This document shows positions 1 to 64,000 of a DNA stretch of 64,000 nt, in pieces (position 1 is the first letter of the stretch; the number at the start of each line of letters is the position of its first letter). Under the pieces are notes generated by a model that saw only the letters and a program-made list of their open reading frames with translations, did not search any database and had not been told where the DNA came from. The translations under genes were made by a program, and so were the position numbers. Location of the stretch: IMG/VR virus record IMGVR_UViG_3300030098_002339, positions 1-64,000 of that record; one strand, 5' to 3'. Source of the stretch: a virus.

Positions 1-77
1 AATTTAAATCGGTAAATGTTCCTGGAACGTTCTGGGAACATTACCAAAACATAAGGAGAACAAAATATGAACTATGG
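1..77 (+). repeat. 77-nt exact direct repeat, copy 1 (copy 2 at 44176-44252)
   Basis: aatttaaatc...atgaactatgg is identical at both places; the copies diverge at nt 78 (a vs t). Confidence 0.97.
11..45 (+). promoter_or_regulatory. RNA hairpin upstream of the RBS of the first tail-region gene
   Basis: ggtaaatgttcctggaa-cg-ttctgggaacattacc pairs with one bulge and two G-U pairs; followed by the aaggag RBS. Confidence 0.6.
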
Positions 78-342
78 ATTAAGGGAAGTTACTTTAGAAA
101 AAGTAGCAACATCAAACAGTTCTGCAGCTTCTGCGGCATTTGGAGAAAATGTAGAATATGTAAGAATTGTATCTGATACTGATTGTTGGATTACTTTTGC
201 TGCTTCACCTACTGCTACATCAAGCAAAACATTTTTACCTGCTAAAGAAATTGAAATTTGGAAAGTTTCTCCAGGCGAAAAAGTTGCTGCTATATTAGCA
301 TCTGGCACAGGAGCTATATATATATCACAATTATCTGAATAA
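67..342 (+). CDS. small putative virion protein (variant A)
   Basis: aaggag RBS; beta-rich, Ser/Ala-rich; homolog at 44242. Confidence 0.75.
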   Translation: MNYGLREVTLEKVATSNSSAASAAFGENVEYVRIVSDTDCWITFAASPTATSSKTFLPAKEIEIWKVSPGEKVAAILASGTGAIYISQLSE

Positions 343-680
343 TGGCAAAAGTCAGAGCAACAGAATGGAATGCTGATAATACCAAGACTAAATATATACA
401 AGAGTCTGATGGTAAATTAACAATTAATAATCAGCAAGATCTCAATCCTTTAATGAAAAGGAACAAAGAACTTTATAACTTAAACGATGGTTATACTGCT
501 TCTAGAGATATGAGAAGAGTTGCTAGTGTACCGCCTATTATATTACAAATATGGACAAAAGAATATAATGGTACACGTAATTGGTGGGCTTTACCAAAAG
601 AAACACAAAAAAAAATATTAACTAAGAAATTAAATTCTAGTGATTTTAGATATTTTAGAACCTCGGAAGGATCATTATAA
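342..680 (+). CDS. conserved phage protein, head-tail region
   Basis: TAATG coupling; close homolog at 44520. Confidence 0.8.
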   Translation: MAKVRATEWNADNTKTKYIQESDGKLTINNQQDLNPLMKRNKELYNLNDGYTASRDMRRVASVPPIILQIWTKEYNGTRNWWALPKETQKKILTKKLNSSDFRYFRTSEGSL

Positions 681-1351
681 TGGCATTAAATACTTACACA
701 TCATTAAAAACAGCTATAGCTAATTGGTTAAATCGAAGTGATTTGACGAATGAGATTGCTGATGATTTTATCAAATTAACTGAAGCTGATTTTAATTCAA
801 AATTAAGGATCAGACAAATGGAACAGATTGATACTGTTACTATTAATGCTGAAACTGTAACTGTACCAACTGGTTTTATTGGTGTTAGATCCTTTTATAT
901 TCTATCAGCTAGTACTAAATTTCCTTTAGAATATATTACACCACATAATATGTTTGAAATTAGAGGAGGTTCTAGAACTGGTAGACCTAGATCATATACA
1001 ATTGAGGCAGATAATGAAACCGAACACTTTAGATTTGGTCCTAGTCCTGATACTACTTATACTGGCTACTTATCATATTATAAAAACTTGGAATCTCTTA
1101 GCTCAAATAATGCCAATTCCAGCAATTATATTTTAAGTAATCATCCAGGTATTTATTTGTATGGTAGTCTTTACCATGCATCTAATTTTATTGGTGGAGT
1201 GGATCCAGACCAAAAAAGCAATTGGTTACAAATGTATATCGCAGCTCTTGAAAGATGCGAAAATAATGACAAACAAGATAATTATGGTGGAGCACCTGTT
1301 CAACAAAGAACAGATGTTCAAACTGATTTATCGTTTTATAGGAATAGATAA
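680..1351 (+). CDS. head-tail adaptor / tail tubular protein A-like
   Basis: MALNTY..LK.AIA.WLNR.DL N-terminus and YLYGSL motif typical of podophage adaptors; position after capsid genes. Confidence 0.7.
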   Translation: MALNTYTSLKTAIANWLNRSDLTNEIADDFIKLTEADFNSKLRIRQMEQIDTVTINAETVTVPTGFIGVRSFYILSASTKFPLEYITPHNMFEIRGGSRTGRPRSYTIEADNETEHFRFGPSPDTTYTGYLSYYKNLESLSSNNANSSNYILSNHPGIYLYGSLYHASNFIGGVDPDQKSNWLQMYIAALERCENNDKQDNYGGAPVQQRTDVQTDLSFYRNR

Positions 1352-2796
1352 TGCAAGTACCTTTTGGAGAATGGTTACCCGATATTCCAGATCATTTGAA
1401 TAAGGGAGCTACAACTGCAACTAATGTATTTCCTGCAGCTGTTAGTTACAAACCATTTAAAGCATCACAACAAAAATCAAACGCATTAGATAGTCAATGC
1501 TTTGGTGGATTTTCCACTAAAGATAATAGTGCAAACGTTTATACTTTTGCAGGTACTAAATCAAAATTATACAAATTATCTGGTGAAACATTTTCAGATG
1601 TTAGCCAAGCTAGTACAACATACAATGCAGGAGCTGATAACTTCTGGTCATTTTCTAATTTTGGAACAACAGTAGTTGCTTCTAATGGAGAAGATTCACC
1701 ACAAAAATTTGTAGTAGGAACTTCTAGTGCATTTGCAGATCTAGGTGGTTCTCCACCTATATTTACATTTTCTGCAGTTATTAGAGATTTCTTAGTAGTA
1801 GGAAGAATTAAAACAGTTAAAAACAGAGTACAATGGTCAGGTATTAATGATGTTGAAACTTGGACAGCTGGTACTAAACAATCTGATTATCAAGACTTAG
1901 CAGATGGTGGTGAAATAACTGGTATTGTAGGTGGTGAGTATGGTTATATATTTCAAGAAAACCAAATAACTCGTATGGACTATGTTGGAGGAACAACAGT
2001 ATTTAGATTTTCTGTTGTATCTAAAAACAGAGGTTCTATTTATGCTAAAGCAATAGCTCATGTAGGTAAACGAGTATTCTTTTATTCACAAGATGGTTTT
2101 TTTGAAATAGATGGTGAAAATGTTAAAGCAATAGGTCAGCATAAAGTTAATGATTATTTTAAAGATAACTTATCTGCTGGTTACCAACAAAATATTATAG
2201 CGGCAACAGATCCATTAAATCACTTAGCAGTTTGGTCATATCCTAGTACGGATGCTACAACAGGAGTCCAAGACAGATTATTAATTTATAATTATTCTGT
2301 TAATCGTTGGTCAGTTGTAGAAACAGCAGCTGAAATGATTTTTACACAATTTTCTGAAGCCTTTACAGTAGATACATTAGATACAGCATCTTCAAGTTTA
2401 GATAGTTTAACAGTATCTCTTGACTCCAGATATTGGCAAGGTGGTGTAGTTAATTTTGCAGGGTTTGATTCAGATCATAAACTTATTCAGTTTGATGGAT
2501 CTAATTTAGCAGCTACATTAGAAACAGGTGAAATAGAACCTGCACCAGGAGCACGAACTACTATTACTATGATAAGACCTTTAGTAGATGGAACGTCTAC
2601 TGCAAGAGTTACTAGCAGACTTAGATTAGCAGATAGCGGAACTAGCACAAGTTATTCTAGTTTACAAAGTAATGGAGATATTCCAGTTAGATCTTCTGGA
2701 AGGTATCATAAGATTGGAGTTGCTATATCAGCAGCTACAACATGGAATGATGCTCAAGGTATAGACTTAATAGCAATTAAATCAGGATTACGATGA
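1351..2796 (+). CDS. tail hub/nozzle (DNA stabilisation) protein
   Basis: PFGEWLPD N-terminus, VQWSGIND motif, beta-rich 481 aa following the adaptor. Confidence 0.7.
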   Translation: MQVPFGEWLPDIPDHLNKGATTATNVFPAAVSYKPFKASQQKSNALDSQCFGGFSTKDNSANVYTFAGTKSKLYKLSGETFSDVSQASTTYNAGADNFWSFSNFGTTVVASNGEDSPQKFVVGTSSAFADLGGSPPIFTFSAVIRDFLVVGRIKTVKNRVQWSGINDVETWTAGTKQSDYQDLADGGEITGIVGGEYGYIFQENQITRMDYVGGTTVFRFSVVSKNRGSIYAKAIAHVGKRVFFYSQDGFFEIDGENVKAIGQHKVNDYFKDNLSAGYQQNIIAATDPLNHLAVWSYPSTDATTGVQDRLLIYNYSVNRWSVVETAAEMIFTQFSEAFTVDTLDTASSSLDSLTVSLDSRYWQGGVVNFAGFDSDHKLIQFDGSNLAATLETGEIEPAPGARTTITMIRPLVDGTSTARVTSRLRLADSGTSTSYSSLQSNGDIPVRSSGRYHKIGVAISAATTWNDAQGIDLIAIKSGLR

Positions 2797-2942
2797 GTGA
2801 TACAATAGATATAGATAACATAAGATTTGCATTTTCAGAAACAGACTACTTCCAGCGTGAAGTAGAACGTTCTGTTAATGAATTAATATTAAAAAACAAC
2901 CAAGAAAATGACAAAACATTTATTTGGTTTATGGGAGGATAA
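2793..2942 (+). CDS. 49-aa conserved protein (not in ORF track)
   Basis: MSDTIDIDNIRFAFSETDYFQREVERSVNELILKNNQENDKTFIWFMGG; ATGA overlap; synonymous changes versus the copy at 46971. Confidence 0.8.
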   Translation: MSDTIDIDNIRFAFSETDYFQREVERSVNELILKNNQENDKTFIWFMGG

Positions 2943-2944
2943 TA

Positions 2945-5023
2945 ATGGCAGGATCATACGTAGGAAAATATGATACAACAGCTGCAAATAATACAGCTAC
3001 AGGAACAGGCTCGGTTAGTATAGCAGAAGGTATGTTACCTTCTAATGTTAACAATGCTATGAGAGATATCATGGCTGACATTAGGCAATGGTATAACTCG
3101 GCTGAATGGATTGAATATGGAGATGGAGCAGGAACATATACACCTGCTTATGCATCTGGTACAAGTTTTACAATTGCAAGTGCAGACGTTACATCTGCTT
3201 ATCACGTTGGCAGAAGAGTAAAAGCAGTTGGTTCTTCAACTGGAACAATTTACGGATCAATTACAGCAACAGCATTTTCAACTAATACAACAGTTACAGT
3301 TTCTTGGGATTCAGGTTCATTATCAAATGAATCTTTAACAATTTATATTGGTATTACAAGTGCAACAAACACTTCAATGCCAGAAACTCCATCTATTACT
3401 GGAGATTACACATTAGATGTATCTGGAGATATTGTATTAGATGCTGGTGGTGCTGATGTTGTTTTAAAAGATGATGGTACTCAATATGGTACTTTAACTA
3501 ACACTTCAGGAAATTTAATTATCAAATCTGGTAGTACAACAGCTTTAACATTTAGTGGAGCTAATGCTACCCTTGCTGGAGACTTAACAATTTCTGGTGA
3601 CGATTTAACTATGGGTACTAATACTTCAGGACATGTATTAGTAGCTGATGGTACAAACTTTAATCCAGTAGCAATTAGTGGTGATGTTACAATAGCTTCT
3701 AATGGAGCTGTAACAATTGGAAGTGGAACTGTTGAAACAGCTATGATTGCAGCTGATGCAATTACAGGAGCTAAAATTGCTGATGACGCAATTAATTCTG
3801 AACATTACACAGATGGAAGTATAGATACAGCTCATATAGCTGATTCACAAGTTACAGCAGATAAACTTGCAAGTAGTGCTGTTACTACAGCTAAAATAAA
3901 TGCTGACGCAGTAACAGGTGCTAAAATAGCAGATGATGCTATTAATAGTGAACACTACACAGATGCATCTATTGATACTGCACATATTGCAGATGATCAA
4001 GTAACTCAAGATAAAATAGCAGATGATGCTGTAGGTGCTGATCAATTAGCATCTAATGCTGTTGTTAACGCAAGTGTAGCATCTGGTGCTGCTATTGCAG
4101 ATTCAAAATTAGATACAATATCAACAGCTAACAAAGTTAGTTTAGCTGCATTAGATATAGATGGTGCTTCAGCTATTGGCGAAGCAGTTGTAGACGCTGA
4201 CTTATTTATAGTTGATAATGGTGCAGGCGGAACTAATAGAAAAGTTGCTGCTTCAGTATTAAAAACTTACGCACAAACTGGCGTATCTTCAGCAGCTGAT
4301 GATATTACAGTTGGTGATGCTGCTGTTACTATTGGTAATGGTAGTACATCTGCAGATATTACAATAGATTCAGGAGATGACATTGTTATTGATGCAGCTG
4401 GTGGAAATATAGAATTTAAAGATTCAGGTACACTTCAATTTACAATTGACATGGATGGCACAGCAGGTGTTCAAATTGTAAAACTTGGTGTTGATTCAGA
4501 TGATTTAGTTTTTCAACAATACGATGGTAATGAGGTTGTTCGTGTAGCTGATGATAGAAGATTATACTTTTATGACAAAGGTGGAGAATATATTTCATCT
4601 GATGGATCAGCTTTAACTTTAGCTTCTGGTGGAACAGCATTTGAATTACCAGCGGCAGACGGAAATGCAAACCAAGTTATTAAAACTGATGGATCTGGAA
4701 ATTTAGATTTCGTAGATATGTCAGGTGGAACATCTTGGCAAGCTATTCAAACTTCAGGGTTTACAGCAGCAGCTGGTAAAGGTTATCCTTGTAATACTAC
4801 AAGTGCAGCTTTTACAGTTACGCTTCCTGCTTCTCCAAGTTTAGGAGATGAAGTTACAGTTGTTGATTATGCAGGAACTGCTGATACAAATAATATTACA
4901 ATTGGAAGAAACTCAAAACCAATTCAAGGTGTTGCAGAAGATTTAACAGTAGCAACTGAAAGAGCTGCATTTACATTAGTCTTTGTTGATAACACTCATG
5001 GTTGGTTATTAAAAGATAAATAA
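2945..5023 (+). CDS. tail fibre protein (variant A)
   Basis: ggagg RBS before ATG 2945; A(V/I)T.AKIADDA repeats; C-terminal TLPASPSLGD...GWLL domain. Confidence 0.8.
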   Translation: MAGSYVGKYDTTAANNTATGTGSVSIAEGMLPSNVNNAMRDIMADIRQWYNSAEWIEYGDGAGTYTPAYASGTSFTIASADVTSAYHVGRRVKAVGSSTGTIYGSITATAFSTNTTVTVSWDSGSLSNESLTIYIGITSATNTSMPETPSITGDYTLDVSGDIVLDAGGADVVLKDDGTQYGTLTNTSGNLIIKSGSTTALTFSGANATLAGDLTISGDDLTMGTNTSGHVLVADGTNFNPVAISGDVTIASNGAVTIGSGTVETAMIAADAITGAKIADDAINSEHYTDGSIDTAHIADSQVTADKLASSAVTTAKINADAVTGAKIADDAINSEHYTDASIDTAHIADDQVTQDKIADDAVGADQLASNAVVNASVASGAAIADSKLDTISTANKVSLAALDIDGASAIGEAVVDADLFIVDNGAGGTNRKVAASVLKTYAQTGVSSAADDITVGDAAVTIGNGSTSADITIDSGDDIVIDAAGGNIEFKDSGTLQFTIDMDGTAGVQIVKLGVDSDDLVFQQYDGNEVVRVADDRRLYFYDKGGEYISSDGSALTLASGGTAFELPAADGNANQVIKTDGSGNLDFVDMSGGTSWQAIQTSGFTAAAGKGYPCNTTSAAFTVTLPASPSLGDEVTVVDYAGTADTNNITIGRNSKPIQGVAEDLTVATERAAFTLVFVDNTHGWLLKDK

Positions 5024-6012
5024 TGGCAACTTACAGAAAAGTCGGTGGCACTAGGGTTAAAACCTATAGTAGCGATCCCCCAACAGCATATCCATCAGCA
5101 TGGGAAGGTAATTTATATTACAATTCTTCTGATGGACAATTTAAGTTTCAAACTTTAGGTGCAGGATCTTGGTCAAGCGGTGGAACTATGAATTCTGGTA
5201 GAACAACTAAACAAAGTGCTGGAACTGGAAATGATAACGTAATAGTTGCTGGGGGTTACGATGCTTCTTCTTCACCACCAACTGCTCCTAGAACTTTATC
5301 TGAAAGTTACAATGGAACAGCTTGGACTGAAACTTCAGAAAATAATGATGGAAGACAATTTGGTGGTGGTTGTGGAACAAATACAGCTGCTATAATTATG
5401 GGAGGCGATCCAAGTTCTTTTTTAGGTGCAACTGAATCATGGAATGGTTCTAGTTGGTCAGAAGAAGCTGATTTAAATACAGGACGTAATCAAAATGAAG
5501 GATCTGGAACTTCTACAGCAGCATTATGTGTAGCTGGTGGAAATCCTGGAGCAGTTTCTAATGTAGAATCATGGAATGGAAGTGCTTGGACAGAAACATC
5601 AACTGATTTAAATACAGCAAAAAAATATGTGTGGGCAACTGGAAGTAATACAGCCTGTTTGGCTTCAGGAACTCCCGCAACTACAGAACAATTTAATGGC
5701 TCATCTTGGACAGAGGTTACAGAATCTACTACTGACCACCGCTCAGGTGCAGCTTCAGGAATATATACAGATTGTATAGTTTTTGGTGGAGATAATGGAC
5801 CAGGACAAGTAGCTAAAACAGAACAATGGAATGGTTCATCTTGGACTGAAGGTAATGATTTAGCAACAGCGAGATCATATCTTGGAGGATCAGGTAACAC
5901 TCCAAATTCAACAACAGCAATAGCTTTTGGTGGGTCAGGATTACCAGCTGAAACAGGTGCAACAGAAGAATGGGCATTAGGACACACACTTAAAAAGGTA
6001 ACAACAAGTTAA
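5023..6012 (+). CDS. Kelch-like beta-propeller protein A1 (one propeller), putative receptor-binding
   Basis: about 6 repeats of GG...E.WNGSSWTE..DLNTAR. Confidence 0.75.
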   Translation: MATYRKVGGTRVKTYSSDPPTAYPSAWEGNLYYNSSDGQFKFQTLGAGSWSSGGTMNSGRTTKQSAGTGNDNVIVAGGYDASSSPPTAPRTLSESYNGTAWTETSENNDGRQFGGGCGTNTAAIIMGGDPSSFLGATESWNGSSWSEEADLNTGRNQNEGSGTSTAALCVAGGNPGAVSNVESWNGSAWTETSTDLNTAKKYVWATGSNTACLASGTPATTEQFNGSSWTEVTESTTDHRSGAASGIYTDCIVFGGDNGPGQVAKTEQWNGSSWTEGNDLATARSYLGGSGNTPNSTTAIAFGGSGLPAETGATEEWALGHTLKKVTTS

Positions 6013-6032
6013 TAGAATTAAAGGAGGAAACT

Positions 6033-6338
6033 ATGGCATATAAATATACTGTTAAAGAAAACTGGGGTAAAAATTTTTTTACTCACGAAGAAAGAAAACA
6101 GATGTATCTTGCAGGTCATCCTGGTAATGTTTGGGTTGTTGATGACAATATCTTTGGCGATCAATGGATTGGCAAAATTGGCGGAACAACTAAAACTAAA
6201 GCAGAAGCTCAAGCTATTGTAGACGGTGAAATTGAAGACGCTCAAGATGCTTGGGATGCAAACAATGTTGATGGCGAATCATCAGATGAAAAAATTGCAA
6301 GACTTGGAGCTAAACCAGTTAAATACAATCTACCATAA
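6033..6338 (+). CDS. small propeller-associated protein
   Basis: aaggagg RBS; G.PGNVWV and TK.EAQAIV motifs shared with 52214. Confidence 0.8.
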   Translation: MAYKYTVKENWGKNFFTHEERKQMYLAGHPGNVWVVDDNIFGDQWIGKIGGTTKTKAEAQAIVDGEIEDAQDAWDANNVDGESSDEKIARLGAKPVKYNLP

Positions 6339-6349
6339 GGAATTAATTA

Positions 6350-8191
6350 ATGACTACCTATAAAGGTATAAAAGGATTAGGAATACAAAATGTAACTTCT
6401 GATGCTATTTCTTCTCAAATGGGAGGAGGTACATGGGCTTCTGGTGGAAGTTTAAATACAGATAGATGGGCTTTAGCTGGTGCAGGAACTCAAACTGCGG
6501 CTATTGCTATTAATGGACAAAATCCTAACGTAACTGATGTTGCAGAAACGTATGACGGAAGTAGTTGGACTGAAATAACAGAAAATAATACTGGAAGAAA
6601 TGTAGGAGCTGCTGCTGGAACTTCTACAGCTACTATATTTTTTGGTGGATATACAGGCACAGCATATACAGCAGACGCAGAAACTTGGAATGGAAGTTCT
6701 TGGACTGAAGGTACAAATTTAAATACTGCTAGAGGAGAAATGGGTGGTGCAGGACAAGCAAATACAGCAGCTTTAGCATTTGGTGGAGACACACCTGGTA
6801 GAACAGGAGCTACAGAAATTTGGAATGGTTCTTCGTGGACAGAATCAGGAGATTTATCAGTAGCAACAAAACATATAAAAGGAACAGGAACAAGTACTGC
6901 TGGTGTAGCAGTTGGAGGCACACATCCAGATAACTCAATAGTTGGAGATGTCGAAACTTTTAATGGTACTGCTTGGTCAGAAATAGCTGAAATAAATACT
7001 GCAAGATTTCAAACCGCTGCTTCAGGTACAACTACGTCAACTTTAGTTTTTGGAGGAATGAGTGCTGCTACTACAGCTACAGTTAATACGGAATCGTATG
7101 ATGGTTCTACATGGACTGAAGTTGCTAATTTAGCTACAGGAAGAGGATTTGTTGGCAGTATTTCTGGTAGTTCAGTTGCAGCTTCTGCTATATTTGGAGG
7201 AACAACTAATGCTGGTACTCCAGGAGATACAGCAGCTACAGAAGAATGGTCAGCACCCGCAACAATCAGACAATTTAATATAGGCGACATATACTATAAC
7301 GCAGACCCATCATCAGGTGTTATAAAATATGTTGGATATGGCACAGGAGCTTGGGCTTCTGGAGGAAATTTAAACACGCCAAGAAATGATTTAGATGGTT
7401 CAGGTTCATTAACAGCAGGACTTGCTTTTGGTGGAAATCCTGCAACAGGTGTAACTGAAGAATATAATGGAAGTGCATGGACAGAATCAGGAGATTTAAA
7501 CACATCCAGAAGGGCTATAGCAGGTTTTGGTACACAAACAGCTACAATAGCCTCATTTGGTGGAGAAAATCCTTATAACGATGAAACAGAACAATACAAT
7601 GGATCTACTTGGAGTGAGATAGCTGAAGTTAATACAGCAGGTGGTGGTTCACCTGGTGGTGCTGGAACAACTACAGCAGGTTTATTTTTTGGTAGAAGAA
7701 AAACTCCAGTTGCTACAAAAGGTGGAGAAACAGAATTATGGAATGGATCATCTTGGGCAGAACAATCAGATTTAAATACTGCTCGATGGGCAATAGGTGG
7801 ATTAGGAACTTCAACAGCTGCTTTAGCAATTGGTGGAGCACCCCCTCATTATGATACTGTAGAACAATGGAATGGATCTTCGTGGACTGAAATTGCTGAA
7901 ATTAACACAGCTAGAAGTCAGGGAGGTGCAGCAGGTACAACGACAGATGGTTTGTATTTTGTTGGAGAAGCAAGTCCAGGTCCTCAAAATATAACAGAAT
8001 CTTGGAATGGTACTGCTTGGACTGAAATAGCTGATGCATCAGCAGGTGCAGGTAAAGTTGCAGATTCTGACTCAAGTGCTAAAAGTGCTTTCTTTGCTGG
8101 TGGAGATGGTCCTCCAGGTAGTGCAGTAGCAACAACAGAAGAATGGAATGTACCAACAGCACTTCAAACACTAGCGAGTACAAACGCATGA
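6350..8191 (+). CDS. Kelch-like beta-propeller protein A2 (two propellers)
   Basis: about 12 repeats in two blocks separated by a GDIYYN linker. Confidence 0.75.
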   Translation: MTTYKGIKGLGIQNVTSDAISSQMGGGTWASGGSLNTDRWALAGAGTQTAAIAINGQNPNVTDVAETYDGSSWTEITENNTGRNVGAAAGTSTATIFFGGYTGTAYTADAETWNGSSWTEGTNLNTARGEMGGAGQANTAALAFGGDTPGRTGATEIWNGSSWTESGDLSVATKHIKGTGTSTAGVAVGGTHPDNSIVGDVETFNGTAWSEIAEINTARFQTAASGTTTSTLVFGGMSAATTATVNTESYDGSTWTEVANLATGRGFVGSISGSSVAASAIFGGTTNAGTPGDTAATEEWSAPATIRQFNIGDIYYNADPSSGVIKYVGYGTGAWASGGNLNTPRNDLDGSGSLTAGLAFGGNPATGVTEEYNGSAWTESGDLNTSRRAIAGFGTQTATIASFGGENPYNDETEQYNGSTWSEIAEVNTAGGGSPGGAGTTTAGLFFGRRKTPVATKGGETELWNGSSWAEQSDLNTARWAIGGLGTSTAALAIGGAPPHYDTVEQWNGSSWTEIAEINTARSQGGAAGTTTDGLYFVGEASPGPQNITESWNGTAWTEIADASAGAGKVADSDSSAKSAFFAGGDGPPGSAVATTEEWNVPTALQTLASTNA

Positions 8192-9996
8192 CGAAATATA
8201 TAGAAATAAAAGGACATTCAATACAATCAGTAGATACTGATCCTGTGGTTTATGCTGGAGCATGGGCTAGTGGAACAGCTCTTAATACAGCAAGACAAAA
8301 TCTTCATGGAACTGGAACACAAACATCAGGTTTAGTTTGTGGAGGAGATGCACCACCTCCTGTTAGCGGTAGAACTGAAGAATATGATGGTAGTTCTTGG
8401 ACAGAAAGCGGAGATTTTAATACATCAAGACAATATAATGCTACTGTAGGATCACAAACAGCAGCTATAACTAATGCAGGTCAAACATCTACTGCTGTAG
8501 CAAATGTTGAAACTTACAATGGATCAACTTGGACTGAAACAGGAGATGTCAATACAGCTAGATATGGTTCTGGAGCAGCAGGATCAACCACAGCAACTCT
8601 TATTGCTGGAGGAGTAGGTGGTACAGCAAACGCTGAAACTTTTGATGGTTCAAGTTGGACTGAAGTAGGGGATTTAAATAATGGAAGAGCTTATATGGGA
8701 TATGCTGGTCAAGCTCCACAAACTGCTGCATTAGTTTTTGGTGGTGGACCAGGAGGTAATGCAAATGTTGAATCTTGGGATGGCTCAAGTTGGACTGAAT
8801 TAGCAAATTTAAATGTAGCTATGCAAGCAGGAGCAGGAGCAGGGATACAAACTTCAGCGCTTTATTTTGGTGGAGCAAATCCTGGACAACCTTCTGTTGC
8901 AGGAACAGAAAGTTGGGACGGAAGTGCTTGGACTGAAGTTGCTGATATGGGAACAGCAAGAGGTGATCTTTCAGGTTTTGGTTTAGGTTCTGCAGCAGTA
9001 GCAGCAGGAGGAAATCAATCTCCAAAAGGTCAAACAGAAGAATGGTCTTTCCCATCAACACCAGCAGTACAACTAGGACAAGTTTGGTTTAATACAGGTT
9101 CATCAACACTTAAAGGATATGCACAACAAGGAACTGGAACATGGTCATCAGGCGGAAATGCAAATACTGCTAGAGGTAATGGATTTTCTTTTGGTTCACA
9201 AACAGCAGGAATTTTTGCATCAGGTTATACTGGATCAAATGTAGATAATGTAGAAAATTATAATGGATCATCTTGGACTGAAATAGCAGAAGTTAATACT
9301 GCTAGAAGAGAGGGAGCAGGATTTGGTACTTCTACTGCTGGATTAGTTTTTGGTGGACGACCTCCAATAGCAACTATAACAGAATCTTGGAATGGAAGTA
9401 GTTGGACAGAAACAGCAGATTTAAATACAGCTAGAGCAGATAGTCATATAAGAGCTGGAACATCAACAGATGGAATATGGGCAGGTGGACAAGATGGAAG
9501 TCCAGCTTCAGAAACATATTTAGTAGTTAAAACCGAAAAATGGAATGGTAGTGCGTGGTCCGAAGTAGGAGATTTGAATACTGGAAGAGAAGCAGGGGGA
9601 AATGCTGGAACAAGCTCTTCTTATGCTTTAGCAGTAGGAGGTAATCCACCATCTCCAGGTGGTATTGTAGAATCTTGGGATGGAAGCTCTTGGACCGAAG
9701 TAGGAGATTTAAATACAGCACGATCTTGGTGTACAGGTAGTGGTGGTAGTAATACAGATTCAATAAATTTTGGTGGTAGAACACCAGGAAGTGTAAACGA
9801 AAATAAAACCGAATCTTGGAATGGAAGTTCATGGACAGAAGTTGCAGATATGGCAACAGCTAGATATACACAAGGAAGTTCATCCAATGGAACTACAAAA
9901 ACTGGTTTGTGTATAATGGGAAATAATGGAAGTTATATAACAACTACAGAAGAATGGACAGTTCCATCTTCAACCAAGACGCTAACAGTATCATAG
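8188..9996 (+). CDS. Kelch-like beta-propeller protein A3 (two propellers)
   Basis: start moved to the ATGA overlap at 8188 (MTKYIEIKG matches paralog N-termini); about 12 repeats. Confidence 0.75.
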   Translation: MTKYIEIKGHSIQSVDTDPVVYAGAWASGTALNTARQNLHGTGTQTSGLVCGGDAPPPVSGRTEEYDGSSWTESGDFNTSRQYNATVGSQTAAITNAGQTSTAVANVETYNGSTWTETGDVNTARYGSGAAGSTTATLIAGGVGGTANAETFDGSSWTEVGDLNNGRAYMGYAGQAPQTAALVFGGGPGGNANVESWDGSSWTELANLNVAMQAGAGAGIQTSALYFGGANPGQPSVAGTESWDGSAWTEVADMGTARGDLSGFGLGSAAVAAGGNQSPKGQTEEWSFPSTPAVQLGQVWFNTGSSTLKGYAQQGTGTWSSGGNANTARGNGFSFGSQTAGIFASGYTGSNVDNVENYNGSSWTEIAEVNTARREGAGFGTSTAGLVFGGRPPIATITESWNGSSWTETADLNTARADSHIRAGTSTDGIWAGGQDGSPASETYLVVKTEKWNGSAWSEVGDLNTGREAGGNAGTSSSYALAVGGNPPSPGGIVESWDGSSWTEVGDLNTARSWCTGSGGSNTDSINFGGRTPGSVNENKTESWNGSSWTEVADMATARYTQGSSSNGTTKTGLCIMGNNGSYITTTEEWTVPSSTKTLTVS

Positions 9997-9998
9997 AC

Positions 9999-10027
9999 TT
10001 GCTATTTTCTATTAAAAATAGTATTAA
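9999..10027 (+). promoter_or_regulatory. putative sigma70-type promoter, near-leaderless, for the oxygenase cassette
   Basis: TTGCTA-17nt-TATTAA, ATG 6 nt later, no SD; equivalent element at 54336. Confidence 0.5.
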
Positions 10028-10033
10028 TTTTGC

Positions 10034-10705
10034 ATGAGCAAATCAGAAAAAAGAAATATACAAATAGTAGCCGAAACAGAATCTAAATATTTAACTAAAA
10101 TATTAGATCAACAAGATGTTAAAGAATTTAAGAAACTTATTCCTGAATTAAAAGATACTTGGAAAAAGAAACAAATGTTTCGTACAGAAACTGAAATGAG
10201 ATTTTCTGTATTATCAGACAATAAGTATCCAACTAAAGCTGCAAAGTATTGGCAATCAGTTAGAGAACAAAATACTCATTTTGAAAATCTTATGCATTTA
10301 TCTTTTGATGCTAGAAAAAACGCAGTAGAAATTAAAAAGTTAGAGAAAAAAATAGAACAAGAAAAAGACAAACTAGAAAGAGAATTGCTAGAAATAGAAT
10401 TAGAACAAAAGATCTATAATCAAGCAAGTATGGAATTAGTTGCTAAACATAGAATGAGAGAAGTAGCAACTTGGTCTAAACTTAAAAAAGAGTTTGATGA
10501 TGGAAACTTTGATAAAGAAAATGTAAATACTCATCAAGCTGATTCTTACATGTTAAGATTACAACATCAAAAAGATACACTAACACCAGGATCTTCCCAA
10601 CCTGAAGTCTTTAATGTTCTTGGTCAATTACATACTTTAGAAAGAGTTAGAAAATCAGGCGAGTTATTACCTAAAGGGAAAGAGAAAAAGAAACTTGCAA
10701 AATGA
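10034..10705 (+). CDS. coiled-coil protein heading the oxygenase cassette
   Basis: KQMFRT.TEM.FSVL.D.KYPT.AAKYWQ motif conserved with 54373; E/K-rich helix. Confidence 0.8.
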   Translation: MSKSEKRNIQIVAETESKYLTKILDQQDVKEFKKLIPELKDTWKKKQMFRTETEMRFSVLSDNKYPTKAAKYWQSVREQNTHFENLMHLSFDARKNAVEIKKLEKKIEQEKDKLERELLEIELEQKIYNQASMELVAKHRMREVATWSKLKKEFDDGNFDKENVNTHQADSYMLRLQHQKDTLTPGSSQPEVFNVLGQLHTLERVRKSGELLPKGKEKKKLAK

Positions 10706-11361
10706 ATTTCGACTTTGTCTATTTAGGACAAACTGTTCTCAAGTATCAAGTACCTCAAGAAGTCTTTAATTATTTACAAAAGTTATACGAAGTTCAAAAG
10801 AAACAATTACCTAAAGCTAATAAACAATTAGTTGGTAAAATTAAAGATGAAGTTTCATTGTATTATTCAGGTAAAGATTCTGAAAAAATGCATAGACATA
10901 ATTTTGTTTCTGAAGATGTATTAAAATGGTTTTATACTATTTTTAAACATTATTTAGATTGGAATAAAGTTCGTGAATATAATATAAAAATTAACTCTAT
11001 TTGGGTTAATGAAATGAAAGCTCACGAATATAATCCAGTACATATTCATCAAGGTATGTTATATACGGGTTTATCATCTGTAATGATTTTGAAATTACCA
11101 AAAGATTATGGTAAAGAATATTCAGCAGAAGAAAAACCAATGAATGGTAGATTACAAATTATTGGAGCATCAGCAGGGCAATTTGCTAAAACTGATTATT
11201 CTCCAAATATGCAAGTAGGAGATTTCTATATCTTTCCTTATGACATGAGGCATTGCGTTTATCCATTTAATAGAACAAAAGAAAAACGTAGAACATTAGT
11301 TTGTAATGTAGATGTAGATTATAATCCAGTTTCTTCAAGAACAGCAGAGGGATTTAAATGA
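10702..11361 (+). CDS. 2OG-Fe(II) oxygenase (HxH type)
   Basis: WVN...YNPVHIH...IFP...HCVYPF...RRTL. Confidence 0.85.
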   Translation: MNFDFVYLGQTVLKYQVPQEVFNYLQKLYEVQKKQLPKANKQLVGKIKDEVSLYYSGKDSEKMHRHNFVSEDVLKWFYTIFKHYLDWNKVREYNIKINSIWVNEMKAHEYNPVHIHQGMLYTGLSSVMILKLPKDYGKEYSAEEKPMNGRLQIIGASAGQFAKTDYSPNMQVGDFYIFPYDMRHCVYPFNRTKEKRRTLVCNVDVDYNPVSSRTAEGFK

Positions 11362-11942
11362 TTCCTTTGATGCCTAGATGGCAGTCTTATATTGCTACAA
11401 CAACTGGAGCTATGTTTACACCTGAACAATGTAAACTAATTATACAAGCTGGTCATCGACAAAAACCTGAACAGGCTAAAGTTGGTGGAGGCAAGGGCGG
11501 TAAACAAGATACTAAGAAACGAGTTACAACTATATCTTGGATACCTTTTGCTAAAATGCCAGAGATGTATAAAGTAATAGAAAATCAATTATCTATCGTT
11601 AATTTAAATCACTTTGGTTTTGATGGAATAAAATTAACAGAACCTGCTCAATTTACTGAGTATCCTAAAAGAGGTTTTTATGATTGGCACATGGATTTAA
11701 ATGCTTTTGGTCAAACAGGTGAACATCCTATTCGTAAAATATCCATGACTTGTTTGTTATCAGATCCTTCTGAATTTACTGGAGGAGATCTTGCATTTGA
11801 AGAACATGCTAATAACAAAATACAATTAAAACAAGGTCAAGCAATATTCTTTGCTTCCTTTATGAAACACCGAGTAGAACCTGTTAAAAAGGGAATTAGA
11901 AGATCTCTCGTTATGTGGTTTGGTGGTCCACCTTTTAAATGA
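11358..11942 (+). CDS. 2OG-Fe(II) oxygenase, prolyl-4-hydroxylase/PKHD-like
   Basis: YDWHMD, RKISMT, GGDL, HRVEPV..G.RRSLVMW. Confidence 0.9.
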   Translation: MIPLMPRWQSYIATTTGAMFTPEQCKLIIQAGHRQKPEQAKVGGGKGGKQDTKKRVTTISWIPFAKMPEMYKVIENQLSIVNLNHFGFDGIKLTEPAQFTEYPKRGFYDWHMDLNAFGQTGEHPIRKISMTCLLSDPSEFTGGDLAFEEHANNKIQLKQGQAIFFASFMKHRVEPVKKGIRRSLVMWFGGPPFK

Positions 11943-12553
11943 AGCGAGAAATATTATTTCCAACTCCAATGTATTGGAAAGATATACCTCACGCTAAAGA
12001 ACTTAATAAATACTTATTTAAACACATTAAGGCTTGGTATAAACAAGATATAAAAAAAGGTAGATCTACAGGAGAGTTTAAAACTAATTCAGGTTTTGGT
12101 TGGCATAGTTCAACTGACATGAATGACAAAAAAGAATATCAACCTTTAATACAAGAACTGTTTAAAATGGCAGAAGAATGTAATAAAGATTATGGTGTTC
12201 AACCTAAGTTAGGTTTAGGTAATATGTGGGCTAATATCAATCCTACATATAGTTATAATAAAACCCATACACATCCTAATTCATTATGGTCTGGAGTTTA
12301 TTATATTAAAGTACCTAAAAATTCTGGTAAATTATTTTTAGAAGATCCAAGACCAGGACCTAATACGCATATGCCAAAACGTGTAGATAATTTACCTAAA
12401 GAACTTTGGAGAGTTGTAGCTTACGAAGCTAAAGAAGGTAGAATGATATTTTTTCCATCTTGGCAACCTCATGGTGTTGATATTAATATGAACACAGATA
12501 AAGGTGAAAAGAATTGGAGAATATCTGTTTCTTATAACTTTATACAAGTATGA
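11939..12553 (+). CDS. 2OG-Fe(II) oxygenase (TIGR02466-like)
   Basis: MWANIN...HTHPNS.WSGVYY...FPSW.PHGV...RISVSYN. Confidence 0.9.
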   Translation: MKREILFPTPMYWKDIPHAKELNKYLFKHIKAWYKQDIKKGRSTGEFKTNSGFGWHSSTDMNDKKEYQPLIQELFKMAEECNKDYGVQPKLGLGNMWANINPTYSYNKTHTHPNSLWSGVYYIKVPKNSGKLFLEDPRPGPNTHMPKRVDNLPKELWRVVAYEAKEGRMIFFPSWQPHGVDINMNTDKGEKNWRISVSYNFIQV

Positions 12554-13194
12554 GTTTTAAAACTAAAAAGTATCAAGTTATTAAACAAGCTATATCAAAA
12601 GATTTAGCTAATTTTGTTTTTAACTATATGCTTTTGCAAGAATCAGCAGTAGATCTTATGTTAAAACATAATAAGATTAATCCTGCTAATCCTTTAATAG
12701 GTAGCTGGACAGATAAACAAGTACCAGGTGCTTATTCTAAATATGGTGATTGGGTTATGGAAACCTTATTATTATATGTTATGCCTATTATGAAAGCTAA
12801 AACTGGATTAGATTTAATACCTACTTATTCATATACAAGGATTTATAGAAAAGGTAGTATATTAAAAAGGCATAAAGATAGACCTAGTTGTGAGATTTCT
12901 ACAACATTACATTTAGGTGGAGATCCCTGGTCTATATTTATAGACCCTACTGGAAGTGATAATGTTATTGATGAATATAAAAATATTCACAAACCTGGTG
13001 CACCTAAAGGTGTACAAGTTGATTTAAAACAAGGTGATATGTTAATATATTCAGGATGTGAGCTTGAACATTGGAGAAAGCCATTTAAAGGTAATGTATG
13101 TTCACAAGTGTTCTTACATTATAATCATGCAAATGGTAAGTTTGCTCAGTCTAATTTATACGATAAAAGACCTATATTAGGAGTTACAAAATGA
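12550..13194 (+). CDS. 2OG-Fe(II) oxygenase-like protein
   Basis: PTYSY.RIY, LKRHKDRPSCEISTT, GD.LIY.GC.LEHWR, QVFLHY. Confidence 0.85.
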   Translation: MSFKTKKYQVIKQAISKDLANFVFNYMLLQESAVDLMLKHNKINPANPLIGSWTDKQVPGAYSKYGDWVMETLLLYVMPIMKAKTGLDLIPTYSYTRIYRKGSILKRHKDRPSCEISTTLHLGGDPWSIFIDPTGSDNVIDEYKNIHKPGAPKGVQVDLKQGDMLIYSGCELEHWRKPFKGNVCSQVFLHYNHANGKFAQSNLYDKRPILGVTK

Positions 13195-13418
13195 AACAAA
13201 TATTAATAGCATTACAAAAGTTATATGAGTCAAAAGTATTAGAAGCAGATCATCAGATTAAATTATATAGTAATCAATCTTCTGCTGTAAACGAACATTC
13301 AGATTTAGCAAAAGAATTAGATAAATGGATTACTATTAAATCTGATAATGAAGGAAAGTTAAGACAAGTTTTAACTTATATTCCTAAAGAATCTAATACT
13401 AAAAAAGATGGCAAATAA
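13191..13418 (+). CDS. small helical hypothetical protein
   Basis: ATGA overlap; homolog at 58259. Confidence 0.75.
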   Translation: MKQILIALQKLYESKVLEADHQIKLYSNQSSAVNEHSDLAKELDKWITIKSDNEGKLRQVLTYIPKESNTKKDGK

Positions 13419-13734
13419 TTATAAATTTACAGGTGTAGCATTAGCTACATCATCTGAAACAACTCTATTAACTGCAGCTGCTGATACAACTGTAGTTATT
13501 AGATCTATTAGAGTTACTAATAATACTTCTAATACACCTACAATATCGTTAGATGTAGCAGACAATTCTGCAAGTGCTGAATATACTATTTTAAGAACAC
13601 AGACACTTTCAGCTAATACTGCAGTAGAATTATTATCAGTACCTTTAATCCTAGAAGAATCTGATGCATTAAAAGCAACAATGAGCTCAACAGATTCAAC
13701 ACATATAGGAATAAGTTACTTGGTTATTTCATGA
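13408..13734 (+). CDS. small beta-rich putative virion protein
   Basis: MANNYK...LEESDALKA; near-identical homolog at 58479. Confidence 0.7.
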   Translation: MANNYKFTGVALATSSETTLLTAAADTTVVIRSIRVTNNTSNTPTISLDVADNSASAEYTILRTQTLSANTAVELLSVPLILEESDALKATMSSTDSTHIGISYLVIS

Positions 13735-14162
13735 TCCAATTAGTTAATATACCTCCAGAAAGTGTAAGTAAGGCTTGGGGTATAGTAAAAGCTGACATCG
13801 CAAACGCATTAGCTAGATCTAATGGATATGCTTTAGCAGATCATATACTAAAATGGATTAACGAAAAGAAAATGCAACTATGGATTCTTTGGGATCCTGA
13901 GGCAGAAAATAACAAGTATTATGGAGTCGTAGTGACTGAAATAATACAAAGACCATTACAAAAATGTCTAAACATAAAAATTATGACAGGTAGACATCGT
14001 GAAAAATGGCAACATTTAATTAAACATATAGAAGACTTTGCTTGGCAACAAAATTGCGATTTACTCGAATTAGTTGCTAGACCTGGGTGGAAGAAAATTC
14101 TGAAACCTTTTGGTTATAGGGAAAGTCACGTACTATTAGAAAAGAAAAAGGAGAACAAATAA
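13731..14162 (+). CDS. GNAT-fold-like virion assembly protein
   Basis: QLW...VTE...C..LE..ARPGWKKIL..FGY pattern; lies just before the ejection genes. Confidence 0.55.
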   Translation: MIQLVNIPPESVSKAWGIVKADIANALARSNGYALADHILKWINEKKMQLWILWDPEAENNKYYGVVVTEIIQRPLQKCLNIKIMTGRHREKWQHLIKHIEDFAWQQNCDLLELVARPGWKKILKPFGYRESHVLLEKKKENK

Positions 14163-14163
14163 T

Positions 14164-14922
14164 ATGTCAATCGGAGGCGGAGGAAGTGGTGGCGGAACAG
14201 CTACTACAACAACAGCGGCACAACCTTATGGAGCAGCAGAACCTGCATTAGGTCAAATTATATCTGAAGCAGGTACAATATATGGTCAAGGACCAACTGC
14301 AGCAGGATACGTGCCACCAACAACACAAACTTTAGAAGGGATAGCAGCACAAGAACAAATGGCAAACGCTGCTAACCAGCAAATATTAGGCACTATACAG
14401 GGTAACTACACTAATCCTTTTTTATCTCCTTTGATTAGTCAAGCTGCTCAAGATGTATATTCTAATGTTGCAGGTCAATTTTCTGGAATGGGTAGAACAC
14501 CTACAAGCCCTATGGCACAACAAGCTGTAATAGGTCAAGTAGCACAAAAGGCTTTGCCTTATGCATTCCAATCATTAGAAAGAGAAAGAGCTAGACAATT
14601 AGGTGCTGCACAAGCTGTGCCAAGTTTAACTGCTGTAGGCGGAGCTCTTGAAGATATTTCTAGACAACAACAAATGGCTCCACAACAAGCATTAGCTCAG
14701 TATTACAATACTATAGCTCCAATTGCTTATGGGTTGCCACAACAACAAGCAACACAAACTACACCTAGAGCTAATCCTTTAGGAACAGCTGCTGGAGGAG
14801 CACTCTCTGGAGCTGCTTTAGGCAATTTAGCAGGCAATGCTTTAAGTATTGGTGGATTAACTGGCGGACCAGCAGGAGCATTATTAGGTGCTGGGTTTGG
14901 ATTATTAGGAGGATTATTATAA
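14164..14922 (+). CDS. ejection/internal virion protein (small)
   Basis: MSIGGGG start, Q/A-rich, hydrophobic G/A/L C-terminus. Confidence 0.65.
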   Translation: MSIGGGGSGGGTATTTTAAQPYGAAEPALGQIISEAGTIYGQGPTAAGYVPPTTQTLEGIAAQEQMANAANQQILGTIQGNYTNPFLSPLISQAAQDVYSNVAGQFSGMGRTPTSPMAQQAVIGQVAQKALPYAFQSLERERARQLGAAQAVPSLTAVGGALEDISRQQQMAPQQALAQYYNTIAPIAYGLPQQQATQTTPRANPLGTAAGGALSGAALGNLAGNALSIGGLTGGPAGALLGAGFGLLGGLL

Positions 14923-15020
14923 TGGATAAATTAATACACGAAGTAAAACACTATTGGGAACATCATAAAAAAGTAGTTATTGGTATTGGTGTTATTATAG
15001 TTATAGCTATTATTATATAA
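14922..15020 (+). CDS. 32-aa membrane peptide (not in ORF track)
   Basis: MDKLIHEVKHYWEHHKKVVIGIGVIIVIAIII; same-length homolog at 59972. Confidence 0.75.
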   Translation: MDKLIHEVKHYWEHHKKVVIGIGVIIVIAIII

Positions 15021-15029
15021 GGAGTATAA

Positions 15030-15965
15030 ATGTCAGGAAGTAGTGGCGGATCAGCTGGAGACTCAGCAGCAGAAGCAGCAAATTTTCAAGATTACGAATC
15101 AGATGCATATAATGTAACTGCAGGATCTACAGGTCATCCAACAATGACTGGTGATTCTAATCAAACAAATTGGAGTGAATCAGATGATTTGGAATCTGTT
15201 TTTTCAGATACACCTTCTGCACCTGAACCTGAAACTTATTCTGCACCACCAGCAAGTAGTTATGAAGGATTAGATCGTGAACAAGAAACTGAATTAGATC
15301 AAGAACATTATCAAGATTGGGTAAAAGAAACTCAATATCCTCAATATGATGGTACTGAAGATCTTGAACAAGAAAGAGAAAAAGATATAGATTTTGCTGT
15401 TGAAAAAGGTTTAATTACTGTTGATCCAAATACTGGAGAACAATCTCCAGGACCAAATGTTAGAAATGATGAAGGTATTATTGTTTCAAAAGATGATCCA
15501 AGTGTAAAACAAAATTTAACTTGGAAAGAACATTGGGATGCTAGACCTGATATTATTAAATGGTCTCCAACATTAAGTATTTTATGGGCTACTGGTAAAA
15601 ATGTATCAGAATTTTTAGGTAGTAATAATGTAAGACAAAGTGATTTTGGTATTGATAATACACAAGATGAAAGCGGAGATGGAGATTCAGTACAAAATAC
15701 ATCTAGTAATAGCCAAACACAATTTATTGCTTCTGGTAATACACAACCAAGTAATTCTGTTGCTTCTAATTGGTATCAATCTTTAGGACAAAATACTGTG
15801 AGTGGACAAGGTAATGCATTTAATTTAGCTACAGAATATGCAGCTGCAAAATCAAGAGTAGCACAAAGACTAGGAACACCTAGTGCAATAGGATGGACAG
15901 CAGTAAATGATAGTCCATTTTACAATTTTTTAAAAACAAATAATTTAGACAGGGGAATATTATAA
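15030..15965 (+). CDS. putative internal virion protein with acidic low-complexity N-terminus
   Basis: aaggag RBS; C-terminus (AVNDSPF..FL) conserved with 60082. Confidence 0.65.
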   Translation: MSGSSGGSAGDSAAEAANFQDYESDAYNVTAGSTGHPTMTGDSNQTNWSESDDLESVFSDTPSAPEPETYSAPPASSYEGLDREQETELDQEHYQDWVKETQYPQYDGTEDLEQEREKDIDFAVEKGLITVDPNTGEQSPGPNVRNDEGIIVSKDDPSVKQNLTWKEHWDARPDIIKWSPTLSILWATGKNVSEFLGSNNVRQSDFGIDNTQDESGDGDSVQNTSSNSQTQFIASGNTQPSNSVASNWYQSLGQNTVSGQGNAFNLATEYAAAKSRVAQRLGTPSAIGWTAVNDSPFYNFLKTNNLDRGIL

Positions 15966-16972
15966 TGGCAGGAATGTTTGATATATTTAAATGGGGAATG
16001 AAACCTCCTACTACACTAGGAGGATACGCTGGAGACATAGAAGGAGAAGCTCAAATGCCTTCTATGATTGGTCAACAAATTACAAAATCTCAAGGTGGTC
16101 CAATTCCTATACCACAACAAAATCAAGGAGCATTACAGCCAAATGCACAAGGAGCAAATATTACAATGGCTGATGGTGCATCATTAGCTAAATGGGCTGG
16201 ATTAGATCTTAAACAACTTGAAAGAAATTGGAAAAACAAAGGTGGCTTTGAAGGATTAATGGCAAACCCAGCATTCAGTTTAGGCTTGGCAATGATTCAA
16301 TCATCAGCTCAAGGTAAAAGAATTGACGAAGCATTAATGAATAACTTTGTTAAAGCTGCAGGTATTTCTGCACAATTTAAAGATAGAATAGAAGCTAGAA
16401 AACAAGCTCCTATTCAAGCAACACAAGCTGATATAGCAGAAGTTAAAGATTTACTTAAAAACGTTAGAGTTGATGCACCTAATATATGGGAAAAAGTAGG
16501 TAATTGGGTTACAACTGGTAAAACTGGACAAGCTGCATTTGATGAAGCAGCTGAAGCTATTGCTATTGAATATCAAAAAGAAATAGCACTTATGCAGAAA
16601 AATAACAAAACAGGAAAACCTCTTGTTATTGATACTGCAATGAAGAAAAAAATTATTAGAAAAGTTCTTAAATCAGGTAAAATTAAACATAAAAAAGGAT
16701 GGTTTGGTCCATTAACTAAAGGAACAATTACCGCTACATCTGAAGATCCTTTTAGAGCTAAAGGTGGTCCAGTTAGAGCTGGTAAACCTTATATAGTTGG
16801 AGAAAAAGGACCAGAAGTAGTTATTCCAAGACAATCAGGTAAAGTTGTATCTAATGATGATGCTAGAATATTTGCTATGTTATTAGCAGCTAATCCACAA
16901 TTACAAAAGGTATCTAAAGCTAGAGCTGAAAAGATTATTAGAGCTAGATTTCCTGAATATTTTGAGGTGTAA
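15965..16972 (+). CDS. putative internal virion/ejection protein
   Basis: RAKGGPV..GKPYIVGEKGPE motif; homolog at 61022. Confidence 0.65.
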   Translation: MAGMFDIFKWGMKPPTTLGGYAGDIEGEAQMPSMIGQQITKSQGGPIPIPQQNQGALQPNAQGANITMADGASLAKWAGLDLKQLERNWKNKGGFEGLMANPAFSLGLAMIQSSAQGKRIDEALMNNFVKAAGISAQFKDRIEARKQAPIQATQADIAEVKDLLKNVRVDAPNIWEKVGNWVTTGKTGQAAFDEAAEAIAIEYQKEIALMQKNNKTGKPLVIDTAMKKKIIRKVLKSGKIKHKKGWFGPLTKGTITATSEDPFRAKGGPVRAGKPYIVGEKGPEVVIPRQSGKVVSNDDARIFAMLLAANPQLQKVSKARAEKIIRARFPEYFEV

Positions 16973-17482
16973 ATGATTAAAAGAATTATAATAAAAGGAT
17001 TTAGTAAGAAGTTTAAAGGAGTTCAAAAACTACCTGCACAAAAATCACCTAAGTTTAAACCTGATCCAGGTGAAGCTGCAACTAAAGAGTTTACTAAAAA
17101 GTTTGGTGAAAAACCTCAATTTATGGGTTTTAGTGAAAGAGCATCTACAAGTATGGCTGCTGAAAGTTTAGCTATGAAAACAGCTGAAAAAAAATTCTTT
17201 AAAATATTACCTAAAGAATTAGGTAGATCTAGAGCTAGAACTGCTACAGGTATTAAAGAAATAAGACAAACTAAAAAAGTACCTAAAATTAAAATATTTC
17301 GTGCAAAGCAAAAAGGTGCAATGAAAGCATACACAACTGCTACTAAAAAAAGTGATACTGTTTTTGAAAGAACTGTACAAAAGTTTAGTGGTCAACAAAA
17401 AGCATCTCCATTTAAAACAACAACAAAAAGAGCTGTTAAGAAATTTGTTTCTAAAGAACAGAAAAAAACTTGGGGGTTCTAA
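16973..17482 (+). CDS. highly basic hypothetical protein
   Basis: gagg RBS; very Lys-rich. Confidence 0.7.
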   Translation: MIKRIIIKGFSKKFKGVQKLPAQKSPKFKPDPGEAATKEFTKKFGEKPQFMGFSERASTSMAAESLAMKTAEKKFFKILPKELGRSRARTATGIKEIRQTKKVPKIKIFRAKQKGAMKAYTTATKKSDTVFERTVQKFSGQQKASPFKTTTKRAVKKFVSKEQKKTWGF

Positions 17483-17488
17483 TACCTC

Positions 17489-20400
17489 ATGGCTAACGAT
17501 TTTAACATTAACGAATTTAAATTAAGAGACCCAGTACGTAGTATTCCTGATGGTTTGAAAGAACCTATCAAAGATAAAACGCCTGGGTTTTTTCAATCCT
17601 TACGTAGTCCTTACGATCTTTGGTTAGAGGAATCTTTACCAGCATCACTTTATCAATGGATGACTGGCAATACCAAAAAGAAACAAGCACAAGAAGCATT
17701 AGAGTATATTCGTAATAATCCTCAAGATAAAGAATCTAGAATATATAAAGAAGCTGAACGTAAACTAAATAGATTTGGTTATCTTTTAGATGATGGACCA
17801 ATGCATGTAGACTTTAAAGAAGTTGGTAACATGATTAAGTCTAATCCTAAACTATTTGGTGCAGAGCTTGTTAATATGATTATGGCAGATCCTTGGCTTT
17901 TATTTATGCCTTTAGGATGGGGTAGACTAGGTAGAGGTGTAGTCAATGGTATTAGATTAAAAAGAGCTAAAGGTCTTACTTTATCTAAAGTATCTAGAGA
18001 TAGAGCTAAAGTTATGTCAGATCTTAAAGTAGGAACTGCAGCTACACTTGGAGTACCATTTGCATTTTCTACAACATGGCAATTAGGTGAAAAAGCAGAA
18101 GTAGATCCTAAAAGAACTACAGTAGAAACTACTATAGGAGCTACAGCAGGAGCTATATTTTCAGTAGGATTTGCAGGAGCTGGTGAGTTAGCTAGAAGAA
18201 TGACTCGAATACCTAGAATTAGAGCTAACCAAGCAGTACAAAAAGTTTTAGAAAAACACAAACTAACTCCTGAAAAGTTAGTAGATTTTAATGAACAAGG
18301 TATTTATCGTTCAGTTGATGATCTAATAAACGAGATTAGAAAACAACAAAGAATTATAAGTGATCCTAAAAAGTTTGAAGTAATCAAAGCAGATATAACT
18401 GCAGCTTTAAGAACTCTTAATGAAAATGGAAAAGATATGGCTTTCAATACTGCTCTTAAAAGAGGAGCATCTATTGGAGCTATTTTTGGTACAGCACAAT
18501 TCCTTACAGCAGATGACGATAAACTATTAGCAACAGCTAAAGGTTTTGGTGTAGGTGCAGCTATATATACTGGTGCAAGATTGTTTGGTAAACAATTAAA
18601 GAAAGCACCTAAAGAATTTGATGAAGCAGCATTATCAGGTGAAGCTGCATTAGATGCTATGAAAATGAGTACAGTTAAATTGAACTCAGCAGCACAAGAA
18701 TTATCTAATACTATTAAACGATCTATACCTGATGCAATTGATTCAAGAAGAAGAATATTCTATTATCTTACTAAAGCCAAAGTACATCCCAAAACATTTA
18801 AATACAATCCTAAATTCAAACCTATAGCAGCTAACAGTTTAACTAAAGCTGAATTAAATGGAGCTAAAAGTATTGAGAAAGTATTTAATGAATATTACAA
18901 AATATTTGGAGATGAAGGTAGATTAGTCTTTAACAAAAGAGCTAATTATTTACCATTACTTTGGAACGAATATAATCCTAAATACCAACCATTTAGATTT
19001 ATTAAGGATTTTGATAGCCCAGTAGTTACTGGTCCATCAGCTAAATTTCAATTTGCTAAGCGTGGTATGTTTGGAGATATTAACCATGGATTACAAAGAA
19101 ATTATACTATTCGTAAAGGTATGGATGATCCTGCGGAACTTGTTAGAATCTATGGATTTGCAGCAGGTAAAGCATTAGCAACTAGATCATTAATTACTAA
19201 TTTAGAAAGAACAAGTATTAATCAAAGACCACTCTTAATTAGAAACAACATCAAAAAAACTTTTGATGAACAAAATTATACAGAGTTTAAACATCCATAT
19301 TTTGCTGATCAGGGTGAGACTGCTTTAATTCATAAAGGAATGGTTAATTCTTTAAGAATGGTATTTGATGCAGCTGATGAAGGTGCTTTTATGGGAGCAC
19401 TCTTTACAACTAACTTGATGATGAAAAGATTAGCTGTAGGATTTTCATTCTTTCATGCTGGTGCATTAGTTGAATCTTTATGGTTTGCTGGTGCTAAATG
19501 GAATAACATTAAAAAGATATTAGATCCAAGAGCTAAACCAGAAATTTTAAGTTCTATAAGAGATCCTAAAGCATATATTAAAGATTATGACCATGCTATT
19601 ACACAGCTTAGAACTCATGGTTACGAGGATGTTGTAAGGTTTGGTCAAGGGTCTGGATTACAAATATCAATCCCTGAAGACGTTGGCTTTGATAGATTTT
19701 ATTATAACATAAGAGGTGTTGACACATTTCTTAAAAGACATTTCGGTATATCTACAGGCGGGAAAGTAGAAGATGTATTTAGATGGTTTGATAGAATTAC
19801 TTGGGATAGAGTATTTACTGCAGCTAAACTACATACATTCTTAACTGTATTAGATCAGCCTACTCTAATGAGAGCTCCTAATAATTTAAGATTAATGCCT
19901 GGTGATACCCAGTCAGTTATTTATCGTAAAGCTACACAAGCAGCACAGTTTACAAATGATGCTTTTGGTGGACAAAACTGGGAACAAATAGCGAACAGAA
20001 TACAAACACCTACTATTAAAAGAATGATGCAAACTACGTTTGCTCCAGGATCTAGAGGATATATGCAATTACTACTCTTTGCTCCTGACTGGACAATATC
20101 AAATGTAAGAATTATTGCTAAGTCATTACCTTCATTTGAATCTGATCCAGCTTTAAGAAGGATGTATCAATATTATTTTGCAAGAGCTGCATTAACATAC
20201 GCAGCTGCAGGATCTGCACTAAACTATATATTTAGTGGACATTCAATATTAGAGAATACAGATCCAACAAGAATTGACTTAGGAGATGGTCAAGTATTGA
20301 CTTTTTCTAAACAGTTAATGGAACCTTTCCATTGGATAACAGCTCCACAAAGTACTGGTCTTAAAAAGATAGGATCATTACCTAGAACTACAATAGAAGT

Positions 20401-20710
20401 ATTAACTAATAAACAATACTTAACTACTAAGTGGAGTCCTAACATCACTAAAAAAGATGATGAAGCTATTGAAAAAGGTTTAAAAATAGGTGGTCATGTT
20501 GGAAGAAGATTCTTACCAATTTGGTTACAAACGGCATCACAATCAGTTGCTGAAGGTTTAGAACGAGATGGTTTAAGTGTTGATCTTGCTTCTGATATAG
20601 CAGTTGATTTTGTACTAGGACAAAGTGGTCATCCTAGATATCAAGGACCACGATATACACAATATAAAACGAAAGGGTTAGTAAGGTCACCTTACGAAAC
20701 GTTATTCTAA
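17489..20710 (+). CDS. large internal virion (ejection) protein
   Basis: 1073 aa helical protein with G/A-rich hydrophobic segments; last gene of the ejection block. Confidence 0.7.
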   Translation: MANDFNINEFKLRDPVRSIPDGLKEPIKDKTPGFFQSLRSPYDLWLEESLPASLYQWMTGNTKKKQAQEALEYIRNNPQDKESRIYKEAERKLNRFGYLLDDGPMHVDFKEVGNMIKSNPKLFGAELVNMIMADPWLLFMPLGWGRLGRGVVNGIRLKRAKGLTLSKVSRDRAKVMSDLKVGTAATLGVPFAFSTTWQLGEKAEVDPKRTTVETTIGATAGAIFSVGFAGAGELARRMTRIPRIRANQAVQKVLEKHKLTPEKLVDFNEQGIYRSVDDLINEIRKQQRIISDPKKFEVIKADITAALRTLNENGKDMAFNTALKRGASIGAIFGTAQFLTADDDKLLATAKGFGVGAAIYTGARLFGKQLKKAPKEFDEAALSGEAALDAMKMSTVKLNSAAQELSNTIKRSIPDAIDSRRRIFYYLTKAKVHPKTFKYNPKFKPIAANSLTKAELNGAKSIEKVFNEYYKIFGDEGRLVFNKRANYLPLLWNEYNPKYQPFRFIKDFDSPVVTGPSAKFQFAKRGMFGDINHGLQRNYTIRKGMDDPAELVRIYGFAAGKALATRSLITNLERTSINQRPLLIRNNIKKTFDEQNYTEFKHPYFADQGETALIHKGMVNSLRMVFDAADEGAFMGALFTTNLMMKRLAVGFSFFHAGALVESLWFAGAKWNNIKKILDPRAKPEILSSIRDPKAYIKDYDHAITQLRTHGYEDVVRFGQGSGLQISIPEDVGFDRFYYNIRGVDTFLKRHFGISTGGKVEDVFRWFDRITWDRVFTAAKLHTFLTVLDQPTLMRAPNNLRLMPGDTQSVIYRKATQAAQFTNDAFGGQNWEQIANRIQTPTIKRMMQTTFAPGSRGYMQLLLFAPDWTISNVRIIAKSLPSFESDPALRRMYQYYFARAALTYAAAGSALNYIFSGHSILENTDPTRIDLGDGQVLTFSKQLMEPFHWITAPQSTGLKKIGSLPRTTIEVLTNKQYLTTKWSPNITKKDDEAIEKGLKIGGHVGRRFLPIWLQTASQSVAEGLERDGLSVDLASDIAVDFVLGQSGHPRYQGPRYTQYKTKGLVRSPYETLF

Positions 20711-20904
20711 TGAGTAGACATACAGAAAACAAAGAAGAAATCTTAAAAATACATGGTGAAATAGCTGTAATTAAAACATTATTAAGTAATCACGTTGAAC
20801 ATTTATCTTCAAAGATTAACACAATATATAAAATTATATGGGCAGTAAGTTTTATGGCTTTGGGTAACCTTATGTGGGTAGTCAAGTCTTTACTTGTCCA
20901 GTAA
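20710..20904 (+). CDS. small protein with C-terminal TM helix
   Basis: NHVEHL motif then hydrophobic IIWAVSFMALGNLMWVV. Confidence 0.7.
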   Translation: MSRHTENKEEILKIHGEIAVIKTLLSNHVEHLSSKINTIYKIIWAVSFMALGNLMWVVKSLLVQ

Positions 20905-21116
20905 TGAAATTTTTACTTACTATGCAAATTTGTTCCCTAATGAGCGGGGAATGTAGTCAAGCCATGCAAAGAGCAATGCCTCTTAATTCATTTCATGAAT
21001 GTATTATGGCAGGACATTTGAATAGTATGGATGTATACCAAAAATTAGGTCCAGAATATACTAATAACGATAAAACGTTTATTAAATTTTGGTGTACAGA
21101 ATCTAAGACTATATAA
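20904..21116 (+). CDS. small Cys-containing phage protein
   Basis: TAATG-coupled start MKFLLTMQICS...C...C...KFWC. Confidence 0.7.
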   Translation: MKFLLTMQICSLMSGECSQAMQRAMPLNSFHECIMAGHLNSMDVYQKLGPEYTNNDKTFIKFWCTESKTI

Positions 21117-21133
21117 AGTTGTACCTTAAAGAC

Positions 21134-21162
21134 TAGACGAGTACAACGAAAAATTGTATAAG
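21134..21162 (+). promoter_or_regulatory. putative sigma70-type promoter, near-leaderless
   Basis: TAGACG-17nt-TATAAG, ATG 7 nt later, no SD. Confidence 0.5.
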
Positions 21163-21169
21163 CAACTAT

Positions 21170-21874
21170 ATGCTTCGAAAATCAATACTTGTTATAGCAG
21201 ATCAACACGCACCATATCACCATCCAGATACTATTGACTTTCTGGATGCAATTAGAAGAAAATACAAACCTGATTGTATAGTGAATATAGGCGATGAGCT
21301 TGATTGGCATAGCATTTCATTTCATGACAAGCATCCTGGCTTATACGCAGCGAGTGATGAACTCAAAACTGCAAGACAATTTTTTAAGAAACTTCATAAG
21401 ATGTTTCCTAAAATGTATTTGCTAGACTCTAACCATGGTAGCTTAGTGTTTAGAAAAGCTACTAGACATGGATTACCACACGAAGTCTTTAAGACTTATA
21501 ACGAAATGTTAGGTGTTGGTCCTGGTTGGACTTGGCATGAAGATTTGATCTTGAAAGCATCAAATGGTCAAAAAATATACTTCTGTCATGGTAAATACAA
21601 AGACGTGCTAAAGGTAGCACAACAATATGGTATGTGTACTGTACAAGGACATTACCATACTGTGTTCAAAATAGATTACTGGAGTAATCCAAATGAATTA
21701 CTGTGGGGAATGCAGACTGGATGTTTAATAGACATGAAAAGTTTAGCTTTTGAATATAATAAATTACAAAAGTCTAGACCAGTTGTAGGATCCTCAGTCA
21801 TTATAGATGGAATACCCAAGTTAATCCCAATGGTATTAAAAGACAATGGCAGATGGAACAAAAAAATTACCTAG
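21170..21874 (+). CDS. calcineurin-like metallophosphoesterase
   Basis: DxH, GDxxD, SNH, HG and GHYH motifs in order. Confidence 0.9.
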   Translation: MLRKSILVIADQHAPYHHPDTIDFLDAIRRKYKPDCIVNIGDELDWHSISFHDKHPGLYAASDELKTARQFFKKLHKMFPKMYLLDSNHGSLVFRKATRHGLPHEVFKTYNEMLGVGPGWTWHEDLILKASNGQKIYFCHGKYKDVLKVAQQYGMCTVQGHYHTVFKIDYWSNPNELLWGMQTGCLIDMKSLAFEYNKLQKSRPVVGSSVIIDGIPKLIPMVLKDNGRWNKKIT

Positions 21875-22292
21875 AGGAATAAGAAATCACAATCCAGGCA
21901 ATATCAAATTAGGTACTGCATGGGATGGTCTCGCTGATGAACAATCAGACGAGGTTTTTTGTGTTTTTAAAGAACCTGTATGGGGTATTCGTGCTTTAAT
22001 GAGAATACTCTTAGTCTATCGTTTCTCACATAAGAAATATAATATAGAGGACATCATCGGAAGATGGGCTCCTCCAAGTGAGAATGATACTGACGCTTAT
22101 ATAAAATTTGTTTGTGAAAGAATGAATTTTAACCCAATGGATAAATTAGATAATAGCATTGAGCATTATCTACCATTAGTTAAATCTATAATAAAAATGG
22201 AGAATGGTGATCAACCATACTCTGATGAACTATTAGTAGAAGGAATGTATAAGGCATGGGATGGATTTCCGACAAATTCTTCGGCATCATAG
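21846..22292 (+). CDS. putative lysozyme-like cell-wall hydrolase
   Basis: RGIRNHNPGNI, RWAPPSENDT..Y and ENG motifs; near the holin gene. Confidence 0.7.
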   Translation: MADGTKKLPRGIRNHNPGNIKLGTAWDGLADEQSDEVFCVFKEPVWGIRALMRILLVYRFSHKKYNIEDIIGRWAPPSENDTDAYIKFVCERMNFNPMDKLDNSIEHYLPLVKSIIKMENGDQPYSDELLVEGMYKAWDGFPTNSSAS

Positions 22293-22432
22293 AAACCATA
22301 AGCAGCAAACTTAATGTTTGGGCATGGAATAAAAGATGGAATAAAAGGCATTACCTCCGATTTCAAGGTGGAGGAACAGGAAAGATATACACAGTCAAGA
22401 AATCCGATGGTTCAAATGTTACAAAAAAGTAA
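22256..22432 (+). CDS. 58-aa hypothetical protein (not in ORF track)
   Basis: MGWISDKFFGIIETISSKLNVWAWNKRW...; overlaps both neighbours. Confidence 0.5.
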   Translation: MGWISDKFFGIIETISSKLNVWAWNKRWNKRHYLRFQGGGTGKIYTVKKSDGSNVTKK

Positions 22433-22499
22433 ACACAAAATACATAAGCCTAAAAAAGGCAAAGGCAGTTATAGGAGAATAAAACATGGCATGGTTTAG
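22368..22499 (+). CDS. ArfA-like basic peptide (start uncertain: 22314, 22368 or 22407)
   Basis: RNPMVQML...KPKKGKGSYRRIKH resembles the ArfA KKGKGSY.R motif. Confidence 0.5.
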   Translation: MEEQERYTQSRNPMVQMLQKSKHKIHKPKKGKGSYRRIKHGMV

Positions 22500-22884
22500 T
22501 TTAGCAAAGATAGCATTACAAGCTGGCAGTAAGATATATTCAAATCGTCAAAAGACGAAGATGGCTATGTCTGATGCTCAATTAATGCACGCAGAAAAGA
22601 TGGCTCGAGGTGAAGAGGCTTACCAGGGCAAACTTTTAGAAGCAAGGCAAAATGATTATAAAGACGAATTTGTGCTGGTCATAATTTCGGCTCCGATTAT
22701 AGTGCTTATGTGGGCAGTATTATCAGACGATCCGACAGCAATGGAAAAGGTTAAACTCTTTTTTGAGTATTTCCATTCATTGCCAAAATGGTTCACAAAT
22801 TTATGGATTCTTGTCGTAGCAAGTATTTTTGGAATTAAGGGTACACAGATATTTAGAGGTAGTGGACCAACTTCTAAGAAGTAA
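22486..22884 (+). CDS. putative holin (3TM, GTA-release-like)
   Basis: aggag RBS; YKDEF then TM segments; P.W.......VVASIFGIK motif. Confidence 0.7.
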   Translation: MAWFSLAKIALQAGSKIYSNRQKTKMAMSDAQLMHAEKMARGEEAYQGKLLEARQNDYKDEFVLVIISAPIIVLMWAVLSDDPTAMEKVKLFFEYFHSLPKWFTNLWILVVASIFGIKGTQIFRGSGPTSKK

Positions 22885-23105
22885 TGGAAAAACCAGATTA
22901 TCAAGAAATTATTAACGAATACAAGGAACAAGTGCGTATGCTTAAAGAGCAAATAAACGAACTTGAAGATGCTTGTAAATTAAAAGACTCCTCTCTTAAA
23001 CGAACTTTACAAAAATTAGAGTTTGCAGCAGAGGATTTAAACAAAGCTAATAATGAACTTGATGAACTTAAAAAGAAAAAAAAAGAAAAAGTGCAAGACT
23101 TGTAA
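22884..23105 (+). CDS. coiled-coil hypothetical protein
   Basis: TAATG coupling; heptad pattern. Confidence 0.7.
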   Translation: MEKPDYQEIINEYKEQVRMLKEQINELEDACKLKDSSLKRTLQKLEFAAEDLNKANNELDELKKKKKEKVQDL

Positions 23106-23208
23106 ACGAACTATAGACTACCCTTATGTAGTTTATAAAGATTCTAAAGTACATTGTTTAAAATGTTACCATAATTCTGGAGCATCAATACCAATATTTC
23201 ATAAATGA
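23062..23208 (+). CDS. 48-aa zinc-ribbon peptide (not in ORF track)
   Basis: CKTC...CLKC; its stop overlaps the next ATG (ATGA). Confidence 0.6.
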   Translation: MNLKRKKKKKCKTCKRTIDYPYVVYKDSKVHCLKCYHNSGASIPIFHK

Positions 23209-23537
23209 AAATTAACGATAATACAAATATAAGTTTACCAATACGAAATTTAGTTGCTATAGTTGCTGCAGTAGCAGTTGGAGTATGGGCATATTTTGGT
23301 ATTGAAGAAAGATTAAATAAACTAGAAACAGCAGATACTCTCTTTCAAGCAGATCTTTTAAAAAAAGCAGAACAAGAGCCCAAAAATCTAGAAATTTTCA
23401 TGCTTATTGAACACCTTGCGGGTCAGATTGAATCTATTGAAAAAGAGATAGAAGCTAGTAGATATAACAAAGTTAATATAGATCACCTAAAAGAACAGGT
23501 TGATACTTTACAAAAAAAAATGAATGGAGCACACTAA
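23205..23537 (+). CDS. TM plus coiled-coil protein
   Basis: LVAIVAAVAVGVWAYF helix then heptads. Confidence 0.75.
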   Translation: MKINDNTNISLPIRNLVAIVAAVAVGVWAYFGIEERLNKLETADTLFQADLLKKAEQEPKNLEIFMLIEHLAGQIESIEKEIEASRYNKVNIDHLKEQVDTLQKKMNGAH

Positions 23538-23740
23538 TGGAAATGGTTATAGCTTTATTAATGTATTTAGGCGATCCACCAGTTTTAAAAGAACATTTAT
23601 TAATGCCAAATTTATCTGAATGTTTGGCACGTAAACGAGTTTCATTAAGATCAACTAACAATGCACAATTTCAATGTATGAAAGTAAATGCAGTTATTAA
23701 AGATGGAAAGATAATTAGTATTTCAAAAAGCGATGAATAA
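23537..23740 (+). CDS. small Cys-containing protein
   Basis: TAATG coupling; LSECL..KR...FQC. Confidence 0.7.
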   Translation: MEMVIALLMYLGDPPVLKEHLLMPNLSECLARKRVSLRSTNNAQFQCMKVNAVIKDGKIISISKSDE

Positions 23741-24326
23741 ATGTATAGAAAAATATATCATTCTTGTATTAACACTTATAATTATATTTACAGGTGTAGC
23801 TAATGCAGGATCTACACAAACTAACGTAAGCGGTTCTAATACTGCTATTGAAGGTGGTTATGAATCAAGCACAACTTATCAATCAGGAAGTAGCTCAAGT
23901 TCTACAACAACAAATTCAACAACTTCTAATATAAGATCATCTCCTCCAACAGCATCAGCTCCAGGAATGAACTCTACTGCTAACTGTGCTTTAGCACTCT
24001 CAGGCGGTGTTCAAACATTTGGTATAGGAGTAAGTGGTGGTAAAAGTTATAGAGATGAAACCTGTGAGATAATTAATTTATCGAAAACACTTTCTCAATT
24101 AAATATGAAAGTTGCTGCTATTGCAGTACTTTGTAGTGATAGAAGAGTTTTTGAAGCCATGATAGCTGCAGGAACACCATGTCCTGTAGAAGGTAAGATA
24201 GGTAAAGATGCTATGAAATTATTAGCTGACAAATATGATTACAAACAACCTACTTATGAAAAATATGTTCATTTTGAAAAGCGTAAAAAGAACAAAATTA
24301 AAATAGAAAAGATTAATAAGAAATGA
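23733..24326 (+). CDS. signal-peptide protein, Ser/Thr-rich with Cys-containing domain
   Basis: hydrophobic N-terminus ending in ANA; PPTASAP, KVAAIAVLC, AGTPCP. Confidence 0.75.
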   Translation: MNKCIEKYIILVLTLIIIFTGVANAGSTQTNVSGSNTAIEGGYESSTTYQSGSSSSSTTTNSTTSNIRSSPPTASAPGMNSTANCALALSGGVQTFGIGVSGGKSYRDETCEIINLSKTLSQLNMKVAAIAVLCSDRRVFEAMIAAGTPCPVEGKIGKDAMKLLADKYDYKQPTYEKYVHFEKRKKNKIKIEKINKK

Positions 24327-25750
24327 GATGGTTAATACTATTTACATTATTAACCTTCAATGTTGCAGCTGAAGAAATTACAACTGGCAACTTATTACCC
24401 AATGCAGGAGATTCTGCATCATCTGTACAAAGTGTAGATACTAACGTACCTAATGTAGCATCTAGCTGCAATGATTTTACTATTAATAATAGTCATTGTT
24501 TTAGTACTGAAATAGAAGTTACTGGTACAGGTACAGTTAAAAAGTCTGGATCTTTGGTGGGTATTACAACAAATTCTGATACAACTACTCAAGAAAAATT
24601 AGATAATGGTATTACTCTAAATAGTACTACTATTATTCAAAACTGTGAGTGGGCTAATTCCTCTTATGCTTGTGGCAATAGAGGATCTGGCAGAGATACA
24701 TTTAAAACTACAGTTAAAATTTTAGATGTTGATGGCAACACTCTTGCTTCTGTAGATCAAATAAGAAATACAGACGCAGGATACTATGCCAATGCACATA
24801 AATATACTGATCAAGTTATTTATAACAATGCAGGTTCCAATCAGTTTGACTGGACTTGGACTGGGATAGATGAACAATCTAATCCTGGAAATCTTGGTGG
24901 ACCTAATTTATTAGGAGCTTCTCTTACTATGACTTATGAGAATGTAGTACTAGAAGTAGCAACTTTAACTGCTCTTGAAGAAGTTAACGAAGCTGTATCC
25001 AATACTGAAATAGAACAATCTGTATCTGAAGTAGTTATAGAAGAAACTAAAACATTAGCTACACAAGTATCTAATATTCAAAAAGCTCCTATAACTAAAA
25101 CTGCGAAAGTAGTACAAGTACAACAAGCGGTTAAAAAATTTGAAGCTAAGACAGGAGCTAAAGTTGTTAAAGCTAGTACAACTAGCACAACAACTAATAC
25201 AGCACCAGCTGCTGCTCCTACTAAAGTAGCACAAGCTCCTAAAAAGGAGAAGAAAGCGACAACAATTGCTAAACAAATTATATCATCAACTGCTAAAAAG
25301 GAGACAATTAATGAAAAAAAAGAAAAACAAGAAGAAAAAAAATCAGAAGTTAAAGAAGAAAAACAAGAAGAAAAACAAGAAAAAAAGAAGATAGTATCTA
25401 AAACAACTTCATCTTCTAAGTCTAAAGTATCTACAATAGATGCTGCAATGGCTAAAGTAGATGAGGTTGTTAAAGACATAGCTAAAAATTTAGAGGTTAA
25501 AAACCTTGTTAAATTAGAAGCTATGAAAGGAGATATTTCTCTTGCTCTTTACACTAATACTGAATTTTATAAAAGCAGAGATATTTATTTAAACAATAAT
25601 ATGTTTGATAATAGAGAAATCTATAACAATATCAATTTAGTACAATATATAGAAAATGATCCCGTTGCTCAAAAAGAGAAGATCCTAAAAGATCTACGAT
25701 TAAGAGAACGGGAATTGTTATTTAAACTGGAGGCATTAAAAAATGGGTAA
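24323..25750 (+). CDS. signal-peptide protein with beta domain and K/E-rich linker
   Basis: MRWLILFTLLTFNVAA-EEITTGNLLPN. Confidence 0.75.
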   Translation: MRWLILFTLLTFNVAAEEITTGNLLPNAGDSASSVQSVDTNVPNVASSCNDFTINNSHCFSTEIEVTGTGTVKKSGSLVGITTNSDTTTQEKLDNGITLNSTTIIQNCEWANSSYACGNRGSGRDTFKTTVKILDVDGNTLASVDQIRNTDAGYYANAHKYTDQVIYNNAGSNQFDWTWTGIDEQSNPGNLGGPNLLGASLTMTYENVVLEVATLTALEEVNEAVSNTEIEQSVSEVVIEETKTLATQVSNIQKAPITKTAKVVQVQQAVKKFEAKTGAKVVKASTTSTTTNTAPAAAPTKVAQAPKKEKKATTIAKQIISSTAKKETINEKKEKQEEKKSEVKEEKQEEKQEKKKIVSKTTSSSKSKVSTIDAAMAKVDEVVKDIAKNLEVKNLVKLEAMKGDISLALYTNTEFYKSRDIYLNNNMFDNREIYNNINLVQYIENDPVAQKEKILKDLRLRERELLFKLEALKNG

Positions 25751-26015
25751 ACTTAAAGATCAACTGGCAGGAATAGCAGCTCTAGTAGCAGCTATCGTTG
25801 CTATAGGCGGTGGATTTATTAAATATGGTGAGATTACTACTAAGTTAGATAACTTATCTAATCAATCACCAGAACAAGCTGAAGAAGTAGCTGAAAACTC
25901 AGGCAACATTATTGATAATCAACAATCAATTAAAGTTTTACAAACTGAAATGGAACTGTTAAAAGTTCGAATGAAAGAATTACAACAAGAATCTAAAAAT
26001 CCACTTGGTGGATAA
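25743..26015 (+). CDS. TM plus coiled-coil protein
   Basis: ggagg RBS; LAGIAALVAAIVAIGGGF; C-terminal NPL. Confidence 0.75.
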   Translation: MGKLKDQLAGIAALVAAIVAIGGGFIKYGEITTKLDNLSNQSPEQAEEVAENSGNIIDNQQSIKVLQTEMELLKVRMKELQQESKNPLGG

Positions 26016-26134
26016 TGAAAAAGATTAAAGAATCTATTATAGAAATATTTGTTCTTATTTTATACTTCTCATTTTGTTTTCTAATATTGATTTTTATTGG
26101 AATCTTATGGTTAGTAGATAAACTAATTAAATAA
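26015..26134 (+). CDS. 39-aa hydrophobic peptide (not in ORF track)
   Basis: TAATG coupling; single TM helix. Confidence 0.5.
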   Translation: MKKIKESIIEIFVLILYFSFCFLILIFIGILWLVDKLIK

Positions 26135-26810
26135 TTATTTTAGACTTCTCTTTAGGTTCGTCTTTAGGAGCACCAAATACATTAAAACTAAATGATCTAC
26201 GTTCTCCTTTTGTTCTAAAAGGATAAACCATGTGGTACATCCACCATGGAAATATATAATAATCACCAACTTTAGGTCTAATTCTAACTGTATTTGTAGA
26301 AAATAAATGAACTTGTCCAAATTGCATTTCTATTCCACCAGCAGTAGGATAATGATCTTCATCTTCTTTCTTCCACTCTTCCTCTATACCTTCGGGTAAA
26401 GATAGATAACCCACACAAGACATGTGGCAATTAGTATGATAATGCAATGGATTAAAATCACCTGCAAAAGATCTAACATACCAACCTGATTTAAATATTA
26501 CCTTTTGAAGTTCTGCAGCATTATCAGGATGTGCTTCAATATAAGCAGTCATAAGTTTTTGAAAGTATGGAGCCCATTTTTCAAATACTTCAGGTGTAAT
26601 AATTAATTCTTGTTTGACATTACCAACTAAATCATCAGAGAAATCATGAATTTTACTTTTCTCTTTATCAGCAATAATGTTATCACAATCTTTATTAAAA
26701 TCATCTATAAGTTCTTGTGGTAATTTACAATGACCTATTGATGGACCAAATGGTCTATATATTTTAAGTTGTTTATTGTCCTTATTTAATTTACTAAAGT
26801 GCGTCCCCAT
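26127..26810 (-). CDS. 2OG-Fe(II) oxygenase (HxH type), early region
   Basis: FNPLHYH...IFP...HMVYPF...ERRSFSFN. Confidence 0.85.
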   Translation of the reverse strand: MGTHFSKLNKDNKQLKIYRPFGPSIGHCKLPQELIDDFNKDCDNIIADKEKSKIHDFSDDLVGNVKQELIITPEVFEKWAPYFQKLMTAYIEAHPDNAAELQKVIFKSGWYVRSFAGDFNPLHYHTNCHMSCVGYLSLPEGIEEEWKKEDEDHYPTAGGIEMQFGQVHLFSTNTVRIRPKVGDYYIFPWWMYHMVYPFRTKGERRSFSFNVFGAPKDEPKEKSKIII

Positions 26811-27042
26811 AATCCCTTTCCATTATCATTTCTAAATAGTGTATAGCTTTTTGTATATCTTTTTGTTTTCCCTTAACCGAATGCCTACAAATATACTTAA
26901 TAGCATTCCCTTCTGCAAAGGGTAATTTATTTTCATTAATAAATTCAGCAGGTTCTATCTTAAAAGATTTATAATGATTTCCATCTACTTGCTTATTAAG
27001 TGAATGATAGGTAACCCCTTTAAACATATCTTTATCTGTCAT
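26794..27042 (-). CDS. DUF3310-like protein (T7 gp1.7-related)
   Basis: QVDGNHY, GNAIKYICR, DIQKAIHYLE. Confidence 0.85.
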   Translation of the reverse strand: MTDKDMFKGVTYHSLNKQVDGNHYKSFKIEPAEFINENKLPFAEGNAIKYICRHSVKGKQKDIQKAIHYLEMIMERDYGDAL

Positions 27043-27044
27043 AT

Positions 27045-27398
27045 TTAAAATACCAATTTATATCTTTGTGCTTCTCTATTAGGTCTAGGTACATATTTCT
27101 TTTTATTAAGAATAGCCTGTTGTTCATAAGTTAATGAATACTTATCTTCTTTTAACAAAATTTCAACTTTATTTCTAGCTCTATATTCTTCATATCCAGC
27201 ATAATGAAATACTAAACGAAAGTCTTTAGAATCACTTTTTAACCAATCTATAGCACTCATTTTAGCATATATTCTTTCTTTTCTATTACCTAAATATTCA
27301 GCATCTAAAAGGGCTTGAACAATTACAGCAAACCACAATTTATTTTCCGCTGATGTCTCTTCCTTTGGTAACAATGGTACTGTCTGTAGAGTTTTCAT
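27045..27398 (-). CDS. hypothetical protein
   Basis: E.KLW.AVI.QAL.DA...A..W motif. Confidence 0.75.
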   Translation of the reverse strand: MKTLQTVPLLPKEETSAENKLWFAVIVQALLDAEYLGNRKERIYAKMSAIDWLKSDSKDFRLVFHYAGYEEYRARNKVEILLKEDKYSLTYEQQAILNKKKYVPRPNREAQRYKLVF

Positions 27399-27573
27399 CA
27401 GATTTAGTTACTTCATAAGTAGTTCTTCTATGTAACATTTGATCTCTATTCCAAACAAAATTATTTAAGTCTAAAGATCTAAACGTTTTAAGTGCTTCTT
27501 CATCATTAACTGCAGATAAATTAATTTCAGTATATTGAGGATCAAAAACCCAAATTTTAAATTTATAAATCAT
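27340..27573 (-). CDS. hypothetical protein
   Basis: ATGA-coupled within the minus-strand operon. Confidence 0.6.
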   Translation of the reverse strand: MIYKFKIWVFDPQYTEINLSAVNDEEALKTFRSLDLNNFVWNRDQMLHRRTTYEVTKSDENSTDSTIVTKGRDISGK

Positions 27574-27896
27574 ATATTATGTTTACGTCTACTTGCTTCT
27601 AAAGTTCTAAAAAGATCTATTACCATACCTTCTTTATCTCTTTTATTCTCAAGAGTATTTGCTTTAACTTCCGCATCATATATCTCTTGAACAGCTTTCT
27701 GATAATCATCTGATGCATAATATGCCTGTTCTTTGGCAGATATGCTCTTAAGATTACTTTCACCTGTGATAAAGAGAGCTTTCCTTCTCTTAAGAAGTCT
27801 ATCCAGGTATTTAACGTTTGCACTTGCTTCCGCACTCTGTTCGTCTGTTTGAGCAAGGTAGGCTAATGCCTTTTCCAATCTGTCTTCTGTTATCAT
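27570..27896 (-). CDS. helical protein, possibly a recombination mediator
   Basis: aggag RBS; coiled-coil pattern; near SSB and exonuclease genes. Confidence 0.6.
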   Translation of the reverse strand: MITEDRLEKALAYLAQTDEQSAEASANVKYLDRLLKRRKALFITGESNLKSISAKEQAYYASDDYQKAVQEIYDAEVKANTLENKRDKEGMVIDLFRTLEASRRKHNI

Positions 27897-28012
27897 ATTT
27901 TATTTCTCCTGTTCTTTTGAAATGAATATACGCTTTACGAACTTCTTTAGTTTTCTGCCAAGTCTCAAAATGGCATATTTCCAAGAAGAGTTTGAAAAGT
28001 TTGTAATCCATG

Positions 28013-28213
28013 TCATGGAACTAACTTTCCATCTCCTGTCTTACAATAACTTGCCCATACCTGATGACCATTATAATACACTCCGTCATCAGAACTTTTA
28101 GGACTTAACATTTCTACAAATTTATCGTTGCAAGTTTGAGTAGATAATAAAGTTACTGGTACTTTTGCTACTTCTCCGTTTGTTAAATGAAGTATCATTA
28201 ATATTGTTTTCAT
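28013..28213 (-). CDS. hypothetical protein
   Basis: agga RBS; two Cys. Confidence 0.6.
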   Translation of the reverse strand: MKTILMILHLTNGEVAKVPVTLLSTQTCNDKFVEMLSPKSSDDGVYYNGHQVWASYCKTGDGKLVP

Positions 28214-28249
28214 AATATATTCCTATATAATTGCTGATTTCCTACCACA

Positions 28250-28332
28250 GACTTGGCAGGGAATTTCACCCCGCCTAGTCATCCAATTGTCCTCATTTTT
28301 TTTATAGAAAGGGAGGAAACCATGAATTGGAT
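28250..28332 (-). other. tandem hairpins 3' of the SSB-like gene
   Basis: atccaatt/aattggat stem and gactaggcgggg/ccctgccaagtc stem. Confidence 0.55.
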
Positions 28333-28336
28333 TCTA

Positions 28337-28795
28337 TTAAAACGGAGCCTCGTCTCCGTCATATTGAGCATCTAATATCATTCTTACATATTTATCAATC
28401 TGATCAAAGTTTACTTCTTTGCCTGATTGTAAAGATGCTGATAATAAATTACTCATAGTTAATCTATATTTCTCTTTCCATTGTGATTGCTTATCTACAG
28501 GTTTTGATGCTGCAGGTGCTACACTTGGAATAGGTACAGAAGTCGCAACCTGTCCATCTAGCATTTCTACTGATTGAGCAGTTTGATACCACTTACCATT
28601 TTTAGATTGTCTTGGAGGTGCAGCAGTAATCTTAAGTCTAGATCCTTTAGACCAGCCTTCAGCTCCTACAGCTTCTCCATAAATAGTCATATCAGTTCCA
28701 TCATCTTTGGTAACGTAAATACTATATTTACCATTACCTTCTTTAGATGCGAATGCTTTTTTATGACTACATTCAAATGTTTCTACATTTTGCAT
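28337..28795 (-). CDS. putative single-stranded DNA-binding protein
   Basis: aggag RBS before MQNVETF; OB-like N-terminus; acidic C-terminal DGDEAPF. Confidence 0.65.
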   Translation of the reverse strand: MQNVETFECSHKKAFASKEGNGKYSIYVTKDDGTDMTIYGEAVGAEGWSKGSRLKITAAPPRQSKNGKWYQTAQSVEMLDGQVATSVPIPSVAPAASKPVDKQSQWKEKYRLTMSNLLSASLQSGKEVNFDQIDKYVRMILDAQYDGDEAPF

Positions 28796-28859
28796 TTTAT
28801 TTATTCTCCTATTTATATTTTTAACAATTGATCCAAATCGTTGCATGTTGATTTATACC

Positions 28860-29651
28860 TCATTTCCATGCTTCCATCCAGACCTTTCTTGCGAATTGCT
28901 CAGCACCTGGAGTATATCTCCATCTCCAGTTGTCGAATGTCAAAGGGAACATTCGCACAACGTCTTCTTTGGATCTAGCAATAGTCAATATATGTTCTAT
29001 TACTTTGAATGCTTCTATCATTTGTTCAAGATATCCCACTCGATCACCTAGATCTGTAGTGTAGTTATCCCAAGGACTAGCATATAACAATAATGCATCC
29101 TTTTTAAACAACTCACGATAGAGAAATTGTTGTCTTAAATGTTCAGGTTTAGGGTGATAATTATGATTAATTTTACCCTTCCTACCAGCTTTTCTATCAG
29201 CAGCTGTAGGAGCATATCTCCATACTTTAGCAGTAGCTTTAGTATCTACAATATAATCTTTAAATTCAAAGTCTAATTTAGCAATTATAGGTATTTCAAG
29301 ACCTGGATACTTACCTTTCCATTCTTTTTGATAGCTTACAATATTACCATATTGTTTCAGTTCTTTTACGAATGCATTAGCTATCTGACCAGACCACTCA
29401 TACTCATCTTCATGAGATTCACCTTGATGGTCTTTTATGTATTTTTCTTTTGAGACATTTATGATATCATCTTCGTTAGTGATTTGACTCACTAATGCAT
29501 GATGAGCTGCCTCTTCAGCAGCATGACCCATTTTCATTCTTGCATTCTCTTCAGTTTCGAATCCAAATAATTTATCTATGATCCACATTTGCGGACAATC
29601 AATAAATGTATTACCTGCGGAAGCTGAATGATGTTCTATTACTTTCAACAT
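28860..29651 (-). CDS. PD-(D/E)XK exonuclease (RecB/Cas4-like)
   Basis: S.S....F..CP, G...E, LD...IVDTK, Q..LY motifs. Confidence 0.8.
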   Translation of the reverse strand: MLKVIEHHSASAGNTFIDCPQMWIIDKLFGFETEENARMKMGHAAEEAAHHALVSQITNEDDIINVSKEKYIKDHQGESHEDEYEWSGQIANAFVKELKQYGNIVSYQKEWKGKYPGLEIPIIAKLDFEFKDYIVDTKATAKVWRYAPTAADRKAGRKGKINHNYHPKPEHLRQQFLYRELFKKDALLLYASPWDNYTTDLGDRVGYLEQMIEAFKVIEHILTIARSKEDVVRMFPLTFDNWRWRYTPGAEQFARKVWMEAWK

Positions 29652-29666
29652 AATTTACTCCTTTCT

Positions 29667-29966
29667 ATGATTATTAATATTCAAAAGTACTTAAGTTGTA
29701 CTTATAACATATCCCTTGATACCCTCAAGGGAAAAAAGATTATAAGATCTAGAGATGAATACAAAATATACAATCTCTCTATCTTATTATCTTGGCTATT
29801 AAACCCTACCAAAAGGTATGGGGTTAAGAGCCTTATTGCACGATTTCATGGTTGTAAACATAAAAATCGAGTCTATAGACTATCTAAACTATATAAGTCT
29901 AATTCACGTTTTAAAAATTTTGTAGACACTAACTTAACAAAATATGAAAAAACTAGAAAAACCTGA
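29667..29966 (+). CDS. DnaA domain IV-like HTH protein
   Basis: I..IQ.Y....YNI....L..K..R...L..L......IA.FHG..H..V pattern. Confidence 0.5.
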   Translation: MIINIQKYLSCTYNISLDTLKGKKIIRSRDEYKIYNLSILLSWLLNPTKRYGVKSLIARFHGCKHKNRVYRLSKLYKSNSRFKNFVDTNLTKYEKTRKT

Positions 29967-30429
29967 GCTTGTACAAACAATAATAGATAAGAAAAAAGTA
30001 TGGTTAAACATACGTGAATCTCGTCTATTATATATGTTTCATCGTAGGTTAGTATCCTGGGAAGAATACGAAGCAGGATCTAGGTATCGTTTCATGTGTG
30101 AATTACAAGCAGGAAATTCTGGAAATACTTTAAAAGAAAGATTAGATGGCTGTACAACTGATTTCATTCCACTTCAAATAGGTGCAGCATTAGCCGTTAA
30201 AGAAGTAGATGAAGAAATAGGCGAACACCTTGCCAAAATTATGAAGTTATTTTGTTGGTTTAATTATGGTATAATTGAAATAGCAGATCGTCTAGAAATA
30301 TCAGAACGTAAAGCATCTAATTATGTACATGAAGGACTAGCAAGATTATCAGTTTATTATGGGTATAAAAAAGTCAGAAATACAATCAAAGGACAAGGAA
30401 CTAAGGTTAAAAGACAAAAAGTATCTTAA
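29944..30429 (+). CDS. sigma-region-4 / late-activator-like HTH protein
   Basis: C-terminal EIA.RL.ISERK.S.YV..GL.RL. Confidence 0.65.
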   Translation: MKKLEKPELVQTIIDKKKVWLNIRESRLLYMFHRRLVSWEEYEAGSRYRFMCELQAGNSGNTLKERLDGCTTDFIPLQIGAALAVKEVDEEIGEHLAKIMKLFCWFNYGIIEIADRLEISERKASNYVHEGLARLSVYYGYKKVRNTIKGQGTKVKRQKVS

Positions 30430-30784
30430 GTGGGTAGCAAGCCAGGCTTGCATACTTTGTCAAGATGTTCCCTGCCAAGCTCACCATATAACCTATGCTC
30501 AGCATAGAGGCTTTAGCCAAAAAGTAGGTGATCAATGGACTATACCTTTATGTTTTTTACATCATGATCAGCTACATAGATGTGGCTTATCTGAACGCAA
30601 TTTCTGGTTAAAAATAGAGATAGACCCACTACATATAGCAGAAACTTTCTATAAACATAACAAAGATATGTGGAAAAACCCTGATTTCTTCTATGATGAC
30701 TCAATGCTTTGGATTATGGTTTATAACAAACTTGTACCTAAGATTAAGAAACACATTGACTTTATCATGCAACCCAAATTATAG
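30359..30784 (+). CDS. DUF968/Ref-like Zn-binding nuclease
   Basis: YL.WV....C..C....AHH...K..D...IPLC..HH..LH. Confidence 0.75.
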   Translation: MGIKKSEIQSKDKELRLKDKKYLKWVASQACILCQDVPCQAHHITYAQHRGFSQKVGDQWTIPLCFLHHDQLHRCGLSERNFWLKIEIDPLHIAETFYKHNKDMWKNPDFFYDDSMLWIMVYNKLVPKIKKHIDFIMQPKL

Positions 30785-30818
30785 AATATAGTATCCTCGC
30801 CAGAGGTATGAAAAAATT

Positions 30819-31100
30819 ATGGCTAAAATATTTAAATTTCCGTTTAAAAAAGCTAGATATTCTGAGAGCTTTCTTAAGAAAGTAGATCCTAATAAAATAG
30901 GAGACTTTATTTCTAAAGAGCATCCAGATCTTTCTATTAGAGCTGCTGATGCTATGGCATTAGCTGTAATTTATTCTACTTATCTATCATTGGTATTTGA
31001 GGAAGAGGGAAAAAAAGTTCCTGTAGATGTTATGAATAAGTTTGAAGATAACGATTATGCAACATTCATCTGGAACAATGACCCAAAGACGCTACACTAA
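30819..31100 (+). CDS. hypothetical protein
   Basis: gagg RBS; K.FKFP start and ..TLH end. Confidence 0.7.
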   Translation: MAKIFKFPFKKARYSESFLKKVDPNKIGDFISKEHPDLSIRAADAMALAVIYSTYLSLVFEEEGKKVPVDVMNKFEDNDYATFIWNNDPKTLH

Positions 31101-31359
31101 AAAAAAAAAGAAACCAGTTACTGAGTTTCCTTATAAACCTATTAAAGATAAATTAACCTGGCATGATGCACAATCTGATACTGGGTGGAAGTCTAAAGAT
31201 AGCATGGACAGATTAAGACCTGCAATCTCTAAGACTAAAGGATGGATCTATGAGGAAACTGATGAGTATATCAAAACATTTGGAACATACTCTATAGATC
31301 CTGAAACCAAAGAAATTGAATTTGGGGAAGTACTTTGTATTCCTAAGAATTGGATTTAA
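31078..31359 (+). CDS. hypothetical protein
   Basis: W.DA.S..GW...T.GW...IP..W pattern; start uncertain. Confidence 0.7.
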   Translation: MTQRRYTKKKKKPVTEFPYKPIKDKLTWHDAQSDTGWKSKDSMDRLRPAISKTKGWIYEETDEYIKTFGTYSIDPETKEIEFGEVLCIPKNWI

Positions 31360-31437
31360 ACGCTTGACCCCAGATCCAATTGGGCGAGATCTCTTTAATG
31401 CTGAAGACCCAATTAGATCAGGGCTCAAGTTTAAATC
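31353..31437. terminator. long imperfect inverted repeat between convergent genes
   Basis: gatttaaac/gtttaaatc, ttga/tcaa, gatc/gatc and aattggg/cccaatt arms. Confidence 0.6.
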
Positions 31438-31739
31438 TGATTAGAATCTTCTGTTCTATTATTATATTGTTCTTCAGGTTTATGAACAGGGTCAGCTTCT
31501 AACGGATTAGTATAAGTTTCTTCAATTGCTTGACCACCCAATTCTATTATTCTTTTCTTTGTAGCATTAATTTCAGCTTTAACATGATCTTTCGCATGTT
31601 CTAATACTTGAGTTAACTTTGGAAAATTCGTAGGATATATTCCATAAATAGTTAAATCATTAATTGCTGTCGCTACTCTTTGAAGTCCTCTTTGACGCTT
31701 TTCTAGTCTGAGTACTTCGCTGTCTGGAGTTATTTCCAT
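31431..31739 (-). CDS. hypothetical early protein
   Basis: aaggag RBS. Confidence 0.7.
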   Translation of the reverse strand: MEITPDSEVLRLEKRQRGLQRVATAINDLTIYGIYPTNFPKLTQVLEHAKDHVKAEINATKKRIIELGGQAIEETYTNPLEADPVHKPEEQYNNRTEDSNQI

Positions 31740-31804
31740 CTTCCATCTCCTTTATTTTACGTTTTAGTTTATCTATTTCTAACTGCTTAGTAGCAACCAT
31801 TGCT

Positions 31805-32032
31805 CTAAGTGCGTTTTCGTTTCCATTGCTCATTTATTTGTCCTTCCATTATGTGATCTAAATATTCATATCGATCTTTATATTCTTTTAACCATTCCTG
31901 AATTATCAATGAATGCTTATCATATAAAAATCCACATGCTATAGCATTACTTAACACAGAAATAGATTCTTTACAATCAGCTAATTCCTCTTTGGTTTTA
32001 GCCATTTCTTCAGCTGGATTAATTGTTATCAT
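31805..32032 (-). CDS. hypothetical early protein
   Basis: aggag RBS before MITINP. Confidence 0.6.
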   Translation of the reverse strand: MITINPAEEMAKTKEELADCKESISVLSNAIACGFLYDKHSLIIQEWLKEYKDRYEYLDHIMEGQINEQWKRKRT

Positions 32033-32135
32033 AATATTATTGCTCCTGTTGCAAATCCAATTGTGAACCATACAATCTCGGTTCTATAATGTAATGACCA
32101 AATATCAAAATCTCTTTTTAGTTTTTCCCATTTAT

Positions 32136-32411
32136 TCATATTTCACCATTCTTTCTTAGTTTATCAACTGTTTTATTAATGATTTCTTTCATCTTATCAT
32201 TTTCTCTTAATAACTGATTATTAAGTACTCTAAGATCACCATTTGTTTGTGCATGAGAATCATTAATGTTCATTAGATCTGATATTCTACGATCTTTATC
32301 CATCAGTTCTATATTATGATTATCTTGTAAAAGACTTATTTGCTTTTTAAGATATTCTATTTCTTTATGAAGATCCTCAAATTCTTTTAAATCTTTCAAT
32401 CCTTCATTCAT
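32136..32411 (-). CDS. coiled-coil hypothetical protein
   Basis: ggagg RBS; ATGA overlap. Confidence 0.7.
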   Translation of the reverse strand: MNEGLKDLKEFEDLHKEIEYLKKQISLLQDNHNIELMDKDRRISDLMNINDSHAQTNGDLRVLNNQLLRENDKMKEIINKTVDKLRKNGEI

Positions 32412-32788
32412 GCAGCCTCCTCTTCAACTTTTTGATAGACACATACTTTACCTGCAATAAAATCGCCTGGTAAACATTGTCTTCCAGTTTTTTCTAACCA
32501 TTTACTCCATGCTTCAGTTATTTTTATATTAACTGTAGGCATATCTTTAAGTTTAGATTCTTCATCCATAAAAAAATCTACATAACCATCTTTTCTATTA
32601 GATAGTTCTGGCATATATCCAGTAGACATTTGTATTATATCAGTTCCTATTTTCTTATACATCAATTTAAAATTAGGTTTCTCATGATGCCAAGTAGTGA
32701 ACTGCTTTCCGTCTTCATGAAATGTTACTAATTTCCATTGAGGACTCTTACGCTCTTTATTCATTTGACTCATTGATTTATTTTTCAT
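32408..32788 (-). CDS. DUF3846-like protein
   Basis: aaggag RBS; DEESKL...P.VN...T......DFIAGKV. Confidence 0.6.
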   Translation of the reverse strand: MKNKSMSQMNKERKSPQWKLVTFHEDGKQFTTWHHEKPNFKLMYKKIGTDIIQMSTGYMPELSNRKDGYVDFFMDEESKLKDMPTVNIKITEAWSKWLEKTGRQCLPGDFIAGKVCVYQKVEEEAA

Positions 32789-32978
32789 TTTTCTCCTTTT
32801 TATAAACATCAAATTCATTATTAATTTTATTAAGAATATAATTCATTGCAATAGTGCCACCTAATACAACTAAAGCTTTTTCTTTATTGTTATATCTATC
32901 TGTAAATTCTTTATATTCATCTTCAGACTTTGGAGTCCAAAAGAAATTATTTAAAGTAAATTTAATATTATTTTTCAT
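32778..32978 (-). CDS. hypothetical early protein
   Basis: aaggag RBS. Confidence 0.65.
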   Translation of the reverse strand: MKNNIKFTLNNFFWTPKSEDEYKEFTDRYNNKEKALVVLGGTIAMNYILNKINNEFDVYKKEKNEK

Positions 32979-33159
32979 TTTTCTCCTTTTCTAGTGTTAA
33001 TCTCTCTCCAGTATATGCTTCAGCTTCCATTAACATTTTTAAAGCTGTCATATAATCTTGAAGAGTAGCTCCTTCTTTTAAAATTTGAACTCTAATTCTA
33101 CCGAGTCCACATTTTATAAATTCCTTACCTGCGTAAGGATCTTTTAGTTCTTCACTCAT
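32968..33159 (-). CDS. hypothetical early protein
   Basis: overlap-coupled within the operon. Confidence 0.6.
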   Translation of the reverse strand: MSEELKDPYAGKEFIKCGLGRIRVQILKEGATLQDYMTALKMLMEAEAYTGERLTLEKEKNEK

Positions 33160-33346
33160 TTTGCATATTCCTTATATTTGGTTGTTCTCCACATTTTACG
33201 AATATTTTCCATTGTTCTCTATCATCAAAACCTGAAAGATTAAATATATCCATTGCATTTTCATAGTTTTCACAGTTAGTAAATAGAAATATATTATGTT
33301 TGATATTATGAAATATATATACACTATTTTCATTATCTTTACTCAT
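33152..33346 (-). CDS. hypothetical early protein
   Basis: aaggag RBS before MSKDNE. Confidence 0.6.
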   Translation of the reverse strand: MSKDNENSVYIFHNIKHNIFLFTNCENYENAMDIFNLSGFDDREQWKIFVKCGEQPNIRNMQNE

Positions 33347-33500
33347 TAGTTTATTCTCCTTTTTATATATTTTGCTACTAACTCGACCCATCTAAACCAT
33401 TCGTTTATATAGTGTCTTCTTTTACCTTGACGTTCTTTCTCTACAACTCTTAAGGCTTTGTCAGTAGCTTTATTTAACACTCTTAATTGTTCATCGTTTT

Positions 33501-33713
33501 TCATTTAAATTTAACTGCTTTCTCTAACTCTTTAACTTTTTCGTTAGTATGTTGCATAATTTTCTTTAAATCTTCTGCAATATTTTCAATTGAAGAAGTA
33601 TTTATACTTGCAAATCTTCTTTGCATCTCTTTATAAGCAGCTAATTCACCATGTTTTCTAGCTTCACTATGTAACTCAGTTACAATTTGTATTTGTTTTT
33701 GTATATCAAACAT
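33501..33713 (-). CDS. hypothetical early protein
   Basis: aagga RBS. Confidence 0.65.
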   Translation of the reverse strand: MFDIQKQIQIVTELHSEARKHGELAAYKEMQRRFASINTSSIENIAEDLKKIMQHTNEKVKELEKAVKFK

Positions 33714-33773
33714 ATTATTCCTTTCAATTTTAGGGCTAAAGCCCTACACTAGATAGGGCTTATGCCAGTTTAT

Positions 33774-34067
33774 TTAAGCAACTTTAGTATTCTTTTCAGA
33801 TTCAGATATCTCTTCAAGTTTCTTCGCAACTTGTTTAGCATCTCTAATCTTATCTAAAGCAGCATTTGTTGCTATGAATACAGTAGCTAACATAGATGTT
33901 TGATTAAACTGTGGTAACTGTTTGTATCTTGGATCTTTACTTACCATTTCATAAGTTTGGAAGTATTGTTCCATAAACCATCTAGTCATTCCACCAGTTT
34001 TTTCAGCCACTCTGTTTTTCTGACTTGGTTTCATACCATTCTGTGTCTTCGACTTTTCCATTAGCAT
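33774..34067 (-). CDS. hypothetical early protein
   Basis: aggag RBS; followed by the hairpin at 33731-33761. Confidence 0.65.
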   Translation of the reverse strand: MLMEKSKTQNGMKPSQKNRVAEKTGGMTRWFMEQYFQTYEMVSKDPRYKQLPQFNQTSMLATVFIATNAALDKIRDAKQVAKKLEEISESEKNTKVA

Positions 34068-34209
34068 CTCCTTTCTTTTTTATTTCAAACGGAAACTCTA
34101 ATTTAGCAGGCATATTCTTTTGAATACATCTACTTAATCCAATTAGAGCCCTAATAGGAAATGTAAATGATGACACAAGTGTATCACCTACTTTTTCTAT
34201 TCTTTTCAT
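34003..34209 (-). CDS. hypothetical early protein
   Basis: aaggag RBS. Confidence 0.55.
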   Translation of the reverse strand: MKRIEKVGDTLVSSFTFPIRALIGLSRCIQKNMPAKLEFPFEIKKKGDANGKVEDTEWYETKSEKQSG

Positions 34210-34390
34210 ATTGCTCCTTTCGTTTACGTAAACGATGAACTTTCTTCATCGTATCTGACCACTCTTGATCAAATTCTTTCGATCCAGGAATTGGATCTAC
34301 GTCAGCCGTGAGCCAATTCCAGGATTTCCTTATCACTACAGCAGAAATGCTATAAGCAATAAATCGAATAAAATTAAAAACTCCATTCAT
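34184..34390 (-). CDS. hypothetical early protein
   Basis: gaggag RBS. Confidence 0.6.
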   Translation of the reverse strand: MNGVFNFIRFIAYSISAVVIRKSWNWLTADVDPIPGSKEFDQEWSDTMKKVHRLRKRKEQYEKNRKSR

Positions 34391-34391
34391 T

Positions 34392-34802
34392 CTACTCCTC
34401 TCTATTCGTCATAACATTATATAACTTTTCAGTTCTTCGTTTATAATATTTATCAGCAGATATTTCAGATTTCTTCCACATCTCTTTAACCTGCTCATAT
34501 TCACGAGGTATAGCTCTATTATTTGGATAATCTCTTTGCATCCACTCATCTAACATCGCATCAGAATCTGCATACATCATAGTTATATCCCATTTCTTCT
34601 CTTCACATATTCTTTGTAAATCTTCAGCATATATCCTATTTACACATTTTTCCATCTTCTGATACTGTTGAAAAGAAACACCAATAATATCACCCATTTC
34701 AGTTTGTGTTAATCTAGACCATATTCGGTGTGCTATCAAATTCTTTGCTAGCCTTTTTGCTATGTCTAAATTTCTTTCGTCTCTCTTCGATCTTTTTGAC
34801 AT
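34392..34802 (-). CDS. XRE-family HTH regulator
   Basis: LTQTEMGDIIGVSFQQYQKMEK..NR. Confidence 0.85.
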   Translation of the reverse strand: MSKRSKRDERNLDIAKRLAKNLIAHRIWSRLTQTEMGDIIGVSFQQYQKMEKCVNRIYAEDLQRICEEKKWDITMMYADSDAMLDEWMQRDYPNNRAIPREYEQVKEMWKKSEISADKYYKRRTEKLYNVMTNREE

Positions 34803-35103
34803 TGTCTATCTCCTTTCCATATAATTGTTTTAAGACAAGTAACTCTCGCTTGTCGGAGGTACTTGGCTTAGTCACTACTCTTACCGATGGCTTCCCATCA
34901 CGCATTATCTTAACCAATTGTATCCATCCCTTCTTCGGATATAATATTTCAAGATAAATAAATCTAATGAGATATCTCTTCCACCATGTAATATGTTCTA
35001 TTTGAATAGAACCTGTAAATGGCTGATGATACATCACTCTTATCACTCTACTTAAATTGATAGGTCTCTCTTTAAATCTATTCTTTAATATCACTCTATA
35101 CAT
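34714..35103 (-). CDS. hypothetical basic protein
   Basis: aagga RBS. Confidence 0.55.
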   Translation of the reverse strand: MYRVILKNRFKERPINLSRVIRVMYHQPFTGSIQIEHITWWKRYLIRFIYLEILYPKKGWIQLVKIMRDGKPSVRVVTKPSTSDKRELLVLKQLYGKEIDNVKKIEERRKKFRHSKKASKEFDSTPNMV

Positions 35104-35135
35104 ACACTCTATCCTTTCTTCCGAATTTTTTTAGT

Positions 35136-35219
35136 GGACTGTCTAACATACAGCTTCCAGTATTTCAGCTTTAGACCTTTTTCAAGGTTTGGATTTTACG
35201 CTTCTGTGACCGACAGTCC
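35136..35219 (-). ncRNA. candidate structured RNA element
   Basis: 8-bp closing stem ggactgtc/gacagtcc; internal accuu-GAAA-aaggu hairpin on the minus strand; intergenic. Confidence 0.35.
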
Positions 35220-35308
35220 TAAGATACTCTACATAGTTGCGCTAATTGGGAGTTATTTTTTTACCACACTTCTTCTATGCTTGAGTCATCTATTCTTTCA
35301 AAATTTTT

Positions 35309-35346
35309 AAGGACTACGCCTAGAGGGAGGTCGAGACGCAGTCCTT
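35309..35346 (-). other. 13-bp hairpin with CCUCCC loop
   Basis: aaggactgcgtct-cgacctccctct-aggcgtagtcctt; two G-U pairs favour the minus strand. Confidence 0.65.
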
Positions 35347-35354
35347 GATTGACA

Positions 35355-35540
35355 TTATTTAGTCAATTTTGCTAGTATTTTCTCAAGCATTTCATCTTGC
35401 TTGTCCAATCTAGTCTTCAATACTTTAGGTATGAAGATACCATTCTGTATCTTTTGAACATAACTCATACCATTATTAATAGCTGATTTACTTACATCTT
35501 TAGCAGTATCAACTACTGATTGTTTATTTGACATATTCAC
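35355..35540 (-). CDS. hypothetical early protein
   Basis: aaagg RBS region; followed by hairpin. Confidence 0.55.
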   Translation of the reverse strand: MNMSNKQSVVDTAKDVSKSAINNGMSYVQKIQNGIFIPKVLKTRLDKQDEMLEKILAKLTK

Positions 35541-35585
35541 CTTTCTGTTAATATTATTTACGCTAGTAACAATAATATTAACTAT

Positions 35586-35753
35586 TTATTTAAATGAGTC
35601 TATATGTGCTTTGGCTAAACTTAAACCAAATAACAATAAACCACCTACTGCGAGTATTATACCTAATTTCGTGTGTTCAGGAGCATTAATCATAATTATA
35701 ATACCCATTACATTCATACATAGATATATTACCCATTGAACTACATAAGCCAT
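35586..35753 (-). CDS. small two-TM protein
   Basis: gaggtg RBS before MAYVVQW; two hydrophobic helices. Confidence 0.55.
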   Translation of the reverse strand: MAYVVQWVIYLCMNVMGIIIMINAPEHTKLGIILAVGGLLLFGLSLAKAHIDSFK

Positions 35754-35888
35754 TACTTCACCTCTGGAATGATTTGATTTAACATTCTTTTTGCGGTGAA
35801 ATAGCCTACTAAAGTACCACCTATTAGCATTGTCATATATATAGCTAATAAGAATAACACAATAGTATACAATACTTCTATACCAGTC

Positions 35889-35918
35889 ATTATATCCTTT
35901 CCGAGCCTTCGACAACAA
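35889..35918 (-). promoter_or_regulatory. possible early sigma70 promoter
   Basis: minus strand TTGTTG-18nt-TATAAT at the head of the minus-strand block. Confidence 0.35.
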
Positions 35919-35939
35919 CCCGTTGAATAGGCTCATTTA

Positions 35940-36235
35940 CTGTGTGTTTCATATCACTAGCAATCAAGTTAGCTAATGATATCAATGGTTATAGAGCGAT
36001 TCGGTAATCAGTTAATCAATGATGTTTCGGTCAGAGTTAACTCATCACCAAACCGCAATTAATAACAACAATTATTTTATCGCTGTCGCTAGCGACTTAG
36101 CGATGAAATAATCAACAATAACAAAGACAATCGCAACAGCGATTGACATTGACGGGTTTGTAATCGACCCTCGCAAGATATCGATTTGTAATCGATTCTT
36201 GTATAGGGGGGTTTGTTATAGCATAGACCCACAAT
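35940..36235. other. palindrome-rich divergent intergenic region (candidate origin / packaging / terminus region)
   Basis: several stacked inverted repeats, ATCA cluster, tttgtaatcga twice. Confidence 0.5.
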
Positions 36236-36256
36236 AGCAATGATAAGGAGAAATAG

Positions 36257-36511
36257 ATGGCAGCACCATTAATAAAACTAGGAGGAGCAGCAGCATTTAG
36301 AATGCTTAGAACACTTTACAAAAGTGGTAAGTCGGCTAAAAAAGCGGCTGTTTCTGCGACTGCAAAAGTCTCGAACCCGACAGTCCGAAAAGGACTAGAA
36401 GGTGCTGGGAAAAAAGCAGCTAAAGCTGGAGCTCACCTAAGAAAACACCACAAAGCATACGGATACGGTGTTACAGGTGCAGCAGCTTGGGATATTATCG
36501 ATAAAGACTAA
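36257..36511 (+). CDS. basic Ala/Lys-rich small protein
   Basis: aaggag RBS; first gene of the plus-strand late block. Confidence 0.75.
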   Translation: MAAPLIKLGGAAAFRMLRTLYKSGKSAKKAAVSATAKVSNPTVRKGLEGAGKKAAKAGAHLRKHHKAYGYGVTGAAAWDIIDKD

Positions 36512-36645
36512 TGAGTAAAAAGCTCCCAAAATGGGGCGTTAATACTTACGTCAGATCGACAAAGAAAAAACGACCAGGACGACATGCGAAATCCTACTCG
36601 AAGAGGATTCCAAAACGTTCCAAATACAGAGGACAAGGAAAATAA
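36511..36645 (+). CDS. 44-aa basic peptide ending YRGQGK (not in ORF track)
   Basis: MSKKLPKWGVNTYVRSTKKKRPGRHAKSYSKRIPKRSKYRGQGK; TAATG coupling. Confidence 0.75.
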   Translation: MSKKLPKWGVNTYVRSTKKKRPGRHAKSYSKRIPKRSKYRGQGK

Positions 36646-37116
36646 ATGGCAACAACAATAACAGCATCAACATTAACAGTAACGTTAACAGAAGCTATTT
36701 CGTTAAACGGATACGACCAGGGATCATCGAATACCCTGTCGATTTCCAGTATTAACGAGGTTCATAAGCGAATACTTACAGTTCCTACTTCAGAAATAGA
36801 AGTAGTAGCGATGAGTACCGCTAATAGCTCAGGTACGTTTATCGAAGGAGACGTAAGATATATGAGATTTACGAATCTGGACGATACGAACCATGTGACG
36901 CTAACGTTCAAAAACGAAAACGATGACGAGTTCGCAATTAAACTAGACAAAGGACAATCCTTTATCTACAATGGCGACATGTCTGGAGGAGTCGTAGATA
37001 CAATGGATGGCATAGACGGAACAGGATTAACAGTATCCCTAGGGGATTTAGTTAATGTAACTGCTTTAGCAGATACTGCCGCTTGCGATTTAGAAGTATT
37101 TGTGGCTTGTGTATAA
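36646..37116 (+). CDS. beta-rich acidic putative virion protein
   Basis: aagga RBS; Y.RFTNLDD.N motif. Confidence 0.75.
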   Translation: MATTITASTLTVTLTEAISLNGYDQGSSNTLSISSINEVHKRILTVPTSEIEVVAMSTANSSGTFIEGDVRYMRFTNLDDTNHVTLTFKNENDDEFAIKLDKGQSFIYNGDMSGGVVDTMDGIDGTGLTVSLGDLVNVTALADTAACDLEVFVACV

Positions 37117-37274
37117 TGAAAGCAATAAGAAGTTTACATAGCATACCAGGATGGTTTAAGAAAACGAGAACAAAAGTCGCTAAACAGCAGGCTGCGTTCC
37201 AAAAAGACCTTAAAGATCCAGGGTTTAGAAAAACAGCTAAAATAGGTAAATACAGAAAGATGTTCCATGGCTAG
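37116..37274 (+). CDS. basic small protein
   Basis: TAATG-coupled MKAIRSL... Confidence 0.6.
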   Translation: MKAIRSLHSIPGWFKKTRTKVAKQQAAFQKDLKDPGFRKTAKIGKYRKMFHG

Positions 37275-37506
37275 AAAATCTATAGAAAAATTAGCAGATA
37301 AGATTATTCAGCTATCCCCAGAGGAAGCAGAACAACTTTCATTAGTTATTAAAGCTAAAATGCTTCCAGAAATCGCAAAACAACAAGCAGGATTATTAGA
37401 ACAGGCAGCGAATAATCCGCAATTGGCAGCGATGGGTCAAAGACAAGGCGGAAGAATGCCTATGCCAACTTCAGCAGATGCTGCTAGACAAGGACTGTTA
37501 AGATAA
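37267..37506 (+). CDS. small protein with bL12 N-terminal-domain-like helices and Q-rich tail
   Basis: IEKLADKIIQLSPEEAEQLSLVIKAK pattern. Confidence 0.5.
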   Translation: MARKSIEKLADKIIQLSPEEAEQLSLVIKAKMLPEIAKQQAGLLEQAANNPQLAAMGQRQGGRMPMPTSADAARQGLLR

Positions 37507-37604
37507 TGCCAAAAGTAGGAAAAAAGAAGTTCAGCTATACTAAAAAAGGTAAAGCTGCAGCTAAAAAATACGCAAAAAAGAAAGGCAAAAAGGTTAAATA
37601 CTAA
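37506..37604 (+). CDS. 32-aa Lys-rich peptide (not in ORF track)
   Basis: MPKVGKKKFSYTKKGKAAAKKYAKKKGKKVKY; TAATG coupling. Confidence 0.7.
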   Translation: MPKVGKKKFSYTKKGKAAAKKYAKKKGKKVKY

Positions 37605-37619
37605 AATAACGAGGAAACC

Positions 37620-37838
37620 ATGGCAAAAAAATTTAAAATGACTAAACAACATAAATTCTTAGGTAAGACGCTACCCAAAGCAATTGGTGGAGCAGCTAAA
37701 TTTGCCTTTAAACAACCTTTAACAGTAGCTGGTGCTTATATTGGTACTAAATTAATAGGAAAGGCTTTTAGAAAAGCTGATAAAGGAATTAGTTTTCCTG
37801 TTGCTAGACAATTCAATAAAAAAGGTAGAAAAATTTAA
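37620..37838 (+). CDS. basic small protein
   Basis: gagga RBS. Confidence 0.7.
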   Translation: MAKKFKMTKQHKFLGKTLPKAIGGAAKFAFKQPLTVAGAYIGTKLIGKAFRKADKGISFPVARQFNKKGRKI

Positions 37839-38155
37839 TGTCAGAAGTTGAAAAAAATCCAAATTATGGAGGCAAAAGGGAAGGTGCAGGAAGACCTTTA
37901 GGGTCTAAAAGCACTAAACCTAAGTGGAAAAGTATGGAAGAAATGTCCGTAAAATACCAACATTCCCCTTTAGATTATATGCTAGCTGTGTTAAACAATC
38001 CTATGAGTTCACCTGAACGTAAAATGTATGCAGCTGAAAAAGCAGCACCATTTGTTCACCCAAGGTTAGCTTCAACACAATCACGAATAGGATCTGATGA
38101 ACCAATTGAAATCAAAGTCGAGTGGCAAAAAGACCAAGAAAATAAAAAAGATTGA
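37838..38155 (+). CDS. terS: terminase small subunit
   Basis: GGKREGAGRP.GS; PLDYML; AA..AAPFVHPRL; directly before terL. Confidence 0.8.
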   Translation: MSEVEKNPNYGGKREGAGRPLGSKSTKPKWKSMEEMSVKYQHSPLDYMLAVLNNPMSSPERKMYAAEKAAPFVHPRLASTQSRIGSDEPIEIKVEWQKDQENKKD

Positions 38156-39404
38156 AATTCCTTATAAGCCACGAGAATATCAATTAGAAGTACATAACAA
38201 TAAAAAAAGATTTAATGTACTGGTTTGTCATAGACGATTTGGTAAATCAGTATTATCAATTAACGAATTAATTAAAACCGCAGCTGCTAAGCCTAGATCT
38301 TTATGTGCATTTATTGCACCAACTTACAGACAAGGTAAAGCAATTGCTTGGGAATATTTAAAATTTTACACTAAACCTTTAATGTATTTTGGAGGTGGAC
38401 GAAATGAGACTGAATTAAGAATAGATTTATTTAACGGAAGTCGTATTCAAATATTTGGTGCAGATCATCCAGACTCAATCCGAGGAATGGGATTTGATGG
38501 AGTCGTAATGGATGAATATGCGATTATGTCACCAAGAGTCTGGACAGAAATTATACGTCCAGCAGTTTCTGATAAACTAGGATGGGTAATGTTTATTGGA
38601 ACACCAATGGGTCATAATCAATTTTGGGAAGTATATGACTATGCACAACGTGGTCATAAAGATTGGATGGGTAAAATCTATCGAGCTTCCGAAACCAAAG
38701 TGATTCCAGATGAAGAGCTGGAACAGGCACGTGCGATAATGACTGAAGAACAATTCGAACAGGAGTTTGAATGTTCATTTACTGCAGCAGTCTCAGGCAG
38801 TTATTATGGAAGATTAATAACTAAAGCCGACTCCGAGAGGAGAATTACCAGCGTGCCACTAGATTCAAATGTAGGTGTAGAAACGTGGTGGGATTTAGGT
38901 ATAGGTGACTCAACAGCGATTTGGTTCGCACAAAGAGTGGGCAAGGAAATACATCTCATTGATTATTACGAAACTTCAGGTGAGTCATTAGCACATTATG
39001 CTGATAAACTTGAAGAAAAAGGATATGCTTATTCTAATCATATAGCTCCACACGATATAATGGCTAGAGAATTAGGAACAGGTAAATCTAGAATAGAAGT
39101 AGCAAGTGATTTGGGTATACAATTTGAAGTTGCTCCTAAATTAGAAGTAGATCATGGAATAGAAACTGTGAGAAACTATTTATCACATTGTTATTTTGAT
39201 AGAGAAAAATGCAAAGTAGGACTAGATGCATTGAGACAATATCGAAAACAATGGGACGATAAAAACCAAGTGTTTAAGAATAAACCTTTACACGATTGGT
39301 GTTCACATGCAGCTGACGCTTTTAGGTACGGATGTGTTGCAGAACCAATTAATATGTCAGAATGGAATAAACCAATTAGAGTAGATACAAAATATATAGT
39401 ATGA
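38097..39404 (+). CDS. terL: terminase large subunit
   Basis: Walker A HRRFGKS, Walker B VVMDE, GTP motif, nuclease WDLG and HAADAFRY. Confidence 0.95.
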   Translation: MNQLKSKSSGKKTKKIKKIEIPYKPREYQLEVHNNKKRFNVLVCHRRFGKSVLSINELIKTAAAKPRSLCAFIAPTYRQGKAIAWEYLKFYTKPLMYFGGGRNETELRIDLFNGSRIQIFGADHPDSIRGMGFDGVVMDEYAIMSPRVWTEIIRPAVSDKLGWVMFIGTPMGHNQFWEVYDYAQRGHKDWMGKIYRASETKVIPDEELEQARAIMTEEQFEQEFECSFTAAVSGSYYGRLITKADSERRITSVPLDSNVGVETWWDLGIGDSTAIWFAQRVGKEIHLIDYYETSGESLAHYADKLEEKGYAYSNHIAPHDIMARELGTGKSRIEVASDLGIQFEVAPKLEVDHGIETVRNYLSHCYFDREKCKVGLDALRQYRKQWDDKNQVFKNKPLHDWCSHAADAFRYGCVAEPINMSEWNKPIRVDTKYIV

Positions 39405-41554
39405 AAAAATCAGAACAAGAAATATTATCAATATTAAATACAGAAATACATAACGCATCAGGATTTATTGGTGGCGAGTTAGTAGCTAGAAGAAAAAAAT
39501 CTTTAAGCTATTATCTTGGTATGCCCTTAGGGAACGAACAAGAAGGTCGTTCTCAAGTGGTATCCAATGATGTATTAGACACAGTAGAAAGTCTAATGCC
39601 ATCTTTAATGAGAATTTTTACATCTGGAGATAATGTATTTCAATGTGAAGGTGTTGGACCAGAAGACGATGAAATGGCTCGTCAATGTTCCGATTACCTT
39701 AATTATATTTTTTATAAAGAGAATGATGGCTTTGTAGCCTTATATTCTGCATTTAAAGATGCATTAATCCAAAAGAATGGAATTTTAAAAGTATACTGGG
39801 ATGATTCAGAAAAAACTGAAAGAGAAGAATATACAAGATTAACAGATGATGAATTTAATGATCTTGTTGCAGATTCAGAAGTTAAAGTTAAAAATCATTC
39901 AGAATACGAAGAATCTATAACAGATGATCGTGGTAAAGAAATTGATAAAGTTACTTTACACGATGTTGTTATTCATAGAACAAGATTATATGGTAAGGTT
40001 AGAATTGAACCTGTACCACCTGAAGAATTTTTAATTGAAAGAAGATGTAAAGATATTAATTCAGCTAACTTTGTTTGTCATAGAACAAATAAAACTAGAT
40101 CTGAATTAGTTGAAATGGGTTTTCCTAAAGATGTTGTAGAAAATATACCTCAAGGTGATACTGATTTCTTTACAGAAGATAAATTTACTAGACACCAAAA
40201 CGTAGATTTCTCACATGGAGAAAATGATGGAGATAGATCCACTAATGATATTTTAGTATATGAATCATATATTAAGATGGATGTTAATAATGATGGTAAA
40301 TCAGAATTATTAAAAATAACTACTGCTGGATCTGGAACTGGTAAAATTTTAGATATGACTGAAATAGATAGTATTCCGTTTATATCTATGACACCAGTTA
40401 TTATGCCTCACAGATTTCATGGAAGATCTATATCTGAATTAGTAGAAGACATCCAATTAATTAAATCTACTGTTATGAGACAAATGTTAGATAACATGTA
40501 TCTAACAAATAATAACAGAGTTGCTGTCCAAGATGGACAAGTAGCAATGGATGATCTTTTAACAAATCGTCCAGGCGGAATTGTAAGAACTAAACAACCT
40601 CCACAAAATGTTATGATGCCTATTCAGGCACAACCTATTACAGAACAAGCAAGTGGAATGTTATCTTACTTAGATTCTGTTAAAGAAACTAGAACTGGAA
40701 TTACAAGACAATCACAAGGTCTTGATGCTAATACTTTAAACAAAACAGCAACAGGTCAAAACCAAATTCTAACTCAATCTCAAATGAGAATGGAATTGAT
40801 TGCAAGAATCTTTGCTGAAACAGGTGTTAAAGATTTAGCATTAAAAATGTTTGAACTTACTTGTAAGTATCAACAAAAAGAAAAGATCGTAAGAATTAGA
40901 GGTAAGTATATACCTATGAGACCTTACGAATGGAAAGACAGAGTTAATATTACTGTTCAAGTAGGACTAGGTACAGGTTCTAAAGAACAACAACTAATTT
41001 TATTAAACGCTATTCTTGAAAGACAAATGCAAGCAATTAATTTGCAACAGAATGTATTTGGTCCAATGGTTAATTTAAGAAACGTTTATAATACACTTAA
41101 GAAATTAATTGAGAATGCAGGACTTAATGGAATTGAACCATACTTTATGGATCCAGATGTCGGTGCAGCTCAAATGCCTCAACTACCACCTAAACCTCCA
41201 ACTGAGTTTGAAAGAGTTACATTAGCTCAAGTTCAAGGTGAAAATCAAAGAGCTCAGTTAGAAGCTAATACAAGATTAAAAGAAGTTGAAGCTAAAATGA
41301 GACAACAATTGCTTGATTTTGAAATACAAATTAAAGAATTAGAGCTTAAATATGGTTCACAAATAGATGAGCTTGAATTGAAGCGTAGAAGTATGTTAGA
41401 ACAAACAGATCTTCAGAAATCTGGAGATATGATGAAAGAAATAGTCAAAGGACAACAAAAATTCTTTAATGATAAACAAAATGGAAAAGCAAATCAGGGA
41501 GGGCAAACGAGCCCAAGTACTTCTAAACGATCCTCTTCTAAAACAAGCGTTTGA
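39401..41554 (+). CDS. portal protein
   Basis: 717 aa after terL; DALIQKNGILKVYWD, TATG, Q-rich coiled C-terminus. Confidence 0.9.
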   Translation: MKKSEQEILSILNTEIHNASGFIGGELVARRKKSLSYYLGMPLGNEQEGRSQVVSNDVLDTVESLMPSLMRIFTSGDNVFQCEGVGPEDDEMARQCSDYLNYIFYKENDGFVALYSAFKDALIQKNGILKVYWDDSEKTEREEYTRLTDDEFNDLVADSEVKVKNHSEYEESITDDRGKEIDKVTLHDVVIHRTRLYGKVRIEPVPPEEFLIERRCKDINSANFVCHRTNKTRSELVEMGFPKDVVENIPQGDTDFFTEDKFTRHQNVDFSHGENDGDRSTNDILVYESYIKMDVNNDGKSELLKITTAGSGTGKILDMTEIDSIPFISMTPVIMPHRFHGRSISELVEDIQLIKSTVMRQMLDNMYLTNNNRVAVQDGQVAMDDLLTNRPGGIVRTKQPPQNVMMPIQAQPITEQASGMLSYLDSVKETRTGITRQSQGLDANTLNKTATGQNQILTQSQMRMELIARIFAETGVKDLALKMFELTCKYQQKEKIVRIRGKYIPMRPYEWKDRVNITVQVGLGTGSKEQQLILLNAILERQMQAINLQQNVFGPMVNLRNVYNTLKKLIENAGLNGIEPYFMDPDVGAAQMPQLPPKPPTEFERVTLAQVQGENQRAQLEANTRLKEVEAKMRQQLLDFEIQIKELELKYGSQIDELELKRRSMLEQTDLQKSGDMMKEIVKGQQKFFNDKQNGKANQGGQTSPSTSKRSSSKTSV

Positions 41555-41732
41555 GGATTTACTAGAAACTTACAAGCAAGAAATTTTTAATACAAGTTTT
41601 GCTGACGATAATAAACGCAGATCTCTTTGGATGGCATATAATATGCTAGACAAAATTAGAGGTCATTTACAGTCTATTATGGAAAGCGGAAAACTAGCTC
41701 AAAAAGATCTTGAGCAGTTAAATAAGAGCTAA
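41469..41732 (+). CDS. small conserved protein between portal and scaffold
   Basis: G.RA..LL.DPLL..AF pattern. Confidence 0.75.
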   Translation: MINKMEKQIREGKRAQVLLNDPLLKQAFEDLLETYKQEIFNTSFADDNKRRSLWMAYNMLDKIRGHLQSIMESGKLAQKDLEQLNKS

Positions 41733-41780
41733 CCTATTCTAGGAGCTCAATATACGTCAACCAACAAGGAGGAACGTTAC

Positions 41781-42773
41781 ATGGCAGAAAGTACTAATGT
41801 ACAAGGTGCTGCTGATAAGATCAAAGGACTTCTGAATCCTGAACAAGGACAATCAGAACCTAAGAAAAAAGCAGAACCATCAGAGCAACCTGAAAAGATC
41901 AAACAGGAATCTTCAAAAGAGAGTCAATCAAAGTCTGAAGAAACTCCAAAAGAAGAAGCATCTGAAAATACTGAGATCAAAGAAGAAACGCAAACAGCAA
42001 CAGAGGAACCAGAACTCCACCGAGTCAAAGTACAAGGTCAAGAGTTAGAGGTTAGCCTCGATGAACTGAAAGCAGGTTATTCTAGAGACTCGGATTATAG
42101 ACAAAAAACTCATTCTTTAGGCTTAGAGAAAAAAGATCTTGAAGCTCAAAAGAGTAGTTTGCGTCAAAATTATGACAATCGTTTAAGTGAACTTAACGAC
42201 TTGATTGCAACTGCTGATGGTTTCATCAGACAACAACAAGGTAGTAAAGATCTTAAAAAACTTTGGGAAGAAGATCCCACGTCTGCAGCACGACTGGATT
42301 ACCAGTTAAGAGAACAAAACAGGCAGATAGATGATATGAAATCCAAAGCAAAAGACGCTTATCAAAAACAATATGATGAGTACCTTGATACACAGAGACA
42401 GTTAGCAGCAGCGAGAATACCAGAATACAGCGATCCTAATAAAGCTGATCAATTTAGAACTGATATGAGAACCTCTTTGAGGTCTTATGGTTTTAGTGAG
42501 CAGGAAATTGGGAATCTGGCTGATCATCGTTTTTTAATGGTGATTAGAGATGCTATGAGTTATAAATCTGTTAAAGATAGAAAACCTATAGTCCAGAAGA
42601 AGGTAGCTAACGCACCTAAAGTTGTTAAAGCTGGTGTCGCTAAACCAAGTACAGGCACAGGACGAGACGCCATAAGAAACAAAATTGGCAAGTTAGCAAA
42701 AACTGGTCATATTAAAGATGCCCAGTCTGCAATACTTGACATGATTAATCTTAAATCTCAACAAAAAAGGTAA
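41781..42773 (+). CDS. scaffolding protein
   Basis: acidic N-terminus; VKV.G.E.EVSLDEL..GY.R.SDY.QKT. Confidence 0.85.
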   Translation: MAESTNVQGAADKIKGLLNPEQGQSEPKKKAEPSEQPEKIKQESSKESQSKSEETPKEEASENTEIKEETQTATEEPELHRVKVQGQELEVSLDELKAGYSRDSDYRQKTHSLGLEKKDLEAQKSSLRQNYDNRLSELNDLIATADGFIRQQQGSKDLKKLWEEDPTSAARLDYQLREQNRQIDDMKSKAKDAYQKQYDEYLDTQRQLAAARIPEYSDPNKADQFRTDMRTSLRSYGFSEQEIGNLADHRFLMVIRDAMSYKSVKDRKPIVQKKVANAPKVVKAGVAKPSTGTGRDAIRNKIGKLAKTGHIKDAQSAILDMINLKSQQKR

Positions 42774-42779
42774 AACACA

Positions 42780-43721
42780 ATGGCACAACCAACAAATACG
42801 TTTGATACGTATGACAGTATTGGTGAAAGAGAAGACCTGTCGGATGTTATTTATAACATCTCGCCAACTGACACTCCATTCTTAAGCTCAGCTGCTAAAG
42901 TAAAAGCAACTGCAGTTTTACACGAATGGCAAACTGACAGCTTGGCTGCAGCTTCTACATCAAACGCTGTAATCGAAGGTGACGAAGCCACTTTGGATTC
43001 TACTTCTGCAACAACTAGATTATCTAACTCTTGTCAAATTATGGACAAAACAGTTGTAATCACAGGTACGCAAGAAGCAGTTAACAAAGCTGGTAGAGCA
43101 TCTGAGATCGCTTATCAAGTAGCTAAAAGAGCTAAAGAGCTTAAAAGAGACTTGGAAGCAATGTTAACAACAAACAACGCTGAAGTAACAGGTAACGCTA
43201 CAACAGCAAGAGAAATGGGTTCATTAAGAGCATGGGTTGCTACTAATGACGTAATGGGAACTTCTGGAACATCTGGAGCAGCAGGTAATACTGCAGCAAC
43301 TGATGGAACTCAAAGAGTTTTCACAGAATCTCTCTTGAAATCTGTAATTAAATCAGTATGGGAGCAAGGTGGAAATCCAACTATGGTTATGGTTGGTCCT
43401 TTCAACAAGCAAAAATTATCAGGATTTACTGGTAATAGTACTAGATTCGATGCAGGTGCTGATGCAACTTTGTATACATCAGTTGATGTTTACGCTTCTG
43501 ACTTTGGTCAGCTTCAAGTAGTACCTAACAGATTCTCTAGAGATAGAGATGCTTGGGTATTAGACATGGATTACTGGGGAGTAGCTTTCTTAAGAGACTT
43601 TCAAATGCATGATCTTTCAAAAACTGGAGACACAGAGAAAAAACAACTTCTTTTAGAAGCAACTCTGGAATCTAGAAACGAAGCTGCAAGTGGCTGCGTA
43701 GCAGACTTGACAACATCGTAA
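42780..43721 (+). CDS. major capsid protein (HK97 fold, SU10/DUF5309-like)
   Basis: GEREDLSD.IYNISPTDTPF, HEWQTD.L, KELKRD.E, Y.SDFG, KTGD.EK. Confidence 0.9.
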   Translation: MAQPTNTFDTYDSIGEREDLSDVIYNISPTDTPFLSSAAKVKATAVLHEWQTDSLAAASTSNAVIEGDEATLDSTSATTRLSNSCQIMDKTVVITGTQEAVNKAGRASEIAYQVAKRAKELKRDLEAMLTTNNAEVTGNATTAREMGSLRAWVATNDVMGTSGTSGAAGNTAATDGTQRVFTESLLKSVIKSVWEQGGNPTMVMVGPFNKQKLSGFTGNSTRFDAGADATLYTSVDVYASDFGQLQVVPNRFSRDRDAWVLDMDYWGVAFLRDFQMHDLSKTGDTEKKQLLLEATLESRNEAASGCVADLTTS

Positions 43722-43732
43722 TAACTAAATAA

Positions 43733-43802
43733 CTGTTTGGGCGAGTAACCTTAAATCTGCTCGCCCAGCAGATTCTAACAATGAAGTCTTGAGAGAAGGT
43801 TA
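43733..43802 (+). promoter_or_regulatory. structured RNA element with alternative pairings after the capsid gene
   Basis: tgggcgagt/gctcgccca versus aatctgct/agcagatt; taacctt/aaggtta. Confidence 0.5.
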
Positions 43803-43829
43803 AAGGCGGAACATTAAAGGAATATAAAC

Positions 43830-44177
43830 ATGAGAACATTAAACGACTATTTTTTACATGCAGCAATCGCAGATATTAGTACAGCATCATCAACATTCGT
43901 GCCTGTACCTGATGGAGGCAAAGTAATAAAAATTATAACTGCTCTTCAAGGAGCAATTGGAACAGCTAATGGCGGAATTTCTTTCGAAATTGGTGGTACA
44001 GCAATAACTGGTGGCGGGATTACAGTAACACAATCTGGATCTGCTGCTGGGGATGTTGATACAGCAGAACCAACTGCAGCTAATGACGTTGCTGAAGATG
44101 GAACTATTGAAATGATAACTGACGGAGCTTCTAGCAACGCAGTTAAACTTAATGTAACATTCGTTATAAGAAGATAA
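43830..44177 (+). CDS. putative capsid decoration protein
   Basis: aagga RBS; small beta-rich protein after the capsid gene. Confidence 0.65.
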   Translation: MRTLNDYFLHAAIADISTASSTFVPVPDGGKVIKIITALQGAIGTANGGISFEIGGTAITGGGITVTQSGSAAGDVDTAEPTAANDVAEDGTIEMITDGASSNAVKLNVTFVIRR

Positions 44178-44252
44178 TTTAAATCGGTAAATGTTCCTGG
44201 AACGTTCTGGGAACATTACCAAAACATAAGGAGAACAAAATATGAACTATGG
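44176..44252 (+). repeat. 77-nt exact direct repeat, copy 2; junction to variant B
   Basis: identical to 1-77. Confidence 0.97.
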
Positions 44253-44520
44253 TTTAAGACATGGAACTGTGCATAAGCTAACTTCTGGAAGTTCATCTTC
44301 TGCAAGTTCAGCTTTTTCAGCTAATATAGAATATATAAGAGTTGTAGGCACTATTGCTTGTCATATACATATAGCAGTATCACCAACAGCAACTACAAGT
44401 ACTACTTATTTACCTGCAGGAGAAGTTGAAGTTATTAAAGTGTCAGCTGGAGAAAAGATTGCAGTATTAAGAATTGGTGGTTCTGACGGAGAATTATACG
44501 CTACAGAATTAACTGAATAA
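44242..44520 (+). CDS. small putative virion protein (variant B)
   Basis: diverged homolog of 67..342. Confidence 0.75.
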   Translation: MNYGLRHGTVHKLTSGSSSSASSAFSANIEYIRVVGTIACHIHIAVSPTATTSTTYLPAGEVEVIKVSAGEKIAVLRIGGSDGELYATELTE

Positions 44521-44858
44521 TGGGTAAAGTAAGAGCAACCGAATGGAATGCTGATGCTAGTAGAACTCGTTATATACAAGAGTCTGATGGCAAACTAACA
44601 GTTAATAATCAGCAAAACTTAAATCCTTTATTAGAAAGGAATAAGAAACTTTATACTCATAATGATGGCTATACAGCCTCAAGAGATATGAGACGGATTG
44701 CTAGTGTCCCTCCAATCATACTACAGATTTGGACTAAAGAATATAATGGGACTAATAATTGGTGGGCTTTACCTAAAGAAACACAAAAAAAAATAATGAG
44801 AACTAAACTCAACAGTAGTGATTTTAGATACTTTAAAACTTCTGAAGGAAGATTATAA
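44520..44858 (+). CDS. conserved phage protein (variant B)
   Basis: homolog of 342..680. Confidence 0.8.
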   Translation: MGKVRATEWNADASRTRYIQESDGKLTVNNQQNLNPLLERNKKLYTHNDGYTASRDMRRIASVPPIILQIWTKEYNGTNNWWALPKETQKKIMRTKLNSSDFRYFKTSEGRL

Positions 44859-45529
44859 TGGCATTAAATACTTATGCAGCTTTAAAAACAGCTATCGCTA
44901 ATTGGTTAAATCGAAGTGATTTAACAGATGAGATCGCTGATGATTTTATTAAACTTACAGAAGCTGATTTCAATTCAAAATTAAGAATAAGACAGATGGA
45001 ACAAATAGATACAATAACTATTGATTCAGAAACTGAAACTGTTCCTACTGGTTTTATTGGAGTTAGATCATTTTATATTTTATCAAGTGATACTAAATAT
45101 ACTTTAGAATACATTACACCCCATAATTTATTTGAAATAAGAGGAGGTTCTAGAACTGGTAGACCTCGTTCTTATACTATTGAGGCAGACAATGAAACAG
45201 AACAATTCAGATTTGGTCCTAGTCCTGATACTACTTACACTGGTTATTTATCATATTATAAAAACTTTGAATCTCTTAGTTCCTCTAGTGCCAACTCAAG
45301 TAATTATATTTTAAGCAATCATCCTGGAATCTATTTGTATGGTAGTCTTTACCATGCATCCAATTTTATTGGAGGAATAGATCCAGAACAAAAACAGAAT
45401 TGGTTACAAATGTACATCGCAGCTCTTGAAAGATGCGAGAATAACGATAAACAAGATAACTATGGTGGAGCACCTGTAGTTCAAAGAACAGATGTGCAAA
45501 CTGATTTATCTTTCTATAGGCGGAAATAA
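44858..45529 (+). CDS. head-tail adaptor (variant B)
   Basis: homolog of 680..1351. Confidence 0.7.
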   Translation: MALNTYAALKTAIANWLNRSDLTDEIADDFIKLTEADFNSKLRIRQMEQIDTITIDSETETVPTGFIGVRSFYILSSDTKYTLEYITPHNLFEIRGGSRTGRPRSYTIEADNETEQFRFGPSPDTTYTGYLSYYKNFESLSSSSANSSNYILSNHPGIYLYGSLYHASNFIGGIDPEQKQNWLQMYIAALERCENNDKQDNYGGAPVVQRTDVQTDLSFYRRK

Positions 45530-46974
45530 TGCAAGTACCTTTTGGAGAATGGTTACCTGATATACCTGATCATTTAAATAAAGGAGCTACAACTGCAACT
45601 AATGTATTCCCTGCAGCAGTTAGCTATAAACCATTTAAAGCATCACAGCAAAAATCTAATGCTTTAGATAGTCAATGCTTTGGTGCATTTTCTACAAAAG
45701 ACAATAGTGCAAACGTCTATACTTTTGCAGGAACAAAATCAAAATTATACAAATTATCTGGCGAAACATTTTCAGATGTAAGTCAAGCCAGTACTACATA
45801 CAATGCAGGAGCTGATAACTTCTGGTCATTTTCTAACTTTGGAACAACAGTTGTTGCTTCCAATGGAGAAGATACTCCACAAAAATTTGTAGTAGGAACT
45901 TCTAGTGTATTTGCAGATCTAGGTGGTTCCCCACCTATTTTTACATTTTCTGCAGTGATTAGAGATTTTCTTGTAGTAGGAAGAATTAAAACTGTTAAAA
46001 ATAGAGTTCAATGGTCTGGCATTAATGATGTTGAAACATGGACATCAGGTACTAAACAATCTGATTATCAAGACTTAGCAGATGGTGGTGAGATTACAGG
46101 TATAGTCGGAGGCGAGTATGGTTATATATTTCAAGAAAACCAAATAACTCGTATGGACTATGTGGGTGGTACAACAGTATTTAGATTTTCAGTTATATCT
46201 AAAAACAGAGGTGCTATCTTTGCTAAAGCAATAACACAAGTAGGTAAAAGAGTTTTCTTTTATGCTCAAGATGGTTTCTTTGAAATTGATGGTGAAACTA
46301 TTAGACCAATAGGACAACATAAAGTTAATGATTATTTTGAAAGTAATTTATCTGCAGGCTATCAACAAAATATTATAGCTTCTACAGATCCATTAAATCA
46401 TTTAGCAATATGGTCTTATCCTAGTACTGCTGCTACAACAGGAGTTCAAGATCGTTTACTTATTTATAATTATTCTGTTAATAGATGGTCTGTAGTAGAA
46501 ACAGCTGCTGAAATGATTTTTTTACAATTTTCAGAAGCTTATACAGTTGATACATTAGATAACGTATCAAATAGTTTGGATGATTTAAATGTATCATTTG
46601 ATTCTAGATATTGGTTAGGTGGAGTTGTTAATTTTGCAGGTTTTGATGGTGATCATAAACTTATTCAATTTGATGGAGATACTTTAGCAGCAACAATTGA
46701 AACAGGAGAAATAGAACCATCACCTGGAAGACGATCAACTGTAACAATGGTTAGACCAATAGTAGATGGAACATCTACAGCACGAGTAACAAGTCGTGCA
46801 AGAGCAGCAGATTCAGGAACAAGTACTAGCTATGCTAGTTTGCAAACAAATGGAGATATACCTGTTAGATCTTCTGGAAGGTATCATAAAGTTGGAGTTG
46901 CTATAGCAGCAGCTGCATCTTGGAATGATGCTCAAGGAGTAGATTTAATAGCAGTATCAGCAGGTAATCGATGA
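45529..46974 (+). CDS. tail hub/nozzle protein (variant B)
   Basis: homolog of 1351..2796, same length. Confidence 0.7.
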   Translation: MQVPFGEWLPDIPDHLNKGATTATNVFPAAVSYKPFKASQQKSNALDSQCFGAFSTKDNSANVYTFAGTKSKLYKLSGETFSDVSQASTTYNAGADNFWSFSNFGTTVVASNGEDTPQKFVVGTSSVFADLGGSPPIFTFSAVIRDFLVVGRIKTVKNRVQWSGINDVETWTSGTKQSDYQDLADGGEITGIVGGEYGYIFQENQITRMDYVGGTTVFRFSVISKNRGAIFAKAITQVGKRVFFYAQDGFFEIDGETIRPIGQHKVNDYFESNLSAGYQQNIIASTDPLNHLAIWSYPSTAATTGVQDRLLIYNYSVNRWSVVETAAEMIFLQFSEAYTVDTLDNVSNSLDDLNVSFDSRYWLGGVVNFAGFDGDHKLIQFDGDTLAATIETGEIEPSPGRRSTVTMVRPIVDGTSTARVTSRARAADSGTSTSYASLQTNGDIPVRSSGRYHKVGVAIAAAASWNDAQGVDLIAVSAGNR

Positions 46975-47120
46975 GTGATACAATAGATATAGATAATATA
47001 AGATTTGCATTTTCAGAAACTGACTACTTTCAAAGAGAAGTAGAAAGATCTGTTAATGAATTAATACTAAAAAACAACCAGGAAAATGACAAAGCATTTA
47101 TCTGGTTTATGGGAGGATAA
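46971..47120 (+). CDS. 49-aa conserved protein (variant B)
   Basis: homolog of 2793..2942. Confidence 0.8.
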   Translation: MSDTIDIDNIRFAFSETDYFQREVERSVNELILKNNQENDKAFIWFMGG

Positions 47121-47123
47121 TAA

Positions 47124-49412
47124 ATGGCAGGATCATATATAGGCAAATACGATACAACAGCTGCTAATAATACTGCAACAGGCACAGGTTCGGTTAGTAT
47201 AGCTGAAGGTATGCTGCCTTCTAATGTTAATAATGCTATGCGTGATATTATGGCGGACATTAGGCAATGGTATAATTCAGCTGAATGGATTGAATACGGA
47301 GATGGAGCAGGATCATATACACCTGCTTATGCATCAGGAACAAGTTTTACAATTGCAGGTGCAGATGTAACTTCTGCTTACCATGTAGGTAGAAGAGTTA
47401 AAGCAGTAGGTTCGTCTACAGGAACAATTTACGGATCAATTACTGCTACAAGTTTTTCAACAAATACAACAGTTACAGTTTCTTGGGATTCAGGTTCACT
47501 ATCTAGTGAATCTTTAACAATTTATATTGGTATTACAAGTGCAACAAACACTTCAATGCCAGAAACTCCATCTATTACTGGAGATTATACATTAGATGTA
47601 TCAGGCGATATTATCCTAGATGCTGATGGCGGAGATGTATTCTTTAAAGATGGTGGTACTACCTTTGGAAGTGCTACTAATTCTTCAGGTAATTTAATTA
47701 TTAAATCAGGTACAACAACAGCTTTAACATTTAGTGGAGCTAATGCTACCCTTGCTGGAGATTTAACAATCTCTGGTGATGATTTAACAATGGGTACTAA
47801 TACTTCAGGAATGTTATTAGTAGCTGATGGTACAAATTTTAATCCAGTAGCAGTTAGTGGAGATGTTACTATGGCTTCTAATGGAGCAGTAACAATTGCT
47901 TCAACAGCTGTAGAAAATTCTATGTTAGCTGGATCTATTGCTGATAGCAAATTATCTACAATTTCAACAGCAGATAAAGTTGCTGGTGGAGCTATTCAAA
48001 TTGATAGTGGTACTGATGGTACATCTATTACATTAGCAGATACAGATAAATTTTTAGTTGATGATGGTGGTACAACAAAATATGTTAATGCCTCTCAAAT
48101 TAATAGTTATGTAAGTGCTTCCGTTGCAGCAGACGATCTTGGATCTGGTGATGCCGCAATTAATCTAACAACTTCATCTGGCAATATTACAATTGATGCA
48201 GCAGCTAATGATAGTGATATTATATTTAAAGGAACAGATGCAACTTCCGATATTACAATGCTTACATTGGATGGAAGTGAAGCAGGACACGCAACTTTTA
48301 ATAGTCACGTATCTGTTGGTGGATCTAATAACGAATTAAGATTTTATGAAGGTGCAAACTATATAGGTTTTGAAGCACCCGCTTTATCAGGAGATCAAAT
48401 ATGGGTATTACCTGCAGCAGATGGATCTTCGGATCAAGTATTAAAAACAGATGGCTCAGGTAATTTAGGTTGGGCTTCTGTTACAGGTACAATTACTGCT
48501 TTAAATAATCAATCAGCTAATCGATTAACTACAATCGGTTCAACAACAACACAGTTAGATGGTGAAGCAAATTTAACTTTCACAGGTTCAGCATTAACTT
48601 GTATAGGAACAATTACAGTTGGTGTAGATGACACAGGACATGACGTTAAGTTCTTTGGTGCAACAGCTAGTAGATACTGGTTATGGGATGAATCAGCAGA
48701 TGGTGTAGTACAACAAGGTACATTAACTGTTGGAGTTGACGATACTGGATATGATGTAAAATTCTTTGGAGCTACAGCAAGTGCTTATATGCAATGGGAT
48801 GAATCAGAAGATGATTTAATCCTAGGTGGTGCTGCAAGAATAGTTGTCCCAGAAGGACAATTAGTATTAGGTAGTACAGCTGTAAGTTCAACTGCAGCAG
48901 AATTAAATTTATTAGATGGTGTTTCAGGATTAGTACAAGCAGATCTAACTAAATTAGCAGCAGTTAATTCTACAGACGCAGAACTTAATATATTAGATGG
49001 TTCAGCTAAATCTACATCTTCAATTACATTAGCAGATACTGATGCTTTAATTGTTATAGATGGGAATACAACAAAACAAATTCCTGTTTCAGATATTAAA
49101 ACATACAATCCAGGTGGAACTGCATGGCAAGCTGTTGTTACAGGTAATACAACAATGGTTTCTGGTAGAGGTTATTTTGTTAATACAACTTCAGCTGCAA
49201 TTACAATGACATTACCTGCATCTCCTTCATTAGGAGATAGTGTAACGGTTATTGATTATGCAGGAACAGCAGATTCAAATAATATTACGATAGGAAGAAA
49301 CTCTCAAAAAATTCATGGAGCTTCTGAGGATTTAACAGTAGCAACAGAACGAGCTGCCTTTACATTAGTATTTACAGATTCTACTCAAGGTTGGCTCTTA
49401 ACGGAGAAATAA
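47124..49412 (+). CDS. tail fibre protein (variant B)
   Basis: N- and C-terminal domains shared with 2945; different middle with two TVGVDDTG.DVKFFGATAS repeats. Confidence 0.8.
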   Translation: MAGSYIGKYDTTAANNTATGTGSVSIAEGMLPSNVNNAMRDIMADIRQWYNSAEWIEYGDGAGSYTPAYASGTSFTIAGADVTSAYHVGRRVKAVGSSTGTIYGSITATSFSTNTTVTVSWDSGSLSSESLTIYIGITSATNTSMPETPSITGDYTLDVSGDIILDADGGDVFFKDGGTTFGSATNSSGNLIIKSGTTTALTFSGANATLAGDLTISGDDLTMGTNTSGMLLVADGTNFNPVAVSGDVTMASNGAVTIASTAVENSMLAGSIADSKLSTISTADKVAGGAIQIDSGTDGTSITLADTDKFLVDDGGTTKYVNASQINSYVSASVAADDLGSGDAAINLTTSSGNITIDAAANDSDIIFKGTDATSDITMLTLDGSEAGHATFNSHVSVGGSNNELRFYEGANYIGFEAPALSGDQIWVLPAADGSSDQVLKTDGSGNLGWASVTGTITALNNQSANRLTTIGSTTTQLDGEANLTFTGSALTCIGTITVGVDDTGHDVKFFGATASRYWLWDESADGVVQQGTLTVGVDDTGYDVKFFGATASAYMQWDESEDDLILGGAARIVVPEGQLVLGSTAVSSTAAELNLLDGVSGLVQADLTKLAAVNSTDAELNILDGSAKSTSSITLADTDALIVIDGNTTKQIPVSDIKTYNPGGTAWQAVVTGNTTMVSGRGYFVNTTSAAITMTLPASPSLGDSVTVIDYAGTADSNNITIGRNSQKIHGASEDLTVATERAAFTLVFTDSTQGWLLTEK

Positions 49413-49415
49413 TAA

Positions 49416-50384
49416 ATGGCTGATTATAAAGCTATCAAGGGCTGGACTATTCAAACAGTTTCTAGTGATCCTAGTAATCCTATTAAAGGACAGGTGTGGT
49501 ATAATTCAACACTTGGAAAATTAAGAGGTGCTAAATTAGCTGCTGGTGCTTGGAGCACAGGAGCTAATGTAGGAACAGCAAGAGCTAATCCAGAAGGTGC
49601 TGATAGATCAACACCATCCGCAGGTTTAATTTTTGGTGGAAGAACAAGTGGATCAGCAGGTGGTGGAGATACAGAAGAATATAATGGAACAGCTTGGTCT
49701 GAACAAAATGATTTAAATGTTAATCGTTGGCGAGGTGGTGGTGCTGGAACTCAAACAGCAGGATTTAGTTTTGGAGGATCAACAGGACCTACAGCTCACG
49801 TTGGAACAGCAGAGACCTATGATGGTACAAGCTGGACTGAAGTTGGCGATCTTACTTCTACTACCAGACCTAATACAGTAGGATTTGGATTACAAACAGC
49901 AGCTTTATGCGTTGCTGGATATGGTGTAGCGGTTGTAGAACAATATAATGGTTCTTCTTGGTCAGAAGTCGGAGATTTAAATACTGCTAGAGGTTCTATG
50001 GCAGGATGCGGATCAACAACAGCAGGACTTGTAGCACAAGGAGAATCTCCAGGTGGTAATATAGATTCAGTAGAACAATGGGATGGTTCAAGCTGGACTG
50101 AAGTTGCAGATTGTAATACTGCTCGAAATCAACCAGGTGGAGGTGGAACATCTACTTCTTCTATATGTTTTGGTGGCGATCCTTCTGCTTTAACAGAAAA
50201 CTGGGATGGTTCTTCTTGGACTGAAGTGGGTGATATGTCTACAGCAAGAGGTCGTGCCGCAGCAGCAGGAACATCGAGTTCTGCATTTTGTGCAGCAGGT
50301 GCAACACCAGGAGCAACGACTGGAGTTAATAATACAGAAGAATGGGATCAATCAGTATCTGGAAATAATTGGGATACAACATAA
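49416..50384 (+). CDS. Kelch-like beta-propeller protein B1 (one propeller)
   Basis: about 6 WTEV.DLNTAR-type repeats. Confidence 0.75.
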   Translation: MADYKAIKGWTIQTVSSDPSNPIKGQVWYNSTLGKLRGAKLAAGAWSTGANVGTARANPEGADRSTPSAGLIFGGRTSGSAGGGDTEEYNGTAWSEQNDLNVNRWRGGGAGTQTAGFSFGGSTGPTAHVGTAETYDGTSWTEVGDLTSTTRPNTVGFGLQTAALCVAGYGVAVVEQYNGSSWSEVGDLNTARGSMAGCGSTTAGLVAQGESPGGNIDSVEQWDGSSWTEVADCNTARNQPGGGGTSTSSICFGGDPSALTENWDGSSWTEVGDMSTARGRAAAAGTSSSAFCAAGATPGATTGVNNTEEWDQSVSGNNWDTT

Positions 50385-52168
50385 TGGCAGATTACAAAGA
50401 ATTAAAAGGAAAACATATTTTAAGTATCGCATCAGACTTGGACAACGCTGCAGGTGAAGGACAAATTTGGTATAATACTACATCTGGAGACTACAAGACG
50501 ATTGTTAAAGCGGCTGGAACTTGGTCAACTAGTAATAGTTTGAACACAGGTAAAGAAAAATCTTTTGGCATAGGAATTCAAACAGCTGCTCTTACTATAA
50601 GTGGAGAAGGTACAGCCACAGTTGAACAATATGATGGTACTTCTTGGTCGGAAATTGCAGATGTTAATACAGCAAGAGAACATGGCGCAGGTTGTGGAAC
50701 TGTAGCCTCAGGTCTTTTTTTCGGTGGACAACCTCCTGTTACAGGAAAAACAGAATCCTGGAATGGAACCTCATGGACAGAAACTGGAGATTTGAATACC
50801 TCTCGAAGAGGAGGAGGTGGATCAGGACCAAGTAGCTCTGCTGCTCTTGCAGCTACAGGTTATGATGGTTCTAATAATGTTACAAATGTTGAAAGTTGGA
50901 ATGGATCAAGCTGGACTGAAGTGGCTGATGTTAATACTGCACGAAGAACAGGAGCAAGTGGAGGAACGAGCAGTACCGCTTCAATGATAGTAGGAGGCGG
51001 AGGACCTGGTAGTGGAACAGCAAATGTCGAAGTATGGGATGGAGCAAGCTGGACTGAAGTAACTGATATTAATACTGCTAGAGAAGAATTTAAAGGTGCT
51101 CCAGAGACTTCTGCAACAAATTTGGTTTTTGGAGGTGCTCATGATCCAGGTCCTACAGCTGCTACAGAATATTATGATGGATCTAGTTGGTCAGAGGTCG
51201 GAGATTTAAATGAAAATAGACAAAGATTATCAGGAACAGGAACAACGATTTTAGCATTGGCTTCTGGAGGAGGAACTCCTCCCTCTCCCCTTGTTACTGT
51301 TGAAGAATGGGATTGGACATCTACCCTTGCTGCAGGTGCATGGGCATCGGGTGGAGCAGCAAATAATCCAAGAGGTAAAGGTGGAGGAGCTGGAATTCAA
51401 ACTGCAGCTGCAGTTTTTGGTGGTGTCGTTAGTGATACCCCTAAATCAAATACAACAGAAGAATATGATGGTTCTTCGTGGACAAATACAGGAAATTTAA
51501 ATACAGGTCGACATGCTGGAGCTGGTTTTGGAGTACAAACAGCAGCTTTTTATTGTGCGGGAGAATCAACAGCTTATGTTGATAATGTTGAATCTTACAA
51601 TGGTTCAACCTGGTCCGAAACAACAGATTTAAGTACAGCTCGTGGAGGTGCAGAAGGTAATGGTACAACAACAGCAGGAATGGTAGTTTGTGGTGCAGTA
51701 AACCCGCCTAATTTTTCAACTCTTAACGAACAATGGAATGGTTCTGCTTGGTCAGAAGATGCAGATACTAATACAGGTAGAAATGAGGGTGGATGTGTAG
51801 GCACATCAACCGCTGCTTTATATTTCGGTGGTTTTACTCCAGATTTAACAGCAAACTCAGAAGAATGGAATGGAACAGCATGGGCAGAAGGAAACAATGT
51901 AAATAGAGTTATTGGACAATCAGGTGATTTTGGCATTCAAACTTCAGCGATTGCTGCTGGAGGAAGTCCAGGAGATGTAGCTAGCACAGAGGAATATGAT
52001 GGTACTTCTTGGGCTGAAGTTGCAAATTTATCTACAGCAAGAAATATACTTATTGGAAATAATAATAGCACTGATTCTACTCTAGGATTAGTTATGGGAG
52101 GAGATCCAGGCGTTACTACTACAGAAGAATGGACACAATCACAAAACATTAAGACAATAGCAGACTAG
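50384..52168 (+). CDS. Kelch-like beta-propeller protein B2 (two propellers)
   Basis: TAATG-coupled start MADYKELKG; about 12 repeats. Confidence 0.75.
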   Translation: MADYKELKGKHILSIASDLDNAAGEGQIWYNTTSGDYKTIVKAAGTWSTSNSLNTGKEKSFGIGIQTAALTISGEGTATVEQYDGTSWSEIADVNTAREHGAGCGTVASGLFFGGQPPVTGKTESWNGTSWTETGDLNTSRRGGGGSGPSSSAALAATGYDGSNNVTNVESWNGSSWTEVADVNTARRTGASGGTSSTASMIVGGGGPGSGTANVEVWDGASWTEVTDINTAREEFKGAPETSATNLVFGGAHDPGPTAATEYYDGSSWSEVGDLNENRQRLSGTGTTILALASGGGTPPSPLVTVEEWDWTSTLAAGAWASGGAANNPRGKGGGAGIQTAAAVFGGVVSDTPKSNTTEEYDGSSWTNTGNLNTGRHAGAGFGVQTAAFYCAGESTAYVDNVESYNGSTWSETTDLSTARGGAEGNGTTTAGMVVCGAVNPPNFSTLNEQWNGSAWSEDADTNTGRNEGGCVGTSTAALYFGGFTPDLTANSEEWNGTAWAEGNNVNRVIGQSGDFGIQTSAIAAGGSPGDVASTEEYDGTSWAEVANLSTARNILIGNNNSTDSTLGLVMGGDPGVTTTEEWTQSQNIKTIAD

Positions 52169-52194
52169 ACAAATGGAATTTAAACAAATATAAA
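52166..52194 (+). promoter_or_regulatory. putative sigma70 promoter
   Basis: TAGACA-17nt-TATAAA upstream of the aaggagg RBS. Confidence 0.5.
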
Positions 52195-52213
52195 AGGAAA
52201 AAGGAGGAGCAAT

Positions 52214-52507
52214 ATGGCAAATGACATCTTTAATTACTGCGTAGCAACGAACACTGGAAAGGGTTTCATCACACATGATGATAGCCGAAGATTCTGGATT
52301 AGTGGCAATCCTGGTAATGTATGGGTTGCAACAGACTGTGTAGAATCAAGACATTGGATTGCAAGAAACAATGGTGTTTCTAAAACTAAAGAAGAAGCAC
52401 AAGCTATTGTAACAGCAGAAGTTGAAGCAGCACAAGCAGCTTGGGATGCTTTATCTGATGAAGAAAAAGCATTAACATCAAGACCAGGCGACATAACTCT
52501 TCCCTAA
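52214..52507 (+). CDS. small propeller-associated protein (variant B)
   Basis: homolog of 6033..6338. Confidence 0.8.
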   Translation: MANDIFNYCVATNTGKGFITHDDSRRFWISGNPGNVWVATDCVESRHWIARNNGVSKTKEEAQAIVTAEVEAAQAAWDALSDEEKALTSRPGDITLP

Positions 52508-52516
52508 AGGAATTAA

Positions 52517-54343
52517 ATGGCAACGTACCGAGAAATTAAAGGACTCACCGTTCCTTATTTAGATGCTGATTTACCTTCTGCTTCTGCAAGTACGCAAGAA
52601 GGACAGGTTTGGTATAACTCAGCTACAGGAAAGCTACGAGCTTTTATATCCTATAATACATGGGCTACATCTAGTGCTGCAAGTACAGGTCGTGGAGAAT
52701 TAGGTGGTACTGGACCTCAAACTGCTGCTTTTATATGTGGTGGTAGAAGTCCAACTGTAAGAGCACATACCGAACATTATAATGGTAGTGGCTGGTCAGA
52801 AGTTGCTGATCTTAATTCAGCTAGACATGCTTTAGCTGCTTTAGGTACGCAAACAGCAAGTTTAGCTTATGGTGGAGCATTTCCTGGAAGCACTGATTCG
52901 GATATATCGGAAGAGTTTGATGGTTCTTCTTGGTCAGAAGGAGACGATTTAAATACAGCAAGACAAGATTTAGGTGGTACTGGAGCTGGAACACAAACAG
53001 CTGGGTTAATGGCTGCGGGTAATGTTAAAGCAGGAGGTACTACTACCAAACAACTTTGTGAGTCTTACAATGGAACTAGCTGGTCAGAAGAATCTGATTT
53101 AGGAACAGCTAGATATTATACGGGAATTATTGGAGCACAAGATGCTGCTCTTTGTGTATCAGGAGGTCCTGCACCTGCACCAGATGTAACTGTTAATGTA
53201 GAATCTTGGAATGGTTCATCATGGACAGAAACTACAAATGTAAATACAGGAAAAGCTCAAGGAGCTTCTTTTGGAACACAAACTCATGCAATTAATGCAG
53301 GTGGTGATAATCCAGGTCCTTCTGAACTTAATGCAGAAGAATGGGATGGCACTTCTTGGACAGAAACGACTAACATATCCTCAGAAAAAAAATACCATAC
53401 AGCTGGAGGAAGTGGAACAGCAGGAGCTCATTTAGCTGGTTACGATATGAGTAATTATGTAGGTACAACAGAAGAATGGAACAAATCAATTTTAACCTAT
53501 ACCCCTGCAGCATGGGCAAGTGGTGGAAATTATGGACAATCTTTAAAAGGAGTTGGTGGAGCAGGAACTCAAACTGCTGGACTTGGATTTGGAGGTCAAC
53601 CTCCCACTAAAGCTGAAACTTATGAATACGATGGTACGGCTTGGACAGAAACAAATGATTTAAATACAGCAAGATATAATACACAAGGAACTGGAACTCA
53701 AACTGCAGGATTAGCAGCTGGAGGATATGATGCTCCAAATCGTAAAGACGAAGTAGAAGAATATAATGGTTCTACTTGGAGTGAACAAAATGATATACCT
53801 GCTGCTACATATAATGCGGGTATGGCTGGAACTCAAACTTCAGCTCTTTTCTTTGCAGGTAATAGTCCAGCTGGAGGAAGTACTGCTGAAACTTATGAAT
53901 ATGACGGCACAAATTGGACTGATGGTGGAGATTTAAGTACAGCTAAAAATGCTAACACAGGATGTGGAACACAAACAGCAGGATTATCAATGTTTGGAGA
54001 ACCTGGTGTATCTAGTGAAGAATATAATGGAACAGCTTGGACAGCTGGAGGAAATGGGAATATTGAACGATATGGTTTAGCTGGATGGGGAATCCAAACG
54101 GCAGCTGGAGTAGCTGGTGGTTATGGACCTGGATACTCAAGTCTTTCTGAACTTTATGATGGGACCTCTTGGTCAACAAATGCCTCTTTAAGTACAGCAA
54201 GAAGTGCGATAGGAACAGCAAGAAATTCAACACAAGAAGCTGGATTAGTATTTGGAGGATCAAGACCAGCTAATAGTGATGCAACAGAAGAATTTACAGG
54301 TGTAACAACAGCCGCAGAAGCTGCTGATATTGACTTTGACTAA
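52517..54343 (+). CDS. Kelch-like beta-propeller protein B3 (two propellers)
   Basis: about 12 repeats. Confidence 0.75.
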   Translation: MATYREIKGLTVPYLDADLPSASASTQEGQVWYNSATGKLRAFISYNTWATSSAASTGRGELGGTGPQTAAFICGGRSPTVRAHTEHYNGSGWSEVADLNSARHALAALGTQTASLAYGGAFPGSTDSDISEEFDGSSWSEGDDLNTARQDLGGTGAGTQTAGLMAAGNVKAGGTTTKQLCESYNGTSWSEESDLGTARYYTGIIGAQDAALCVSGGPAPAPDVTVNVESWNGSSWTETTNVNTGKAQGASFGTQTHAINAGGDNPGPSELNAEEWDGTSWTETTNISSEKKYHTAGGSGTAGAHLAGYDMSNYVGTTEEWNKSILTYTPAAWASGGNYGQSLKGVGGAGTQTAGLGFGGQPPTKAETYEYDGTAWTETNDLNTARYNTQGTGTQTAGLAAGGYDAPNRKDEVEEYNGSTWSEQNDIPAATYNAGMAGTQTSALFFAGNSPAGGSTAETYEYDGTNWTDGGDLSTAKNANTGCGTQTAGLSMFGEPGVSSEEYNGTAWTAGGNGNIERYGLAGWGIQTAAGVAGGYGPGYSSLSELYDGTSWSTNASLSTARSAIGTARNSTQEAGLVFGGSRPANSDATEEFTGVTTAAEAADIDFD

Positions 54344-54364
54344 TATTTAAAAAAAGAGTATAAA
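54336..54364 (+). promoter_or_regulatory. putative sigma70 promoter, near-leaderless, oxygenase cassette B
   Basis: TTGACT-17nt-TATAAA, ATG 8 nt later, no SD. Confidence 0.6.
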
Positions 54365-54372
54365 ACCTCTAT

Positions 54373-55059
54373 ATGAAAGAGAAAAGAAACATACACGAAC
54401 TTATTGTAAAAGAAGAACCTCATCTTCATGAAATATTAGATCCTGCACAAGTTGCTAAATTTAAAGAATTAACAAACGAACTTAGAGATACCTGGACAAA
54501 GAAACAAATGTTCAGAACAAAAACAGAGATGGAATTTTCTGTTTTAAATGATGCTAAATATCCAACCAATGCTGCTAAGTATTGGCAATGTGTGAGAGAA
54601 CAAAATACTCACATGGAAAACTTAATGCATTTATCCTTTGATGCTCGTAAAAATGATATTGAAATAAAACAAAAATTAAAAGAACTAGAAGAAGAAAAAG
54701 ACGAATTAAAAAAAGAACTCATACAAGTAGAAATAGATGAAAAAACTTATAGTAAAGCTAGTATGCAACTTGTTGCAGCTCATCGTATGAGAGAAGTTAC
54801 TGAATGGTCTAACTTTAAAAAGATTTATAATGATGGTACTTTTGATGATAAGAATGTAGATACACACCAACTATTATCATACAAAAAGATCATGAAGAAT
54901 AGAAAGAATACATTAACTCCTGGATCTTCACAACCTGAAGTCTTTAATGTATTAGGTCAATTGCAAACAATTGAACGGGTGGAAGAAGAACGAAAAGCCC
55001 TTGGACACGAAAAGAAAAAGGCTATAAGTGAAACACCTAAATACGGAAAACAAGGCTAA
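54373..55059 (+). CDS. coiled-coil protein heading the oxygenase cassette (variant B)
   Basis: homolog of 10034..10705. Confidence 0.8.
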   Translation: MKEKRNIHELIVKEEPHLHEILDPAQVAKFKELTNELRDTWTKKQMFRTKTEMEFSVLNDAKYPTNAAKYWQCVREQNTHMENLMHLSFDARKNDIEIKQKLKELEEEKDELKKELIQVEIDEKTYSKASMQLVAAHRMREVTEWSNFKKIYNDGTFDDKNVDTHQLLSYKKIMKNRKNTLTPGSSQPEVFNVLGQLQTIERVEEERKALGHEKKKAISETPKYGKQG

Positions 55060-55822
55060 ACAAATCTACTTTCTTTGTGCGATGCCAAGATCAGGGAATA
55101 CCTTATTTGCATCACTCATGAATCAAAATCCAGAGATTGCTGTTACCGCCAATAGTATCACCTTGGAAATTATGAAAGATTTATTTCTTCTTAAAAAAAT
55201 AGATGCCTTTCAAAATTTTCCTGATGAACAATCTTTAGATAATGTTATGGATGAAGTTTATAATCTTTATTATAAACATTGGAATTATAAAGTTATTATT
55301 GATCGAGGACCTGTTTGTACATCTAGCAATCTAAAGATCATGCAAAAACATTTTAAACAACCTATACGATGTATTGTATTAGTTAGAGATTTATTAGATG
55401 TTTTAGCTTCTTATATTAAATGGTTTGAAACTGAGCCAACTGCTTTTTTAAATCAATTAAAAACAATAGATGAAAAATTAAGTCGACTTATGCACAAGTA
55501 TGGAGCAATAGCAAAAGGACTTTTATCTATTCAGTATTTACTTCAGCATCCTGAGATGGCTGTGTTTATTAAGTATGATGATTTAGTTGTTAATCCAGAA
55601 CAAGAATTAAGAAAAGTCTACACTTTTTTAAATCTCCCCTATTTTCCGCATAAGTTTATTGATCTAGATCAAATTACCGTGAATGGTTTACAATATAATG
55701 ATAGTATTACAGGTAAAAATATGCACACCATTAGAACACAAAATGTTCACAAGGTTGATAATCCATATAAGAATATGATACCAGAGAGATTTATTAAGGA
55801 ATATGGACACATCCGATTTTAA
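55028..55822 (+). CDS. sulfotransferase family protein
   Basis: PRSGNTL (5'-PSB loop), RD..DVLAS (3'-PB), YDDLV.NP...L..VY.FL. Confidence 0.85.
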   Translation: MKHLNTENKAKQIYFLCAMPRSGNTLFASLMNQNPEIAVTANSITLEIMKDLFLLKKIDAFQNFPDEQSLDNVMDEVYNLYYKHWNYKVIIDRGPVCTSSNLKIMQKHFKQPIRCIVLVRDLLDVLASYIKWFETEPTAFLNQLKTIDEKLSRLMHKYGAIAKGLLSIQYLLQHPEMAVFIKYDDLVVNPEQELRKVYTFLNLPYFPHKFIDLDQITVNGLQYNDSITGKNMHTIRTQNVHKVDNPYKNMIPERFIKEYGHIRF

Positions 55823-56462
55823 ATTTATCTGGTTAGGGCAAACTATTTTAAGATATAAAGTTCCTTTAGATGTTTTTAATACTCTTAATGGAATTTACGA
55901 AACTAATTTTGTTAATCTTCCTGATGCTCATAAACAACTTGTGGGGAAAATAAGAAAAGAAAATTCTTTGTTTTTTGGTGGTGCTCCCAATAATAAAATG
56001 CACCGACATAATTTACTTCCTCCTTATGTTTTAAATTGGTTTGAAAGTAAATTTAGACATTATTTAGATTTTAATAAAATACATCCTTATACACTTCATA
56101 TGAACTCTATATGGATTAATGAGATGAAAGCAGGAGAATACAATCCTATTCATATTCATCAAGGCACGATTTATACAGGACTTTCATCAGTCATGATGCT
56201 TAAACTTCCTAAAGATATGGGTCCTGAATATGCAAGACCTGATACTCCTTTAAATGGTAAGTTACAAATCGTAGGTGCAGCTAATGGTCAATTTGTAAAA
56301 TCTGACTATTCACCTATTGCAGAAGAAAGAGATTTTTATATTTTTCCTTATGACATGAGGCATTGTGTTTATCCTCATACCAATCCTAATGCCATAAGAC
56401 GCACACTTGCAGCCAACATGGATGTAGAGTATAACCCTGTTAGTACAAGGACAGCAGGATGA
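55803..56462 (+). CDS. 2OG-Fe(II) oxygenase (variant B)
   Basis: YNPIHIH...HCVYP...RRTL; homolog of 10702. Confidence 0.85.
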   Translation: MDTSDFKFIWLGQTILRYKVPLDVFNTLNGIYETNFVNLPDAHKQLVGKIRKENSLFFGGAPNNKMHRHNLLPPYVLNWFESKFRHYLDFNKIHPYTLHMNSIWINEMKAGEYNPIHIHQGTIYTGLSSVMMLKLPKDMGPEYARPDTPLNGKLQIVGAANGQFVKSDYSPIAEERDFYIFPYDMRHCVYPHTNPNAIRRTLAANMDVEYNPVSTRTAG

Positions 56463-57043
56463 TACCTACAGAACCTACTTGGAGAAGTTATATAGCTGAA
56501 ACAACTCAGCCTATCTTTTCACCTAAACAATGCCAGATGGTTATTGATAAGGGCATGAGTTTAAAAAAAGAAACAGCTGCAGTAGGTATGGGTAATCCCA
56601 AAGGAAGTGGTATTGATCCTGACAAAAGAATTACAACAATTAGTTGGATTCCTTTTAAAGAAATGCCAGAGATGTATCGTGATATTGAAAAGACTATGCT
56701 TCAAGCAAACAATAATCACTTTGGTTTTGAAGGAATGCGATTAACTGAACCTGGACAATTTACACATTATCTTACAGGTGGATTTTATGAATGGCATATG
56801 GATAATGATGTAGTAGGAAAACATCAGCCTCCTGTTCGTAAAATCTCAATGACACTTCTGTTATCTGATCCTTCTACCTTTGAAGGTGGTGAATTAGAGT
56901 TTATGAGTAAAGGTAAGACTGCAAAGTTAAAACAAGGTCAAGCTATTTTCTTTGCGAGTTGGTTACAGCACCGAGTTAAACCCGTTACTAGAGGTGAGAG
57001 AAAATCTTTAGTCATGTGGTTTGGAGGTCCTTCCTTTAAATGA
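56459..57043 (+). CDS. 2OG-Fe(II) oxygenase, P4H/PKHD-like (variant B)
   Basis: WHMD...HRVKPV.RGERKSLVMW. Confidence 0.9.
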   Translation: MIPTEPTWRSYIAETTQPIFSPKQCQMVIDKGMSLKKETAAVGMGNPKGSGIDPDKRITTISWIPFKEMPEMYRDIEKTMLQANNNHFGFEGMRLTEPGQFTHYLTGGFYEWHMDNDVVGKHQPPVRKISMTLLLSDPSTFEGGELEFMSKGKTAKLKQGQAIFFASWLQHRVKPVTRGERKSLVMWFGGPSFK

Positions 57044-57621
57044 TTACTGAGCATCATTTTCCAACAATCATTTATATTAAAGATCTACCGAATGCTCTTC
57101 AGTTGAATCAATATTTAGAACAAAAGATTATTCAATGGAGCCAACAGGATAAAGGCGAACAAAAAACTAATGCAGGTGGATGGCATAGTAAAACGGATAT
57201 GAATAAAAAAGAAGAATACAATCCGTTAACAAAAGAACTCTTTAATATGCAAGATGAGATTTATCAAAAAGAGCATTTGTCTTTAAAACCTGTACTTGGA
57301 AATATGTGGGCAAATATTAATTATCCAAAATGTTTTAATAGACCTCATATTCATCCTAACTCATTATTCTCAGGTGTTTATTTTATTAAGACTCCTCAAA
57401 AATCTGGTAATTTGATGGTATACGATCCAAGACCAGGAGTTCAAATGGCAATGCCTAGTCGTAAAAAGGGAGATCTTCCTCCTGCATCGTGGAGAGAAGT
57501 ACATTACGAACCTGTTGCAGGAAGATGTATTATGTTTCCTTCTTGGTTATGGCATGAAGTAAAACCTAATGAAAGTAATGATATAAGAATATCTGTATCG
57601 TTTAATTTTTTACAACGATGA
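57040..57621 (+). CDS. 2OG-Fe(II) oxygenase, TIGR02466-like (variant B)
   Basis: HIHPNS...FPSWLWHEV...RISVSFN. Confidence 0.9.
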   Translation: MITEHHFPTIIYIKDLPNALQLNQYLEQKIIQWSQQDKGEQKTNAGGWHSKTDMNKKEEYNPLTKELFNMQDEIYQKEHLSLKPVLGNMWANINYPKCFNRPHIHPNSLFSGVYFIKTPQKSGNLMVYDPRPGVQMAMPSRKKGDLPPASWREVHYEPVAGRCIMFPSWLWHEVKPNESNDIRISVSFNFLQR

Positions 57622-58262
57622 GTTTCAAAGAAAAGAAATATGAAGTTATTCCCAATGCTATTTCTTACGAACTCGCTAATTTTGCTTTTAATTACTTTTT
57701 ACTTAAAAGAGATGCTGTAAACTGGATGTATCAGAATAATTACATATCAGAATTTACACCAGGATTTGGTACTTGGAAAGATAAACAAATTCCTAATACC
57801 TATTCCTGTTATGGTGATTTTTTCATGGAAACTTTAATGATGAAAGTATTACCTATTATGCAAAAGTTTACAGGTTTAAATGTTATACCAACGTATACTT
57901 ATACTAGAGCATATAAAAAGGGAGATATTTTAAAAAGGCATAAGGATAGACCTAGCTGTGAAATATCCACAACCTTACATTTAGGTGGAGAACCTTGGTC
58001 TATTTATATAGATCCTACGGGATCTAATAACGTGATTGATGAATATAAAAATATTCATAAACCTAATGCTCCTAAAGGAGTACCCGTTGATCTTAACGTA
58101 GGAGATATGTTAATATATAGCGGATGTGATTTAGAACATTGGAGAGAACCTTTTGAAGGTAATGTCTGTGTTCAAACATTTCTTCATTATAATAATGCAG
58201 ATGGAAAATTTGCTTATAATAATAAATTTGATAAACGACCAATGTTAGGAATACCAAAATGA
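57618..58262 (+). CDS. 2OG-Fe(II) oxygenase-like protein (variant B)
   Basis: RHKDRPSCEISTT...EHWR. Confidence 0.85.
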   Translation: MSFKEKKYEVIPNAISYELANFAFNYFLLKRDAVNWMYQNNYISEFTPGFGTWKDKQIPNTYSCYGDFFMETLMMKVLPIMQKFTGLNVIPTYTYTRAYKKGDILKRHKDRPSCEISTTLHLGGEPWSIYIDPTGSNNVIDEYKNIHKPNAPKGVPVDLNVGDMLIYSGCDLEHWREPFEGNVCVQTFLHYNNADGKFAYNNKFDKRPMLGIPK

Positions 58263-58489
58263 AACAATTACTATTAGCACTACAAAGACAATACGAAGCT
58301 AAAATATTAGAAGCAGATTATCAGATTAAGCATTATAGTTCTCATAATTTAGCTGTTAATGCTCATTCAGATATTATAAATGAACTTGATAAATGGGTAG
58401 ATCGTAAAGCCTTTTATGAAGGTAAGTTAAAACAAGTTATAACTTATATGCCTAAAGAAGATAAGAAAGATAAAAAGGATGGCAAATAA
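58259..58489 (+). CDS. small helical protein (variant B)
   Basis: homolog of 13191. Confidence 0.75.
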   Translation: MKQLLLALQRQYEAKILEADYQIKHYSSHNLAVNAHSDIINELDKWVDRKAFYEGKLKQVITYMPKEDKKDKKDGK

Positions 58490-58805
58490 TTATAAATTCA
58501 CTGGTGTAGCATTAGCTACAACTTCTGAAACAACTTTATTAACAGCAGCAGCTGATACTACAGTTGTTATAAGATCTATTAGAGTTACTAATAATACTTC
58601 TAATACACCGACTATCTCATTAGATTTATCTGATGATTCAGCAAGTACTGAGTATACAATATTAAAAACTCAAACACTTGCAGCTAATACAGGTGTAGAA
58701 TTATTATCAGTACCTTTAGTCCTAGAAGAATCTGATGCACTAAAAGCAACAATGAGTTCAACAGATTCAACACATATAGGAATAAGTTACTTAGTAATTT
58801 CGTGA
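58479..58805 (+). CDS. small putative virion protein (variant B)
   Basis: homolog of 13408. Confidence 0.7.
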   Translation: MANNYKFTGVALATTSETTLLTAAADTTVVIRSIRVTNNTSNTPTISLDLSDDSASTEYTILKTQTLAANTGVELLSVPLVLEESDALKATMSSTDSTHIGISYLVIS

Positions 58806-59236
58806 TCCAATTAATTAACATACCAACCAAAAGTGTTGATGAGGCTTGGGGGGTAGTTAGAACCGATATAGCCAATGCTTTAACACGTTCTAACGGATAT
58901 GCTTTATCAGAGCATATTAAGAAATGGATTATAGAAGAAAAGATGCAGCTCTGGATTCTTTGGGATCAAGAAGCTGACAAAGAAAAGTATTACGGAGTTG
59001 TTGTAACTGAAGTAATACAACGACCATTACAACGATGCCTGAATATTAAAATAATGACAGGAAGACATCGTGAGAAATGGCAACATTTAATCAAACATAT
59101 AGAAGACTTTGCTTGGCAACAAAATTGCGATTTACTCGAATTAGTTGCTAGACCTGGGTGGAAGAAAATTCTGAAACCCTTTGGTTATAAAGAAAGTCAT
59201 GTATTGTTAGAAAAGAAAAAAAAGGAGAATAAATAA
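58802..59236 (+). CDS. GNAT-fold-like assembly protein (variant B)
   Basis: GTG start; homolog of 13731. Confidence 0.55.
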   Translation: MIQLINIPTKSVDEAWGVVRTDIANALTRSNGYALSEHIKKWIIEEKMQLWILWDQEADKEKYYGVVVTEVIQRPLQRCLNIKIMTGRHREKWQHLIKHIEDFAWQQNCDLLELVARPGWKKILKPFGYKESHVLLEKKKKENK

Positions 59237-59237
59237 T

Positions 59238-59972
59238 ATGTCAATCGGAGGCGGAGGAAGTGGCGGTGGAACACAAACTACTGTAGCTTCTACACAACCA
59301 TATGGTCCAGCGGAACCTGCTTTAGGGCAGATTCTGTCTGAAGCACAAACTATATATGGGCAAGGTCCAGCAGCAGCTGGATATGTTGCTCCTACAACTC
59401 AAACCCTAGAAGGTATAGCAGCTCAAGAACAAATAGCTAATGCTGCTAATCAGCAAATATTAGGTACTATTCAAGGTCAGTATACGAATCCTTTTTTATC
59501 TCCTTTGATCGCACAATCTGCTCAAGATGTGTATTCTAATGTAGCTGGACAATTTTCTGGTATGGGTAGAACACCAACAAGTCCAATGGCACAACAGGCT
59601 GTTATAGGTCAAGTTGCACAAAAAGCATTACCTTATGCATTTGGTCAATTAGAACGAGAACGAGCAAGACAACTTCAAACAGCTCAAAGAGTACCAAGTT
59701 TAACTGCTGTTGGCGGACAATTAGAAGATATACAAAGACAACAACAAATGGCTCCAAGTGATGCGTTAGCTCAATATTATAATGTTGCAGCTCCCATTGC
59801 TTTTGGGCTACCAACACAAAACGTACAAAATCAACTACCAGACGCTAACCCAATAACTATGGCTGCAGGCGGAGCAATGACAGGAGCAGCTTTAGGATCT
59901 ATGTTTCCTATGGGAGGAGGCATGGGTGCACTTATTGGTGGCGGTATGGGATTATTAGGAGGATTATTATAA
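59238..59972 (+). CDS. ejection protein (variant B)
   Basis: homolog of 14164. Confidence 0.65.
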   Translation: MSIGGGGSGGGTQTTVASTQPYGPAEPALGQILSEAQTIYGQGPAAAGYVAPTTQTLEGIAAQEQIANAANQQILGTIQGQYTNPFLSPLIAQSAQDVYSNVAGQFSGMGRTPTSPMAQQAVIGQVAQKALPYAFGQLERERARQLQTAQRVPSLTAVGGQLEDIQRQQQMAPSDALAQYYNVAAPIAFGLPTQNVQNQLPDANPITMAAGGAMTGAALGSMFPMGGGMGALIGGGMGLLGGLL

Positions 59973-60070
59973 TGGATAAATTTTTAGACACAATAGAACA
60001 TTACTGGACTAATCACAAAAAAGCTGTGATTATAGTTGCAGTAATAATCGTATTAGCAATCATAGCGTAA
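59972..60070 (+). CDS. 32-aa membrane peptide (variant B)
   Basis: MDKFLDTIEHYWTNHKKAVIIVAVIIVLAIIA. Confidence 0.75.
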   Translation: MDKFLDTIEHYWTNHKKAVIIVAVIIVLAIIA

Positions 60071-60081
60071 GGAGAATATAA

Positions 60082-61020
60082 ATGTCAGGAGGCGGAGGCG
60101 GCAACGGCAATGGCGGAGGCGGAGGACCACCAGGTGGTGGTGATCCAGGAATGTCTTATTCAGCTCCAACAGGTCGTCAAGATAGAGAAGGAGCTGCATC
60201 ATCTCAAACATATTCAGCACCAGATAGAGGTGGACCTCCAGGAGGAGGAGATCCAGGTATGACTTATACTGCACCTGCTCCAACACCAGATAGAAATACA
60301 TATGATGAGTGGGCTACAGTTATTGATACACCTGAAGTTATACCTACTGTTACATCTGAAAATGTATCTAAAGAACCTGTGTATGCTGATAGAATCCAAA
60401 GAATATCTACTGGAGAAGAACCTGGTTATAGAGCACAAGATTCTCAACCTTTTGGTTTAAGTAAAGAAGAGGCATATAGACAAGGTAAAATTACAGTAGA
60501 TCAAAGAGATGCTGATCCTGTATTAACAGCACCAGAAGAAAGAGATTTAACAAGAGATTTAACCTTTGCAGAGCATTGGAATTTAGCACCAGACGCTTTA
60601 AAATATTCACCTACCCTTAGACTATTATGGGCTACAGGTGCAAATTTAGGAGAATGGTCTAAAAGACAAGGTGCTAATGTTTGGGATTGGGGAACAGGAG
60701 AATCTAATATTTCACCTGCTCCTGATAGAGGAGATGGACAAGGTGCAACAGGTGCAGTATCTGCAGCACAATCTAATTACATAACTTCTGGACAAACATC
60801 TCCAAGTAATTCTGTTGCTGCTAATTGGTATCAAAGTTTAGGAACAGGAAGTGCATCAGGTAATAGTGGTGCATTTAATCTAGCTTCTGAATATGCAGCT
60901 GCACAACAAAAAGTAAAACAAACACTAGGAACACCTAGTGCTGTAGGAATGTTAGCTGTAAATGATAGTCCATTTTTTGACTTCTTACAGAAACATAATT
61001 TGACAAAAGGAATATTATAA
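60082..61020 (+). CDS. putative internal virion protein (variant B)
   Basis: C-terminus homologous to 15030; Gly/Pro repeat N-terminus. Confidence 0.65.
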   Translation: MSGGGGGNGNGGGGGPPGGGDPGMSYSAPTGRQDREGAASSQTYSAPDRGGPPGGGDPGMTYTAPAPTPDRNTYDEWATVIDTPEVIPTVTSENVSKEPVYADRIQRISTGEEPGYRAQDSQPFGLSKEEAYRQGKITVDQRDADPVLTAPEERDLTRDLTFAEHWNLAPDALKYSPTLRLLWATGANLGEWSKRQGANVWDWGTGESNISPAPDRGDGQGATGAVSAAQSNYITSGQTSPSNSVAANWYQSLGTGSASGNSGAFNLASEYAAAQQKVKQTLGTPSAVGMLAVNDSPFFDFLQKHNLTKGIL

Positions 61021-61021
61021 T

Positions 61022-62080
61022 ATGGGAATGTTCGATATATTCGCAAATTGGGGTATGCAAAACCCTGATGAAAGAAAGAAATCTTTAGAAGAAATTGCTA
61101 GAGGTTCACAATATGGTACAGGTTTACAAAACAAAAGTGATTTTAAAGATAGTTCTAGTTTAGTTTCTAGATATAATTTAAGAGATAGACAAAATCCAAA
61201 TGTTGTACCTATGCAAAAAAAACAATCAATTTACCCAGATGCCATAACAACAGGTGGTCAAGGAACTCAACAAGGTGATATAGGATTTTTACAAAGACTC
61301 TCTAATTTAGCTGGAGTAGATATGGATAAAGCTGCAGCAATGTGGAAAGACAAAGGTGGCTTTGAAGGACTAATGTCTAATCCTGCCTTTACTATGGGCT
61401 TAGCATTTATGCAAGCTGGAGCTAATGGTAAAACTTTAGGTCAAGATGCACTAAACAATGTTGTTAAAGCAGCAGGAATATCTGCTGAATTTAAAGATAG
61501 AATAGCAGCTAGAAAACAAGCACCTATACAAGCTACTGCTGGAGATATAGCAGAAGTTAAAGATTTACTTCAAACTATGAAAATAGACGAACCTAATATG
61601 TGGGAAAAAGCATTTGGTTGGATTAAAGGTGATAATGTTACTGCTAAATATGATGAAGCAGCTGAACAAATTGCTGTTGAATATCAAAAAGAAATTGCAA
61701 TACTTCAGAAAAATAATAAATCGGGTAAACCACTTGTTATTGATACACCTTTAAAGAAAAGAATTATTAAAAAAGTTCTTAAATCAGGTAAAATTAAACA
61801 TAAAAAAGGATGGTTTGGTCCAGTAACTAAAGGTACTATACAAGGTACATCTGAAGATCCTTTTAAAGCAAGAGGTGGTCCAGTTAAAGCTAATAAAGCC
61901 TACATTGTAGGAGAAGAAGGACCAGAAATTATGATAGCTAAATCATCAGGTAAAGTATTATCTAACGATGATTCACAAATATTTGCTATGCTATTAGCAG
62001 CAAACCCACAATTACAAAAAGTATCTAAAGCGAGAGCTGAGAAGATTATGAGATCTCGTTTCCCTGAATACTTTGAATAG
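61022..62080 (+). CDS. putative internal virion protein (variant B)
   Basis: homolog of 15965; ARGGPV...YIVGEEGPE. Confidence 0.65.
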   Translation: MGMFDIFANWGMQNPDERKKSLEEIARGSQYGTGLQNKSDFKDSSSLVSRYNLRDRQNPNVVPMQKKQSIYPDAITTGGQGTQQGDIGFLQRLSNLAGVDMDKAAAMWKDKGGFEGLMSNPAFTMGLAFMQAGANGKTLGQDALNNVVKAAGISAEFKDRIAARKQAPIQATAGDIAEVKDLLQTMKIDEPNMWEKAFGWIKGDNVTAKYDEAAEQIAVEYQKEIAILQKNNKSGKPLVIDTPLKKRIIKKVLKSGKIKHKKGWFGPVTKGTIQGTSEDPFKARGGPVKANKAYIVGEEGPEIMIAKSSGKVLSNDDSQIFAMLLAANPQLQKVSKARAEKIMRSRFPEYFE

Positions 62081-62088
62081 GAGACATA

Positions 62089-62586
62089 ATGATTAAAATA
62101 TTCCATCCCAGAGGACTGAAAGAACTTATCTGGAAAGCAGGAAGAACTACTGAAACAGTAGCTTTTAAAAGATTAATTAAAAAACATCCTAAGCAAGGCA
62201 TTAGAGCATTTACAATTGCTCAACGCAAAGGATTAAAAAAAGTTCAAGCTCTTGGTAAAAGACATGGAGTTGAAGGACTTGGTGTATCTTTAAGAGGAAA
62301 AAGAGTTAAACCTTCTAGATATAAACCCACACATTTTGATGATCCTAATAAGGCTTATGCTGATCTACATCAAATTAAAGGTAGAGCTTCAGCAGAAGCT
62401 AAAGAAACATTACATGGATGGGGATTTAGACCAAGAAATCCTAAATTTTACAAAGTTTCAGAAAGAAGAATAGATCCTTTAACAGGAAGAGCTTCTCTTG
62501 TTAGAGTTCGTAAAGGACCACAATATATAAAACATAAAAATTTATCTGCTTGGATCAAAAGTGGTAGAAAAACTTATAAAGATTAA
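62089..62586 (+). CDS. highly basic hypothetical protein (variant B)
   Basis: aggag RBS; K/R-rich; not visibly alignable to 16973 beyond MIK. Confidence 0.7.
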   Translation: MIKIFHPRGLKELIWKAGRTTETVAFKRLIKKHPKQGIRAFTIAQRKGLKKVQALGKRHGVEGLGVSLRGKRVKPSRYKPTHFDDPNKAYADLHQIKGRASAEAKETLHGWGFRPRNPKFYKVSERRIDPLTGRASLVRVRKGPQYIKHKNLSAWIKSGRKTYKD

Positions 62587-64000
62587 TGGCTAATGATTTT
62601 AATGTTAATGAATTTAAATTAAAAGACCCAGTACGTAGTATACCCGATGGTTTAAAAGAACCAGTAAAGGATTCAACGCCTGGGTTTTTTCAGTCTCTTC
62701 GTAATCCATATCACCTATGGTTAGAAGAATCTTTACCAGCATCACTCTACCAATGGATGACTGGCAATACAAAAAAGAAACAAGCACAAGAAGCACTCAA
62801 TTACATTCGTAATAATCCTCAGCAACAAGGATCTAAAATTTATCAGGAAGCTGAAAGAAAACTACAAAGATTTGGTTATCTTTTAGATGATGGTCCTATG
62901 TCCATAGACATGAAGGAAGTTGGTAATATGATTAAAGCCAACCCTAAACTCTTTGGAGCTGAATTAGTTAATATGATTATGGCAGATCCTTGGTTATTAT
63001 TTATGCCTCTTGGATGGCATAGATTAGGTAGAGGAGTTGTTAATGGTATTAGATTAAAACGAGCTAAGAATCTTAGCATGACTACAGTAGCAGCTAAGAA
63101 AGCTGATAACATGGCTGATATTAAAGTTGGAGCTATGGCTACACTCGGAATACCTTTTGCATTCTCAACTGCATGGCAATTAGGAGAAGATGCTACATTA
63201 GATCCTAAAAGAACTACAGTAGAAACTACATTAGGAGCTACAGCAGGAGCTTTAATCTCAGTAGGTTTTGCAGGCACAGGAGCTTTAGCACAAAGATTAA
63301 CTCAAGTTCCTAAAAATAGAGTTTTACAAATACAAAACCAAGTTTTAAATAAACATGGAATTAATCCTGAGAAATTATTAGACTATAATGAAAATGGTAT
63401 TTTCCGTTCTGTTGATGAACTTATAGACGAGATACAAAAACAAACTAGAATTATTACAGATCCTAAAAAATTTCAAGTTATTAAAGCAGATATGACTGCT
63501 GCCTTAAGACAGCTGAATGAACATGGAAGAGATATGTCTTTTAATGCTGCTCTTAAAAGAGGTGGTACTCTTGCAGCTATAGGTGCAACTGCACAATTCT
63601 TAACAGCTGATGATGAGAAATTATTAGCAACAGCTAAGGGTGCAGGAGCTGGTGCAGCTATATATTTAGCTGGAAGATTCCTTACAAGTAAACTTAGGCA
63701 AATGCCTAAAGACTTTGATGCTGCTACTATATCAGCAGAAGCTACATTAGATGCAGCTAAAATGAGTACAGTTAAATTAAACTCTGCTGCATATGAACTA
63801 GCTAATAAGATTAAACAAAATATACCTGATGCAATAGATTCTAGACGTAAGATATTTTATTACTTAACTAGAGCTAGAGTTGATAGAAAAAACTTTAGAT
63901 ATGATGGTAAATTAAAACCTATTGCTGATTCAGAATTATCTGCTAGAGAATTAGATGCAGCTAAAGCTATTAGAAAAACATTTGATAGTTTAGAGCAATC
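62586..64000 (+). CDS. large internal virion protein (variant B), truncated by the window end
   Basis: MANDFNVNEFKLKDPVRSIPDG matches 17489. Confidence 0.8.
   Translation, partial: MANDFNVNEFKLKDPVRSIPDGLKEPVKDSTPGFFQSLRNPYHLWLEESLPASLYQWMTGNTKKKQAQEALNYIRNNPQQQGSKIYQEAERKLQRFGYLLDDGPMSIDMKEVGNMIKANPKLFGAELVNMIMADPWLLFMPLGWHRLGRGVVNGIRLKRAKNLSMTTVAAKKADNMADIKVGAMATLGIPFAFSTAWQLGEDATLDPKRTTVETTLGATAGALISVGFAGTGALAQRLTQVPKNRVLQIQNQVLNKHGINPEKLLDYNENGIFRSVDELIDEIQKQTRIITDPKKFQVIKADMTAALRQLNEHGRDMSFNAALKRGGTLAAIGATAQFLTADDEKLLATAKGAGAGAAIYLAGRFLTSKLRQMPKDFDAATISAEATLDAAKMSTVKLNSAAYELANKIKQNIPDAIDSRRKIFYYLTRARVDRKNFRYDGKLKPIADSELSARELDAAKAIRKTFDSLEQ

Follow-up and report, generated by a model that had tools for sequence, protein, structure and literature searches.

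We asked why, in the operon of late structural genes of a podovirus resembling pelagiphages, four genes for 2OG-Fe(II) oxygenases lie behind a set of beta-propeller genes, and whether the enzymes act on the propellers, as an earlier note on this DNA had proposed. The window analysed is a stretch of 64,000 nucleotides from an 88,284-base record, which consists of two related podovirus genomes of ~44.2 kb (A and B), joined head to tail at a terminal repeat and sharing 65–86% nucleotide identity. The block occurs at 5023-13194 in genome A and again at 49416-58262 in genome B. The two "variants" described earlier thus exist, but because they are related genomes joined in one record, A and B provide one comparison and not two independent observations. 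The reported gene content and order were borne out in both: three propeller genes, a coiled-coil (CC) gene and four oxygenase genes, Ox1–Ox4 (Table 1). That the oxygenases directly follow CC is correct for genome A but inexact for genome B, since there a sulfotransferase gene separates CC from Ox1. Moreover, a gene for 101 (A) or 97 (B) amino acids among the propellers had been missed.

Table 1. Coordinates of the propeller block and its borders in genomes A and B.
Feature	Genome	Position	Strand	Assignment
Tail fibre	A	2924..5023	+	PHROG tail-fibre families; likely start ATG 2945
Propeller A1	A	5023..6012	+	329 aa; one six-bladed Kelch-type propeller (blade parsing); phrog_27227, E=2e-65
small101	A	6033..6338	+	101 aa; travels with propellers
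Propeller A2	A	6350..8191	+	613 aa; two tandem six-bladed propellers (blade parsing); phrog_27227, E=2e-147
Propeller A3	A	8188..9996	+	602 aa from ATG 8188; two tandem propellers; phrog_27227, E=9e-156
CC	A	10034..10705	+	223 aa; conserved helical or coiled-coil protein; phrog_1409, weak
Ox1	A	10702..11361	+	PF13759 oxygenase subfamily; Pfam 40.4 bits, above cut-off
Ox2	A	11358..11942	+	PF13640 (P4H/PKHD-type); Pfam 56.5 bits, above cut-off
Ox3	A	11939..12553	+	PF13759; Pfam 79 bits, above cut-off; NCBIfam TIGR02466, 130 bits
Ox4	A	12550..13194	+	phrog_2954, E=3e-51; family labelled "ferrochelatase" in databases
p108	A	13408..13734	+	small conserved structural-operon protein; right island border; A and B 92% identical
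Tail fibre	B	47124..49412	+	77% identical to A, but only across 339 aligned N-terminal residues
Propellers B1, B2, B3	B	49416-50384, 50384-52168, 52517-54343 (span 49416..54343)	+	blade parsing
97-aa gene	B	52214-52507	+	among the B propellers
CC	B	54373..55059	+	62% identical to genome A CC
Sulfotransferase	B	55028..55822	+	PF13469, 50.3 bits; PF00685, 44.4 bits; no copy in A
Ox1, Ox2, Ox3, Ox4	B	55803-56462, 56459-57043, 57040-57621, 57618-58262 (span 55803..58262)	+	60, 58, 50 and 70% identical to A

The block is the divergent island between the two genomes. Nucleotide identity ends at ~3719, inside the tail-fibre gene, whose product in genome A combines an N-terminal part of conserved backbone with a C-terminal part that belongs to the variable island. 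On the right border, the p108 family includes HTVC106P gp53, annotated as a "virion structural protein". The flanking proteins of A and B are 82–92% identical, compared to 35–39% for the propellers, 62% for CC and 50–70% for Ox1–Ox4. The cassette lies within the structural operon; stop codons overlap the start codons that follow, virion genes stand on both sides of the block, and four ATGA-type overlaps tie CC through to the gene after Ox4. Neither promoter-like sites (56, compared to 67 expected from shuffles) nor terminator-like sites (14, compared to 7.4) showed a clear excess, and none was found at any gene border of the block. The block is present in at least three phage backbones: the window type, with p481 and TFib_N upstream and p108 downstream; the HTVC023P type, with L073_725 downstream; and a T4-like one, with gp13, gp14 and gp15 downstream.

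The Kelch-like identity of the propellers was confirmed, as the family profile finds Kelch domains of known structure (KLHL2, E=1.1e-30); Pfam Kelch_3 stays just below its cut-off (21.1 vs 22 bits). For propeller A3 the longest reading frame begins at 8143, the phrog_27227 match runs from residue 16 of this long frame, and the N-terminal motif is common to the other propellers. All ten proline-containing loop strings quoted previously are present, and the reported concentration of prolines after the Gly-Gly (GG) motif is strong: in the six propellers of the window, 61 of 95 prolines lie within 8 residues after GG (binomial p=7e-20), in windows that make up 21% of the length, as do 10 of the 12 PP dipeptides. 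Over 897 blades, the proline frequency at +2, +3 and +4 after GG is 0.19, 0.44 and 0.31, compared to 0.006 elsewhere in the blade, and GG-x-x-P is the consensus of the whole propeller family. Loop proline does not track the cassette, however, since its density per loop residue is 0.106 in propellers without an adjacent cassette and 0.108 in the rest. The residues around PP are heterogeneous, and no motif common to propellers and glycine-rich fibres was found ([NT]PP.?SP in 4/423 propellers, TPP.?SP in 13/47 glycine-rich reading frames). The GG-x-x-P loops would be a structural signature first, placed on the face by which Kelch proteins bind ligands, and only candidate sites.

CC has no relative in the PDB or Pfam and a mean column identity of 70% (31 sequences). 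It comes after the last propeller in 62 of the 64 dereplicated loci and accompanies propellers even without an adjacent oxygenase (L093 group), which fits the adaptor or chaperone role suggested for it. The small protein, small101, has no Pfam or PHROG match; within the first set its cluster is confined to the four loci that carry propellers, and it was found in most propeller loci.

The HxD...H...R motif named earlier applies to Ox2 and Ox4, whereas Ox1 and Ox3 carry HxH...H instead. Conserved are H114-x-H116...H184 in Ox1 (147 unique sequences), H111-x-D113...H171...R181 in Ox2, which matches PKHD-type hydroxylases of the PDB (E=1.2e-7), and H110-x-H112...H178...R194 in Ox3, which matches PDB 3bvc (E=6e-12). 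Ox4, for which there is no Pfam match, is probably a DSBH oxygenase, judging from its sequence: H108-x-D110...H174 is conserved in 123 unique relatives, and look-alike clusters in the atlas carry PF13640. The metal ligands reach 97% conservation or more in each family (123–147 unique sequences each). Mean column identity is 70–77% for oxygenases and CC, compared to 45% for propellers; because of this far greater conservation, the enzymes cannot be reading variable loops. In one protein a PF13759 (Ox3-type) domain is followed by a PF13640 (Ox2-type) domain, which suggests a shared pathway; fusions of an oxygenase or CC with a structural domain were looked for and not found. The sulfotransferase is an optional cassette member, present at the same position in 8/79 related loci, and its best matches among solved structures are weak and of mixed kind (CurM ST, 3.5e-4; TPST1, 0.01).

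The expected co-occurrence was seen from the propeller side, with CC, Ox1 and two or more oxygenases in 58 of 64 dereplicated loci having at least 3.5 kb of downstream sequence. CC with Ox4- and Ox2-type genes only was found in 3/64, and none in 3/64. The gene order of the block is kept in more than 50 dereplicated loci. Among the matches listed, Ox1 has CC upstream in 39/39 loci and a propeller upstream in 30/30, and Ox1, CC and small101 are seen only with propellers; each scan comprised the best 80 matches, the sample stays near the query, and the Ox1 relatives listed all share at least 68% identity. In locus L084 the Ox1–Ox4 cassette lies ~6 kb upstream of the propellers, so that the two co-occur without adjacency. 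Propellers without an oxygenase in the 3–5 kb downstream are those of the L093 group, L307 and L309, and none was seen in L075, L068 and L414, which have shorter downstream sequence; the five individual loci among these (L307, L309, L068, L414, L075) cannot be judged as whole genomes because they are 3–37% complete fragments. One node of the Ox4 tree, with 123 leaves, unites 122 module-linked sequences drawn from all three backbones; the Ox4 genes of those HTVC023P-type loci that have glycine-rich fibres group apart, in a clade of 13 (support 0.85). The Ox3 tree shows a similar, less clean split.

The cassette is not a single propeller-specific unit, as had been assumed. Orthologues of Ox2, Ox3 and Ox4 occur in the propeller-free phages HTVC023P (in the same order), HTVC008M and Syn9; the trio is common in marine phages without propellers, and the four enzymes are not equivalent. 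Among 50,697 cultured-phage records, 156 have an Ox4 relative and 256 an Ox3 relative, Ox1 matches reach at most 29% identity, and neither propeller nor CC has a match. One T4-like contig carries Ox2 and Ox4 between uvsY and uvsW, and Syn9 has an array of ~10 such genes with two tryptophan halogenases. Cellular homologues lie in ordinary chromosomal contexts; in Lysobacterales, for example, Ox4 relatives are single-copy genes near trmD and mutS. At L180, a single bacterial chromosome locus in a metagenome-assembled genome, three of the same oxygenase families lie by OmpA, a TonB-dependent receptor, a beta-helix protein and a GT29-like glycosyltransferase.

The explanation we tentatively put foremost, at less than even chance, is that the block is a mobile module for host recognition, with CC and Ox1 acting in the service of the propellers. 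The propellers would be distal receptor-binding proteins, taking the place of the glycine-rich fibre paralogues found in HTVC023P-type phages, and CC may be their assembly or attachment factor. Ox1, co-produced with them, would act on the propeller–CC system, for which hydroxylation of some conserved propeller feature would be the simplest way, and Ox2–Ox4 might have a target independent of the fibre fold. In favour of this explanation are the synteny, the recurrence in three backbones, the island pattern, the gene trees, the operon structure and the conserved metal ligands. Counter to it, linkage in a recombining island would by itself yield both the synteny and the trees, with no shared function; the chromosomal settings of the cellular homologues, the lack of fusions to structural domains, the higher conservation of oxygenases and CC than of propellers, and the propellers with no oxygenase in the downstream stretch also count against it. 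Such linkage as the sole explanation, with the fibre island as the genome's recombination and insertion hot spot, Ox1 as the paralogue nearest the propeller side, and the oxygenases as auxiliary genes whose target is a metabolite or protein of the host (translation factors, 2-oxoglutarate-linked metabolism), strikes us as somewhat less likely still. It is favoured by the propeller-free relatives of Ox2–Ox4, the Syn9 array, the uvsY/uvsW placement, the cellular homologues, the fusion protein, and the publication of the co-located genes of HTVC023P-type phages as auxiliary metabolic (PMC9599517, in the part of the text used here). It fits less well with oxygenase genes whose reading frames are coupled within a late structural operon, with the strict two-way tie of Ox1 to CC and propellers among the matches listed, with L084, which keeps the cassette despite its separation from the propellers, and with the entire block recurring in three backbones.

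It is improbable, though worth weighing, that the enzymes, together with the optional sulfotransferase, change the structure on the host surface to which the propellers bind, to block superinfection or to stop progeny adhering to debris, much as seroconversion genes adjoining tailspike genes act. In its favour, the enzymes co-vary with the type of receptor-binding protein, the sulfotransferase is inserted in genome B and some relatives, and L180 has the oxygenase families beside the genes named above. Surface alteration by glycosyltransferases of a "host recognition cluster" is also proposed in the part of the pelagimyophage paper used here (PMC7029224). Against this stand the apparently late expression of the oxygenase genes with virion genes, the poor matches of the sulfotransferase to solved structures, and the fact that L180 is one locus. 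A special case of the module explanation, in which all four enzymes, with CC as adaptor, act as hydroxylases on Pro, Asp or Asn of the GG loops, appears very unlikely. The proline clustering, the P4H/PKHD family of Ox2 and the synteny speak for it, but Ox2–Ox4 orthologues serve phages without propellers, loop proline density is alike whether or not a cassette is adjacent, the PP context is heterogeneous with no motif common to glycine-rich fibres, and Ox1 and Ox3 lack the P4H triad.

Compared to known systems, the propellers share with those of KLHL2, KLHL3, KLHL12 and KEAP1 (profile matches of E=1e-30 to 1e-9) six repeats of ~45–48 amino acids, the GG doublet and a conserved Trp or Tyr. Unlike these, they are single or tandem-double, lack BTB/BACK domains, have a conserved N-terminal M-x-x-Y-K-x-I-K-G segment and a Pro-rich loop after GG, and do not reach the Pfam Kelch models. 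In T4, helical or coiled-coil and chaperone proteins, namely fibritin (wac) and gp57A/gp38, are encoded beside fibre genes. No sequence similarity of CC to these was found and, unlike them, CC is better conserved than the proteins it presumably serves; in T4-like loci it lies immediately before gp13, the position that wac has in T4. In giant viruses with eukaryotic hosts, repetitive viral proteins rich in Pro or Lys, of the collagen-like or PAPK type, are substrates of 2OG oxygenases that the virus itself encodes (PBCV-1 prolyl 4-hydroxylase; mimivirus L230, a collagen lysyl hydroxylase and glucosyltransferase). To our knowledge, this is the only precedent for the proposed propeller hydroxylation, and we know of no phage example.

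HTVC023P shares its backbone with many propeller-block loci, and its gp65, gp66 and gp67 are orthologous to Ox2, Ox3 and Ox4, in the same order and adjoining fibre genes, in a region without CC and the Ox1 subfamily. Wittmers et al. 2022 (PMC9599517) regard such co-located genes as auxiliary metabolic and accept the ferrochelatase label; "propeller" and "Kelch" are absent from its text. Zaragoza-Solas et al. 2020 (PMC7029224) describe, in the part used here, the "host recognition cluster" of pelagimyophages and cyanomyophages as a hypervariable region from baseplate and fibre genes to the neck gene gp14, in which fibre genes and enzymes are mixed. That part names glycosyltransferases and radical SAM genes, not oxygenases, and describes no link between fibre type and enzyme subfamily. 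The window, unlike those phages, holds a 44-kb podovirus; HTVC008M has five oxygenases at the position of this cluster, and in the T4-like loci L078, L130 and L395 the propeller block lies at exactly that position.

The IMG/VR record comprises 88,284 bases, of which the window is the initial 64 kb. Self-comparison resolves it into two collinear genomes of ~44.2 kb, termed A and B, which share 65-86% nucleotide identity. The sequence at their junction recurs at either end of the record, which suggests that A and B are probably joined head to tail via a ~175-bp terminal repeat, as two strains merged by the assembler. The two versions of the module, which the earlier note had called variants, are thus those of two related phages and not independent replicates. 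Among cultured phages, the closest by DNA is Pelagibacter phage HTVC106P: a 5.6-kb query of head genes matches it at 68% identity over 37% of the query. Each module holds three genes for Kelch-type propellers (A1-A3 and B1-B3), followed by the gene of a conserved helical protein (CC) and by four oxygenase genes (Ox1 to Ox4). All genes lie where they had been placed before and their order is as described, but a 101/97-aa gene among the propellers (small101) and, in B, a sulfotransferase gene between CC and Ox1 had been missed. The sulfotransferase (PF13469/PF00685) is an optional insert, present in eight of 79 related loci (L063, L074, L076, L078, L081, L084, L091 and L102), and its nearest solved relatives are weak matches (CurM ST, 3.5e-4; TPST1, 0.01). 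The cassette of some relatives also contains a 107-aa ParB_N-like ORF. For propellers A3 and B2, the longest ORF begins further 5' and overlaps the preceding gene; a conserved N-terminal motif, together with a PHROG match that begins at residue 16, points to the later starts listed in the table. The right border of the module is marked by p108, a 108-aa protein with paralogues directly 3' of the tail-fibre gene in many relatives (L014-L054). Its family also occurs in T4-like loci and includes the related HTVC106P proteins gp46 and gp53, the latter annotated as "virion structural protein"; p108 may be a small fibre-associated structural protein.

Positions of features in the record, with the basis of each assignment
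Feature	Position	Basis or remark
Genome A	1-44175	self-comparison
Genome B	44176-88284	self-comparison
Junction stretch	44176-44350	matches 1-175 (record start) and 88110-88284 (record end)
Two virion structural proteins	680, 1351	PHROG match
Tail fibre	2924	PHROG match; module comes after
Module in A	5023-13194	
Module in B	49416-58262	
Longest ORF of A3, overlap with preceding gene	8143-8191	predicted start 8188
Longest ORF of B2, overlap with preceding gene	50369-50384	predicted start 50384
Sulfotransferase (B)	55028-55822	PF13469/PF00685
Ox4 (A)	12550-13194	family named "ferrochelatase" in databases
Ox4 (B)	57618-58262	family named "ferrochelatase" in databases
p108	13408-13734	right border
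Ejection protein	14164	weak PHROG match, after module; more unassigned genes beyond
Terminase large subunit	38097	PHROG match
Portal	39401	PHROG match
Major head protein	42780	PHROG match

All six propeller proteins of the window have six repeat units per ~320 aa, which agrees with Kelch repeats of 44-56 aa at five to seven per domain. Blade parsing divides them into single propellers (A1 and B1) and tandem doubles (the remaining four). Each repeat carries a GG doublet and conserved aromatics, with the family consensus "...GG......E.WNGSSWTE". All match a single PHROG without an assigned function, phrog_27227 (E=2e-65 to 9e-156), and a profile built from 45 family members matches the solved Kelch domains of KLHL2 (E=1.1e-30), KLHL3 (1.1e-26) and KEAP1 (about 1e-9). 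In Pfam, Kelch_3 stays below its gathering score (21.1 vs 22 bits) and appears for A3 only, with no Kelch family for the two other window proteins tested. The predicted fold is a beta-propeller of the Kelch-repeat type. The family has a great many members: of 8,000 database clusters scored, at least 3,628 match at E<=1e-5, all of them unnamed.

The prolines of the window propellers cluster after the GG doublet, as had been noticed: 61 of 95 lie within eight residues after it (p=7e-20). Across 897 blades parsed out of 192 propellers, the frequency of proline is 0.19 at position +2 after GG, 0.44 at +3 and 0.31 at +4, compared to 0.006 in the rest of the blade, and four of the six blades have GG-x-x-P in their family consensus. 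Thus, the proline loop is a family-wide feature with a fixed position within otherwise variable loops. From homology with KEAP1-type Kelch domains it presumably lies on the ligand-binding face. The expectation that loop proline content would track the cassette failed, since its density is 0.106 per residue in propellers without an adjacent cassette vs 0.108 in the rest.

Three of the four oxygenases are recognised by Pfam (cut-off 27 bits): Ox1 and Ox3 by PF13759 (40.4 and 79 bits) and Ox2 by PF13640 (56.5 bits). All four had been described as HxD...H enzymes. This holds for Ox2 (H111-D113-H171) and Ox4 (H108-D110-H174), whereas Ox1 (H114-H116-H184) and Ox3 (H110-H112-H178) have HxH...H instead; in all cases the residues are at least 97% conserved. 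Ox2 is related to PKHD-type hydroxylases in the PDB (E=1.2e-7), with the prolyl 4-hydroxylase of Bacillus anthracis at E=0.098 only, and scores far under the cut-off of the NCBIfam equivalogs (63.2 vs 143 bits). Ox3 matches the PDB entries 3bvc and 2rg4, which we take to be roseobacter proteins. Profile searches with Ox1, Ox4 and CC against PDB sequences gave no significant match, and neither did profile alignment by hhalign of Ox4 (E=0.048) or Ox1 (E=0.011) with Ox2. The family of Ox4 is named "ferrochelatase" in PHROGs and GenBank. No Pfam family matches Ox4 at all, its assignment being based on phrog_2954, phrog_3531 and language-model look-alikes in the Atlas, where 98% of the proteins in the cluster "putative ferrochelatase" have PF13640. 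Because no ferrochelatase domain was found, the HxD...H residues are conserved and the look-alikes carry PF13640, the label is probably wrong, and Ox4 is read as a predicted DSBH oxygenase. None of the four enzymes falls into a Pfam or NCBIfam family with a defined metabolic reaction above cut-off, and the PDB relatives are uncharacterised. In a single database protein, P0121 (381 aa), the only long relative of Ox3, a PF13759 domain is fused to a PF13640 domain, a hint that Ox3-type and Ox2-type enzymes may work in one process. The sole long relative of CC shares its N-terminal ~110 aa only and is uninformative. CC is more conserved than the propellers, with a mean column identity of 70% vs 45%.

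We then surveyed the neighbourhood of propeller genes. Two propeller-anchored scans of IMG/VR yielded 150 loci, or 131 groups once loci sharing an identical ORF were merged; the counts refer to the 64 groups whose sequence extends 3.5 kb or more past the last propeller. Of these, 58 have CC together with an Ox1 orthologue and two or more oxygenases, as expected if cassette and propellers belong together. In three further groups, which have a deep-branching propeller type (L023 and L024 among them), CC is followed by Ox4- and Ox2-type genes only, and in one T4-like group (that of L093) by the neck gene gp13. The last two (L307 and L309) have neither CC nor oxygenases. No Ox4 gene was found elsewhere in these two records or in those of three exceptions with less sequence, L068, L414 and L075, all five of which are only 3-37% complete. 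Where at least 5.5 kb downstream are available, 24 loci have four oxygenase genes, three have five and three have two. In L084, 6 kb separate the propellers from a sulfotransferase-Ox1-Ox4 cassette on their upstream side; the genes thus co-occur there without adjacency. A scan for promoters and terminators revealed nothing that separates cassette from propellers.

Seen from the enzymes, the association has two tiers. Of at least 580 Ox1 relatives, the best 80 were used, each at 68% identity or more. Among them, CC lies upstream of Ox1 in all 39 loci whose sequence extends far enough, and a propeller does so in 30 of 30. In a collection of 50,697 cultured-phage records, which may lack records close to the window, propeller and CC have no match, and Ox1 has only paralogues at 29% identity or less. 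Ox3 is found in 256 of these records and Ox4 in 156, at up to 54% identity (HTVC033P and HTVC023P). By family models the Ox2, Ox3 and Ox4 types correspond to gp65, gp66 and gp67 of HTVC023P, to gp72 (and gp69), gp70 and gp68 of HTVC008M, and to gp50, gp48 and gp54 of Syn9; these three phages have no propeller, CC or Ox1 orthologue. Likewise, of 75 T4-like loci examined, 31 extend 3.5 kb or more upstream of gp14, and 11 of these have oxygenase genes without propeller or CC. One T4-like contig has Ox2 and Ox4 between uvsY and uvsW. A candidate Ox1 orthologue in the T4-like locus L383 turned out to be a 27%-identical paralogue. In T4-like marine phages, tryptophan halogenase genes recur next to the oxygenase arrays (Syn9, L271, 32965-43144; L155, 11045-15346; HTVC008M, gp78-gp79). 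Thus, the idea of the whole cassette as a propeller-linked unit applies to CC, small101 and Ox1, which are propeller-specific across everything sampled, but not to Ox2, Ox3 and Ox4, a general marine-phage trio that is also found in phages without propellers.

The block occurs in three backbones: the window type, the 60-kb HTVC023P type and T4-like myoviruses. The second of these, exemplified by L073, had been taken for a myovirus from a marginal gp9/10 match (25.5 bits); we replaced this by the HTVC023P type because the L073 contig has 60 kb and its markers downstream of the cassette recur in Pelagibacteraceae single-cell contigs, the Ox2-Ox3-Ox4 run of which matches that of HTVC023P. In some members of this type, Ox2, Ox3 and Ox4 are preceded by three or four glycine-rich fibre paralogues; in others, Ox1 to Ox4 come after the propeller block. 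The glycine-rich paralogues (L148, 11-5424; L141, L146, L016 and L036) have ~450 aa, ~25% glycine and a conserved "GNTPPVSP" site, and lie directly 5' of Ox2-Ox3-Ox4, the position of the propellers in the window. Proteins in the flanks of the block share 82-92% identity between A and B, compared to 35-39% for the propellers, 62% for CC and 50-70% for Ox1-4. In a p108-anchored set of 25 relatives, all with the tail-fibre N-terminus as well, the stretch from the latter to p108 is hypervariable. Only two of these relatives have propellers, both together with small101, CC and two oxygenases, another two have oxygenases with glycine-rich PF21722 proteins, and in the remaining 21, few of whose ORFs were checked against Pfam, the window oxygenases have no match. 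A FastTree phylogeny of 157 Ox4 sequences, rooted on Lysobacterales homologues, places 122 module-linked sequences under one 123-leaf node, whose backbones are 94 HTVC023P-type, four window-type, two T4-like and 23 unassigned. This node has a weak support of 0.26; the next one, which takes in HTVC008M as sister, has 0.97. Ox4 genes adjoining glycine-rich fibres group apart, in a clade of 13 (support 0.85), and the Ox3 tree has the same tendency, with three T4-like exceptions. The split by fibre type across backbones indicates that the predicted oxygenases move with the fibre type and not with the backbone.

A genome scan for Ox4 found 57 loci. The closest relatives (40-68% identity) are phage-like contigs in bins and single-cell genomes, several of them with the label Pelagibacteraceae, in agreement with SAR11 as host of the HTVC023P-type relatives. 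True chromosomal homologues (33-36% identity) are single copies in Lysobacterales, near trmD and mutS, and one Pseudomonadales chromosome has Ox2-, Ox3- and Ox4-type genes in a cluster. These homologues indicate that the enzyme set, as predicted from its sequence families, has a life outside phage fibres. The Pseudomonadales locus (L180, from a MAG, 118-11106) encodes OmpA, a PF13759 protein, a TonB-dependent receptor, a beta-helix protein, a PF13640 protein, a 594-aa Ox4-like ORF, a second PF13759 protein and a GT29-like glycosyltransferase, and thus holds the three oxygenase families of the phage together in a cell-envelope context.

The reading that we favour, though tentatively and as something short of probable, has four parts and is based on the conserved mobile block in the late operon, the intact metal sites and the two-tier association. 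The propellers would be distal receptor-binding proteins; CC, more conserved than they are, would serve as an assembly or attachment factor; Ox1 would act within the propeller-CC system; and the target of Ox2-4 would not depend on the fold of the fibre. That the oxygenases are auxiliary genes tied to the block by linkage only is rather unlikely, if still to be taken seriously. Of the features of auxiliary metabolic genes, cellular homologues are present and an assigned metabolic reaction was not found. Remodelling of the receptor or envelope seems improbable to us, and other functions make up the remainder.

The stricter claim of the earlier note, that all four enzymes hydroxylate Pro/Asp/Asn in the GG loops with CC as adaptor or chaperone, is a special case of the four-part reading, and we consider it very unlikely. 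Its observations stand, and the co-occurrence that it called for was found from the propeller side, but the interpretation survives only in part, as neither propeller-specificity of Ox2-Ox4 nor proline tracking was found. Residues flanking PP are heterogeneous in the propellers. A hydroxylation motif common to propellers and glycine-rich fibres was also rejected: only 4 of 423 propellers contain [NT]PP.?SP, and "GNTPPVSP"-type sites are found in 13 of 47 glycine-rich ORFs. An unlikely variant would make Ox1 and CC a putative dedicated maturation system for the propellers, with Ox2-Ox3-Ox4 hydroxylating fibre or tail proteins generally. If true, post-translational hydroxylation would have its first example in a phage virion, and the abundant oxygenase arrays beside fibre genes in SAR11 and cyanobacterial phages would be explained. 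Should fibres or receptors indeed be modified by the enzymes, predictions of host range in the most abundant marine phages would need to allow for it.

In a published report on HTVC023P-type phages, eight non-orthologous 2OG-Fe(II) genes co-located with "ferrochelatase" are read as auxiliary metabolic genes (PMC9599517). For pelagimyophages, a host recognition cluster has been described in which fibres and enzymes occur side by side (PMC7029224). Our literature search found no paper that ties these phage oxygenases to fibre modification and no description of Kelch propellers in marine phage fibre modules, although supplements may list such clusters. The Ox2-Ox3-Ox4 trio is already known and unexplained. 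What is new is that propeller, small101, CC and Ox1 form a block and are transferred together from one phage family to another; podovirus and T4-like backbones exchange the propeller-oxygenase block as a whole, and the Ox1 subfamily and CC are tied both ways to a Kelch-type propeller family of at least 3,628 database clusters. Among the genes of ocean phages that lack an explanation, oxygenases of the 2OG type are some of the most common, and they are usually classed as metabolic; this vague question now becomes a concrete one with the named partners propeller, CC and Ox1. Virus-encoded enzymes that modify virion proteins are a type known from giant viruses, and the chaperones of T4 provide an analogy for a helical protein linked to fibres.
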